Shown: piece after piece, positions 1 through 64,000 of the stretch
How the letters are laid out: every line of letters starts with the position of its first letter
Position numbering within the stretch: the stretch's first letter is position 1
DNA from: Hydractinia symbiolongicarpus
Lineage: Eukaryota
Direction of reading: 5' to 3'
Length of the DNA: 64,000 nucleotides
NCBI RefSeq assembly: GCF_029227915.1
Contig: NC_079887.1
Span: 16,160,214 to 16,224,213, forward strand
The notes under the pieces: generated by a model
The model's database searches: none
The model's input: the letters and a program-made list of their open reading frames with translations, nothing else
What the model was told of the DNA's origin: nothing
Translations under genes and position numbers: made by a program

Positions 1-375
1 TGAAGCTGTCTGAGCAAAAATATTGCATTTGTAGTGCCTATTACACTCGACTGCCACTCACTCGGAATAGCACCATCCTTTATAATCTGGTTAGCAAGAC
101 TTGTAATAAGTTCAACTCCAATATATCCAGATGCTTTTACCATCTCTGCAACAATACCTGATAATCCTGCAGCTTTGCCAATCTTCAATTTCCTAATATC
201 CTCCACTACCCATTCTGTCTTGATCTGCATAGCTGGCCCTTCTACAACATCATCATCAGACAAATTATCCTCATCCCAATCAAACTCAGTGTTAAGCAAC
301 CTCTGATAATAATTCTTCCAAGCTACCCTTTTCTCCTCCTCTGTGCTAGCCAAAACACCTTCATCATTACGTACT
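1..375 (-). mobile_element. LINE (non-LTR retrotransposon) ORF2 fragment, region just upstream of and into the RT domain; 5'-truncated near 375 and continuing past the window start
   Basis: Minus-strand translation reads ...KEVRNDEGVLASTEEEKRVAWKNYYQRLLNTEFDWDEDNL...IRKLKIGKAAGLSGIVAEMVKASGYIGVELITSLANQIIKDGAIPSEWQSSVI, the conserved pre-RT/RT motif pattern of LINE ORF2 (KxGKAxGxDGI ... IPxEW). The plus-strand ORF 34-306 is its antisense shadow. Confidence 0.7.
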
Positions 376-1040
376 TCTTTTAAATAAGAAATTAAAAAAA
401 GAAACATTGTGTATATCCATAACATCCAAACAATAACATATGCATTTAAAACTTAAAAATTATATTTCCAAAAATCTCTTAACAAATATGAACCAAATAA
501 TGAGGAGTTTCCAGAAAATGTGTATTACAGTCAAAGAGTAAGATTTGATGTTTCTCCAACCCATGCTAGCATGGAAAACAGACGTTAAGCCGAGAATGAT
601 GATGATGAATGATGAATGATGGTATAGCAGATGGTAAAAAAATCCATTTTTTGTTGTTTTTAGCTAATTTAAATTTCCTGTTTTTAACATTCTCATGCAT
701 GTAAGTCGGACCTTTCAGTTGAGTGCATTTAAACAATGCCTAGTTATTAATTTAAGGGAGATTACAAAATTATTTCTAAATTTCCAAAAAAATCTTTCGG
801 ACTATTTTTGTTTTGATTTTACAGCACTTTTAGAACGTTTTCTCCTCTTTTAAATTTTTTAAAATAAAACATTTTTATAAGGAATCGTCTCCGAGATCGT
901 TTCAAAAAAAACTGTTTCAAATAGTATATTTCAGTATATCTATTTTAGATCGTTTCAAAATCGTTCAAGGTGTTTCTTTTACATTCTTTTAACATATAAG
1001 GAATAAAAGAAATTATTAATCTTATAAAGGTCTCTCAATA

Positions 1041-2629
1041 AGGGATCGTCTCCGAGATCGTTTCAAAAAAAATCGTTTCAAATAGTTTCATTTTTTAATT
1101 AGCATAGCATGTGATACGAATTTGAAACAATTTTAAAGTAATGTTTAATTTTTTGAAATTGTTTCAGATCGTATGGAAATCGTTTCACTATTTTGTAAAT
1201 CGTTTCATTAAAAAATAAAATCGTTTTATAATCGTTTCATAATCGTTTCAAGATTGTTTTATTATATTCTTGAAATCGTTTCACATAACCATAATTCGTT
1301 TCAAAATCGTATCATTATGATCGTTTCAGTATATTTATTTTAGATCGTTTCAAAATCGTTTCAAGGTGTTTGTTTTACATTCTTTTAACATAAAAGAAAT
1401 TATTAATCTAATAAAGGTCTCTCCATAAAACCTACGCGCTGTCACATAGGTAAATTTCTACATCGTAAAAAATTGCGTATATAAAAACATTATTTATAAA
1501 GATTTGCTTTCGGAAATTGTTTCAGCATATTTATTTGAGATCGTTTCAGGATGTTTGATTTAAATTTTTTTTTACATAAGAAGAATAAAAGCAATAATTA
1601 TTAATAGAACTCATCACGTTAGGGCATCATTAGGTTGTATATCGCAGAAGTCGCCGGTGACATGCTTCGAAAATGCTTGTCACCGGCACAGTTTAACATG
1701 AAGCAAAACTGTACAGGAGACTCAATTGTTAGAGTCTTCGCAGAACATCTCTTCTCACAAAACCAAGGGCAGGGCTGACTTATTGCCTGCTGTGTCGTGT
1801 GGGAGAAAGAACTTCTGGACTTCTTTTTAATACGATATACAATTTTTTCGATTATTATTACGAATCGAATGGTACCACAGTATTTCAGTAGCCTGAGTGA
1901 TTTTAGTTAGTGATAATGGCTTAACTTACTAAAAATAGATTTTTTTTCTCTGTAAATACCAGCTGTTCATTGACGTCATACCGATTGTGAGTAAAATTGT
2001 ACCTGTTTCAAAACATGAAATTGTTTAATATGATTTAAGAATGCTGAACGTCGAGAGCGTGTTTACGTTTTTCGGGGGCACTTGCAAACTTTTTTAACTA
2101 TCGCTAATATAACGACGTGGGAGAAAAGAAAGAGAATAAATTTTTGCTGAAATATCATAACAAACACTATTTACACACTTTTTATAAAAACATATACAAA
2201 AATAACGGTATGTTAATGATTTTATTAGTTCATTACGTTGTTTTCTTTTTCTTCCAACATTTTTTTGACAACAACCCTTATTAACAAGTTCGTTCATATT
2301 TGTAATGGTTTCAAAATCGTCTTTAAAATTTTTTCTAGCCAGTGAAAGTATTGTTTTTAGTCGATTTGGAGAGAGGGCTGTTTTGACAATCGTATCAAAT
2401 CGTTTTAGAATTTTTTCTAATCGTTTCAAAATAGTTTCAAAATCGTTTCACAATCGTTTCACAATCGTTTCATTTTTAACAAAATCGTTTCGCAAATAAA
2501 ATATGAAACATTTAATTCGTTTCATGATACGATTATGAAACGATGTAAAAAAATTATTGAAACGATTTCCATCGTATGGAAATCGTTTCAATTCGTATCA
2601 AAACTGAAACGATCTTGGAGACGATCCCT
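1041..2629. mobile_element. Inner ~1.6-kb MITE copy (TIR to TIR) of the ATCGTTTCA family. It carries three ~110-bp internal subunits (925-1035, 1290-1440, 1510-1610) and the ~230-bp repeat X.
   Basis: TIR AGGGATCGTCTCCGAGATCGTTTCA at 1041-1065 and its reverse complement at 2604-2629. Dense ATCGTTTCA repeats lie at 1180-1340 and 2380-2600. Confidence 0.5.
1598..1832 (+). repeat. Repeat X, ~230 bp, with an internal hairpin (GCCGGTGACATGC...GCTTGTCACCGGC); an inverted copy is present at 59452-59672
   Basis: About 85% identity to the reverse complement of 59452-59672 by direct comparison. Confidence 0.6.
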
Positions 2630-2649
2630 AAAACCTACGCGCTGTCACA

Positions 2650-3060
2650 TAGGTTTTTCTATCAGTGCTTTTCGTTCTTAAGCTTTTAAAATGCAATCTT
2701 TAATAAAGCTTTTTTATCGCCGCATTTCGTTTCTTAAATTTTTAAAATGTGATCTAAAAAAGCATTTCTATCGCCGTTTTTCGTTCTTAAACTTTTAAAA
2801 TGCGATCTCAATAAGCTTTTCTATCCCCGTTATTTTTAAATGCGATCTAAAAAAACATTTCTATTACCACATTTCGTTCTTAATTATTTAAAATGCGATC
2901 TAACGAAGCTTCTCTATCGCCGTTCTTCATTCTTAAATTTTTAAAATGCAATCTAAAAAAGCATTTCTATCGCCGCATTTTGTTCTTAAATTTTTAAAAT
3001 GCGATCTAACGAAGCTTTTCTATCACCGTTCTTTGTTCTTAATTTTTTTTCATCGCAATA
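2650..3060. repeat. Minisatellite, ~64-bp unit x ~6 (AAGC(A/T)TTTCTATCGCCG(C/T)ATTTCGTTCTTAAATTTTTAAAATGCGATCTAA...)
   Basis: Tandem periodicity is visible directly in the sequence. Confidence 0.75.
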
Positions 3061-4857
3061 TTTTTCATTTTAAAGGAAATTGTTACTTTTAAGAAAAACT
3101 GTTTATTTTTAGTTTTGAAAAACTGTTTTACGATATTTACGATAACAGATGTTGTTGATGATGTGATGTTGTGTTGAATAAAAGAAAGAGAAACAATAAT
3201 TTTACATTTATATATAAGTTTAATTGGTTTTTAATTAGTTCAACATCGTTACAAAATTCGTTTCAATAACTTCAAAGACTTTTACATCGTATCACAAATA
3301 ATATTTGGACAATCATATCAAATCGTTTCAATTCTTATAAAAACTGAAACGATCTTGGAGACGATCCCTTAAGCAATAAGGATTACAGGCTTCAGTGCTA
3401 TTGTTGTATTATACTAAAGATGTTCAGTCCTCAAAGCTGCCGGGTACACAGGCACTGTTATAAATTAAAAGTGAGAGGATTTACCTATTATTTTAACAAA
3501 AAAAAACATAAGAAATTAAAGTATATACTATTATATAACTTTTAAATCTTTAATTTTTCAGGAAATTCATAACTCTTCTTCTTCCTTACTTGGAAATAAA
3601 TCAAAAATGTTAATTTCTTTTACGTGCCTTAAAGACAAATGGTCTTTGGTTTGACACAAAGCGCACACATAAGTACTTTGCAAGCATTTGTAAGTTGGCT
3701 ATAAAAGTTCAGCACGTCAAACAGTCTTACCTTCTTTTACTGACTCACATTTTTATTTATATACTCAGCTATATTTTTATATTAGGAAGCTAGAATTGTG
3801 CCAGGACTGCAGGAGGACATTTATATAGGGCTTAAAATTAAATTTCTGAAAGCATAGGAATAAAGAAAAAGAAAGAAAATATAGCTAGTGTCTTGGCTAT
3901 ATCTAAGCTAGTATAATGTGTCCTTCTTGCTTCCAAACGCACTTTTAAGAATCATACCCAAAACAAAATATTTACCCGGGGATTGTAGCTCAGTTGCTGC
4001 ATTAATATTGTCAGGACATGCGATTCTTTCTTGTTTCGGTTTTTCATCTTCCATTTTAAATACTTTTTTTCTTAGCAGTCATTTTTTGACATTCAAAACA
4101 GATTGGTTGCGACGTAAACATAATTTTTTAAAAAAAATATTTACCACAAATTACAAATGGGTTCCTGTTGCACTCCTACATTATAAAAGTTAAATTATTC
4201 AAGTACAAGTGCAAAAAGCACTATGGTGGAGGCTTGAAATCTGTGTATGCACCGCCCCCTAATTAGCGCCTACTGCGCCAATACCTACGCCACATACATA
4301 CGCTTTTTCCTTTGCATCTACATCTTCTCTCGCCTTCCCATTTTCTTTCCTATATATTTTTTTATATTTTTGACAAGTGTTTACACCACACAAGTAGAAA
4401 TATCGGGATGGATTTGATCGTATTTTGCACGATTGAGGGCGTAAAAAAACTTTTTTTAAAACACATACTATTCTTTCCTTTCTTACGTCAGCTACAGTGT
4501 AGCAGTCAATGAATTTATAAAATAACGTGAATGCTGTAATAAACGACCAGCCTCCAGAAAAAGCCTGCCTCCAGTAAAAGACCACTTCTGAACTTGAAAT
4601 ATTGAAAAAAATAGTATATACGCCCAATCTCCAATAAACACCCGTCTCTAAATAAAGTTTATCATGACTATGGTCAAAAAAGGCGCTTATTATGAATTTC
4701 ATCAAGCAATTACAGAAAAATAATGACACGGATTAATCTTTAAGTTTTAAACTTTCAGATGATTAAAATTATAAAAATATGGACACTGACTTTAATTTGT
4801 TAGGCGAAGAGACGACAGCAGGTGAAGAACAATTAGACAAGTTACTCTTTTGTGTTT

Positions 4858-5293
4858 AATTGTAGAGGGGGGGAGGTCAAATTGCACTTTTTCGAATTTT
4901 TCACCCCTAAAATCATTTTATAATGACCCCCTCCATTTTATCGAATTTTGAGAATGAGACCCACCTCCTCATTTTATTATCACCCCCCATAATAAGTTTG
5001 TCGGATATCACAAAGCAGCATCTTTTCTTATAATCAAAACACAACTCTCTTTTGGAACAAATCTCAAGAACAAATACTATTTACAGGTTAAAAATAACAA
5101 ATATCAACAAAATGTCAGCACAGTTTATTCCTTAAACATGTCAAAAGCATTGTTATCTTTATTTTTAGTTGTTTCACTAGTGTTAGTTTATTTAAAGTTA
5201 GTCGTTTTATCCCCCCCCCCCACTTTAAGAAATTTTCCCTGGAGTACCCACCCCCCCCCTGCTTATTCGACCCCCCCCCCCTACAATTAAGCA
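4858..5293. mobile_element. MITE-like element with poly-C/poly-G-containing terminal inverted repeats (TTAATTGTAGAGGGGGGGAGGTC ... GACCCCCCCCCCCTACAATTAAGC)
   Basis: The terminal ~24 bp at 4858-4881 and 5270-5293 are reverse complements. Internal C-homopolymer runs are present. Confidence 0.45.
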
Positions 5294-6003
5294 CAAAAGA
5301 GTACATCATTATTGATGTAAACTGCAAACAATTTTTGAAAGTTTATTTGTCATGAATTTACGACAAAATTAATTCAAAAATGGAATTTTGCCTTGTTGAT
5401 AAGTTGATAGCGGCGATAATATTCATTGTTAGTAGTTTGCCACTCTGTAATAACAGCTCAGGGGACACAAGACCCTGGGAATGGCTGAAAAATAAGAAAA
5501 GAAAGAGAGACTTATTATTAATATAAAATTCAACATATTTGATAATTTGAAGTTTGGTCATTTTTTGTCCCTTAAATTAACACCTTGGATGTTAAGACTT
5601 TAATAATAGTGCAAACTAATTAAATAAATTTTACTTATTCAGTTGAATGTTATTGAAAAAACCATGCTCGTGTCCAGGGTTTGTTGTTTACAGTCAAAGC
5701 CGCTATCGCTTATACCGCGGCCTCGATGTCACAAGGGAAAAAACCCTGAGAAGTAGGTTGTCAAAAAACATACGATGTTCTAAAAATTAATGTTAATTAC
5801 CATAATAGCTGCCATTCAAAGTACTTTTTTTGCTCGGCTTTTCTAAGTCACCTTGATGAGGGTTCATTCCCAGGGATTTTGGCCTTTTTGAGATATGAGA
5901 GCAGACGGCGAAACAGAAGTTAACACAAATCCTAGTTAGGCGTATGTCTACCACAAACCTTTAAACTGATTTTCATACTTCTTTTCAGTATTGGAGTAAC
6001 TTG

Positions 6004-6363
6004 TTATATTGGTAGGAGAGTTAAAAGAGGACTAATTTTTGTTACAATTCTAAATCTTTGCGAGAGTCGTTGAGATTTGCTATCTTTTATGTATCCGTCC
6101 CTACTGGAACTTGATGACCACCTGCCGTGTTTACTTACCATTCTGTCAGTGACGCCGTTATTTGCAGCAGCACTAGCTCCAGCTGAGCGTAAAGAATGTA
6201 ACCCAAAATTTTCCGGTACTTTTTGAATAGTATTCAAATGTTCGTGAAATGTTTTGCTGGCACTTTCGTAGGATGAAGAAAGGTGCCCTAACACATTGTG
6301 GCCTGTCTTTGTTTTCGCTAAACGACAAATTAAAAAATTGTTAGAACATCCTTCCATGACCAA
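6004..6363 (-). pseudogene. C-terminal part of a tyrosine recombinase (Crypton/DIRS-like transposon YR); remnant
   Basis: The ORF ...NFGLHSLRSAGASAAANNGVTDRMVSKHGRWSSSSSRDGYIKDS has the HxLR...G...I...GRW...Y signature (box II and catalytic Tyr) of tyrosine recombinases. No intact N-terminus is contiguous with it. Confidence 0.45.
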
Positions 6364-6607
6364 GTTGTTAAAGTAAATACATACGAAAAATGGGTCGGCA
6401 GGACAATGGTTGACTTCTGTATATTTAGATCTCCAATCTACCCGCTTTTGCTAAGCTCTTTTGTATTTAATAATAGTTTCCTTCGCGTAAGCCGCTTTTA
6501 GATAGATAGATAGATGTGCATATTTTACATGGCTAGCCTCACAAATATCGAGGGATATACCCTGTCTATTATTTCCAGGAGGGGCCATGGCTTAGATGGA
6601 GAGTCCT

Positions 6608-6850
6608 AGAGTATTTAATGCTCATTTTGAGCGACGCAGACCCAATTAGGGCCCGCGCTCTACTAGACAACTCCCGGCAACATCCAACGGCCCACACAGT
6701 GTGCCATCTTCCCAATTTCCCTCACATGGCTTGGGTTAACCCGGGGCTATGGTAACATTCACTCGCCCATGTTGAATCGCCGTCAAGAGGAATCGAACCC
6801 CGGTCTCCCGCACAGAGTACGAGAGCTATAACCACTAATCTACGGCGCCA
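6608..6850 (-). mobile_element. tRNA-derived SINE, copy 1 (tRNA-like head at 6775-6850 on the minus strand)
   Basis: The minus strand begins GGCGCCGTAGATTAGTGGTTATAGCTCTCGTACTCTGTGCGGGAGACCGGGGTTCGATTCCTCTTG (box A/box B-like, GGTTCGATTCC T-loop) but does not fold as a canonical tRNA. The body is shared with copy 2. Confidence 0.55.
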
Positions 6851-7533
6851 TAAAAGTTGTGGTAAATTTGCTGCTTTCGACTTAAGTGCAGTGTTTTGTA
6901 TCGCGTCTAGTTTTTCTTAAATACCAATATTGATGTGATCTGTTAAGAATAAAAGAATGTAAATAAGCCTCCTATATATGATTTTTTTAGTGGTTCTGGC
7001 TATTTTAATGCACACGTTCGTCCGGCGATTTAAGACATACGCCCGTCCGGCGGTCCCAGTTCGGCAGTTAAGTAATATACACAAGTCTGCTAAGGCATTT
7101 TTCACCCATGTGGCAGTTGTCCTTGTGTCAAATTCGTCACAGAGAAAATAACAGGATTTGATTTTTTAATCTGATTTCACTAACAAAGCTAAAGATTTAA
7201 ATTTAGCAAAGCCTTCAAATACGGTTTTACTGGTGGTATAATTATAAAAATAAGGATCTAATAACAAGTAATCTTTTGCAAGTTCGTAAAACTAATAGAG
7301 CGCCTTGACCGTTACAAAGTTTTAGATGATTTAAAACATCGCTCACTAACGAAATAGGGGGAACAACCAATTAAAATCACCGAACCAATTGTAAGTGAAG
7401 GCGTTAACACCACGTGAATTCGGACAAAAATATTTTGAGTTAAAGTTGTTAATTTTCTTATTTATGTCATCGGCGAAACGATCGACTGTAAAAATGCCAA
7501 GCTTCTGTTGAATGTAATCAAATGATTCATAAT

Positions 7534-7898
7534 CTATCCCCCAGTTGTCGGAATTCCTTTGTTATTTGCCTTCCTCGGGATCCACGACGATTGTAATTTG
7601 ATATTATAACTCATTGAAGCATTAAAGATTTCTAAAGCGACATTCGTTGCCAATGATAACACTACATCCTCTGACGCAGCTACGTCCAACGATACCATCA
7701 AATGTGGCATAAGTTGATTCTGTTCCAATATGACAGAAGATAAAGGCACCATTTCAGGTCTTCCTTTTCTGATATAGACAAGCGCACAAAATGAGACATT
7801 TCTTTTACGGAATTAGCTTTTGATATTAGTCTACTTAAAAACGGTCTGTTTAGATGAACTATTTGACATTGCAGTTTGCCTAATAAGGATAGCAGCAT
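7534..7898 (-). pseudogene. Possible N-terminal/core part of the same tyrosine recombinase (frameshifted), lying upstream on the same strand
   Basis: LLSLLGKLQCQIVHLNRPFLSRLISKANSVKEMSHFVRL resembles the YR box-I region (LL.F.G.LR.SE...I....S....I.I.SKTD..G..V.L). It is frameshifted relative to ORF 7534-7752. It is separated from the C-terminal part by the SINE at 6608-6850. Confidence 0.25.
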
Positions 7899-8451
7899 TC
7901 TTGTCCTTAGACTACTGGCTGTTAAGACCTGTTGCAGGTAACTTCCTGTGTTTTCAAGGGCTGGTATTTTTGTTTAAAGAAACTGTGAATTTAATTTTAT
8001 GCTTAAATAAGTCATTATTGTGAAAGGTTGCACAGTCTTGTGTTTAGCGACAGGTATAGGTAAAGATCTTAACATCCTTAAACAGGTGTTTAGGTCATTT
8101 TGGCACGCAGACAAATTTGCATGCGTCGTCCAGGTAATGCGAAATTTAGCTCCTAAGGTCCTCAGATTCTAACGGCAGTTAACTGCTCTGCCAACCTCGA
8201 TCCTTTTTTTCTCTTTTTGATATAAGTGATAATTTCTTTCTTGCTGTCCCTTATATCAATTCCCACTGCACTGTGTCTATCTTTTTCCTCCTTCAAATAT
8301 TTTTCTACAACTTATGGAGCTTGATGAGCCGATGGGTTGTTTTTGATGCGGATATTAGGTCGCTTCGCTTCGCATTTCAACCAATGCTAGATCCGTTTTG
8401 TAGACCGTCCAATACGTACTCACCTAAATCAGTGGCTAAATTGAGGCGTCT

Positions 8452-8642
8452 CAGAGTATTCAATGCTCATTTCAAGCTATGCGGACCTAATTAGGGTCCA
8501 ACTGTACCAGACAACTCCTGCAACATCTAACGACCCGCAAATTGTGTCATCTCCCCGATGTCCCTCACATGGCACAAGAGGAATCGAACCCAGGTCTCCC
8601 GCACAAAGCACAAGAGTTATAACCACTAAGCTACGGTACTAG
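8452..8642 (-). mobile_element. tRNA-derived SINE, copy 2 (same family as 6608-6850)
   Basis: The head ...CCGTAGCTTAGTGGTTATAACTCTTGTGCTTTGTGCGGGAGACCTGGGTTCGATTCCTCTTG and body are ~80% identical to copy 1. Confidence 0.55.
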
Positions 8643-9070
8643 ATGCTCTAAATATGCAGTCATAATCTAGGCACCCGTTATCTCTCACCTCCCTGGCTGC
8701 CTTTGCCATAAGCATAGTCTTATGACTATGCCATAAGTAAACTATAATCCACAATGTCTTGCATGCATTGGGGAAACAAAACACTGTAGAGACTTCAGCC
8801 CAAGAGGCGTAACCCGTAATGTCAGCCAAATCCACTTTTATGAGGTATTTTTGAATGATTTCCCGACGCGGGTAGGTTAGCTAGATTAACTGATATCAGA
8901 AGTTTTAAGTCAATGTACTGTGAATTCAAAACTTTTTGAACAAGACAACCCAAAACTGGAGCACAACATTTGGTGACTTTCACAGCTGCCTCGTTGGGGC
9001 CAGAGAGCAGGGCGGTAGCAGATTCTTCTCTCTCATCTCTTATAAAGTTTGGAGAGATCTAACCCTGTCT

Positions 9071-9241
9071 CTAGAGATGACCAAACTGGGCTTGTAAGGC
9101 TTCAAATTTTTCGTTAAATAAGTTCACCAGCTCCTGTTTCAAGCCCTCCCTTGCCACGACCGATGACATTGCCGTACTACTTAGTAACGGATCCTCGTCC
9201 TGTATAAAAAACATACTCGGCTGTTTGGATCGAGAGGCCAT
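9071..9241 (-). CDS. Candidate small ORF (56 aa, MASRSKQPSMFFIQDEDPLLSSTAMSSVVAREGLKQELVNLFNEKFEALQAQFGHL) lying head-to-head with FUZ; unverified
   Basis: An ATG-initiated ORF with a coiled-coil-like C-terminus sits ~410 bp upstream of and divergent from the FUZ start. No recognisable family. Confidence 0.12.
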   Translation of the reverse strand: MASRSKQPSMFFIQDEDPLLSSTAMSSVVAREGLKQELVNLFNEKFEALQAQFGHL

Positions 9242-9651
9242 GGTAATTGAAGACGATTGCAAGCACACAACCAGGTTTGTCTCGTGCGAGATTCGAGCTT
9301 AAATGATGAACATCGAGTAATCAAGGAGCACTGGTAACTACGACCTCCATTAAACTCAATTATACTGCGCATAATCGTCCTTTTCTTTTAGCCAAAACTT
9401 TAGCGTATTTAAACTTTGACCCCCTTTCTCTCTAGAGCCTATATATATGGAAAAGGGCCGCACTTTTGACGAAATATCTGCTAAACATTCGACTTTAAAC
9501 CCTTCGCCTAACCCCCCACAAAACTTGTTGCAGAACAGAACCCTTGCGATCATAACAAGATACGCCATAATCGACACTTGTGGGAGTAATCTGAGTATTC
9601 GTGAAGGAGCTAACTAGCTAAGTCTTTCCGTTTTTTAACTCTTGTATTAGA

Positions 9652-10905
9652 ATGGTTATGGAGGAATGGATTTCTAACGATCGCTCAACTAGGCGATTTT
9701 ACGTTATTTGTCTTACATTAGACGGTATTCCTTTATTTTCTCGGTCAAATGGCAATCTTCCAAATTTGCCATTTCCTGTCATGGGTTCTTTAAATGGTGT
9801 CCACATGTTTGCAAAAAATAATCTTACAGAATTGGGTTTTACAACAGCTGACAATGCCAGTATTACCTGGAAAGAATTTCATAAAATTAAAATTATAATC
9901 ATAAATTTTGACAGAAATGTTACAGAATATCATTTAAACTTAATGGTTGAGAATGTGTACAAATGCATGGTAATGACAATAGGTGAAAACGAATTCACAA
10001 AAATAAATAATGTTGAAAAGCTTAAAAAGAAAACAAAGCTGTCACTTCCACTTGTTATGAAATGTTTAAACCCAACGCAACTTTTGAGCAACGTTACTCA
10101 AACAACCGATATTGTCTTATGTTCTGAAATAGCTGTGATACAAAACACATTAAATGCTTATACTGAAGAATGTCAAAGTGAGTTTGGTTGTTTAATTTTG
10201 CATGGAAAAGTCATTGCTGGAACGGAAAAATTTTGGCAACTTCTTCCCATTGAAACATCACTAATGCTTCATCTAATGGAAACTATACCTTTACTTTCTG
10301 CATCAGACATTCCAATATATCTCCCAAATGGTAGCCCAACAGTTCCACATAGACTTATTGCCATCAATTTGCTCGAAAATATAAAAGTTATGATTGTATG
10401 TGGGCCTGAACCCTCACTACAAGATGTGCTACATAAATATGCGAAAAAATATTGGATGCCCTTGACACAAATACTTCAATCATGCTCTCGATTGTATCCT
10501 AGATGGTTTCCACCTGAGATAAAACTTGACATCAATTTGTTAGGATTTGTACTTGTAAATGTAACCGAAGGAAAATGTTTATCCTCTTTTCATCCACATG
10601 GTAATATGACAGGTGCTGATCAAGTTTATTTATCTGAGAAGGAGAAAAGAAAGTGCGCATTGGTTTCGTTTTATCGAACAGTTGTTGGTGATATTTTTGT
10701 AAGAATAGATGAAGAAATGAAATGCAAGAAGTTTCCTCATGAAGTTATAGAAACTTACAGCTGCACAGATCAATATAAATGTTATGCATTACAATCTTCA
10801 AACCATCAACTTTTTACTCTTTTTGGAAATGATGTTCCTTCATATAGTCTTGGGAATATCACAAAGCAGATTTTAAGACAATTAACTAAGGATAGAATTA
10901 TATGA
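9652..10905 (+). CDS. FUZ: Fuzzy planar cell polarity / CPLANE protein homologue; a single uninterrupted 417-aa ORF
   Basis: Colinear similarity to human FUZ over its full length: N-terminal GIPLFSRS (h: GVPLFCRS); [15 protein letters not shown] (h: [15 protein letters not shown]); NVEKLKKK (h: NVERLKKD); [17 protein letters not shown] (h: [17 protein letters not shown]). The length matches (417 vs 418 aa). Confidence 0.85.
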
Positions 10906-10909
10906 TACT

Positions 10910-11203
<294 letters not shown>

Positions 11204-11284
11204 CTTAGGGGATAATACAGGTAAAATACCATTATATGAGCCATATTGAGTCCACAAGTTTGGAACTAAAATGCAGGCCATTCC

Positions 11285-11890
11285 TTGAGACAAGTGCGAT
11301 TGCACGTGCACTCGCCCGCACACTCGTAAAAAAATTTACGAGTGCTTTTTATTGCACTCGTGAATTTTTTCTTTTTCTACAATATTAGCTATAGATTGAT
11401 GAAAAAAGCTTTTGTGATATTTAAACGATCTACAGCGATATTTTCGCTTTCTATGATGCTGTTTTATGATTTTTACATGATCTACAGCAATCTTTTTGCT
11501 GTCTATGATTCCGTTTACATGATTTTTAAACGACCTACATCAATCTCTTCGCTTTCTACGATTCAGTTTTCCTGATTTTTAAACAATCTACGTCGATATT
11601 TTTGCTTTCTACCATGTCGTTTTATGATCTTTAAACGATCCACATTGGTATTTTCACTTTCTAAAATCGTATAGAGATTAATTCAAATAAAATATTATAC
11701 AAATTGAAGCAATCATGGAGACCATTCCTTAGTATTCAAACATCATTTCTATACAGCTGTTATGTTATGGAAAACAAAAAATAGTTAGTGTGAAACACAC
11801 TTGCAAATATTTACATCGCACTTGTAAATTTTGCTTACGAGTGCGATTTTTTGCACACCATAGCACTCGTAATTTTTTTAGCGGGTGCCT
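11285..11890. mobile_element. MITE-like composite: imperfect inverted termini built from the palindromic motif ACTCGTAAAAAAATTTACGAGTGC, flanking an internal ~60-bp x5 minisatellite (11400-11660)
   Basis: 11290-11360 and 11800-11890 share the ACTCGTAA/CGAGTGC words in inverted orientation. The internal tandem unit is ...TTTAAACGATCTACAGCGATATTTTCGCTTTCTATGATGCTGTTTTATGATTTTTA... Confidence 0.4.
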
Positions 11891-14249
11891 TTTGTAGCTC
11901 TGGCATAGTTTTACTTAAGAAATGGCCTGAAAATGTAAAACAGGAAAAATTAAAAAAAACACAGAATAGGGGTAAATAGGGCGTAGCTCAGTTTGCCTCC
12001 TACAGTAATAGGGAAAGCTTTTTTGTCTCTAAATAAAAACATATGCCACTGCCATAATTAATAAAAACAGTTTACATCCATTTTTGGTTAAATTAAGTAA
12101 TACAATTTATAAATATTGTTTTTTTCTGTCTCTTAAATCAAATATTCTTCACAATTCTTAAACCCAGCAATAGTTAAACAAAAATTTCTGTGAGCTTTTA
12201 ATTTTTTTTGAAATTTCTGCCACTGATCCTGTATCCAAATATGCCTTAGCCATACAACCCTCAAAATGAGTCGATTTCAGTATAAAATTGTCAATCAGAA
12301 ATGTTTTAGCATTTGAAAGCTTTACAGAAAACTAGGAAGCAAGAAGTTTGTAAATTTTTGCAAAAATGTGTGTAAAATTAGATAAATGAATGGAATTTTA
12401 TTAAAAACTTTGCATTTTTTAATTGACGTATTGACTATTATTATATGTATAGGTACAAGGAAAAGAGTGAACAAGCGCTAAATTTACAAACAATGTAATT
12501 ATATGTAATTAATTTCAAATTCGGTGTGCAGCCTTAGCCCTCCAAACTGAGAATAGTTGCGCACTCGCTATGAAAGAATGCAGCAAATTCTAGTGGTACG
12601 AAATCAAGACTGTGCAGTATTTCCAGTTTTTACTAACCATTATTACACCTTTGTGAACTGTGTAAGTTTATTTGGAATTAGGTTCACCAACAAGGGAGAG
12701 TGGAGAGGCGGGTAAGAGACACCAATAAAGAGGGCAAGATGAGAGTACAATGCATGTCATATTTTTGAAGCTACAAATTTACAGATTCTAATAGATTATT
12801 CCAATTGAGTTGAACAACCTTATCAAATTTTTCTATTAGATTAAGATATAGTCAATCACGTCCACTTGCCTCCTCTAACCTGCTTAACGTTAAACGCAGT
12901 CTAGGCGTGCGAAGGCCCTAGCCTTTGCACGCCTAGGTGGCGTGCATTGAATTTGTTCTCATTCTGTTGATCCTCATTATCCCAGATACAATTTTTCCTG
13001 AAAGAACATTGACTTCATTTTTGCATTGGGTTTGTGTTTCTCCCGAGCCATATTTCATTACTTTCAGCAAAGTGATGACACTATCATCTACTAATAAATT
13101 ATCATCATTGATACTTGTATCTTGAGCAGTTTTTGTAACCTACCAAAACTTTTTCTGGGTTAAACGGAACATTAACACATTTCGCGAAACCTACTTTTAC
13201 ATTCTTTTTGTCATGCTGCTATAGTGGAATTGTCAGTAGTCTTAGCAAAGTTAGAAAAAACTCCTTTGGTATACTTTTCTTTTTTACGGCCCTCCCTCTT
13301 TTTCCATTTTTCAAAAATTTGCCTGCATGCCATATTGGGCGAGAAAATGCAACATCTAGTGGTTACGTCATGTGGGTAGAATTATATACATGGTAAAAAT
13401 TACTTCTAGTAAAAGATGAGAACTTAAATGGTCTCCAATCATCAGTCAATTTGTGATATAAATATATATACAGCAGAAAAGATCCCTTTAACCAATGCAC
13501 TGCACTGAGTTGACAAACTTAATATCAGCCCCATAGTTTTATTTAGTTCGGCTTATGGTTCAAAATGGTGTAGTGACCAAGTAAGGTTGTATTATCGTTC
13601 TCAAGAAAAACAAAAACATCAGGATTAACTCAGTTGAATTTGTTGATGTTTGATACTCGTCAAGGCTTGGCATCAATTTATATTCTTTCATTTTAAAAAG
13701 TGCCGAAGAAAATGCCGCAGTCTGCCGAAGCAATTGCCGAAGGTTTTCAGTGCTTTTGACCATTGTCTTTGGCATTTTTTCTGCCGAAGGACTGCCGCAG
13801 TGATTTTAAAAAATTGCGAAGTTACTTCGGCAATTTTTTGCCGAGGCAAATATATCTGAAATTCGAGGGCTGTACGTTTTATTATAGTTTTAGTTTTAAT
13901 TATATTGAATGTTGATATTATAATTTTGTTTATTCCATTTATTCTTTGTAATAATACTTTCAAGCGATATAGTTTGTTTTGAAAGCACATGTACAGTGTT
14001 CATGACCATTTTCGAAATATTTTAAAATTATTTATATCTTGCCTCCCCCCCCACCCCCCTCCAAAAAAAATTTGCCAATAACACATAAGGGATATTTTGA
14101 AACAACTTTCTTTAGCATTTATTGTTTATTACACACTCCTCTTGTATTAGTCCCATTTAAGTATGAACTTTTTCTGATTTTAAATTTATGTAACTGGTTA
14201 TGTTAAATATAATGTATATCCTACTTTCCATTGCTTTTTATTTTCCAGT

Positions 14250-14713
14250 ATGTTTCTAACTACGTTGAATTCCAAAAGAAACGGAGAAATTATAAAAAGA
14301 TTATACCAACTCCATTTGGTGAGTTGCTGTGACGGTTTATTTCAACTTCTCGATAAAATTGATTTCAACCTGAACGATATTAAAGAGAGAAGAAATTTGA
14401 ACATGGCTTTATTTGCACCGACTGTAAAATACTGTGAAAACATTTTGAAGCAGGTATTTGAATGTACATTGACATCAACATCGACAACTGCAGAGACACT
14501 GTCTGATGAAACAGAAGCATGTCCTATAAACATCACCGAAAAAGCTACAGAATTTTGTGAGCAGTACAAGCTTGATTGCAGTTCAAGTAAAGTTTTTGTA
14601 AATAATATTGACTTTAAAGTAAAGCAAAGAGAGCTATGGGACTTTTTTGAGTACTTTGGTAAAGTGTTGAGGTGTAGTATCATTAAAGACAGGAAGACCA
14701 AAAGATCAAGAGG
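14250..14713 (+). CDS. RRM-protein coding exon (first identifiable coding exon; ATG at 14250 directly preceded by a polypyrimidine-AG, so it could also be an internal exon). Contains RNP-2 (KVFVNNI); ends in phase 2.
   Basis: The ORF ...SSSKVFVNNIDFKVKQRELWDFFEYFGKVLRCSIIKDRKTKRSRG, then donor GTATCC at 14714. RNP-1 (RGFAFVIF) is completed across the splice into 14796. Confidence 0.5.
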
Positions 14714-14795
14714 GTATCCATATTTGTATTTCCATGTATAAAGTTGCAATTGATCAACTCTAAATATTTACCTGATAATTTTTTTTTCTATTCAG

Positions 14796-14879
14796 GTTTG
14801 CATTTGTTATTTTTTCGAGTCCACAGGATGCTAACTCTGCAATAAATGCTAAAAATTATGAATTACGCTTAAACGGGAG
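14796..14879 (+). CDS. RRM exon 2 ((G)FAFVIFSSPQDANSAINAKNYELRLNG-), RNP-1 octamer
   Basis: Acceptor ttcag| at 14795, donor GTATGT at 14880. The frame continues from the previous exon to give RGFAFVIF. Confidence 0.55.
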
Positions 14880-15047
14880 GTATGTAAAATTGACAGCAAC
14901 TTTCAAGCTATTGTTGATGATTCCTGCTTTATTCCACGTTTTTATTTTCTAAACAGGTTAACATAAATCCCTATGAAATAGATTTTCAGGGTATTTTCCA
15001 ATAATGTAATGATTTCATTTTCGCTACAACTTTACATGTTTGTAATA

Positions 15048-15088
15048 GGGTGATGGTTGTCAAACCAGCTACTCGACAGAAAAAATCA
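15048..15088 (+). CDS. RRM exon 3 ((R)VMVVKPATRQKKS-)
   Basis: Acceptor gtaatag|, donor GTATAT. Phase-consistent with its neighbours and completes the RRM beta-4. Confidence 0.4.
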
Positions 15089-15174
15089 AGTATATACCTT
15101 TTCATGTTTCAATCAGCAATTTCTTTTCTAATATCAAAGCTACTTATGCATTTAGTGTCTTATTAACATTTTAG

Positions 15175-15224
15175 CTAAGTCAGAAGAAAATACATCACTT
15201 TCTAAAGCTGAGCAAAAAATGAAG
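15175..15224 (+). CDS. Linker exon (-KSEENTSLSKAEQKMK), ending in phase 0
   Basis: Acceptor ttttag| at 15174, donor GTAGGA at 15225. Phase-compatible with the F-box exon at 16294. Confidence 0.3.
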
Positions 15225-16293
15225 GTAGGATTGTAAAATTATGAGCATTTTATAATACAAGTATAACCCAAAAAACTTCACTGATAACTTAAACTTCCAG
15301 GAACTGAAACAAACAGCTTTTTAAATTTCCTTCAACAGAACTTTTTTATACAAAAAATTTAAGTCAAACTCTTAATAACTGGAACATTTATTAAAAGTTG
15401 AATTTTTTCCCTGTCCCCTGTGCCTATACCTCTGATAACTAAAGCTAAGGCATTTTTCAACCTTGTCATCACCAAAATTATAAAAACTAGATAAAAAACG
15501 CCTTCCCAGCACCAAGATTATTTCTGTTTGAACTATATTCAATTGTTTGCCAAAGTTCAAGTTATCAAGAAACATGAGGGGAATACTGTATATCAATATC
15601 ATTGACACAAATCTCTGACTTTGTTTTTTGGAAGGTTTACCCTGTTCAATTTACATGGTTTTTTGTAATTTGACCAACACAGATTTTTTTCATATTTCAT
15701 TTTATTCAGTACTAACACAGTTATCTTAAGAAAAAATCTCATTTATATAATATCAATTTATTTTAGGATGCTGCACAGTATTTTTTAAATAATGACTTGG
15801 GCGAACAGAAATGTCAGTTGTATGTTTAATTTTTTATATGACTACTTCTATGTAAGAAAGAACTTTAGAAAGTTTTTAGAAAATGTATTTATTAAAGTCT
15901 CCCTACTTAACAAAACTTACATAAATTCTGTTCATTTGACTTTGAGAAACCTCATTTGTCTTACTAACATTGTAGATTTATCATTAAGGGTTTCCCTACT
16001 TCCTTCTCTAAAAAGATATTAGGTTTATTGTAGAATAATGTTGTGGATTTTAAATTAAATTTGTCAATCGGCCAAATTTTGTAATTTTTCTTATTACTAG
16101 TGTAAGACTTGTCAGAAATTAACTTGATTGCACAGCAATAGTTATGCGCTATTAAAGGCCCAACATGAAATTTTTTTTGATATTAAAGCAAACATGAACA
16201 AAGCAATTTTCTGGAATTTTGTTTGCCTTGACACTGCTCTCTTGAGTAAAGTATTTTGAATTTAGAAGATTATCTGTCTTGTTTTTTAACCAG

Positions 16294-16391
16294 GGAAAAA
16301 GAAATATGTCCATTTAAAGTTCTTTGTGATGACATGATTCTGGAGATATTTTCCTATCTAGATCTTATTACAAGAATAAAAATCGAATTAG
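16294..16391 (+). CDS. F-box exon (GKEICPFKVLCDDMILEIFSYLDLITRIKIEL-)
   Basis: Canonical F-box N-terminal half (L..LPDEILLKIFSYLD pattern). Acceptor aaccag|, donor GTATGT. Confidence 0.65.
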
Positions 16392-17216
16392 GTATGTTTT
16401 TATTTGTCTTCAGCATTTATTCTACATGTTAATATTCTTGTACTAAATAAGTTGTGGAGTGTATAATTCAATGAGTAGTTTATATGTGAAACTTATCTCT
16501 GTATTACAGCCAACATTAGTGCTGACGGTTTAAACATTTTGTTTTTATTGCATGCAGCTAACTGCAAAGAAGACGTATTTGTTTATACTTTTTGGATGAT
16601 ACATTACTAGCCACGTAACTGTACAACGACGAGGGGTTAGAGTATTTAATCTTCCTAATTTCATAAAGATCAAATATGTATATCTACCTACTGTCGAAGC
16701 AAACTTATATTTTTGAAAATAGACAAACTTGAATTAACTGAAACTGAAACCTACTTTCCTTATTTCTACATACCTACCACAGTCACAATTGACACCCACT
16801 TGCAATTTTAGTATAAAAAGCTACTTTTTTAAGGCGTCAACCTGCTCTACATAGCTAACAGTCAATTTTAACGGCCAAAATTACGTTTATTTGATGCAAT
16901 TGTTTTTGTAAAGGCATTTAAAGAAAAAAAAATAATTTATTACTAACAACTTAAACATTTGCAGTCCAATGTTGATAACACTTGATTTGTTTATTGCAAT
17001 GAAAATTGGTCAAGATAGCCAATGATGCAGGACTTGTTTTTTGGCTGTTATACAAAGATTCTTTATGAGAAGACCACCTGTCCAAGATGGACGTCTTAAG
17101 TAAATTTGAATATATGCTAATAATGCATGTAAAAATTGCAAAAAGCAGCAGAAAATTCATTTTTCTAGTTGCACATGAGAGAAAATACACTTCCATTTTT
17201 TTCATTTTTTTTTCAG

Positions 17217-17312
17217 TATGTAAAAAATGGCAGAACCTTGCTATTGAGTCTTGGGGAAATGTTCACCATGTTGACTTTCATGGTATATTTCAAATATCTC
17301 ACAAATATGCAG
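17217..17312 (+). CDS. F-box second half (-VCKKWQNLAIESWGNVHHVDFHGIFQISHKYA-)
   Basis: The C(R/K)(R/K)W...W motif of the F-box. Acceptor tttcag|, donor GTAATG. Confidence 0.65.
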
Positions 17313-17578
17313 GTAATGTGGTTTTTTTCTTCCTTAGAATTTATTTTTAAGTTTCATTCTAATATGCATTCTGCAAGATTTGCATTCAGTTTAAGCTACT
17401 TATTGTTAGTATTTGCAAAAAAATGGCAAACGGGTTAAACTTTTTTTAACTAACAAGCAAGTCTATTGTTTTAGGGGTTTTTTAATGTTTCGTGTGGGTT
17501 TAGCTTGTATATACAATGCAATTTTATTGTTTTATTTTATTGGTGAATGTAATAAGTGGCCTGAATTTTATTTTTTAG

Positions 17579-17692
17579 GTTTAACTGATCGAGTTTTGAT
17601 ATCATTATTAAAGAAAGGTTGTCAAAACCTCATATCACTCGATCTTTCTGCCTCTCCATATCTTCTCAGTCATTACAGCTTGATATATATTG
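17579..17692 (+). CDS. LRR exon (-GLTDRVLISLLKKGCQNLISLDLSASPYLLSHYSLIYI-)
   Basis: FBXL-type leucine-rich repeat (L..L..GC..L..L.L). Acceptor ttttag|, donor GTATGT. Confidence 0.6.
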
Positions 17693-17944
17693 GTATGTGC
17701 AAAAAACCCCATTTGTTGTTTTAACGAAAAACTACTTTATTTCTGGATTGTGGTAATGTTTTTAAATCACATTCTAAGTCTGATTTGGGTCACATTTTTC
17801 ACATTTTTTTTGTATTACTTACTTGTGGTAACGCATTTTAAAGGATTGAGAATTATTCGCTAGGAATTTAGCAAATACTATTCATAATATTCCCTTATAG
17901 TACTTTCAAATATTATATTGTTATTGAAGATATTGTTACGGTTT

Positions 17945-18365
17945 GTCTGTTCAGTATTCATATTACTCTGGAAAGTTTATCATTTCTTGAACATGATAGT
18001 TTAGTAGGCAACGTTTCGGGAGATCCTTCTCCCATCATCGGGCAAAGTAAAATGATGTTGAGCATGTATTTATATAATTGCAGAGGATCGAAATTCATAA
18101 AAATTAGCCAATCAGAAACGAGCTGATAATTACAGTTAATTACGGTTAATTTCGGACCTAGATGTAGGTAACTACTTCTTCTGTAGGTATCAACTTCCTA
18201 AGATTTGGTTACCAGCCCTAAGATTTGGTTACCAGCCCCTGCTCAACATCATTTTACTTTTCCCGATGATGGGAGAAGGATCTCCCGAAACGTCGCCTAC
18301 TAAACTATCATGTTCAAGAAATGATAAACTTTCCACAGTAATATTATATTGTTGATAGGAAATGG
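17945..18365. mobile_element. Foldback MITE with ~120-bp terminal inverted repeats and a short internal tandem duplication (CCTAAGATTTGGTTACCAGCCC x2), inside an F-box/LRR gene intron
   Basis: 17950-18070 is the near-perfect reverse complement of 18240-18360. Confidence 0.7.
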
Positions 18366-18574
18366 TAATGTATTTTAGATCCACAAAATCAATACTGCTT
18401 AACCAATATATCTTTTTTCACATCTAATGTAAGATAAACGTAAATTACCAATCTAAGTCTGTTACTTTTGTTTTTACGGCTTTTGCTTGTTTCTAAGAAT
18501 TTTTGTTTGTTTCAATTGAATTTATAGAAACAGTTAACTGATGAATATATAGTATATTTTGTTTCAATTTGCAG

Positions 18575-18672
18575 GAAATATATGTGAAAAGTTGGAGAGC
18601 ATAAACTTATCTTTTACTTCTGTGCAGAACAAAACATTGAAACATCTTGGCTCAAAACTTTTGCAGCTTAAA
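18575..18672 (+). CDS. LRR exon (-GNICEKLESINLSFTSVQNKTLKHLGSKLLQLK)
   Basis: LRR consensus. Acceptor ttgcag|, donor GTATGT. Confidence 0.55.
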
Positions 18673-18994
18673 GTATGTTTTTTTTTCTACCAGTTTTCTT
18701 TCGCGACATGTTTTGTTGACGATGTATGTTGTAGCCACTAGTGTTGTACTTACTTTTTGAGTTTTTTTAATTTTTTATTGTTACGTTTAGAAAATTAATC
18801 TTGCTAGGTGCTTGCATGTTGGTGAAAAAGGGTAACTTAAGTTTCTTAATCTTTCTGATTTTCCATGGACACTTCACTCAAAAAGACACTAATGCATCAT
18901 TTCCTACCTTTTGTTGTTATTAAATTGCAAGCTTTTTCCTCTCTTTTGAATTTTTTTTACAAATTAAATTGATTGATTTGAATACAATATTTAG

Positions 18995-19070
18995 TCTGTG
19001 GTGGTTGTTTAAAGATTTAAAACACTTGGAATATTTGAAACTTACAGAAACAACAAGACTTTCGGGAAAA
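18995..19070 (+). CDS. LRR exon (...LWWLFKDLKHLEYLKLTETTRLSGK); 5' boundary and phase unresolved
   Basis: Open LRR-like frame ending at donor GTAAGT at 19071. The obvious acceptor at 18994 gives the wrong phase, so the true acceptor, or an extra micro-exon, is unresolved. Confidence 0.35.
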
Positions 19071-19499
19071 GTAAGTGATCGAATAAAAAATGTTTACTTT
19101 GCTATGTTTTCAGTTGTGTTTAGCAGTCTACTTAATATATTTATCAGAATCAATACTTGTTACACATGGGGGATTCGTATTTTTACTCTATTTAAATTGA
19201 AGCGCAAAAGACCTTTAATTGCAATTCTCGAGATTACTGGAATTGAATGGATTATATCATGAAAATGTGAAGGTAGGGTGCAACCCTGGAACGTAATTAA
19301 TAAAAAAGCAGAATAATAATAATATCTCGTTTTCTTCCAACACCTGGTCTTGGTATTTTGGATATTCAGCTAGAAAATTTGTTTACGTGACCAGGCAATT
19401 TGATATTTATGGAGAGAGAGGGTAATAGAATGTTTTCATTTTAATTTTTTATATTATGTCTACGGTTATTAAAAAGTTGTTATTTGTTTTTGCTATTTA

Positions 19500-19556
19500 G
19501 TGCTTGTACATGCTTCCACCTACATTAAAAACCGTTGATTTCAATACGTGTTCAAA
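19500..19556 (+). CDS. LRR exon (CLYMLPPTLKTVDFNTCSK)
   Basis: Acceptor atttag|, donor GTAAGA; phase 0. Confidence 0.5.
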
Positions 19557-20064
19557 GGTAAGAGTGAGTACATTTGGTTGTGTCTGCATAACAAATGCAG
19601 CTTTTTATTTAAGACCAACCTGTGATATTGTACATTTTTTTTTCTGATTGTAAACATCCTTTCGGTTTTAAAAAATTACTCAGAATAATGTTCTTGTAAG
19701 TGATCAAATTTGACATTGTTTGATGATATAAAATTTTTTGGTCGTTGCAGACCAAAATACGTTGCGATATTGCTGTGTTGTCGTTAGGGACCATCTCAAA
19801 TTTGAAAGTGAAAGCAAGTCCGAAATTCAGTACCTTATGCAAAAAAAAAAAAAAATAAATAATAAAAAAAATTGAACAACTTCTCTATTTTTTATTTATT
19901 TGTATATTTATAGGTTTGTGATTAATTGAATAAAGTTCAAAGGAAAATAAAATGTGAAATTACATTTTATTTTCCTTCTAACTTTATTTTTTCAAATATA
20001 GTTTACATATTTTTGTGGGACTCACTGTAGAGTAGAAGCAGAGAGAGGTATATGAGTAGAATTT

Positions 20065-20175
20065 TTTGTTTAGCTCTCAGATCTGGGATTGAAAAATCTG
20101 GCAATGCGATGTCCAAACTTGACCAATATTAATATTTCGTTATGTTTGTCGATCACCAATGCTGGTGTAAATGCA
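20065..20175 (+). CDS. LRR exon (LSDLGLKNLAMRCPNLTNINISLCLSITNAGVNALLE)
   Basis: Typical FBXL LRR (L..L...CP.L..L.LS.C..ITD.G). Acceptor gtttag|, donor GTAAGT. Confidence 0.6.
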
Positions 20176-20257
20176 CTATTAGAAGTAAGTGAAACAAAAC
20201 TTTTGAAGAAGATGGAGAAACGTTTTGACTGATTGTAACATGCTCGTTAGGAGATGC

Positions 20258-22272
20258 CTTAATTACCGACTTTCATACAGTGCAGTCTGGGCACGAATAA
20301 AGCGCTTGTAGGGACAAATTTTTAGCTTGTTTTTGTTTGACTCGATAGCCCAGTCAAGTTTTTTGGTCACTTTCTCACAAAGAATTATTTGTGTCATACG
20401 AAGAAAGGTCGTGAAATGTGTAACCTTTTCTTGTTTCTCTTCTAATTCTTAACATTTGGTGCTGCTAGTCCTCTCTTTGGTATATTATCTATATTAAAAC
20501 AAGAACAACTTACAGTTATTAACTTTTACAAAGTTTAAAAGATGGACGATGGTAAAAGTGTATTTTTAGCTCTGTGCCTGCAGGCAGAGGCAATGAGCAT
20601 GGACTGAAGTATCTATAAGAAAATACATGACGCACTGCTAGATATTACACATTTTTTCCTTATAATCAACCTTCATGGTATGAATTAAATATAGCTAGCT
20701 AGATGGCTGAAGACAACCATATGTTCAATGTAATGTATGTTTGGCTATGGCTGCAACAAGGACAACCAAAACGAATTAGAGCTAGCTAGCTTATTGTTGC
20801 AAAAGTAGAAGAAATGGATAATCAAATATCAAGCTAAAAGAATCAAGATATGAATAATTATCAAAGAATATTTTTAAATTTGGACGAAAGGCTATTAAAA
20901 ATGCCACAACTGCATATGTAGCTTATATATACTGTCCTTATTACGTGATTATCTAGAAGCGAATATTTAACCCCGCCAACTCCATAACTTTATGGTTTAG
21001 CATCTCTAAAAAAAACTTAATTAATTAAAAAAAATTAAATTTTTTTTTAATTCAACTTTTTCTGGCTAATTTTTTTTTTTGAGGAAAAGATTTTCAGGAT
21101 GAAGGTAATCTTCAAATGATAGATTTTTGCAGAAAGAAGTTTTCATGAGTTTTTTAGTTTTTTTTTTCTTTAGTTTACAAGTTCACAACAAATTTTAGGA
21201 GTCAGTCATGTGTTTGCATGTGTTTACAACTTATTCACTGAAATAAATTCTTGTCAATAAGTTTAAAGAGAACATTTTCTTACTTGCATGTAATTTTGCT
21301 ATGATATCTTTCCAACCTTTTCCTATCCTTGTCAGAAAATTTGACCCACCATTTCCCTTTTAGTACTAGATTCCTAACCAGTTATATATATGCAATATTA
21401 AATTTTAGCTAATCTGGCAATTTTGGAGTTTTTTGCAAGAATTAATTTGTTTGTATCAAGTGTTTATTATTAACTAAAAGATTATATATATCAAATGTTG
21501 ATGAAGACTTTTGCAAAAACAGTTTGCTGAGGCTGAAGATTTAGTAATTTTAGTGAAAGAAAAATCAGTATTGTTAAATAACGAAAACTTTATTGTGGAT
21601 AAAAAATGAGACACTTTGTGTTAAAAATTTGTGGATGTTGGATTTTAACTTTTTTTTGTAAATTTAAGGTTAACGTAGATGTAACTAACAGCTAACATAA
21701 TGATAATAATAGAAAAGTATTCACAGTGATGTTTTCCTTGCCCCTGTGCACTGGCCAGGCTAACTAAAGCTAAATGGCTTAAACTACACCTTTCATCACA
21801 CCTTTCGTCAGCTATTTACCTAGCTAGTTAACTAACTAACTGCACTTGCTTTGTTTTGAAATATAGTGGTAGTAACTATTGGGGACAATACTTTTTAAAC
21901 AATAAAAATTAGCAATGTGGTGCCAACAATAACATTTCTTTCTGGTAACACGTTGGACACTTAACTTTTAGCTGGGCTAACCTTCAGACGGAATCAGCAA
22001 TCTTTAGTCATTTAATAACCTTGAATTTTGTGTCTTTTGGATAGAATACAGTCCATAAACCATTAAAGAATACCCTTCTTTAATTTTACTGTTATAATAG
22101 TAAAGCAGGGAGGTATAAAAGTTCTTTTATACCTCCATGGGTAAGCCTTAAGTTAAATTTTCTGTTAATTTTGTTGTTGTTTTCTTCTTGTTGCGCTACC
22201 ATTATGAAAAATTTGTCCCTACAAGCTTTTACTCGTGCCCAGACTGCGCTGTATGAAAGTCGGTAATGATGC
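20258..22272. mobile_element. ~2-kb non-autonomous TIR DNA transposon in an F-box/LRR gene intron; ~55-bp TIRs (TTACCGACTTTCATACAGTGCAGTCTGGGCACGAATAAAGCGCTTGTAGGGACAAATTTTT)
   Basis: 20258-20320 is the reverse complement of 22205-22272. The interior has no ORF and contains low-complexity A/T tracts. Confidence 0.6.
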
Positions 22273-23442
22273 GAATTTATTATGTATTTGTACACATTTG
22301 TAACTTTTTAAATTTCTAGTTCATTTTTGCGAATTAGTTCAGATCTCCTTTAAAGGTTTTCGCTTGTTATTCAAAAGCAGCTTAGTCCTGTACCAACCTC
22401 GTTCCCAGGGCAAATTTCCTCTGTTTTGTTATCAAAGACGACGCGAAGAAATGGCCCTGCTGTGGGAACGAGGTTGAGTCTCGTGCATGGAGAAGTATTT
22501 GTTGCTAATTTATTACAAATATTACGAAACAAAATGTTATTTTATTTTAGACTTGTACAAACGTTTTTAACTTAAGCATGAAAGGTTTGAGCCCAACACG
22601 TAAGTGATATATCATTTCTTCCAAGCATTTATTTGTCTACATGGAAATTTGAGTCAATTTCTATACTGTAAATGCTTTAAATCGTGATATTATGATACTT
22701 TTTCAGGAAAAAGGAAGATGTTTAACTAAAGGGAAAGAAGGGTTTTATTTAGTGGGAAACAAGGTTTTAGGGGGTGTTTGATTGGTTGTTCAAGTTTTAC
22801 CTCGTGCTTTTTTTAAGCTTTTTGGGGCCTTTAACTTCTTGCTAATTTTAAAATTTCTTGAGAACAGATATTAACAGACAGTTTTTCCTTGTTTAGTTGT
22901 GACGTCACGTGGTCTTCTGTCTCTTCGCAAGTTAAACAAGTTGGTAAGGATACAAATATTTTTTATTATGTAATCCTTAAAATTAATAATTAATTTTGAC
23001 TAGGTCTAGCTTTAATGTATATAAATTAGGGCCATGTCGATGAGAATCTTGCCTCTTCTTAGTTCTGTGTGCCTTACCAGAATGTCATTAAGCATGCCTT
23101 TTTATTCCCTTGATTTTTGTCACCTCTTTATGATGTTTACACGTACACGCTCATAGTTTTTTTACACAAACATAATTTATTCCGCAAAACAGGTTGAGGT
23201 ACTCGTTTTGTAGCTTTCTTCCCAAAGTATTTTCTTTTGTGGTGGAAGAAATAGATAACTGGGTACTTTTTATTTTTCTTATGTCATTTGATACATTTTC
23301 AACAATTGAACTGTCTGACAACTTAGGGAATTGATTTTCGCAAGAATTAATTTTGGAAATTCCTGCGTAAATTAATTGCCTTAAAGTGCACATTTAGAAA
23401 CATTTGTAATGTTTCTTATTCCTTTCTTTCTTTACTTTTTAG

Positions 23443-23522
23443 ATATCTCTCGACATCAGTCAAAATAGTTCAGTTGATGATGACGTCATTAAGACTGTGA
23501 GCAGGTCCTGCTCCAAATTAAA
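23443..23522 (+). CDS. LRR exon (ISLDISQNSSVDDDVIKTVSRSCSKL-)
   Basis: Acceptor ctttttag|, donor GTAAGG. Confidence 0.55.
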
Positions 23523-23909
23523 GTAAGGAAAAGTTTAGGGACACCCTGACACAGGATTTGATCGTTCCAACTGCTTCTGAACTAATTTGCAAGCTTGATC
23601 GCAGTTCATGATAAACATTGGACAACCAAAAAAGTGTATTACATACTTGTCATTGACATCTTGCATGTCTTCTTTTATAAAACACACTTTTACAGTTCAG
23701 TAAAAAATGCGTTTTGATTCGGATGAGGGATCATTTAAGCATTACATCATACAGAATGATGTTGGTGGGTTAGGGCGAAATTTTTATTTGGATGACGTTA
23801 CTTAGCATTCTGATTGGGTGGGGTTGAAATGCTTCTTTGTGTTATTTTAAATGATCCAGTATGTTTGACCATGTAGTCATGTCATAGTTCACTAACGCAG
23901 GATTTTTTT

Positions 23910-24015
23910 TAATTTGAAGGTGTTTAAACATAGAAGCATGTCATGGGGATATAACCTGCGAGGGAATCAAATCTCTTTGTTTACTGGACGAATTGACTGA
24001 CTTGAATATCAGTTA
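23910..24015 (+). CDS. LRR exon (-CLNIEACHGDITCEGIKSLCLLDELTDLNISYIVK)
   Basis: Acceptor ttgaag|, donor GTAATC; phase-consistent. Confidence 0.55.
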
Positions 24016-24279
24016 CATAGTCAAGGTAATCTCCCCTCTTTAGTATTTTTTTAGCACTCTTCAAACAACAAACTCCCTTTTTATGTGTGCTGTGTTCCTT
24101 AAGTGGATGAAAAATGCATCCAAATGGAAACCATTTGACTGCAGTTTTCGCTACAAGCGCAAAAATTCAGTATGTAGCAGAATTAGAGATTTTACTTTAC
24201 AGAATTAATGTTTGCAAACCTTCTTTGTTTCCGCAAGTTTAATTTCTATTTTTTAAACAAGTACGACATACATAAGTGA

Positions 24280-24625
24280 CTAAATTTTGGCTAAGTGACT
24301 AATATTTTTTGCCGACTAAAATTTTTGCCGACTTTTTTGTTATAGACCAAATTTTTTTGCCGACATTTTTATTTCCGACCTAACATTCCGACTTTTTTCC
24401 GACCACCTTTTTGCCGTTTTTTCTTCCTTGTTGCTAATTTTTATCAGTTTAATGCAATTCTTTTTTAGTGACTAAATTCATAAAATTAGTCGGCAAAAAG
24501 TGACTAAAGTCAAAAATTTTGTTGGCAAAAAGTGACTAAATTTTGTCCAAGTGACTAATATTTTTGCCGACTTTTTATTTTTGCCGACTAATTTTTTTGC
24601 CGACTTTTTTTTATCGATAAGTTAC
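24280..24625. repeat. Intronic low-complexity palindromic repeat cluster (TTTTTGCCGAC / GTCGGCAAAAA and AAGTGACTAA units)
   Basis: Multiple direct and inverted copies of the two motifs. Confidence 0.6.
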
Positions 24626-24999
24626 GCAAAGTTTTTTTTTCGCATTTTACCTTATTTTTGATTTGTCCGTAAATTCCCTCTAAATTCAGGACAGCTAGAT
24701 TTTTGTAGATTTCACTTTAGACAATAAATAGCTTTTTGAAGTTACTTAAAAATGTGCTCGTTCACAATTTTTTATTTCGCATTTTGCATATCTAATCAGA
24801 GTTCCCAATCGTGAAATTGAATTTCGCAATTTTCTCGCAAGCAATCTCCTAATGTATTTATTAGCTTGACTAGTCGTAAATATACGGGAATTCGCCAGTT
24901 GTACATGTTTTCCGCATTTCGTGCATCGTTGTGTGACTGTTAACAGTAATGTAATTATTCTGCACAGATGGATTAAAAGTGTCCTGTGATATGTTTTAG

Positions 25000-25087
25000 G
25001 TTTGCACTGAGTGTTTATCCGAGTTGGCGTTGCAAGGAAAACTAGAAAAGTTGTTGGTTAAATCTTGCCCAGGAATTTCTAATGAAG
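25000..25087 (+). CDS. LRR exon (VCTECLSELALQGKLEKLLVKSCPGISNE-)
   Basis: Acceptor gttttag|, donor GTTAGT. Confidence 0.55.
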
Positions 25088-25603
25088 GTTAGTAATTAAA
25101 TGGTCCGCGAAACAGCCTGTTGACGTTTGTCTTCAGTGGCTTACATAAAATTAATTGTAATGGTGAAAATGTTTATGAGCACTGTAATATGTTGTATTTC
25201 ATTACTTTTCCGTGAAACGTATTTAGTTTTCTTCCAAAAAATGTAAATTAATCCTCCCCACCCCATTTTTCTATCTTTCATCTTTTTTATTGCGAAACAC
25301 ATTTCTTTTCCTTATATGATCCCAACCTCGTTTTCAGCGGCATAGGTAGTTCCAAAAGTTTTTTTTTTCAAAAACAGGAAGTGCAAATACTCTTGACGCT
25401 TAATCTCATACGCGAAACTTTTGCTTTGTACGCCAAGTTTTTAATGTCATTGGTCTGATTGTTTGCTGCATTTAACTCAGTATAGAATCCCTAAAATTCA
25501 CTAATTTTGTACATCTTGCTTTTTGTCAGTGATTTCCCGTCTAACAAAAAAAAATTCGCGAAAATTTTACGCAACGAGTTACTTTAATTTCTCTCTATTG
25601 TAG

Positions 25604-25747
25604 GAGTTGTTACCTGTCTTATTTATTTGGATTCGCTTCACACGTTCGATCTAAGTGGATGTTACACGGTTGATGATGGTTTCATCGACGATAATCGACT
25701 AAAAAATGTGCTGCGTCAGCATATGACATTGGATTTAATACTAGGAG
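25604..25747 (+). CDS. LRR exon (-VVTCLIYLDSLHTFDLSGCYTVDDGFIDDNRLKNVLRQHMTLDLILG-)
   Basis: Acceptor attgtag|, donor GTGAAA. Confidence 0.55.
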
Positions 25748-26129
25748 GTGAAAATTTCTCCTTCTATATTACATTTTTGAATCCGCTTTTTTTTTACAGT
25801 GCCTACTAAATTTTATTTATACAATCCCCCACTGTACACAGTGCCTGGAGTTAATTTCCGGTACCCTGGTCTGACCATAGACACGCTCACAAACATTTTT
25901 AAATGGAAAACATTATTTTTCTGTCCGAATTTTCCCCTTGGCCAGTTAAAGGTGCCCCCAACTGAAGTATATGTAGATGATGCACGTAGTGTAATGGGTT
26001 TGTCTGTGACTTCCAGTTCTTGGGATCGCTTCCGCTCACTGCCAGGCAATATGTTGTGATGCATCAGGGGGCTTTACTTCTATATTAAAAATTATGGTTC
26101 CTTACGCGAATGTATGTTATTTAATTCAG

Positions 26130-26249
26130 CTAGCGAAGTGACAGAAGAAGGGTTGACGAAACTAAAAGAATTTTTTACTTGGTGTAATCCTACTTTACAG
26201 AATCTTCGTGTAAACATGCTCAGAAATGACCGTGATCCAATGTATATAG
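26130..26249 (+). CDS. Exon (-ASEVTEEGLTKLKEFFTWCNPTLQNLRVNMLRNDRDPMYI-)
   Basis: Acceptor aattcag|, donor GTGAGT. Confidence 0.55.
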
Positions 26250-26643
26250 GTGAGTGTATATGTTTTCGATCTGTCAGAAGGGAGGTTTAAACTTTGTGAT
26301 GACCATATGGAAATCAGTTTCTATGATAGCTTTATTTAACAAAGCGACAATTGAGGGGATTCGCCTGATGTTGTAAAGTGAAGCTTTGTATTGTCTATGT
26401 ACAAGCTCGTGACTTTGATAATGAAATACGAAAATGAAATCTTTATTAGTTGTTACAAGAGGCCAGCGGCCATTTATTAGTCTTTTAATTCTGAAATGAT
26501 TTTAAGGAAGATTGGGTAACACCTGCAATTGTCAGTACGCTTTGCGTCTCTTGTAATTGGATGGGGTTGTTTTGAATGGCAGTTTCTCTATAGAGGTAAT
26601 AAATCAAAGTAAAAAAACCTATCCCAGTCTTTTTATTATTTAG

Positions 26644-27071
26644 AATATTCAGACGAGGACGATGATTTCGACGAAGAAGACAGAGAAGCCGGAGAAGAAA
26701 AGGAAGAAACACAACTACAACATAATCTTCGCCCATGTGAATCTGAGTTAGAATTTGATGTGAATGCTGACTATTCGATGGTTGAAGAAGACGGGGAAAG
26801 CCTTTATGTTGTGGAGAAGTGTTCGCCTTTAAAACAAGATAAGGACTTTCTAGTCAACGACAGGGAAGGTTACCTTGTGGAGCATTTACAAACGGCATTT
26901 TCAAATTTGGAAGAAAATTTTCCAAATACGGAAGAAAATTGGGATGATGAAACTGACGGCAGCCGAGTATGGGAAGTGGCTGCAGAAAGTTTACATTATT
27001 CAGACGAGATCGATGTTGACGATGATTACTTAGAAAATGATGACGTGAGCAGAAATGAATTAATTGGTTAA
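26644..27071 (+). CDS. Terminal exon: highly acidic (D/E-rich) ~142-aa tail ...EYSDEDDDFDEEDREAGEEKEE...DEIDVDDDYLENDDVSRNELIG*, stop at 27069-27071; AATAAA at ~27218
   Basis: Acceptor tatttag| at 26643. The long open frame ends with TAA. A polyadenylation hexamer lies ~150 bp downstream. Confidence 0.6.
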
Positions 27072-29204
27072 GCGTGGAACTAAGTGTATGTTAAACTCGT
27101 CCCCAGGACAATTTTTTAGAGATGACGATTCACCAGAGCCTATGCTATTCTAAAATCTAATCGAAGGGTTTTTTTTATTCGCTTAATAAGGATTCAGGGA
27201 GATCTTTGAAATATATCAAATAAAATTTTGAATAAGCATCCTAGATTGTTCACTTTTGTCGTTGTTGTATTTTTGTAGTTTTTTAGAGCATGTACATTTT
27301 TGTTTCAAAAAAAGTGTTTTTGATGACGTCATTAGCAGCGGGATGACTTCCAATTTTTAAATTTTTAGTCGATTTTTTTCTTAAAGTTCAAAGATGAGTG
27401 GATCCAAATTAGTATTAGCCAAAATTAGTATTTCTCTAAAGCTATAGCTATTTTAAAATTAGGAGAATAATTAAGAAGGTACTTAAAGAAATGAGGCGTT
27501 ATGAAGTTATTACCACAAATTATGAAAGGTGAATGCTCGTTTTATATTTATGTTATGAGTTTTATTTAAAAAACTATATACTTAAGTTCTAGGTTTTATT
27601 TGATAACATGGAGATATCCTATAGTATACGCCTGGGTGCTTATTTTTAAAATTAATCTCATTTATTAGAGGGGCGTTTTTTAAAATTAGTTTTGTAGTTA
27701 GATGGCTTGTTGTTAAAGGGGGCGCTTAAAAAATGGGCACTAGAAGATGAAATACCGTATCTAAGTTAATTTTAGGACTATTCCCCATGTCCCCTCCGCT
27801 GCAATGATTGTTTTATTCTGCATAATGAAATATTTGCAGTTTAAAAAATGGATTTTTTTGCATTTTCAGCAACCAACACCTCTACGCGCAACAGTCAGCA
27901 GACACTTTCCATTATAAACTTTCGAGAGTGCAACCTCGTCTCCAGGCCCTTGTGGCCCCCGAGCAGTTTTACGAAACGGTGAGAACGAGGTTGACGATAG
28001 TGGTACAGTTCAACAATAAATAATGACACTACCAACGAAAGGTCAAAGTGTCATTTACGCAATTTCCTATTCAATGTTAAACTCTGTGTATTGTTTTCGG
28101 AATCTTTAAATAACTCGCGTGTAAATTGATTCTGGGCGGTTTTTATCCTGATGTGCAATATGTGTACAACAAGCGATAATACTCAATTCAACCCCCGTCC
28201 CAGAAGGTAAAAAGCCCTGGGGACGAGGGTGTACTCAATTCGAAGAAAACAACTAACAGGGCGCAGAATTGCCATTAACTACTTTACAAACTAAAAAATA
28301 CATCAACATACAACTAGGGTTTTAAGCTCGTAATGTTCCGGGGGAAAAAAAGGTTTTGCTTTGTAAAAAAATTATTTTCGTATCTTACAGATACCTCATA
28401 AAAGTTACTGTTTTGCCTTTAAAAATTATAAATTTGTTTTAACGGCAAATGTTAAAGGTTGGTAATTATATTTGTTTTGGCGCTCCATTTAAAAATGATT
28501 ATATATGCAAAAGTTTGTTTTCTAAATTATTGCACCACTTTGCAAACGACAAAATAAGGAAGGGGCGTCTTTCTCAATTCACGAAATCGATTCAAAAGTC
28601 AATTTTGTAACAGCTATCTACATAGAAACAGCTAGGTATGTAAAGTTTTCCATAATAGAGTTTATCCATTGTATACCATGAGAAAATTTTTAGTCAGCCT
28701 CATTATAAGAGAATTTGAAGTTTTTTTACAGGGACTTTGCTTGCTATCACAAGCACTTTTGGAAGATATATTGCTTTAAGTTTTAAAAATTAGTTACTGG
28801 TATGAAAGTGAAAATTTTGTTGCCTATAATTAATTCTACCAAGCCTGTTAGCTTTTGGTAAATTTTGATGGCTTATAGTTAGTGATTCAATGTGGAATTG
28901 TTTATTATATACAATATGTACACGTTTTCACAGTTATTATGAGATGTAGTAATACACAAAGTAGTCGTTTCAAAAGACAATGCTGTACGGCTATGAGAAA
29001 AATCTGCGAAGGCTGCTGCGCAAAAAATGAAAAAAACAATAAACACATTTGCCAGCCCACAGCAGTGGGTATTTTTTTAGTAAAAAGAAAAGGCCATTTT
29101 CAGTTTTAATATTGAATTATGTCTTCTAAATTGGTTTTAAGACGATTAGTACGGTGTAACTAGTTGTACGGATAACTTGAGTTGGATAAAATAAGGGTAT
29201 GTAT

Positions 29205-29935
29205 TTTTACTTAACTGTTCTGCCCAATATTGGAATGCGCCCCGTCTTAAGACTGGCCAGGCCAATCTTCCGACAGTGACAAATTGGTGGCCAGTCAGAC
29301 TGGGTCTGCCCAATCTACAGACGTACATGCCCAATCTTAGAACGATTGTGGAAGACAAACAGAACAATAAAATTTTTAGAATATACCTCTTAATAGGAAC
29401 TTTAAATTGAAACTTTTCTTGGAAAATCAAAAGCCAAAAATTTATATATACCATGTATTTTATGTATAAAAAATTGAAACTACTCAACCATTTTAGCATA
29501 GTCTATAAGGTTTTTCTTCTATAGACTATGATATTAGCTACAGCTGGCTACAGCTCTAAATATAAACATTTTATTTTTAAAATTTAGCCACTACTACAAG
29601 CTGTATATAAATGCTAAATGTATAAAACGTGCTCTACCAGCTACCTAGCTAGCTAGCTACGATTTTCATTCTACTGTGTCCAAAAACGGGCCGGGTCAAT
29701 TCAACAGTACCCAAAATATAAATTTTTAATGTGCCTGAGAATGTTTGTTAGGAGTCGCAAAAAACAGAGCTCGTGTGGTGCATCCCTTCCTTAAAATCTA
29801 AAAGGCGCCAAAGATGGGCCTAACATGGTCTTTTGCCCAATCTTGTGACGCCCTGCCCAGTCTTAAGACTGGGCAATTTTATGTCCAAAGATTGGGCAGC
29901 TTCCTAAGATTGGGCAGAACATAACCATGAAAAGG
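29205..29935. mobile_element. MITE/foldback element with inverted termini carrying GCCCAATCT(T) subrepeats (…GTCTTAAGACTGGCCAG… / …CCCAGTCTTAAGACTGGGC…), ~0.7 kb upstream of MVP
   Basis: 29215-29345 and 29830-29930 share inverted words (CTGCCCAATCTTAG / CTAAGATTGGGCAG, GTCTTAAGACTGG). Confidence 0.45.
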
Positions 29936-30618
29936 TTTATGGCTACTCCTAAAATTATCAATGTCAAAAGTATTGTCTGAGCTTACTAACAGCTAGTTGG
30001 TAAACATCATTGGGCATGTTAAAAATATACCTCAATGGAAAATATCTTCACCATTTTAAGAACCCACAGTATTCATAAAAATTATGTGATGATTAGGTCA
30101 AATAGCAGAAATAAGTTTCTCAAAAGTCGGCAAAAGTAACAAATAAAACTATAATGTATTTCACATGTGCTTTTGTACACTCCCTCGTTGTTCTAGTATA
30201 TGAACTATGTTCTGCAGAGGTTACAAACAGTTGTGTTTGGGGCTTAGTTGGGTACAGATGTACAACGTGATTTGAATGGCCACACTCTTAATAAGCATAA
30301 AATAAAGAACCTTACATATTATATAGTCAAATATTGTTTAGGAATAAAAATTTGCATTTAATGAAGTACGGTTATTTTGAATCAAAAAAGAGGCTGCTGA
30401 CATTTTAAACAGGTTGGTTTTAAAACTTTAGTTGTCACCAGGTTTTTAAGGAAATGACATGGATTAAATTTGTTATTTGTCTAAGAATAGGTTTCATGCT
30501 AATAAAAATCTCAGTTAGAATTTTAATACTATTTTCCATGTTTTACCATTTCTTATGCCAGAACCATGCTAAAAATAAATTCCATTGACTTATTATTCAT
30601 TCCTTATTTTTAAGGACT

Positions 30619-30903
30619 ATGGCAGACAAAAGACCAACTAAGTCAAGCGACAGCTCCATTTTCAGAATACCACCCTACTATTACATCCATATCTTAGATC
30701 AAAACACTAATGTCACCAGAGTCGAAATTGGACCAAAGACATATATTCGCCAGGATAATGAAAAAGTTGTGTTTGGACCGCAACAGATGGTAACACTCCC
30801 TCCAAGACATTATTGTGTTATTGAGAATCCTGTTTTTACTGACGATGAAGGAAAAGTTGTATTTGATGAAAGCGGTCAAGCAAAGTTGAAACATGCAGAT
30901 TTG
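30619..30903 (+). CDS. MVP: Major vault protein exon 1 ([73 protein letters not shown]...KLKHADL)
   Basis: Near-identity to the human MVP N-terminus ([37 protein letters not shown]...PPRHYC...LRHADL). Donor GTTAGT at 30904. Confidence 0.9.
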
Positions 30904-31157
30904 GTTAGTCATTTAGTTTATTTTGTCTCTAGTTAAACAAACATTTACCTGAACGCAAACGTTTGTTTTACGCTCTACAATTATCAAATTTAATAAAGAG
31001 CATGTTAAAAAACTATAACAGCCATTAAAGCTTTTATACCATGGTATGATCTTGCAGTTAATACTTCTGTGTAAATTTACCATTTTCTCTATAAAATATA
31101 TATTTTTTTTCTTAATATGTGTCATGTGTTTTTTATTTTATTTATATTTTTTTCTAG

Positions 31158-31442
31158 GATATTCGCCTAGCCCAAGATCCATTCCCATTGTACCCAGGAG
31201 AAGTACTTAAGCAGTCAAAAACCGCGTTAACTGTAGTTCATGCCAACTCAGCTCTGCGATTGAGATCTATCCTTGACTTCACTCACAAGAGTGGGAAAAA
31301 TATTATTGCTGGAGATGAATGGTTGTTTGAAGGGCCTGGAACATACATTCCATGTAAAGAAGTTGAAGTTGTTGAGAGTGTCCATGCAGTTATTATTAAA
31401 CCCAATCAGGCCATTAAACTACGAGCCAGAAAAGAAACAACG
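31158..31442 (+). CDS. MVP: MVP exon 2 ([17 protein letters not shown]...[23 protein letters not shown]...LRARKETT)
   Basis: Matches human [17 protein letters not shown]...[24 protein letters not shown]...LRLRARKE. Acceptor tttctag|, donor GTAACA; 285 nt, phase 0. Confidence 0.9.
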
Positions 31443-32076
31443 GTAACAATATAAAATTTGTTGACGTTAGTATTTATTTTTAGAATTCAGGGTTTAAAAA
31501 ATTTAAAATCTTGTACACATTTTTTTGTGTACCTTGTAGATTGATTAGGCGGATAAGCGTCTTCCTTGTGTAATATGTATACTGAAAATATATATGGGTT
31601 GATGAAGGTAATGTCACCGAAACACGCGGTACGGTAGCAGGTCGTGATTGGTGGAAGTGAAGGCTTGTGCTGGTGGGCTTGGACCACCAACTGGGCTCGA
31701 TCCTGTAGTGAGAGAAAAGGCAATTGCAAACTCGTCTCACTATCGGACCGATAGCTCGGTTGGCAGTGCACGTTGAGCAAAGTTTAGCTGCATGTTTACG
31801 AGAGTGTACCTAATTTTATTTTTGTTACTATAAAAATTAACATTGCCTGAAATTATAAAAAAATTGTTTATTTTTCTTATATGTGGACATTTCCACCAAA
31901 TTTAATCTTTTTTCCTTCCTCCAAATTAAACCTTAATTTTACCCTATTTAATTTCCACCAAATTTTCTTCTTGTCAAAATTTCTTCCTTAAAGGTATATT
32001 TGTGGCACAGCGATATAATTTCTTTATTACAAACCAATTACATTTCTTATTTCATATATACATTACTTACATGCAG

Positions 32077-32199
32077 GATCGAGAAGGAAAGGAAAGAGTT
32101 ACAGGTGAAGAATGGATTGTAAAGAAGACTGGTGCTTATCTACCAGGAGCGTATGAGGAAGTTTGTGAAATTGTGGATGCCTATGTACTCACAGAAAAG
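32077..32199 (+). CDS. MVP: MVP exon 3 ([41 protein letters not shown])
   Basis: Matches human [41 protein letters not shown]. Acceptor atgcag|, donor GTGAGG. Confidence 0.9.
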
Positions 32200-32275
32200 G
32201 TGAGGTGTGATGTTTCAACAACAACATCGTTTTTTTCTTTCTGTTGTATATAATAAGCTCATGATTTTTTTTCAG

Positions 32276-32401
32276 AATGCATTGCATATGCGAGCGACTC
32301 GAACATTTACTGACATGAAGAAGAAATTACGAAAAAATGGTGAAGAGTGGCTGATTACTTTCGATGACACTGAAACTCACATTCCAAATGTTTATGAAGA
32401 G
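32276..32401 (+). CDS. MVP: MVP exon 4 ([42 protein letters not shown])
   Basis: Matches human TALHLRARRNF...[24 protein letters not shown]. Acceptor ttcag|, donor GTATGC. Confidence 0.9.
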
Positions 32402-32612
32402 GTATGCTTTCTCAAGACATTATGAATTTTGTCCAGACATATATGAATTCTGTTTTTACAGATGATATATTTGAATTTGCACATGAAGGAATTTATTTAA
32501 ATGTTTCCGATAAATCATAATTTTTAAAATATCGTCATGATACGCTTTGTCTGTTCTTTGTTGATCAGCTCTATGTTGGAGCAGGGCGATTTTATGAGTA
32601 TAAATTTTCTAG

Positions 32613-32723
32613 GTTGTAGTTGTTGTTAACATTACAACATTGAGCAATCGAGAATACTGTGTCATATGTGATCCAATTGGTGAAGACGGAAAACCTCAAC
32701 TAGGACAAAAAAAACTTGTCAAG
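32613..32723 (+). CDS. MVP: MVP exon 5 ([37 protein letters not shown])
   Basis: Matches human [37 protein letters not shown]. Acceptor ttctag|, donor GTAAAT. Confidence 0.9.
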
Positions 32724-32819
32724 GTAAATTTTTGAAAATATTTTTATCTTTTTATGGTCAACTATGACAATTGTATTAGTCTAAAACAGAGCTAAATTCA
32801 AGACGTTATTACTTTCTAG

Positions 32820-33325
32820 GGTGAAAAATCATTTTTCCTTCAACCAGGAGAGAAATTAGAAAAAGGTATTCAAAAAATATACGTCCTTGGCGAAGACGAG
32901 GGATTGATTTTAAAAGCTACCGAAGAATTCACAGACGACAAAGACAAACGCGCTCCTGGAGATCGCTGGATGATCCGTGGTCCACGAGAATACGTGCCGC
33001 CCGTAGAAGTAGAAGTAAGCAACTTTCGCAAAGCAATTCCACTGGATGCCAACGAAGGTGTTTATGTTCGAAATATAAAAACAGGTCAGGTGAGAGCTGT
33101 TATCGGATGCACATACATGTTGAATCAAGATGAGGAACTGTGGCAAAAAGAGTTGCCACCTGTCGTGGAAGATTTGTTGGCACAAGGAAAAGATCCCGTT
33201 GCTGACCGCAGTGATCGAAAAACTGCTGAAAAACCTAAATCACGCGATAAACATAAAGTAGTCACCTTCCGCGTGCCACACAATGCTACTGTTCAAATCT
33301 ACGACTACAAGGATAAAAAAGCAAG
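32820..33325 (+). CDS. MVP: MVP exon 6 ([23 protein letters not shown]...[20 protein letters not shown]...[37 protein letters not shown]...[21 protein letters not shown]-)
   Basis: Long colinear match to human [23 protein letters not shown]...[21 protein letters not shown]...[37 protein letters not shown]...[21 protein letters not shown]. Donor GTATGC at 33326. Confidence 0.9.
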
Positions 33326-33407
33326 GTATGCACAAATTGTTACCCGTCCAAATTTGTTATTTTGTGTTTGTTTATATACTAACGTTACAATTTTTTTTTC
33401 TTTCTAG

Positions 33408-33605
33408 AGTCATTTTTGGTCCGGATCTTGTCATGCTTGGCCCAGATGAGCAGTTCACTGTTCTCAGTATCTCTGGCGGCAAGCCTAAACGTCCTAATGT
33501 AATCAAAGCATTATGTTTATTACTTGGTCCTGACTTTTGCACTGATATAGTTGTCGTAGAAACTGCTGATCATGCGAGACTGTCATTACAGTTGTCTTAT
33601 AACTG
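33408..33605 (+). CDS. MVP: MVP exon 7 ((R)[65 protein letters not shown]-)
   Basis: Matches human [67 protein letters not shown]. Confidence 0.9.
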
Positions 33606-33697
33606 GTAAGAGGTCTAACTCTTCGTTGAAATCTGTATGTAATAAGAATAAAGGGGTGAGAAAAAATAATCTTAATTATTGTGTTTTTATGCCATAG

Positions 33698-34048
33698 GCA
33701 CTTCACATGTGACAAGGACGACGCCAGTGGCGCGAAACTTTTCTCAGTACCAGACTTCATCGGAGATGCTTGCAAGGCGATCGCTTCGCGAATTCGAGGT
33801 GCTGTGGCCAGCGTAAAGTTTGACGATTTCCACAAGAATTCCGCAAAAATCATCCGCTCTTCCGTATTTGGGTTGGACGAGAAGGGAAAAGTTCGAGAAA
33901 AATTCACCTTTCCAGCAAATAATTTGAGCATAACTAGTGTCGATATCCAGTCTGTGGAGCCCGTCGATCAACGTACACGTGACGCTCTGCAGAAATCTGT
34001 CCAGCTTGCTATTGAAATCACAACAGCTTCGCAAGAAGCGTCTGCGAA
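33698..34048 (+). CDS. MVP: MVP exon 8 ((W)[58 protein letters not shown]...[36 protein letters not shown]-)
   Basis: Matches human [60 protein letters not shown]...[37 protein letters not shown]. Confidence 0.9.
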
Positions 34049-34187
34049 GTAAGTGGTTTTCTTATTGAATATACTGCAGTGTTTGTGATCTCGACTTCAG
34101 GCATGCGCGCTAACAGCGTATGACATTTTTGGGATTTTTAGGTGTAATTGACAGCTAGGCATGTATTTTCTTGAATTTGTTATTTAG

Positions 34188-34431
34188 ACATGAGGCAGAT
34201 CGTCTTGAACAAGAAGCTCGAGGTCGCCTCGAGAGACAGAAAATTCAGGATGAAGCAGAAGCAGAGAAGGCTCGCCGAGAGTTACTCCAACTGCAAGCTT
34301 TGAGCGCAGCTGTCGAATCAACTGGTCAAGCTAAGGCCGAGGCTCAGTCTCGTGCTGAAGCTGCACGAATTGAAGGCGAGGCTGCCGTACAACAAGCGCA
34401 ATTGAAATCTGAAGCGACCAGCATTGAAGCT
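34188..34431 (+). CDS. MVP: MVP exon 9 ((K)[81 protein letters not shown])
   Basis: Matches human [83 protein letters not shown]. Confidence 0.9.
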
Positions 34432-34589
34432 GTGAGTCATCAATTCCGTTCTGTCTTTGTTATTAATAATTTCACCCGCAAGTTGAATTGTTGTGTGGAT
34501 CACACATCAACCCGGTCATAACCTATTTCCACAAATATTTTCTCTCCGTGACCTCTGTTCTTACTTTTACTCTTAATGATTTTTCCTAG

Positions 34590-34778
34590 GATTCTGAATT
34601 AAAACGTCTGACGGCTGCGCGTGATGCTGAAATGAAGTACATCAAAGAACAGAACGAGCTCGAGATTGTGAAGACCTCTGAGCTCGCTACCATCGAGTCG
34701 AACAAATTTAAACAGATGGTGGACGCTATTGGTTCGAATACAATACAATCAATTGCTACTGCCGGTCCTGATATGCAG
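34590..34778 (+). CDS. MVP: MVP exon 10 (DSELKRLTAARDAEMKYIKEQNELEIVKTSELATIESNKFKQMVDAIGSNTIQSIATAGPDMQ)
   Basis: Matches human ...[31 protein letters not shown]. Acceptor tcctag|, donor GTAAGA. Confidence 0.9.
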
Positions 34779-35170
34779 GTAAGATCTTATCAACCTTCTC
34801 CCCATATCTCTGATGGAGTAAACAGCCATTACAAGTCGAACATTTTAAAGTAGTTGTCATCCAATTTCATATTGTGGTTTAATAATCCGGTGGTTCAGTG
34901 AACTGTGACCTTCCGTCAATTAATTTTGACGAATATGACGTAAAAATAATGATAGTCTTTCTTGTTCTTGCAACTTTTTAACAACTTTATTCATTCTCTG
35001 CATAACAAAACTGTTATGTACTGTCATTTGAAGGTGACGCTATCCTGTTGATGATTAAATTTACCTTATTTATATTAAATATATTAATCGGATTTTATTA
35101 GATCTGACTTGATCTATGAGATTTTACAAGAAGGGGGAGATAATTATTTTGACCTAATTTTATAATTTAG

Positions 35171-35323
35171 GTAAAGTTACTGAAATCGCTTGGACTTCAA
35201 TCAACGTTAATCACGGATGGTTCATCTCCAATCAACCTCTTCAACACAGCCCAAGGTTTGATTGGTGCTATTGAAGATCGGAAAAGTCGAAGAGACAGAG
35301 ACAGCTTTACATCGGAAAGCTAA
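35171..35323 (+). CDS. MVP: MVP terminal exon ([50 protein letters not shown])
   Basis: Matches human [32 protein letters not shown]. Stop TAA at 35321-35323. Confidence 0.9.
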
Positions 35324-35333
35324 TCGTTTTTAA

Positions 35334-35339
35334 AATAAA
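35334..35339 (+). promoter_or_regulatory. MVP: AATAAA polyadenylation signal 11 nt after the MVP stop
   Basis: TTTTAAAATAAACGG is seen directly. Confidence 0.6.
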
Positions 35340-36789
35340 CGGTTTTTTTGTAATGTTTTTTTTCCTTTAAATTAATTTATGATTTTTTTTATTTCAATTT
35401 TTTCAAAATTCTGTTCTGTTGTACACAAGTCTATTTCATGTTGTTTTTTTTTTACTTTTTTGTATAGGCTGTGTGGTTTTCGTAAAATAATAAAAGTAAA
35501 ATTAAATAAACTTTTATGCGCTGGATTTTTGTAATTATTTCCGATTTTCTTGATAATAAAACCCTGAAATAAATCTCATAACAAAGTTCCGTCCTTTTGT
35601 CTTCCTCATCGGTTGGTCGATCGTGGTCACTTTCAGGCAGTCATGTACAAGAATTCAGTTCAAATCTTGCTAATCTAAGTTTTACTAAGGATTTTAAAAA
35701 TCCGTCACATTTGAAGGCAACGAATTTCAATGATAAATTTTGTGCATTTTACGTCACTTAATACGGATCACTTAATACGGATGCAAGAATGATGCGCGGT
35801 TAAAAGCTGCGTAAAGAAACAATCAGCAAACTCAAGCTGAATATATATACTAAAATATACAGTTGTTATTTAATCTCGAATTTTATCCGTCAGGAAGACA
35901 TTCGATATAAACGAGTATATTTAATTAGGCGATTAGATTTATCTATTTTTTGATTTTCTTCCTCATATAAACAAGAGACCAAAGAGTCCTGGAAACGAGA
36001 TTTATTTTTAATTGTGCACAGCAATATCCACATACATGTAAAACATAAATTTTTGGTTTGACGTAATATCTAATCAGTGCATTGACTAAAAAATTATGTA
36101 TAAAAAGTAAAAACAAATACAAAAAAAGGTAAATATATTTTTAGCAAACAAAAAAAAGTCTTTCAAGAAAAAGAGAGCAAAGAGGATTATCAAATTTTAG
36201 GAGGTGGGGGCTTGTGGCGCGCTTTTAAATCGAAAATAAGGAAATTATAAAATATTTGGGAGGGAAAACAACAAACAAACGACAGATATGACAACTTCTT
36301 CCTTCGCAACTATTTTGGTGTTGAAATTGCAAACTGATTTAGTTTGAGGCAACGAATTTGTTTGACCTCTCCATGAAGTTATACACCTGTGACAATTTAA
36401 ATCACAAACACTACACAATGAGACTACACAATAACAGTCGAAATACAATTCATAAACAAGAATTAATCACCCCTTTCACAATACTACATTTACATGGCTA
36501 AAGTTATTTCGAGCTTGAAAACCACACTAGTGTAAGAATATCTATGAATAATTATTTTAAGTTATTTTAAAATCAACATTCGCCATTTTAATTTCTGTCA
36601 ATCAAAACATTTGCTACTTCAAGCAGCTCGTGCTCTGTTTAGCAGAAGTGTATGATAGCAATTCATTGACGTAAAATTCCACGTATTAAAAAATTACTTT
36701 TAGTTTTCATACACTTTGCTTAAGAACACTACACACTACGATTAAAACAATGTCACGTCACAGTCGAACACAACTTCGTCACTCCAACG

Positions 36790-37044
36790 TCAATGTTTCA
36801 CATCATACAACACCTCCAACAAGCACGCCATCGACCACGCCTGTGTAGGACAACTGTGGCCGCAATAAGCACCATTCTGATTGGTCAGTTCAGGTAACCC
36901 TTTCCATGCTGACGTCGACAGTTCTCTTTTATGTCGCGACAACATTTGATATATTTGCTTGCTCGTTTCCTCGACGTCTTCTCCAGATTTTTTTGCGAAA
37001 AGAAGTTTGGCTCGAAGAAAGGGTCCCAGCACCCAAGTCCATTC
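36790..37044 (-). CDS. AGL: AGL terminal exon ([84 protein letters not shown])
   Basis: Matches the human AGL C-terminus EWLWPIGYFLRAKLYFSRL...[49 protein letters not shown]. Stop at 36790-36792. MVP and AGL are tail-to-tail, ~1.47 kb apart. Confidence 0.85.
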   Translation of the reverse strand, partial: [84 protein letters not shown]

Positions 37045-37721
37045 CTATAAAAAGATTTGGTCATTTATTAGTCAGAACTTTTTCAATAAATTATGGGCTA
37101 GGTTTTTATATCAAAACCTTATAGCCTTTCGTACAAACAATTACTTAAAACAGTGAAACCGGGTTGAAAAGAAAATCAAAACATTTTCACGATTTTACTT
37201 TTGGCTGTACCTGGGTATCCCTAGGTACAACCATGGTGAATAAAAAAGTTAAGACAACATCATAATGTAGATTACTCGTTAGCCTGTGAAACATTCACTT
37301 CACGAGACTACTGGTTCCCAAATTTTCGCCCGGATACATATCATAGGTATTTCATGCATTTTCGTCCGCAATACGGCTGTTATTACAGAGATCAACAACA
37401 ACAACAAAAAAACACAAACACAACACAAAATTGATAGGTGCATTTAAGTAAATTATATTCATGTTTTAGATTTTTATGTTTGATCTCTACGGAAATGGTG
37501 AAAATACTCTAGATTTTCAAGGCTGCCTAGTTTAATTTTTTTCAAGGTCTATCAAGCACGCTGGCTAATTACATAAGTATAAACAGCAAAGTAGTGACAC
37601 ACAGTTGTTGCCGGTAGGTTAAAGTTTACAATTCTAAAATTGCAAAAAAACATCGAGTGAACAAACAGAAAGTGAAAGGGATGCATTTAAATAGCAATAA
37701 AAACGAAGAGAAATCACTTAC

Positions 37722-37809
37722 TGGTCCTTGATGATAGTTGAATCCTAACGCTTTATTGAACTGCTTCATATCCAAATCGTTCTCGTAAAAACCATCATAA
37801 TTCCAGTCA
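37722..37809 (-). CDS. AGL: AGL exon ((D)[29 protein letters not shown])
   Basis: Matches human [30 protein letters not shown]. Donor GTAAGT. Confidence 0.85.
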
Positions 37810-38528
37810 CTAGAAGTAACAAGAACATACACAAATATAGCTTGTTAAATCACCACTAATTGCAGAATGAAAACCCGCGCAATATCCCTGATTATTAACA
37901 ACCGACAAATTTTTGAAAAACCCTCACATTGTGACGCAAGGCAAACGAGTCGAGTTCTTACTGGCTTACAAAAATGCAAAACCATGTTGGATTGCTGTAG
38001 CAGCATCAGGAAAGTTAGCAAACAATAGGTATAGGTATGAGGTCATAGTAAAGCCACCTGGCATGATGATGATACATGATCTATGCAGTCATGTTGGGGT
38101 AGTACAAAAGATTGGTCCCAAAAACATGTTCATGTATATGTTATATTCCATATTTGTTAAAACTTGTTGTGGTCCAATGATCTGCAAGCACCGTAATATT
38201 AGCATCGCTGTTTTATTTTGAACAGTATTGTATTTCTAGCTTTGGACTGTATTCAGGAACTCCAGTTCAGGTTAGTTATTAGTTTACTGACTGTGTTTTT
38301 TTTTATTATATTATGATTTTTTCAAGCCGTGATATTTTTTAGCAATCTATAAGGCAGGTCTGTTTCCTTAATTTAAACTTTCTCACAGAGAGGAAAGAGG
38401 AAGAGGAATTGGGTATGGGAGTGGGAATGGGAGTGGGAAGGGGAGGAGTGAAAGGTGGAGGGAGAGAGCTGTGAAAGATAAAGGAACGATTATCGAACAT
38501 ATAAATTCAGTTCTGTTTTTTTAACTTA

Positions 38529-38626
38529 CTCCGGATCGAGCGTAGCTAATCCCATGGGCGCAAGTAAATGAGTTTCAATCTGTTGTAAAGCCGCACACGC
38601 GTGCTTTACGTTGAATAATTCAGGAG
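38529..38626 (-). CDS. AGL: AGL exon ([32 protein letters not shown]-)
   Basis: Matches human [33 protein letters not shown]. Confidence 0.8.
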
Positions 38627-39110
38627 CCTAAAAATATATGCAATTGTTCGGACTAACACGCCAGAGACATAATTCCGGTGACGTATACACTAATTGACGG
38701 TACAAAACACGCAGCAGGAGACCGATTAAGACATTATTTGATAGTATACCGTGCGCGACTAAAAATTAAATCTCACATCATTCATAAAGTAAGGAAAAAA
38801 GGTACTGACTATGGGAATGACTAAATGACCACTGTATAAATTTTACTATCAATAGGCAATACTATGAATAGGTAAATACGAAATATGTAACTGAATAGAT
38901 TTTCTTACAACGGCCCACATCAATATTTAACTCTCCTTACGACAACAGATACCTGTATATATACAGTCAAGACAGTACTTTCGACCGTAGTTACATAATT
39001 ACAAAAATGAATGCTATGCTTTGCACTGCTACGAAGTTAATCAGGAAATAAGGTACCGAGTACTTTAGGTAAATATAAACATGCAAATGAAAATCCACAC
39101 TAAAACCTAC

Positions 39111-39316
39111 CACACACATCGCAATCGGCACGTTTGGTCTCAACTGGTAATCTGTAAATCCATTCGTTGATTTATAACTATCTTTATATATGTTTCTTTT
39201 GTGGACCAAATTTTTGTCGACGTCAGCAGAGTCTCCTTCACCAACAAAAAACTTATTCTCGAAGTTCTCATAAATCTTTTTGTCCCATTCTTTATATGTC
39301 CACGTCATCAACTCAC
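39111..39316 (-). CDS. AGL: AGL exon ((G)ELMTWTYKEWDKKIYENFENKFFVGEGDSADVDKNLVHKRNIYKDSYKSTNGFTDYQLRPNVPIAMCV)
   Basis: Matches human [71 protein letters not shown]. Confidence 0.85.
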
Positions 39317-39750
39317 CTTGATGTGTTAAGCACATTAATTAGGCATAGTTTACACTAGGGTTGTTATGCTAATAACCTACCCTAATTAGGGTTGCTCTTG
39401 GAGGAGGTGTGTTGGAAAACCAGAAGCTCAATTCTAATGGAACTATTTATGCGTGTCGATACATTCCCTAAGTAGGCGTTCAAACATTTAAACTTTCATG
39501 AGGATGAAATGTAAAAATATAAAGTTAAGAAAAAACAGGAATGTAATATTCATATTTTATAAAGTACAAAAAGGTTTCGTCCTTAACAGTGAAAATATCC
39601 ATATTTTTAAAAGTACGGTGGAAGTTTAGTCAAGAGCGTGTAAAAGTAAATTATTTTGGATTTTGAATATAGGTGTTGGATCATGGGTGACCGTTACATC
39701 ACGGATGATCATTGTGTTGTGTACATACAACAAAGAAGAGCTTATCACAC

Positions 39751-39866
39751 CTGAATGACTTTTTCTTGTGACTTCTTTATACTTATAAAACCCTTTGTCG
39801 TGCATTGCAATCAACCATCTTAGAGTGGACTTGCATAAGCCTACCAACTCGACGGCACTTCCATCT
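39751..39866 (-). CDS. AGL: AGL exon ((R)DGSAVELVGLCKSTLRWLIAMHDKGFYKYKEVTRKSHS-)
   Basis: Matches human [38 protein letters not shown]. Confidence 0.85.
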
Positions 39867-40181
39867 CTAAAAGTAATAAAGTCAATTCACTAAAGAGAAA
39901 GCCATTATTTGACTGAATTTTTTCGCTATAGCCCAAAACCTCACTTTTTTGTTATCGCTTGCGCACTTTAACAAAATTAGAAATTTTGTCCAATTGCAGA
40001 TGCGCTTCCAAAAAAACGCGTGAGCTTTTTGCGTCATAGCGGATAATGCAGTAAAATGAAAACTCATGGACAAGTAAGTAATGCCTTTTCTTTTCAAGCC
40101 ACACAATCATTAAGATTTGGTGTGAAGAATAACTACAAAGAAAAAAGATTGAAGTGAAGAACAAATACAAACGAGAGCAAC

Positions 40182-40429
40182 CTGGGAGTTGCAGGATGAC
40201 CTTTGTTTTCAGCCAAAACAGAACTTCCCATCTTATCCATCCACGTTCCACAGTTTTCTTTACTCCCACCGTAAACAAAACCTGTTTGTAGATCGACTCC
40301 AGCGGACTGTACAAAACCATCGCTACTCATGTCGCGATCGAGCGATTCGCCAGCATTACGCTCGCGAAAAGCGAAACCTTGAAAATGGCGCTCTAAAATT
40401 TCTTGTACGATATCTTGCAATGGAACTTC
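40182..40429 (-). CDS. AGL: AGL exon ([82 protein letters not shown]-)
   Basis: Matches human ...[81 protein letters not shown]. Confidence 0.85.
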
Positions 40430-40839
40430 CTAAAAATTTGAAAAAATATCGTTGTAAAATAAAACGTTTTCCAAAAGCGTTTTTACTTCAATTGGTTAAA
40501 ACGACAGAAATCTAACTAAAAATAAAAGCAAGCAATGAACCAGTAGGAAAAATGGCTATTTTGGAAACTAGTATAGCGTATACGGCTAGTCTGATAGATA
40601 ATAACACAATAATACAAGTGGAATTTACCGAAGCACGATCTTTCTTAACTGTTTAAGATGGCGTGTAAAGAAGTAAAAATAATAATCATTGCTCTTTGTA
40701 AAGAAAAACACATTCTTAAAAACACCATACAACAACCACGCGAATATATATTCTTAAAAAACGTTATATACGTTCTACTAGTTTAAACATTCCTCTTAAA
40801 GATCAAACTCCTCTCTTAAAGATTAGACACATATTTTAC

Positions 40840-41065
40840 CTGTGCTATTCCCACTTGCGCTTCAGCATCATCCGTGGGATACATTCGAACAACATGAGCA
40901 TTCAAAATCATATGCCCGTCCTTCTTCATGGTTGAATAATCTTGAACAGCTTGCAACCAAAACCAAGTGGCGTCACGGGCGTTATATCGGGCGTTAATCC
41001 CTTCAGCTAATAAGTTGGGAATAAGACCATGTCTCATGCAGCCACCAAACGATAAAATTAGGTTT
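40840..41065 (-). CDS. AGL: AGL exon ((R)[75 protein letters not shown])
   Basis: Matches human [71 protein letters not shown]. Confidence 0.85.
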
Positions 41066-41577
41066 CTAAAACAATTATTAATATTTTATTTGTTACAATT
41101 ATTTACTCAGGATGGTCTCTTCAATTCCTAGTAGCACTGCTATCAACAAAGATCCTCCAAAGGGGGTCTTAGCGCATTCAAACCTCCCATTTAAACTACA
41201 AACTACGTGCAAGTAAAGCAATCGTCCCACCTAACAACCGCCTAAGACATAAATCCTATCCTGAATTGCATGTTTACGCAACCATGATGGCAGCTAATTT
41301 CATAGTCACAAAGCAAAATTAAAATTGGTTCTGAGGTCCAATATGTTGTGAAGTATTCATTCCCGAATAAACGCATTTAAGTTCTTACAATATTTTTGTA
41401 ACCAACCAAACCCGGAGGGCGAGGATATTCCCGTTCATATTAAAGCTGTCAAAAAGTCACTTGGCACAAAGAAAGGTAAAAAATCACAATCTTGCTTGCA
41501 TATTGTTGACGAATGGTCTGTCAAAACAACAAGAAATCAAATGAAATTTACAAAAAACATTTATAAAAACATCTTAC

Positions 41578-41823
41578 CTCGCTTCATTAAATCTTCCCGT
41601 CACAAGTAACAACCCCCGCAAAGCTATAAAAGTATCACGACCCCAACACCTCATGAATCCGGTTGAAAAATGTGGCAAGCCAGCTGCCATGGTCAGATAC
41701 TGATCACTGGAGTTTGTAACTGATTTGGAAACTGCCGGAAGTTTGGATGAGTTTGTTACACCACACATTTGAACTGAACCAAGTGATAAAGATTTAACAA
41801 GACTGTCTCCATCTTGAATGAAT
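41578..41823 (-). CDS. AGL: AGL exon ((K)[81 protein letters not shown]-)
   Basis: Matches human [23 protein letters not shown]...[41 protein letters not shown]. Confidence 0.85.
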
Positions 41824-42199
41824 CTGGGAAAAAAATGATAAAGATGGTCAAAAAACAACAATGAGAAACAGCAACAACAAAAGCATAATGCATTTCTGCA
41901 CAAAATTTCTTTATAGTACATATGTTTTTCCAAAATATTTTTGCTAGAACAATTAATGCTCAATAAATTTTCACAGTGTCTGCAGTTCTGTTCCAATCAA
42001 TATATACATTGATTTGCATTATTTTTAATGAAAAAAGAATTAATAATTAAATTAAATTAAATAACAAAAGAGAGAATGCAATTCATAAGCATTGGCAAAA
42101 TCTATGTTGCCAAAAACAATTTTTTAAAAAGAACAAAACAAACATAAAACATTACGCATGTATAAAATACACATGAAATGCACAAGCCAATATACTTAC

Positions 42200-42467
42200 T
42201 TTGACATCAGATTGAAAACTTGTTCCAAACAACTTACATGTACGCCTGTTAAAATCGCCTCAAAGTAACACGGAATGAGATAGCGAGGCAAATCTTTTAA
42301 ATATTGAAACACTGAAGCTAACCATAAACCGAGTGGTTTTGTTGAATCATAATACATCAATCGGTTTGCAATATACCCTGTCATCCAGTCTCCAGCACGC
42401 AGATTGTCACATATGGGATGACCAAGGTCATTGTGTTGACGAACAGTTGATAAGATAGACATAAAAC
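42200..42467 (-). CDS. AGL: AGL exon ((G)[88 protein letters not shown])
   Basis: Matches human [37 protein letters not shown]...[39 protein letters not shown]. Confidence 0.85.
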
Positions 42468-42732
42468 CTAGAGAGAAGAAAAACTATTTCGTAGTTATTT
42501 ATCTTTATGCAAACTGCATATAAATAAACCAAATTGCCACGCCACACAGAAGAAAAGTCTATTAAGTTTATTTACTATCAACAAATTCTTACTAAAAAAT
42601 TCTGAAACGCGTGAAGATTTGAGAAGAAAGTTGTTAAAAAAACTACAGGAGATTTAAGGAGCTGCGAGGAGGAATTGAGGAATTTTTCGGAGGCGTAGTA
42701 ATAGCTCTATGATAGCAAAAACAAAGTCCTAC

Positions 42733-42953
42733 CTTGAGTACCACAATAGACGACATCGCCATACCGTGGAATGTTATACGCACCGCCACCATTTCCATCA
42801 TCCTGTTCTTCATTGCTGCATCGATATAATACACGATTCAAGTCGGCTAATGAAAGCTTGGAAATTATCCTATCCACTGGTTCAATGTTGAACCTTTCTG
42901 TAGTATCGTTTAGAATATGATAATTTGGACGTGAGAATAAAGACAAAACATGT
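42733..42953 (-). CDS. AGL: AGL exon ((R)HVLSLFSRPNYHILNDTTERFNIEPVDRIISKLSLADLNRVLYRCSNEEQDDGNGGGAYNIPRYGDVVYCGTQ-)
   Basis: Matches human ...[54 protein letters not shown]. Confidence 0.85.
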
Positions 42954-43239
42954 CTATGAATAAAAAGAATAACATTTTGTACACTGTAAGCTGCATTTAA
43001 AATATTTATCTATATAATAATACGCCAGTTCCGTCTGTCTGTGACAGGCAAAGTGGATGTGTTTATTTTCCTTTGATGTTGCCGAAATTCTCTTTAAAGT
43101 CACCGAAAAAATTATGTCCATTTTGCTAGCGTGTTTACTTTGTTTACATCACGTGATGAAAACGATTCAATTTGATTTGCTGAAATAAGTTTAACGGCTA
43201 ACTTTCGAAAAATGGTGTCCTCTCGCCACCAAAAAACCC

Positions 43240-43560
43240 CACAAAAGTAAAATAAGTGCTTTAAAAAAGCATATTTAAAAAGAAAAAAGTCCAATTGAAG
43301 AAGTCGAAAAGTTAAGTTGGAAGTGAAAGTGGAGCTACGTGGAGCTAGAAGTAAAGTAAATTTAGAAGTAGGAAACAAAGGTCACCGAAAAAAAAGCACA
43401 GAAGAGCGATCCCTTTACCTTGAAAAAAGGAAAAAAGTGGTTTAAAAAAGCATAGCTTTATATTTAAAATGAAAAGAGACCAAGTGAAGAAGTAGGAAAG
43501 TGAAGTGAGAAGTGGAGCTAGATGTAAAATAAAGTTAGAAGTATGAAACAAAGGCTAGAG
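43240..43560. repeat. Tandem duplication (~2 x ~160-210 bp; ...AAAAAAGCATA(T/G)...GAAGAAGT(C/A)G(A/G)AAAG...GTGGAGCTA(C/G)...) inside an AGL intron
   Basis: Two adjacent near-identical blocks. ORFs 43112-43378 and 43345-43551 are artefacts of this repeat. Confidence 0.6.
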
Positions 43561-44290
43561 TTTAAAGTGGATTTGAAATCACAAATAGTGAGAACTTTGA
43601 TATTTATAGACGTTTGGTTTTTTTATGTCGGTGGAGCAAGCATTTCCCAGGAAAAGCCACAGTTTTATATTTTACCTGGCACGTAACTAATGTATTGTCC
43701 TAAAATTCAAAATGCTCCATAAAGCTGTTAGCTGACTAAAAAAAGGAAAACTTTGGTTTTGTTGAACTGTAGTCTTATTAATTTTACATTAATATTGGTT
43801 CTCTTTATATGTGTTTTACTAAGCATAAATAGCTAGCTTTAGTTTTAGGTAAGTGTTCCCAGTTTAATTATATTTAACTGGGTGTCTTAGCTACTGTTAG
43901 CTAGCTAATGTTAGCCTCCAAGTCCAGCTCCCCATCCCAGCTCTAGCTCTAACCTATGAAAATAATGATCTTCTTTAATTTAATATTAATCTTTGCTTAT
44001 TGATGTTTTGACATTTAGGTTCAGAACTGTTGGTAAAGGACAGTACAGATCATCATACTAAAAAGAAAATTTTTTGTGTTCTTAACTGGTTGATTTTTAC
44101 ATTTTGTGTAAATTTTTGTGGGAGGGAATGGTATGCAACTGAAATGACTGAGTTTTGTAGATTTACATTTATTGTGGTAATAATATATTTTCTTTTGCAA
44201 TACCATTTTTGTTTGCTATTGCTTGAGTATTTTTACTGGAGATATATTTTCAGTCAATGATAACCAAACTCTCAAAAACATAACGCTTAC

Positions 44291-44415
44291 CTTAAAGACT
44301 GCACAGACTTCTTCACTTTTGGGGTCGGCAACACTTTAACAATAACAACACTACCAGGCAAAAAATGTTTAAAATTGATTTCTTGGTGTCCATCAATGCC
44401 AGACAATACAACAAG
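44291..44415 (-). CDS. AGL: AGL exon (LVVLSGIDGHQEINFKHFLPGSVVIVKVLPTPKVKKSVQSL-)
   Basis: Matches human [51 protein letters not shown]. Confidence 0.75.
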
Positions 44416-44779
44416 CTAAAAACAAACAATAAGGATGATATAATGGTCATCAATCTTAAAATTAGACAATCTTTTATGTGGAAGTTTCTTAAACAAATCA
44501 TATTTAAATTACTATCAACGAAAACAAACATTGGTTTTAATTTTTGCTTAAATCCTGTGAACCTACTGTAACTCTTACAAAATCTTCTTCTACAAAAAAA
44601 AGGACAAAAATATTTGGCCGAATTATTTTATTTTTATTTTATTATTATTTTATTATTTATATTATTAAGTCACTAAAGCGACACCTGCCTCAACCTTGGA
44701 ACTGATAATAAAAATTAATTTATTTGTTAATTAATTAAATAATTAATAAACAATCCTGGTCACACTACTGATTATTTAC

Positions 44780-44919
44780 CTTAGATTGCTCAATGGGAAT
44801 GTTCTCCTGCATTTGCAATTCATATTCCATGCTACCATTGATAAATTCAGCATTGCGGACAAACTTTGTCTTCCCCACATCAAGTAGCTGTGCCTCAAAA
44901 ACTATCTTGTCCAATGTAC
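44780..44919 (-). CDS. AGL: AGL exon ((G)TLDKIVFEAQLLDVGKTKFVRNAEFINGSMEYELQMQENIPIEQSK)
   Basis: Matches human [47 protein letters not shown]. Confidence 0.75.
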
Positions 44920-45413
44920 CTAAAAGCGAATCAAGTTTTATTCTGCGACTTAAGTTACAAATTTCAGTAAGTTGTTGAACGCAACAGGTAAGTACTCAAA
45001 GACAAAATTACATAGAAAAAGAAACAGTTGAATTATTTTATCAATGAACCAGAAAAATATAATTGTTTGGATGTGACGTTATGGTGGAAAATATCATTCA
45101 TGTTGGTCTGAGTACTTTCAGGGTGTAATCCAGAAATTTTAAATAGTGACTGTTACTTCTCAGTTTCGAATTTCATCATGCTTTCCCCTGAGGACGTACC
45201 ATAGCATGGCCCAGGGGAGAAAATTTCATCTATTCAAATAAAAACAAGAAGACATGCGTCTTTAACATCTGCGCTGCGAGAGAAATCAAATGGTCATATA
45301 TACGTACGCAATTCGCTGCGTCGAGAGCGTGCGGCATGTAATATAAAATTCATTATGTAATGCTTATAAAGCATTCATGACACATAAATACTGTTTTGCA
45401 TTTAGGGTGCATA

Positions 45414-48254
45414 TTATTTTATGAATGTACGTAGGATAAAATGGATCAAATCAGTCTTCTTGGCTAAACCAAGAGTAATTTTTGAGAATGACGGCTGGAT
45501 GATCTTGCATACATATGACAAACTTTTAACATAATCCCTAGCCCATTTTAAAACGAAATAAAATATTTCCCTCTGTATTAGGTTCAATAAACGAATTTTA
45601 TCATTGATATTATCATCAGACAATTGAATTAATTCAATTTTTTTTGAAACACCTGCATTTGTATCATCATTTTCATCAAACAAAGCAGGCGCGTCTTCAG
45701 GATCAATTGGAAGCAAAGATGGTGCTGTTTGAACTAAATTTTCTACCTCATCATTTTCTTGAACCTTTATCGTGTGTAATATTAGTATATATGGAAGTTG
45801 CATAAGACAGAAACGAAAACTGCTTCAAACTTTAAAAAATTTCATTTCTAAAAGGATAATACATGAATAGAATATGATGGACATACTCTTATGGTCTCTT
45901 AATCTGGTTCGGAACATGGTATCGCAACACCGCTTTTACTTTCCGGCATTCCATGTACTCTGTTTTGGAAGACATAAGTGGTAAGTAGAAGGATTCCACA
46001 TTCTGCATGGTTTTCCTCAATTACGTTATCATCAAATATTTCAAGTTGATTATCGTTCACACCGTCTGACCATTTTGATGTTGAAAGACGATAGTATGAG
46101 CAGAATTCTGCAAAGCACATGCTATTCACTATGCTAAATCTCCCATTTTTAAATGTTTGATTAGGTCGGTCCAGATAGCGATCAAGCATATTGAACAAAT
46201 CAGTGCCATCTTCAGGCAATTTATTCAATTTATTCTAGGTTTTGAATATTTGAAAACGTTTATCTGGCAAATTAGTATTGACAAATGACACGCCTGGGTG
46301 TATGTCTTACGTAACCAAAGCTCCGGCATGATATGGTAAACTGCTTCTTGAACAGAACATTCGCGTTTAGTAATGTACGCTCTCGCGATTGATTTTATTT
46401 GCTGATAACTACTCAAGTTTGAATTAACTGCTTCTTTAACTACCTGTTTCATAGCTTCGGATGATTCGTCTTTAAATTTAGAAAAATATGCACACACGTA
46501 TGAAACCGCTTTGTAATGGTTGACAACAGGTTGAATATCAATATTTGCCTCCCATGCACGTAAACCATCAACAACAAAAACTGTTAACAAAACATGAATT
46601 AGTAGGACGCCTTAAATGTATCTCTAGATATGGAAAAAGCATTGTAATATTGCTCTTTAGTAAGTTTTAACAGTGAAAAAATGTCAGAAATACATTAAGG
46701 CGCTACATTATTTTCTTGGGATGGATCAAAAATATTACATTTTCTTGGATCTAAATTAGTGTCAATGTAATCTTTCACCTTGTTCAAAATTCTCTTGCTC
46801 TTTTTAACTCACTTAAACTTTTGGCAAGGGCTCTGCAATTACTGTGCGTTGTGTGAAGAATTTTCTAAAGTTATACATTCAACTTTTTCATATTTTCTGC
46901 ATGAACGTGAATGGGAATGAACTTGATAGGTTTTAACTAGTTTGAATAAATCAACTTTAATTTCAGGTTCAGGTAAGTTTGTCTTTAATTATCTGGTCAA
47001 CAAAAATTCTGTATTCTTTATTGTTAAACTCTGGGGCTCCGATAACCCACAAAAAAGAATGAATATGTTGGCTTCCTCTTCTGGAAATTCTACACGAATT
47101 GCATAATATATCACTTTTCCCAAAGGTCCATCAACAATGATTTCCTTTAAAAATAGTGCTAGTAGAACAGGATTACTGTTCAGTAGATTGTGCCACTCTT
47201 CATAATTCATTTGACGTATCTTCTTGTCGATTTGTGAGCACCATTAAGTTTTGTTAATAGAAGCCAAATTGGGCAACAGTAAGTCTGTTCATGATAATGT
47301 CATGAAAAATCTTGGGAGACCCAATTGGTTCACCACTCCCAATACTTTAAACAAAATTTTTCCCAGTATGCTGGTGTGCCTAGTACTCATAAAGCTATAT
47401 GCCTGATCATTGACAATAAATGATTTAACATTTTCCTGGAAGTTTTGAGTAAGCATTCCAGCAGTCAAAGGATTGGCGCAAACTTTCTGCATTGCAATAT
47501 TGATATGACTTGTCATATTAAGTTGTTGACATACAGAATGAGCATAAAAATATAGTATGCTTCTGATGCAAATGTTTGTTTGGAATTGAGTAACCTTTGG
47601 TTAAAATATTGGATTGGTGTTAAGTTTATTTCCCTCTTGACTTGATAATCAAATCTCCCAGTTGGGAACAAATAAGGATGTGCCATTTCTTCACAGTTTT
47701 GATCTGTTAAGAGAGAGAAGCAATAGACAGAGTATCGTTATTATATTGAGTGAAATTGCGGATATTAGGGCTGTTTCATTTGCACCAACTCTGTCCTGAT
47801 CAAGAGGATTTTTTACATCTTCAATATTATGATTATTCTCTAATATCAATGGTATATCTTCTTCATCATTCAACAATAAAAGTTGTTCAACTATTTGAGA
47901 TCCATCAATTATATATCTGTATACAAATGATTTAACTGCTTCAAATATTATAAAAGCAGATCTAACAATACTTGGGCAAACTGGTTCAAATAACAGACAA
48001 CCACGATAAGCAAGTTTTCTTTTCAACTTCACCATAATAAAACCATTAGAATGTGGACCTCTTGGGAGAATGTCACAAACTGTTTCAATATCTAATGGAA
48101 CATTGCAAATGGATTCTTTGAGTATAGGAGGTTGTCCTTTTGGCATTATTGCTATCTTTTTAAATAATAATCGCTTGGCAATTATCGTTTTTTCTAACCT
48201 TCTAAGCTTGGCTATGTCAGATGGAAACTGATAGAGTTCTAATTTATTGCACAC
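45414..48254 (-). mobile_element. Decayed Helitron Rep/Hel N-terminal fragment (Helitron_like_N plus degenerate HUH region; no helicase domain), within an AGL intron in the same orientation as AGL
   Basis: The ORF 46225-46590 LRAWEANIDIQPVVNHYKAVSYVCAYFSK...MKQ is the diagnostic Helitron_like_N motif. 47691-48254 (…LPRGPHSNGFIMVKLKRKLAYRGCLLFEPVCPSIVRSA…) matches the Helitron Rep N-terminus. The pieces 47289-47516, 46989-47210, 45899-46228 and 45414-45803 are frameshifted. Confidence 0.6.
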
Positions 48255-48998
48255 AGCCTGACACGGGACTCTAATTTAATTTTTTTGTCACATGTTGAGC
48301 GAAAAGTATTCCTTACTATTGAAGCTCGTAACTGAAGCCATATAGAAAAAATTTTCTTCAGGCATTTCATATTTGTCAGCTAAAAACAGGGTCACAGAGC
48401 GTTTAAATAGACTCCTATTACAAATTACAACACAAAGGTCCATTCGACACTCCATTCTTAAACTTGGTAATCCTATCACTTTGTTTCACTCACTGTCACT
48501 CTATTAGATATGTAATTTCTCATGTTCTCTTTTTTCCTCTTATATTTTTTAATTTTTTTAAAAAGACTATATGTTTCGTTTCTATACCTTTTCTCGCATA
48601 ACCTTTTCCATACATCCTCTCCAGAGCATGAAAAATCAACTTCAGATAATTTGTTGAGCTTTCTTTTACTGCCTGCTCTTTCTGTGCATTCTATCTCTGT
48701 TGCATCTTCGAAACTAAGTTCAATGTATTGAGATTTAAAAATTAGATATTCTCTAGTTGCAAGATATATATGCTCTGAATATACTCTTCAATCACTTGCA
48801 TAAAATGGAATTTTAATAAAACTGATGTCCCATTCTCAACTGTAGTGCCATTTCAACTTATTATAACTTCCACATAAAACTTATAGCCTTTCTGAGTACT
48901 CGTCAAATCTAGAACATTTAATCTATCTTTTAAATGTGCATTCCCAAAGCATTACTGGATTAATCCATCCCTATTCTTAGTTCTGTAGGAAGACTTAC

Positions 48999-49173
48999 CT
49001 TCTAACTTTAATGGTGGAACTTGTATATTGCAACTAGCATTCGCTTTACTTGGATAATTTTTTGCAGCAGGAGTAGAAAAAGCAGAATGTGCTACAATGA
49101 CGTAGCTTTCATGTGAATGTGGTGCGTGTCGGGTTACGAAAGCTATTTCTTCAGTTGCTTGGTCAACGTATAT
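48999..49173 (-). CDS. AGL: AGL exon (IYVDQATEEIAFVTRHAPHSHESYVIVAHSAFSTPAAKNYPSKANASCNIQVPPLKLE-)
   Basis: Matches human [55 protein letters not shown]. The ~4-kb intron downstream (44920-48998) contains the Helitron remnant. Confidence 0.85.
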
Positions 49174-49362
49174 CTACAAAACGAGTATGAATATAAGAGA
49201 TTTCATAAAATACGAAGATATTCTATCTATTTCTAAATTGAACTTTGTAGAGAAGGATTGGGCAGCATTATCTTTTCGAATCTTCCATAAAAAAACGATG
49301 TTAAGTTTGTTGAATGTAATGTATTATAGAGCTATAATTTCTAACACAAACAAATAGACTTA

Positions 49363-49512
49363 CCTGAGTGAAGCCATTACTTCTCATGTCCTGATGAAGT
49401 TTATTTAAAACCTTTTTAGCATATAGTATTCCTTGGTTCATTGACACATAACCATTGCATGATGAAGAAGGAGACCAAGATTGGTATAACCTGTTCTCCG
49501 CCACAACATGTA
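49363..49512 (-). CDS. AGL: AGL exon (IHVVAENRLYQSWSPSSSCNGYVSMNQGILYAKKVLNKLHQDMRSNGFTQ)
   Basis: Matches human [52 protein letters not shown]. Confidence 0.85.
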
Positions 49513-49777
49513 TCTAAAAAAACAATCTTGTTCAAAGACAGCAAGTTTAAAAGTAGTTTTAGAAAAGCTTAGTAAACATAATTCTTCAGTACCACCATTT
49601 AAAAGACCTCGTTAAAATTCCCACATCAAATTAAAGTGCTCTCATTTATACCTATGTATTCATGTAACCTGTAGAGAGCTGAGGATAAAATTACGTCAGA
49701 CTGCCTCCTATACTCTTGTTTAGCAAGTAATAAAGCAGGTGATAAAAGAAAATAAAAAGCAAAAAAAATCTTCTTAC

Positions 49778-49879
49778 ATGATGTGGCACCAATTCATCAT
49801 AACCCCGACTACTTCCTGCACCAGATGCTGTTGCCAAGACTAACGCAGCACTTGGTAAAATATCAAACACGGTGCGAGA
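49778..49879 (-). CDS. AGL: AGL exon ([34 protein letters not shown])
   Basis: Matches human [33 protein letters not shown]. Confidence 0.85.
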
Positions 49880-50032
49880 CTAAAAAGAGAACAAAGAGTA
49901 CAACAAGATTGCAACATACGCACTTATATTATTTAATCTGTTATTGTTACATAAATTACTAACATAAATTTTAATCAAAAGACAATGCAAATATTTTTAA
50001 TGCGAGACAAAATATCTTTGCCCAAACTTTAC

Positions 50033-50196
50033 CTCAAACAACGAAGGGTTGTCATGGGTAACATCCATAAAAATAGCATGAGCCATTGAAGGACGGAGTG
50101 GTTGGGATGATGTTTTCAAAAATGACCCAACTGCATCACCACCAAATCGATGCACGTGCCTACCTAAATCACGTGGACTACTAGCACCCATATTTT
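50033..50196 (-). CDS. AGL: AGL exon ((E)NMGASSPRDLGRHVHRFGGDAVGSFLKTSSQPLRPSMAHAIFMDVTHDNPSLFE)
   Basis: Matches human [56 protein letters not shown]. Confidence 0.85.
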
Positions 50197-50823
50197 CTAA
50201 ACAGAGTTGATGAAATCGTTATCTATTTGTATTTACTTTAATATATTTACTTTATAAGTTCACCCTGAATACCACTAACTTACAAGAATGTATGAATAAT
50301 CTTACATGCATGCATGAAAATTAACAATTAGGCAAAAACTCAAACGCAATTTTAATAAACTAAAAACAAATTGTTTCTAATGTTTGAATATAAATAGTTT
50401 GCAAGTTGATAACCTTATTGAGCAAGGAGAAGGGGTGATGGTTGAAAAAGTTCCTCTTAATTTACAACATGTTTGGTTTGATATTAAAGGGTTGCGGAGC
50501 ACGATGGGTTCCTATGTTCACAAACAAAAACTTGTCACATGTGGTAAAAACTTTTTATCTGCTCCCATAGACAGTTTAAACAATGTAGTGAATAATAGCA
50601 CTGTTATGAATAGCCTTTTAAAAATTTTGCAAAAGAGTAGCAAAGCTTCTCCTTTGCACAAACGGCACTGTTTACATGTGGTGCCCAACCTGGCATGCCA
50701 CAACAGCTCTCCAAACCAGCGAACTAATTAGTACAAAAAAATCGTCCAAATTCTGCCCTCTTAAACATAAATAATGGTATAAATAATTCGAATGAGAAAA
50801 CTAAAATGTAAAACATTCGTCAC

Positions 50824-50947
50824 CTCTAATAAGTGAGTTAATTCCCAGTCTGTTGATAAATGTATTATCTAATTCTTCACTGTTAGTAAACAACTCAGCA
50901 ATCACATATAAATCTGGGTTGATGGCCCTTGCACATGAGACAAGATA
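50824..50947 (-). CDS. AGL: AGL exon ([41 protein letters not shown]-)
   Basis: Matches human [42 protein letters not shown]. Confidence 0.85.
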
Positions 50948-51107
50948 CTATGGAAGTCAGAAAATCGGTTTAGCAAGGCAGTCAATAACATTCAACATCA
51001 TGGAATAGATGAATAATATAAGCAGTATGACATGCTCAAATTCAGCTTAGGATATTATGCCAAGATGACATCCTATAATATAAGAGCTTTTAAATACAAC
51101 TGTTTAC

Positions 51108-51165
51108 CTCAGCAACATGAATGGGTGTGCCATGACAATTATCCAATCGAAAACCATGAAATATT
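51108..51165 (-). CDS. AGL: AGL exon ((R)IFHGFRLDNCHGTPIHVAE)
   Basis: Matches human [20 protein letters not shown] (catalytic-region motif). Donor GTAAAC. Confidence 0.8.
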
Positions 51166-51564
51166 CTAAACAAATACAATTGGATAAAAGCAACAACTTT
51201 ACATTGAAATAAGAATAGGTGGACAGAAAAGTGATAATATTTTTTGTAGGACAGTAAATAATTTGACAATTCCACCTGCGAGACATGTTAAGTTTTTCTG
51301 AACACAGTTTTCTCCAGTGAAGATAAAAAACTAAAGTTGTCCTCACAGTTAAATAATGGCATGGGAGAGAAAATACATGATTGATGAGATATGTTGTAAG
51401 CGAGCCACATGAAAATTTAACATAAAAAAGAAAAGCAGAATCAAATGAAACCTTATCGCCAATAAAAATCAAATAATTAAAAATGCATATTGAAGCACTG
51501 GGTGATTTGCAGATTATCAACAATGTACTTCTGCTTTCTGTTTTGACTGTTGTAGGTATACTGA

Positions 51565-51832
51565 CCTTGCCATTTGCTCTGTGTACTCTTTCATTAAATT
51601 CCACAAGTAGGGAGAATCATCCGGCTTCAATCCATATCGCAACTTAATGCTATCTCCCCAAGCCACTAACTCACGGCATAGATAAACACTGGAATCAGAC
51701 TCAGCAAAGTTCTTCAACGCATCCCCACCCATAACCCAACCATTATGAGCCATAATGAGAGCCGCATCGCCATTATCTACTAGCAATGCATCGTTTTTTA
51801 TTGATGTGTCTTTGAAAGGGTATGAGAAGTAT
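51565..51832 (-). CDS. AGL: AGL exon ((R)[88 protein letters not shown]-)
   Basis: Matches human RYFTFPFEEIDFSMEES...[64 protein letters not shown]. Boundaries ±2 bp. Confidence 0.85.
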
Positions 51833-52172
51833 CTAAATAAATTTATAAAAGAAAAGAAAAACTATATATTTACCAGCATAGCTTATTTGTTGTTATTTGT
51901 GTATGTGCTAGTTTATAGATTGGCAGAAAAAAATTTGTATTCATATGTAAAGTATACACTTTTTGGAATTTTATTTTTAGTCTGCTTAAAACAAAATATA
52001 AAAATACATTTTATGTAAAGAGGTTTTGCTCCAAAACTAATACACACAAAAATATATTTAATTCTCCCTACAAAAAAGCCCGAAAAAGGCATTAACAATA
52101 AAATTATGCTCTTAAATATAAAATAATAAAGACATTCGGCAAAAAGATGTTATACAGCATTATTACACAAAC

Positions 52173-52386
52173 CTTGTGGCTATTGAATGTTCCTTTGTTA
52201 CACAACCATACTTAGGTCCATTATCATCCAGAAAGTGATACCTAATATGACCTGCCGTATTATGAATTATCTTTTCTTCAAGTTTGGCAACATATGTTGC
52301 TTTTTCAACATTTAATTTTTCAATAATTTTTTGGAAATTTCTACAGGCAGTATCTTTGTCTGTTGGAATTCCATTACTAAAGAAAA
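52173..52386 (-). CDS. AGL: AGL exon ((S)NGIPTDKDTACRNFQKIIEKLNVEKATYVAKLEEKIIHNTAGHIRYHFLDDNGPKYGCVTKEHSIAT-)
   Basis: Matches human [70 protein letters not shown]. Confidence 0.8.
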
Positions 52387-53487
52387 GAAACAAAGAGGAT
52401 AGACAACATAGTTCACAATAAAAACTTTATATATTCAAAATATGGTGCAGAGAAAATTTGGTGAGTTTGGTCTGAAATTAAAAACTACACACTGATATTT
52501 TTTTGCTAAATTTAAATTTTTTATTACCGAATTCCTGATCAACTCATGGTGCCATATTTTTTCAGTATAGAATTAAAAAAAAGATAAGGTTTTAATAAAT
52601 TTTTACGTGATGTAAGGGGGTTGTCAATAATTATGTACCTATTTTGGCCATTTTTTACCACTCCCCATAAAATGATCATAGATCATATACCCACCCCTCA
52701 GATGTTATATAATTATTGTACGACCCCTATGTTATCAGGTAGCATATAAACAGCAAGTTTTAGAATACATAAAGTTACTCACAATCAGGGTGTTTGTCAC
52801 TATTATATAGGTTGTGATTTACGGGAGTTAAATTTTGTGATTGTGCTGTGTTGTGATAAAGAGATGGTTGTTGAACAGAGATGGTTATTCGCACAGGTTT
52901 AAGTGTAAACAAAACACTTAATCAAACTGGATCAGTGTTACTGTGTGCAAGCAAAATTCTATACACGACCACCAAAACTGCCAGCACACACAGATAGCTT
53001 ATCTGGATGGTATGTATGTGCAAATGTAATTTACTATGGCTCACCCATGCAGTCATCGTCAACCAAGAATGATTCGCCCATCATTGAACGAAAAAATTAG
53101 GACCCCCATGGTAAAAATAATGCAATTATGAAAAACTACAGTGGGTCACAAAAGATTCACCCACCTCAAACAAAAACTTATTTAAAATCTTAGTCACAAA
53201 ACCTATTAAAGTCACAAAACCTACTACTAAAAACAACAGCTGACTATTTTAAAATGGAACAACAAGCTGACAAATTACGTAGTGTGGTTTTCATAATTGT
53301 TTCATAACAATTTTTATTAAACAAACAATTATTTTAATTTATAATAACAAACATTTATATTATGATTTTCTAAATGTAGGTTCAAATTCAGATATTGATT
53401 ATAAATATCTAGAAATTGGCTTACTAAAATAAAAAAAGGCAAAGTTTCACTGAAGATTAATTTAGTAATTCACCCACAAGTAAATAC

Positions 53488-53597
53488 CTTTCCATGTAAC
53501 ACAAATGTGCAATTTCATCAATATTGACATGGCAACCAAATCTTCTATAACTAGGATCTTGAATAATCTTTGGTGTAGCTTCTTTCTTCATAAATGT
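53488..53597 (-). CDS. AGL: AGL exon (TFMKKEATPKIIQDPSYRRFGCHVNIDEIAHLCYME-)
   Basis: Matches human [31 protein letters not shown]. Confidence 0.8.
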
Positions 53598-54027
53598 CTA
53601 AAATTAATAATACTTATTTTAATCCAATTTTAATTAATCTAATTTTAAGTACGACTTTAAAAGTTTGTTATGTAGTTTATGTACACCGAGACATTGTATA
53701 ATTTTATAAGTTTCTATTTATCAAAAATGTGTAAACCGATCATTCTTTTTGTGTAACATATTATTCCAAACATTTAATTTAGTTTTGTTTTATTACTGAA
53801 GATCTCTTGCATTGTTGCATTTTATTATAATATAACCATATAATTGTCTAAAGTACAGACAAAACTTTAGTACACCTTTATACTTCTTATAACTCCCTTT
53901 TACAATACTTTATGCAAGTTATATCTTAAGATAATTTTTCACATAATTTTACATAATTTTTGTTTGGAATTTGGTCAAAGTTCCCGGATATGTTACAAAA
54001 ACAAACAAACAAACAAACAAACAAACG

Positions 54028-54112
54028 CTTGCTCACCTCATCAGCATCCATAAACTTTTGTAGTTCACTTTTGAGATCAACTTGAAAAAATTCACAAAGC
54101 CTTAATAATTTC
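54028..54112 (-). CDS. AGL: AGL exon ((R)KRLKLLRLCEFFQVDLKSELQKFMDADE)
   Basis: Matches human [25 protein letters not shown]. Donor GTGAGC. Confidence 0.8.
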
Positions 54113-55173
54113 AAACGTTTCCTAAAAGAAAACTATCATTATTAGTTTCAGAAAACTACATTCAACTTTCGTCGGAGTCATGATGGCATGTTCCAACAAA
54201 ATCACATTTCTAATTCATTTCCTGCTTTCTTAAAATGAAACTTTTTAAATCAAGCTTTTGCTTTATGGCATAATATCTTGCATTTAACAAAATTCTGACA
54301 AAGAGAAATAATTTCAAATCTAGAAATAAAAATGAAAATATTTGACAACTTTTTAGAAACACGAAGAAGTACACTCACAATCAGGGGAAAAACATTTACA
54401 CTTGATAGTCTTTTCAGTTATGATAAGCTACAAAAAACTAATATTTGAAAATAAGGTCAGAAATGAAACTAGTACGGAATTGTAAATATGTAGTTGTAAA
54501 ATATTTGTAAAATATGTGAGTTATATTAAAAAGATTTTTGTTGCACTTTTCAGACATAGATAGCATTGCACAATCCCCTCTGATTCATTATTAACTTATT
54601 TAAAGAACACATTACTCTAAACCCATTCAATTTTATCTCAACTTTCCTGTTCATTTGCAAGCATGGTAGCACATGTCTGTTATTTTTTGCCATCAAAATG
54701 TTGCATAACACCATGCAATATTATCGAAAAAATATACACTATGTACAACAAGGTGAAATAAAATGGGATTTACTTTGATCTAACTATACTATTTTGTTGA
54801 ATAAGCCTGTTGTACTTCAAACAACAGATTGCATTGCATGCAAAAAAAGTAAGTCCCCAAGATTTACCTGTTGAGTGGTAAATATATGCTCACAGTAAGT
54901 AACTATGAAATGACATCAATTACATGAACAGGAATGTTTGTAAGTTGTAATATATCCTCACTAGCCTTTTACAGTTTATTAGAAAAGGATACCTAGTTGT
55001 GGTGGTCACAATAAGCAATAGTAGTACAACACAGACTGATCAATAGAATTTTTGTTTCCTTTTTCATTTCCTGTATTTTTATGTGAGCATACACCTGATC
55101 CAAATTAATAGCATAAATTGATATTTAGCAATGGTTTGGCTCCCCCTGAAGATGTATACAATTAGTCACTTAC

Positions 55174-55969
55174 CTAAGTGCGATTCTAATAAAATCAATC
55201 TCTTGTTCTGTTGTTATGGATTTTAATATGCCATTGTTTATAAGTTTACCCTTCATTATGTCTTTGTTTAGATACCACAATGTGCGATCAACAAGAAAGG
55301 CAGGACGTAAATGGGGTGAATTTTTTAAATTGTAGGCAGCGTTGGGATGCTTTAAAATCCATTCACAATTGTTGGCGCAATGATTCCATACTACATCTAT
55401 TATGGAGAGCATGTTCCATTCTTGACGTATTTTGTTGATGAACTTTTTTAAGGCAGTTTCTGTTAACTCAGCTTCACCATCAGAAAACGATGGACCAAAC
55501 TTCATATGATCTTTCAAAGAATACGACGAGTTTGATGAACCTAGCTCTTGTATTGGGGTGAAATGAATCATATTGTATCCTGTTTCGTACGCAACTTGAA
55601 GCCGTTTTTTCCACTGAGAAAATGGACCAAGACATTTTGTCAACACCGTTTGCAAAATTATACTATCCAAGTGCAACTGATTGCAATTAAGTTTCAGGAC
55701 AGGATCAACAATAAAAGTCCCTTGGCAGATGCAAGTTTTTTTGCCATGTAAATTCTTTTGCAAATAGAACTTAAATACACCAGCTTTGTGTATTTTTAGA
55801 TCGGAGTATAAGTCAACTAAATCTAATGAATATTCGGTCTGTGTTAACCATGACAATTCATTATACTTTTTCTCATCAAATTCAACTTCAGATGTTGTTG
55901 GATGGTTGCAAAATAGTTGAACATCTATACCTTGCAGACTGGATCCCAATGCAAACCGAATCGTCCAAC
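55174..55969 (-). CDS. AGL: AGL large 5' exon (-WTIRFALGSSLQGIDVQLFCNHPT...[71 protein letters not shown]...IIDVVWNHCANNCEWILKHPNAAYNLKNSPHLRPAFLVDRTLW...FIRIAL-); the start codon is NOT in this exon
   Basis: Matches human [21 protein letters not shown]...[72 protein letters not shown]...[43 protein letters not shown]. Acceptor ttttaag| at 55970. The ORF-track 'M' here is a TTG alternative start, not ATG. Confidence 0.85.
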
Positions 55970-56285
55970 CTTAAAAGGATATAGTATGTACTTATTAGTT
56001 TTTAATGACTGTATTATGTAATATCAACGAGGGAGTGTTGGTGCAATAAAGTATGGCAGTGCCAGTCGATTACATATGTGAATTTCTTATTGTGTTATTA
56101 CATTGTAACACGTCAAATTGGAAAATTATAGCAAATAACATATTTCTTCTGGTTGTTTCTTTTCACAATATGGGGAAATTTGGGTATGTTGGGCCTCCTT
56201 CGTCAGACGTTTAGGCAAGTAATATGTTGATACAAGTCATTATACCTGATACACTATATTTGCTGTTCTAGTTGTGCACTTGGAA

Positions 56286-56520
56286 ACAAACTTGACGCTC
56301 ATTGAGGTGCGCCTAATGCCCAGGGCATGATCTCAATCAGCAGCACTTGTTTAGGAAACATGCGCCTAATGCCCAGGGCATGTTGATGCTCCTGATGCTC
56401 AGGCCATCTCTCATACAGCTGACACTCAGGGTATGAATAAAAACACTAGTAATTAGCATGTGCCTGACACTCAGGACATGTCGATGTGCCTGACACTCAG
56501 GAGATCTCTACTTAAAGGTT
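56286..56520 (+). repeat. ~200-bp dispersed repeat (GCGCCTGAC(G/A)CTCAGGGCATG subrepeats, ...CAGGGTATGAATAAAAACA...), copy 1, in the AGL 5' flank
   Basis: A direct-orientation copy lies at 58611-58800 (~80% identity). Confidence 0.6.
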
Positions 56521-58610
56521 ATCTCCCAAGTAAAAATAAGTTCCCCTAAAATAATCCACAACAACATGTTTTTGTCCACAACAATAATCCACAACAATGC
56601 TTTTCACTATATTTACAGAATAAAGGAGTACCATTGGAAAAGAAATTGACTTACTGCTGTTTAGCTACCTCTCCAAACCCTAGTCACGCAGGCATTATGA
56701 AAACGGAAAAAAATGCTCACATCAGCAATGTGACGTCATCACGAGATAAGAACTGACCAGAATGAAAATTGTAATAAAGATTATGCAGACTTTTCACTTA
56801 CCCCACCCCCCTTTCCCTGTATTATAAAGTGAATTCTAAAAGCATGCAGAAGCTAAACCAATTTTTAAGGAAATTAATAAGTATATCAACACGAGTAGGA
56901 GTATGGATGAAAATACATTTTTGGGTTTTCAATATGAACCAACGGGAGACAACTCTGTTCAAGTACTTCACACCATATGGACGAGCCGGAAACGGAATCG
57001 GGTGAGTCACTGACAGAAACAAAATTAATTGTATCTGGTGCAGATGAATTTCACATGGGTGCACGTAGTTAATACCGACGGCAAATAGGAATATGTACAA
57101 ATGAACTACAACATACAACTTACATGCTTTTTACAAGAATACTAAATTCTAGGCTGGTCATCATTCTTTTTTCCCTATCTAAATAATAGACACAATAGAT
57201 CTACTATGTATTTTTAACCTGAAATCCAACTCTAATATTTTTATAAAACATATTACTATAACAAATGTGTACATGCATAACTATATTTACATTCGTGAAT
57301 ACTTTAAGGAGCGTTCTATAATTTCACTTCTCTCAGGTCGTTCTGTTGGTGCTAAAAGAATTCCTTTCATTTTCTACTTTCCTTCGCCATTTTGTCCTCT
57401 ACTACATTTTTGCCAAAGCTCGTTAATACGATGCAATAGCGATGTTCCGTAAAAATTCATAACATTTGTACTTTTTCACTTTTTCTGCAACAAATCTTTT
57501 CGAGTAGCGCGAAAAAGAAGTTTTATAACGAGGGACGTGTTGACTTTCCTTAGTTTTCTTCTTGGCCTAAAAGTAAAAGGAGGTATTAATAACTTTTTAG
57601 AGAACTGAGCAGAAAGACAAAAATAGAAATGAAAGTACACACACATTTATGTTGTTGTTGTGATCAAGTGCTACTAACTGCCAGCAAGTTGGGTATTTGT
57701 AATAGTGGATTTCAACGTTTGCATACTTTTATCTGTCGCATCAGCTTGCATCGAGATATTATTCTCAATAACTCCAGATATATTTCCATATTTTCTAATT
57801 CACAACCGCTGAAAGTATGTGAGCTACTCGATAAAAGTTCGCGAACAACCTGAAACAGTGGTTTCGCGACTCATGACAAAAAAGCTATGTGGTTAGTATA
57901 AAACTACTACATACCTTCTTTCTTTCCAGTTTAACACGCGTAGTCGGCGTTTCTTCAATTTTTTTATCTTTGTATTTCATGGGCATTTTAGCCTTCAACT
58001 AATTTTTAGGGAGTCTTTTTTTTACACCTAAAATCTGACATATTATGCAAATACAAGGATTACTCTTCTCAGTCGTACAATCTCCGCGTTTGCTATTGTG
58101 TTGTCTTTTGGGGGATATTAAAAAAGATTAGGTAGGGTGTCTTTTTCTTGAATGAAGTTGTCACTCACAACCCCAAACGGAACAATTCATTTTAAGTTTT
58201 CGACTTTTTCTTAAAACAAGTTGATGTGGTAAAAGGAAGAGTGGTGCTTTTTTCCTAGATTAACCGACGTGTCTGCTCGCTTGCAGCGGGGGAGAAATAA
58301 TTTTTTACTTAGTTTAGGTTGGCAGTCTTTAAATTAAATTTTCTTCACTTTCCGTGTGACAATCTGGTCTGTGTTAAATCTTGTGATGACGACACAAGAT
58401 ATATTGCATTTGCTTTTTTGTTTCAAAACACTCAGCAATGGCGAACGCGAAGCCCATGGTTATGTGGAAGTGTGGTATTTTTTAATTCCTTATATCTTTC
58501 AAAAACAACATTTTTAGTAAAAAGGAATGTTTTTTTCTTTATTAACTATATTTTACTTACCTATTAAGCACAGCTTGTTTTTGCTCGGGATGTAACCTTT
58601 AAACCATCAC

Positions 58611-58800
58611 TTGAATAGGAAACATGCACCTGAAGCTCAGGGCATGTCAATGCGCCTGACGCTCAGGGCATATCTTACACACCTGATGCTCAGGGTATGA
58701 ATAAAAACATCAGTATTTAGCAAGTGCCTGATGCTCAGGACATGTTGATGCGCCTGGGCATCTCTCATACACCTGACGCTCAGGGTATGAATAAAAACCC
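58611..58800 (+). repeat. Copy 2 of the ~200-bp dispersed repeat (same orientation as 56286-56520)
   Basis: Direct comparison. Confidence 0.6.
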
Positions 58801-59451
58801 CAGTTTACTACAATTGTTGTTCAAAACACCAGTCTTACTACAATTGTTGGGAAGGGGAAGACTGCTAAAAATAGACATATAATTGAGAAGCGTTACTAAC
58901 ATGTTATAAGGTTGGCTGTTTTAATGCCTTATTTGATGCTTAAAAGTGATGATCAAAGTCTTAAATCAATGCTGAAGCACAAGCGCTATAACGGCATAAT
59001 ACCAACGTGATAACAGCTTTATAATAATGAAACAGTTGAAAATGCACAAAAAAGATATTACAAGATATAAACATAGAAGACTCCTATATGAAAAAAAAAC
59101 TAAAAAAAAAAAACTTTAAAACATCCAAGCTTATTGCCCAAAATGACCATTATAGATTTTAAATACACTGTTGGATGAAAAATTACATTTTTTCTTCTGC
59201 TGTATGTGTGTTTCTAGCCAAAATCTTAAAGTTGGTTTCAGATACATGGCTGAAAAACGTGATTATAAATATATCTTATCATGTTAAAAAGTCATTAACC
59301 CAACTCAACAACTTTCAAAATGGCAGTATTCATGGTAGCTTGATTGTTTCAAAAAAAATTTGCAAGGTTGCCTTGTCTCTTATCTTAACAGAAATACTGT
59401 GGTGCCATTCAATTCGTAATAATAATCGAAAAAATTGTATATCTTATTAAA

Positions 59452-59672
59452 AAGAAGTCCAGAAGTTCTTTCTCCCACACGACACAGCAGGCAATAAGTC
59501 AGCCCTGCGCTCAATTTTGTGAGGACAGATGTTCTTCAAAGATTTAAACAATTGGGCCACCTGTACAGTTTTGCTTCATGTTAAACTGTGCCAGTGGCAA
59601 GCATTTTTAAATCATGTCACCAGCGACTTCTGCGATATACAACCTAATGATGCCCTAACCTAATGAGTTCAT
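59452..59672 (-). repeat. Repeat X', the inverted copy of 1598-1832
   Basis: Its reverse complement aligns with 1598-1832 (~85%), including the GCCGGTGACA hairpin words. Confidence 0.6.
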
Positions 59673-60542
59673 CTTGAAACATAAAAAGTCAGTTGGCATG
59701 GAGAACTATTAACCTACGTAAAATAAGACGTAAAAAAATTCTAATTTTAAGGGCTGGCTTTATGCGAACTAGATAGACACAACCCTAACAAAACATCTAG
59801 ATTTTAATTTTGTAAACCATGAAGACTACCTCATTTGTACTAATTTTTGGACAAAACGTTTTGCTCATAATTTCTATGCTTAATTTTGCATATTAATGAA
59901 CATTTTAAGCAAATTTACTTTGTTCGTTAATCCTCCATGCGATATGCTTACCAGAAAATTGTTAGCCACATGGCTTCTTGCTTTCTTTTCATTTTAGAAC
60001 GAAATATGACAATTTTTAAGCATCCAAGGGGCTTGTTGTTGTCATTTTAGAGTTAAATATGGTAATTTTTAAGCTTTCTTTTTATCATCATATTAGAAGA
60101 ACAACAATTTTACAACAGAATACAGCGATATTAGGTATCAAAAAAATATGTCATTTTAGGACGAATTACAGGGACATTTATGTTTCAAAGGAATGCATTT
60201 TTTGTCATTAGAATAATAATTTACCAGGCCACTTCATTAGAATTTAGTAGGCGTGCAATGAATCACATGCCTCAATAATACCGCACGTGCAGTGCGCCCG
60301 CAATCTTAAAAAATTAAATTTTCAAGAAGCAAAAGTAAGAACAAATTTCTTTACCCCCTCTTCACCCCACAGGTAGATGTGAATATTTTACATGGCTAAT
60401 AATTCATTATTTCGTGTCTTTTTTAACGAAGAAACCTTTAGGTGTAAAATATGTAAAAATAAATATTAGATCAAATTATTATTAACGGCTTCTCTTGCTT
60501 TCTTGTTATTAATTTAATTATTTTTCTATTTTAACTACACTA

Positions 60543-63500
60543 GGGATCCTCTCCACGATCGTTTCAAATTTGAATTTGTATAATATTTTTTTTGAAATGA
60601 TCTCTATACGAATTTGAAACGATTTGAAACGATTAAAACCAACAGTAATTTGTATCCCATTTGTATCAACATTTATAAATTTGCTTTAAAATCGTTTCAT
60701 TTCAGTTAGAATCATTTCGCAATCATTTCACAATCGTATCGTGCTTCATATAAAATCGTTTCAACTCCATTTTAAAATCGTTTCAAACTTTTTTGCAAAC
60801 GCTCTTTTTTGTGGCTGTAGATCGTTTTAAAATCGTTTCTAATTTATCACATTGCAATTATCATGTGCACTATTTGCAGCCGATTTTTATATAACCAATT
60901 ACGAAGTAAATTCTAAAGTTTTTAAATAAATACGCATTTTTTAATACGAAATGGCGATGTTTTAAAGATTGTACAACAACCGATATATTGTATGTCTTTT
61001 TTAGCATATGAATACTCTTTCATAAGATGCCTGAACAAATTATTCAGAAAGCTAATGTAAATAATTAATTATTCATGTAGCCAGATTAAAAAAATCTATA
61101 AATAACAAGAACATATTTTTCGAAACAATGGAATTTATGGTGGCAGTTATAAACAATGCAAAGGTGCATAAAATGATAACACGAAAAAAAACTCCGAAAG
61201 AACTAACGATTGTTTGCTTATTTTAGGATTATTTTTAACAAGTTATATTCTAGATGAAATTTTGTTAATTTTCCTTGGAAAATTAATTTTGGCTTTTGAA
61301 CAGTGGCTACAGTCAGGTGACAAGCACCTAAAAAATTCCAACTGATATGCTTTTCGATTAGCATGTTTTACAAAGAATTGATAAAACGACTGCAGTTCTA
61401 GGAGCTCACGTGTTTCTCGAATGTTCTTAGCAGAAGCATCCACAAACGTTTTAAGAAGACCATGGGTTGCCTTGATATGCGGTATTATTGGATCACTACT
61501 TAAAACGCTTTCTGCAGTAATCTGAAATCCAGCGTAGTATTTGTTAGGCCAAAATTTCGTGCACTCGATGGTGGCATTGTCTAGCACTTTATGCCATGTT
61601 TCATCGTCGCCTGCTGCAGGTACGACTCCTTCAATCATGTCTGGTAATGTAACACCGACTATCTGCTTAGTTAAATACGACCAGCTTCGTTCGATGGGGT
61701 TACATCGTGAGTGCCAAGGCGAATAACATTGTACAATTGCGAATCCAAGTGACAGTTTAGCTACAAAAAACCCAGCAACATTAAATTAATAACTCTTTTC
61801 ACAGACCAACCTGGTCCACAGATAGCAATTAAAATAACGTTATGCGGATTCATAAGTGTCTCGTGTTTTATTAACTCCATCAAATGATTAAAATGCATAA
61901 CGTTCGTACTTTCCAAAACACGAGAGGGAAAAAGTTTCAGTTAAATTACCGTTTCGTTACCATATAATTTTTCGCGATTAAGTCGATCTGTGCATACATC
62001 AACATCACTGTTTATAGTCTTATAATGACTTCTCCTACAGAAAGTGATTGTTTCTGGGTTTTGATAACGACCTACTTTTTTCGTTTTTTTTCTCAAAACT
62101 TGATATCCGGCCAGGACGAGTTTCCAATTTGAATGCGGAAAATCATGGTCTCGTCTTCGGTGGAACATGGCATCAATCAAGCCCTTAAAACGCTTATTCG
62201 CAGTTGTCTTTCAACGAGGGGGAAGCATAAGTCTGCGGACGGTGTCTTTACTGATGTCTATCCCAATTGTATTTTTAATGTGACGAACAATATCTTTTAA
62301 TGTAACTCCATTAGTGTACATTGCATCATTTCTGCATCCAAGGTGGGCCCCAGCTGAACCTTGCTCTATAAAGCTCCTGATGGACAGCACAAGTTCTGGA
62401 TTATTTTTGTGGACGCTGCAGCTTGTTGTTGTTTTGCTCAGGAATTCTAAAAGTAAAACAGAAAATAGAAATACATAATTTTAAAAACAAACTTACGTTC
62501 AAACAAGAAAGTTTGTTTTAGAAAACATACGAAAAAATAAAGACATTTTAAAAAAACTCATTATTTCTTGCCTTGATAAATATCTTCAACATTTATGCTT
62601 TCATCTTTTGGATAACTTTCAAACAACCAATCTAAATCTTCAAATTCACTTTCATCCAACGTCATCATGGTGTTTTAGTTTTTAGAAAAACTATAAACGT
62701 GTGAATAAACAATAAATATAAGATTTCTTTAAAAACGTACGCAGATATAAAAGAAGTTTAAGCCAAATTTTATCATTGTATATTTCATATTTTAATAATG
62801 TGAGTGTTCAAACCGCTTCAGTTCTTGTTGTTTTTACATGAGACATTTGAAATTCGATTGACAATATTTTATGTTAAAACTTGGACATCCATGTGTATGT
62901 GCACAAATTAAAACAACATTTTACCACGTTTTGGGTGTCATATACCAATTTTCAATTAGAATAAAAATTATACAACAGGTCTATAGAAACATAGATCTAT
63001 AGATACAAGGTATATAAATATAATCAATACAATATTCAAGCATAAAGTATGTGTACAATACGAATGTGTGATCAAACCGGACGGTTTTCTTGTTTTATAT
63101 TAAATCATTTCATAATCATTTTGTAAATTAAAATTTTGTTTCATGAAACCATCTGAAACGATTTTATAAAATGATGATACGATTGCTACATACAATCAAA
63201 ATCGTTTCAAATCTTATAAAAAGTAAAACGATCATGGAAAAAATATGCATTTTAACTACACGGTTTTATATGTACGTGAAAAACATCTAAGTTAACAATA
63301 AGAGTTACAAAGCCTTTTTAAATCATTCTTTGACTTCATCGCTTTTTTTTGTAATTTCATAATTTCAGAAAGCTATCGCAGATATAAAGAAAAAAAAGAT
63401 TTGCATGTGCGATTAATCGCATGCCCAAACAAATATGCGGGTGCCCATGGGCGTGCACATGCTATCGCACGCCTCTCATGAAATGGTTTGATTTATGTTT

Positions 63501-63622
63501 TACAAATTTAATTGGTGTAACATCATTTCAAATTTCAAAATTCATCTCACGATAAAAATTGTTTCGATTTGTATCAAAAATGAAACGATCTTGGAGATGA
63601 TTTGTTAAGAAGTTTGATCCCT
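60543..63622. mobile_element. ~3.1-kb Tc1/mariner-superfamily DNA transposon, the parent family of the ATCGTTTCA MITEs. TIRs GGGATCCTCTCCACGATCGTTTCA (60543-) and TGAAACGATCTTGGAGATGA...GATCCCT (-63622). Subterminal ATCGTTTCA repeats at 60560-60860 and 63100-63600. A decayed transposase lies on the minus strand.
   Basis: The TIRs are reverse complements and match the MITE termini at 880/1041/2629/3369. A TA flanks the right end. Confidence 0.6.
61243..62460 (-). pseudogene. Degenerate Tc1/mariner-like DDE transposase (HTH region, D..D core remnants, C-terminal W-P...E region); frameshifted with stops
   Basis: Minus-strand pieces: ...GCRNDAMYTNGVTLKDIVRHIKNTIGIDISKDTVRRLM (HTH); ...NPHNVILIAICGPGWSV (like HGGGSVMVWG); ...IVQCYSPWHSRCNPIERSWSYLTKQ and ...FWPNKYYAGFQITAESVLSSD...LLKTFVDASAKNIRE (like Q(Q)DNAPCHT...WP.QSPDLNPIE...LV.SMP.R). 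Not contiguous in one frame. Confidence 0.5.
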
Positions 63623-64000
63623 TAAAAAGTTTGTATAAACTTTGTTTATAATCTTTATTTGAAATAAAAGCACTTGGTATGACATTTGTTTAAAGAAACA
63701 ATTAGTTCTTAGCATTCTCATAATAATACAAAAAAACGTCTTCTTAACGTGTTCTTAGCATATCTTTACAGGTTTCAACTAAGTTGCTTAATAAGTACAT
63801 TACAGCTAAATGTAATTTTACATGTACTATTGTGTACATGTAAAATTATTATCACATTTGCACAAGCTTTCGGTAGCAACAGAATTTTTGTTGCCATTGT
63901 TAACCTATTGTTAAATACATGAGCTATTTTTGGATGTTGAAAACAATAGAGTTTATGTCTTGCACAAGAACTTTAACTAGCTTATGTAAACTTCATGGAA

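Follow-up and report, generated by a model that had tools for sequence, protein, structure and literature searches.

The analysed window is a 64,000-nucleotide stretch of the Hydractinia symbiolongicarpus genome (contig NC_079887.1, positions 16,160,214 to 16,224,213). On its plus strand, positions 14250 to 27071 hold all the proposed exons: those of the RRM, the F-box, the LRRs and the acidic tail. The predicted splice pattern comprises 21 exons, every boundary of which is GT-AG, and yields a single uninterrupted open reading frame of 814 amino acids (aa). From the N-terminus to the C-terminus, the predicted protein presents a short conserved helix, the RRM, a linker, the F-box, an LRR solenoid and a disordered acidic tail. 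Taken as a whole, the locus is very probably one gene of 21 exons encoding an 814-aa orthologue of the EEED8.10 family, for which we infer a mechanism.

The initial annotation assigned a complete RRM to four upstream exons. The RRM is indeed complete, with a Pfam RRM_1 match at aa 115-184 of the 814-aa model (E = 4.5e-18), but the domain proper lies in exons 1 to 3, exon 4 being linker. Exon 1 (14250..14713, 464 nt) holds the start codon at 14250, a conserved N-terminal helix motif, RNP-2, and RNP-1 as far as RSRG; the N-terminus of the model aligns to the Met1 region of the orthologues. Exon 2 (14796..14879, 84 nt) carries the remainder of RNP-1 (FAFVIF) and continues to ...LRLNGR, and exon 3 (15049..15089, 41 nt) encodes the final RRM strand (VMVVKPA) plus a basic stretch. 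Both RNP motifs are as first described: RNP-2 reads KVFVNNI (aa 114-120), and RNP-1, RGFAFVIF (aa 154-161), is interrupted by the intron at 14714-14795, which falls within the Gly155 codon at the end of exon 1. In Actinia, exon 1 stops at the same codon and phase, and the counterpart of exon 2 has the same 84-nt length and phase.

Exon 4 (15175..15224, 50 nt) encodes linker sequence, TKSEENTSLSKAEQKMK, and its donor at 15224 has phase 0, as proposed earlier; exon 4 of the Actinia gene likewise ends in phase 0. The AG acceptor at 16294, which opens the F-box exon encoding ...LCDDMILEIFSYLD, was also confirmed. These two sites, however, are not phase-compatible as had been claimed. The F-box frame at 16294 needs a phase-2 entry, with two bases carried in and followed by G GAA AAA GAA ATA TGT (xEKEICPF), and the earlier reading of the exon start as GKEICPF had dropped one base. 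A direct join of 15224 to 16294 gives GGA AAA AGA AAT ATG TCC ATT TAA, i.e., GKRNMSI and an immediate stop. Between the two sites lies an overlooked exon, exon 5 (15767..15819, 53 nt), with boundaries ttttag/GATGCT...CAGTT/gtatgt (AG/GT), which encodes the linker sequence DAAQYFLNNDLGEQKCQ(L). Given this exon enters in phase 0 and leaves in phase 2, the RRM and F-box frames are compatible, and the 814-aa frame opens only with it included. The resulting linker between RRM and F-box, partly derived from the 53-nt exon, is about 55 aa long and flexible.

Comparison with relatives covers this junction. The Actinia homologue of exon 5 has 74 nt with the same entry and exit phases, and orthologues from hydrozoans and Actinia keep the AAxxF motif of the exon. 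The first six exons of the RefSeq gene Actinia tenebrosa LOC116296873 measure 482/84/38/32/74/92 nt, against 464/84/41/50/53/98 nt in Hydractinia, and over these six exons the two genes agree in intron positions and have identical entry phases (0,2,2,1,0,2 then 1). In a close Hydractinia relative (L003), exons 1 to 12, which are all those covered, keep their length, AG/GT sites and frame, exon 5 included; identity to Hydractinia is 98.7% in exon 1 and 100% in exon 2, and conservation of exon 5 (92.5%) is only a little above that of the adjacent introns (88-90%).

The F-box spans aa 241-273 and is matched by Pfam at aa 241-272 with E = 3.5e-7 (30.3 bits; cut-off 20.5). Its first half, EKEICPFKVLCDDMILEIFSYLDLITRIKIEL, is encoded by exon 6 (16294..16391, 98 nt), which has the phase-2 acceptor and an Actinia counterpart with the same entry and exit phases, and its second half, VCKKWQNLAIESW, by exon 7 (17217..17312, 96 nt), in which the LRR domain starts. 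The hydrophobic core (L241, I249, F250, L253, V264 and W268) is present and conserved in the family, and each of I249, F250, L253, E262, V264, C265 and W268 is kept in 71-86 of 87 proteins. F-box position 2, canonically Pro, is Cys in the Hydractinia protein rather than Pro or Asn (Pro in only 25/87 members). The in-frame Met of MILEIFSYLD, suggested as an alternative start at ~16333, exists, but at 16334-16336, i.e., aa 245. Upstream of it, L241 is kept in 78/87 proteins and D244 in 66/87, so a start at Met245 would lose the conserved beginning of the F-box. From the acceptor at 16294 onward the F-box exon reads without a stop, and it has no Met before Met245.

Rather than the approximately ten LRR exons initially counted after the F-box exon, fifteen exons follow the first F-box exon. 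Exons 8 to 20 (17579..26249), all GT-AG and in frame, encode an FBXL-type LRR solenoid at aa about 296-672. They comprise exons 8-12 (17579-17692, 18575-18672, 18791-18831, 18995-19070 and 19501-19557), exons 13-16 (20074-20184, 22551-22599, 22897-22943 and 23443-23522) and exons 17-20 (23920-24025, 25000-25087, 25604-25747 and 26130-26249). The LRR region aligns gap-free with the orthologues. For aa 348-528, human FBXL2 (chain 6o60_C) gives a match with E = 5e-19 and about 20% identity, and FBXL17 matches the LRR region with E = 1.4e-13; the Pfam scan of the 814-aa protein yielded no LRR family at E 0.1 or better. In the AF2 model of an orthologue, the RRM, F-box and LRR modules are predicted with confidence and separated by low-confidence linkers. 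Across the modelled LRR region, for which about 13 strand-helix repeats are predicted, pLDDT exceeds 90, and the best fold match of the model is FBXL2-SKP1 (E = 1.2e-19, TM 0.74 normalised to FBXL2).

Exon 21 (26644..27071, 428 nt, stop codon TAA at 27069-27071) encodes the D/E-rich tail, estimated earlier at ~140 aa and found here to have 142 aa, with 35% D/E compared with 11% in the remaining protein. The tail is predicted to be disordered in the orthologue. In the orthologues it is accompanied by a conserved C-terminal motif, DFLxxDDPxxxExWDxS, of which the Hydractinia tail holds only the core D-Y-L-x-N-D-D. The hydrozoan ending differs: hydrozoan members have a longer tail and end in ...DDYLENDDVSRNELIG, whereas Actinia and the bilaterians end in the full motif. 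Downstream, a plausible poly(A) signal, AATAAA, lies at 27219.

The combination of RRM, F-box and LRRs had been described as an unusual architecture. Instead, it typifies an animal family of wide distribution, already catalogued in databases under the name "putative RNA-binding protein EEED8.10", of which the Hydractinia gene is an ordinary member. In the proposed search for RRM plus F-box orthologues, 86 of the proteins retrieved match a profile from the RRM through the LRRs in one collinear stretch; the conservation counts given here are taken over 87 proteins. The 86 come from cnidarians, echinoderms, a hemichordate, molluscs, annelids, a nemertean, a brachiopod, a priapulid, nematodes and arthropods, and many carry the EEED8.10 name, after the C. 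elegans gene. Annotated orthologues include those of Actinia, Diadema, Lingula, Saccoglossus, Argopecten, Priapulus and Rhipicephalus, among others. The Hydractinia protein shares with them the order of RRM, linker, F-box, FBXL-type LRRs and acidic tail with D-F/Y-L-x-x-D-D, and the same collinear layout is seen in orthologues from Actinia, Diadema, Lingula, Anneissia, Antedon, Haliotis and Aplysia. The orthologue P0001 aligns to the 814-aa model with E = 6e-202, 45% identity and 98% coverage, and the set P0001-P0011 with E values from 6e-202 to 5e-50 and 58-98% coverage; identity to the named family is 31-48% over 62-98% of the length. P0001 and P0002 have uninterrupted reading frames of 786 and 841 aa that contain RRM, F-box, LRRs and tail, and transcript-like contigs of 2.1-2.8 kb from Argopecten and Rhipicephalus encode members of 646-740 aa. 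No vertebrate occurred among roughly 30 named family matches, in a search that was not exhaustive, and the family may be missing from vertebrates. Given the uninterrupted frames of relatives, the exon phases in Actinia, the frame and splice sites kept in L003 and the 86 collinear proteins, a single polypeptide with RRM, F-box, LRRs and acidic tail, as opposed to two adjacent genes, is well supported by sequence comparison.

The only protein on record from the locus is a 236-aa fragment, RefSeq XP_057294604.1 (LOC130623129), and neither the 814-aa model nor seven variants were present in the protein collection. Public annotation seems limited to this fragment at the locus, for which the analysis gives a corrected full-length model (814 aa, 21 exons, including the 53-nt exon). 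The fragment uses an alternative first coding exon (MDVL) at 17087..17099 on the plus strand, so that its product lacks the first half of the F-box, and contains the sequence of exon 7. It also includes a 57-nt cassette exon, TKIRCDIAVLSLGTISNLK, at 19751..19807 (plus strand), which occurs only in this record; its donor is CT in place of GT in L003, and the orthologue alignment shows no counterpart insertion. Finally, the intron after 20184 is retained.

An alternative is that the locus is one gene whose main product, or a major one, lacks the RRM, by means of an alternative promoter or first exon that yields an ordinary FBXL-type receptor, with the RRM form a minor isoform. RefSeq lists isoforms that lack the RRM and keep F-box and LRRs intact for Argopecten (X3, 578 aa), Priapulus (X3, 578 aa) and Hydra (X5, 627 aa), all of which start further upstream than the Met of MILEIFSYLD, and the Hydractinia fragment also begins downstream of the RRM. 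However, longer isoforms in Argopecten and Priapulus include the RRM, Hydra X5 starts inside the last RRM strand (MEVVNG vs VMVVKP) and looks truncated, and the Hydractinia fragment is a poor guide, since it begins partway through the F-box and runs out in a retained intron. In addition, RRM sequence conservation across phyla indicates the RRM is under selection within the family protein. Hence, we consider this alternative rather unlikely.

For the full-length protein, what is known of its domains suggests that it most likely functions as a substrate receptor of an SCF ligase, with RNA either tethering or regulating it. The F-box would dock on Skp1, making the protein a substrate receptor of the SCF (Skp1-Cul1-Rbx1) ubiquitin ligase, while the concave face of the LRRs would bind a protein substrate. 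Attached through its flexible linker, the RRM would bind single-stranded RNA, which could recruit the ligase to proteins bound to certain RNAs or, alternatively, render substrate capture RNA-dependent. In the RRM-less isoforms annotated for other species, ligase action would no longer be tied to RNA. A broader proposal, that the EEED8.10 family is an ancient animal SCF receptor coupling RNA binding to ubiquitylation, in which the ligase is targeted to, or gated on, particular RNPs by the RRM and RRM-less isoforms from alternative first exons switch RNA dependence off, is put forward tentatively, as possible rather than probable. No functional study of the family was found in the searched literature, nor any published test of Skp1 binding, RNA binding or ubiquitylation for a member.

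Among known systems, human FBXL2/FBXL20 and FBXL17 are SCF receptors (6o60, 6w66, 8uah) in which an F-box likewise leads directly into a curved solenoid built from about 13 LRRs that contain Cys. Unlike the Hydractinia protein, they have neither an RRM nor a long acidic tail, and FBXL2 ends in a CaaX prenylation motif, whereas the Hydractinia protein ends in ...RNELIG, not a CaaX sequence. RNA-binding ubiquitin ligases of the RING type include CNOT4 (RING plus RRM), Roquin and MEX3, in which RNA-binding and ubiquitin-ligase modules also share one polypeptide. These are single-chain RING E3s, whereas in Hydractinia the RNA module would sit on an exchangeable receptor of a multi-subunit cullin ligase; to our knowledge, they have no homology to the Hydractinia protein beyond the RRM. 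Most animal phyla, from cnidarians through nematodes and arthropods to hemichordates, have kept such a predicted cullin-ligase receptor with a canonical RRM of its own. Should this RRM guide the ligase towards substrates bound to RNA, the family would be the cullin-based equivalent of RNA-binding E3s of the RING type, a property of the EEED8.10 family rather than of the Hydractinia locus. The C. elegans member, the founder of the family and called an F-box gene in print (PMC5423972), is open to genetics.

Alternatively, the RRM may not bind RNA, serving instead as a protein-protein module (UHM-type-like) or as an intramolecular regulator of the LRRs or acidic tail. RNP-1 position 3 is aromatic in only 47/87 members, being Ile, Ser or Met in many bilaterian ones, and the long acidic tail could conceivably mimic nucleic acid and occupy the RRM. 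Yet all three canonical aromatic positions are present in the Hydractinia RRM, the other two are F/Y in 78/87 and 76/87 family proteins (about 88%), and the nearest solved RRMs, those of PABP, hnRNP A1 and A2/B1, SF3B4 and Sxl, are RNA-binding. The orthologue model also shows no confidently predicted contact of the RRM with other parts of the protein. These observations make a non-RNA role improbable.

Very improbable is a pair of adjacent same-strand genes, one for a small RRM protein ending after exon 4 or 5 and another for an F-box/LRR protein with its start at or close to Met245 (16334). A transcript left unspliced at either donor, 15224 or 15819, meets a stop within 3-4 codons, making short RRM-only products formally possible, ATTAAA hexamers occur once in intron 4 and four times in intron 5, and RefSeq shows no fused model for this genome, but the uninterrupted frames of relatives, the identical Actinia phases across the junction, the 86 collinear proteins, the loss of L241 and D244 and the F-box exon open from its acceptor all argue against it, and the hexamers say little because the sequence is AT-rich, with AATAAA/ATTAAA occurring at 2.8 per kb across the window.

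The RRM, F-box, LRR and acidic-tail exons at 14250-27071 (+) join into a single open reading frame of 814 aa, obtained from 21 exons with every boundary GT-AG and closed by a TAA stop codon at 27069-27071, with an AATAAA 148 nt 3' of the stop. Exon 1 (14250-14713) carries the ATG start and the RNP-2 motif KVFVNNI, and terminates within the Gly codon of RSRG; exon 2 (14796-14879) encodes FAFVIF, the second part of RNP-1, which is thus interrupted by an intron, as the initial annotation had read it. The final RRM strand is given by exon 3 (15049-15089), and exon 4 (15175-15224), which ends in phase 0, encodes a linker. These are followed on the same strand by a 53-nt exon (15767-15819), entered in phase 0 and left in phase 2, with a strong splice acceptor, atcaatttattttag, and the donor gtatgt. 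Pfam places RRM_1 on residues 115-184 (E = 4.5e-18) and the F-box on residues 241-272 (E = 3.5e-7). The acidic tail, 142 aa with a D/E content of 35%, is encoded by the last exon. This exon also holds a direct repeat (26639-26674 versus 26990-27025, 78% identity), the copies of which encode (E/H)YSDE-D-acidic stretches at the start of the tail and near its end; internal duplication may have lengthened the tail.

The 53-nt exon is where the model departs from the initial annotation, whose domains and most coordinates are correct, whereas its junction is not. It had spliced position 15224 directly to 16294 as phase-compatible, reading GKEICPF across the join, which omits one base. When written out in full, this splice is out of frame (GGA AAA AGA AAT ATG TCC ATT TAA) and meets a stop after seven codons. 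The frame of the F-box (…EKEICPFKVLCDDMILEIFSYLD) takes two bases from the preceding exon. Counts of poly(A) hexamers in introns 4 and 5 were uninformative in such AT-rich DNA (G+C of about 30-35% in the window).

Relatives argue for one gene. With the 814-aa protein as query, the closest homologue, P0001, is collinear over the full length (E = 6e-202, 45% identity, 98% coverage), as are P0002, P0004 and proteins from Actinia, Diadema, Haliotis, Lingula, Anneissia, Antedon and Aplysia. Precomputed RRM and F-box matches are on record for nearly all of these collinear full-length relatives. The alignment is unbroken across the linker, and the AAxxF motif, which the 53-nt exon encodes, is kept in hydrozoans and Actinia. 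RRM, F-box, LRR and tail all lie within the 841-aa ORF of P0002, on a 3.3-kb contig, and within the 786-aa intronless ORF of P0001, on a 74-kb contig. An exhaustive search, with a profile that was built on orthologues only, began at the RRM and ended with the N-terminal half of the LRRs, gave 1442 cluster representatives with E<=1e-30; of the sequences that were fetched, 86 proteins matched from RRM through LRR in one stretch. On its contig, P0001 occupies 10001-12361 (+), and an ORF with an Exo_endo_phos domain (a LINE-type endonuclease) is found about 5 kb away at 4014-4823 (-). P0001 could derive, as a retrocopy, from a spliced RRM-F-box-LRR mRNA, or could come from a lineage in which the gene is intronless.

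The exon structure is likewise shared. The Actinia tenebrosa RefSeq gene was reconstructed on its own genomic locus, and its first six exons measure 482/84/38/32/74/92 nt and are entered in phases 0, 2, 2, 1, 0, 2, then 1. Those of the window measure 464/84/41/50/53/98 nt and agree with them in every phase. Both genes split RNP-1 in the Gly codon, and both have a phase-0 intron ahead of the linker exon and a phase-2 intron ahead of the F-box exon. In L003, a genomic contig of a close Hydractinia relative with introns about 75-99% nucleotide-identical to those of the window, exons 1-12 are unchanged in length, AG/GT sites and reading frame, and their spliced translation is fully open. Identity to the close relative reaches 96% and 99% in introns 2 and 3 (within 14880-15174), against 72-92% in the other introns; these two may carry sequence that regulates splicing around the 41-nt exon 3.

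The fusion suggested by the initial annotation is therefore taken as real, and its alternative of two adjacent genes is very unlikely. RefSeq isoforms without the RRM, and with F-box and LRR intact, are listed for Argopecten (X3), Priapulus (X3) and Hydra (X5), beside RRM-bearing isoforms in Argopecten and Priapulus. For this reason the alternative survives in a weaker form: the gene possibly yields two kinds of product, rather than being two genes. The start proposed for a separate F-box protein, Met245 of MILEIFSYLD, is unlikely, because it would cut off L241 and D244, two conserved residues at the F-box start.

A further model of the locus is XP_057294604.1, a 236-aa RefSeq entry of Hydractinia symbiolongicarpus labelled "uncharacterized protein LOC130623129", whose sequence is recovered exactly from the window. 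Besides exons 7-13, it uses an alternative first exon (MDVL, 17087-17099) and an additional one of 57 nt (19751-19807), and its 3' end lies at 20185-20232 in a retained intron, where the donor at 20184 is read through; it thus begins in the middle of the F-box and stops within an intron. The 57-nt exon has no counterpart in the aligned orthologues, and its donor is CT in the close relative. The entry appears to be a fragment, and the public model of the locus fragmentary. By exact look-up, the 814-aa model and seven variants (with or without the 57-nt exon, starting at MDVL or at Met245, and two RRM-only read-throughs) were all absent from the protein collection, and neither XP_057294604.1 nor Hydra isoform X5 is recorded as the longest product of its own gene. 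A homology search with joined N- and C-terminal parts returned no further Hydractinia RefSeq models, which proves nothing, because its lossy word index also missed XP_057294604.1 and P0029, both in the database.

The architecture itself, which the initial annotation considered unusual, belongs to a known family: the relatives are mostly named "putative RNA-binding protein EEED8.10" and sometimes "F-box/LRR-repeat protein 2-like". Members were found in a sea anemone, a sea urchin, crinoids, an acorn worm, gastropods, bivalves, annelids, a nemertean, a brachiopod, a priapulid, nematodes, a scorpion, a tick, a mite, a leafhopper and crickets; there were no vertebrates among about 30 named relatives looked up. 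The searchable literature holds two passing mentions of EEED8.10 and nothing on its function: one passage places the C. elegans gene within an operon, immediately upstream of pink-1 (PMC5423972), and in another it is one of the splicing/NMD-related genes listed as bound by PHA-4 (PMC5563511). A search for RRM and F-box combinations found no functional work. The window protein is a new member, with an improved gene model, of a named, known, functionally uncharacterised family; the locus is of modest interest, and the whole family may merit experimental attention.

The RRM of the window protein has three of three canonical aromatic RNP residues, and among solved structures it is closest to RRMs that bind RNA (PABP, hnRNP A1 and A2/B1, SF3B4 and Sxl). 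Across the family, F or Y is present in 78/87 members at RNP-2 position 2, in 76/87 at RNP-1 position 5 and in 47/87 at RNP-1 position 3. The F-box core (I249, F250, L253, E262, V264, C265 and W268) is conserved in 71-86 of the 87. The structure was predicted for the orthologue P0001, which is 45% identical, from orthologue-only alignments, and not for the window protein. The AlphaFold model is confident for the RRM, the F-box and a solenoid of 13 repeats, and of low confidence in the linker (168-214) and the tail (638-786). Among solved folds it is matched best by the FBXL2-SKP1 complex, and next by FBXL17, TIR1, COI1 and Skp2; the LRR region of the window protein matches human FBXL2 in sequence (E = 5e-19), and FBXL17 as well. 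From what is known of such domains, the protein is a putative SCF substrate receptor, in which the F-box would bind Skp1, the LRR a protein degron, and the RRM, on a flexible tether, RNA. An RNA-bound RRM might bring the ligase to RNPs, or make the recognition of substrates depend on RNA.

Several repeats lie in and around the gene. A 385-bp element in intron 8 (17960-18344) ends in inverted repeats of 105 nt, 97% complementary to each other, and 17923-18339 has no counterpart in L003; the element looks like a recent MITE-type insertion. Intron 13, the longest of the gene, contains a pair of 40-nt inverted repeats (20262-22267, 95% complementary, about 1.9 kb between them), which may be the remnant of a larger DNA transposon. 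Short T-rich repeats centred on GCCGAC/GCCGAA ("TTTTTGCCGACT...") are clustered at 24270-24610 in intron 17 and, as seen by eye, at 13690-13850 upstream of exon 1, and are probably one dispersed repeat family.

The upstream neighbour is an intronless 417-aa ORF (9652-10905, +) with three FUZ/MON1/HPS1 longin domains (E = 6e-20, 2e-14 and 9e-12). Directly after it, the region 10902-11323 contains a simple repeat, roughly 10910-11245 and no shorter than about 330 nt, which reads as (IY)n in three listed frames (two on the minus strand, one on the plus), i.e., a (TA)n-type microsatellite. Downstream are exons of a major vault protein (32904-34521, +; Vault repeats, MVP shoulder E = 1.6e-36) and of a glycogen debranching enzyme (38991-41996 and 55170-55949, -; hDGE_amylase E = 2e-56, GDE_C). 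Between the debranching-enzyme exons sits a 187-aa ORF (47691-48254, -) with a weak DUF6570 match (E = 9e-5, slightly below the Pfam cut-off), which may be a transposon-derived ORF inside an intron.
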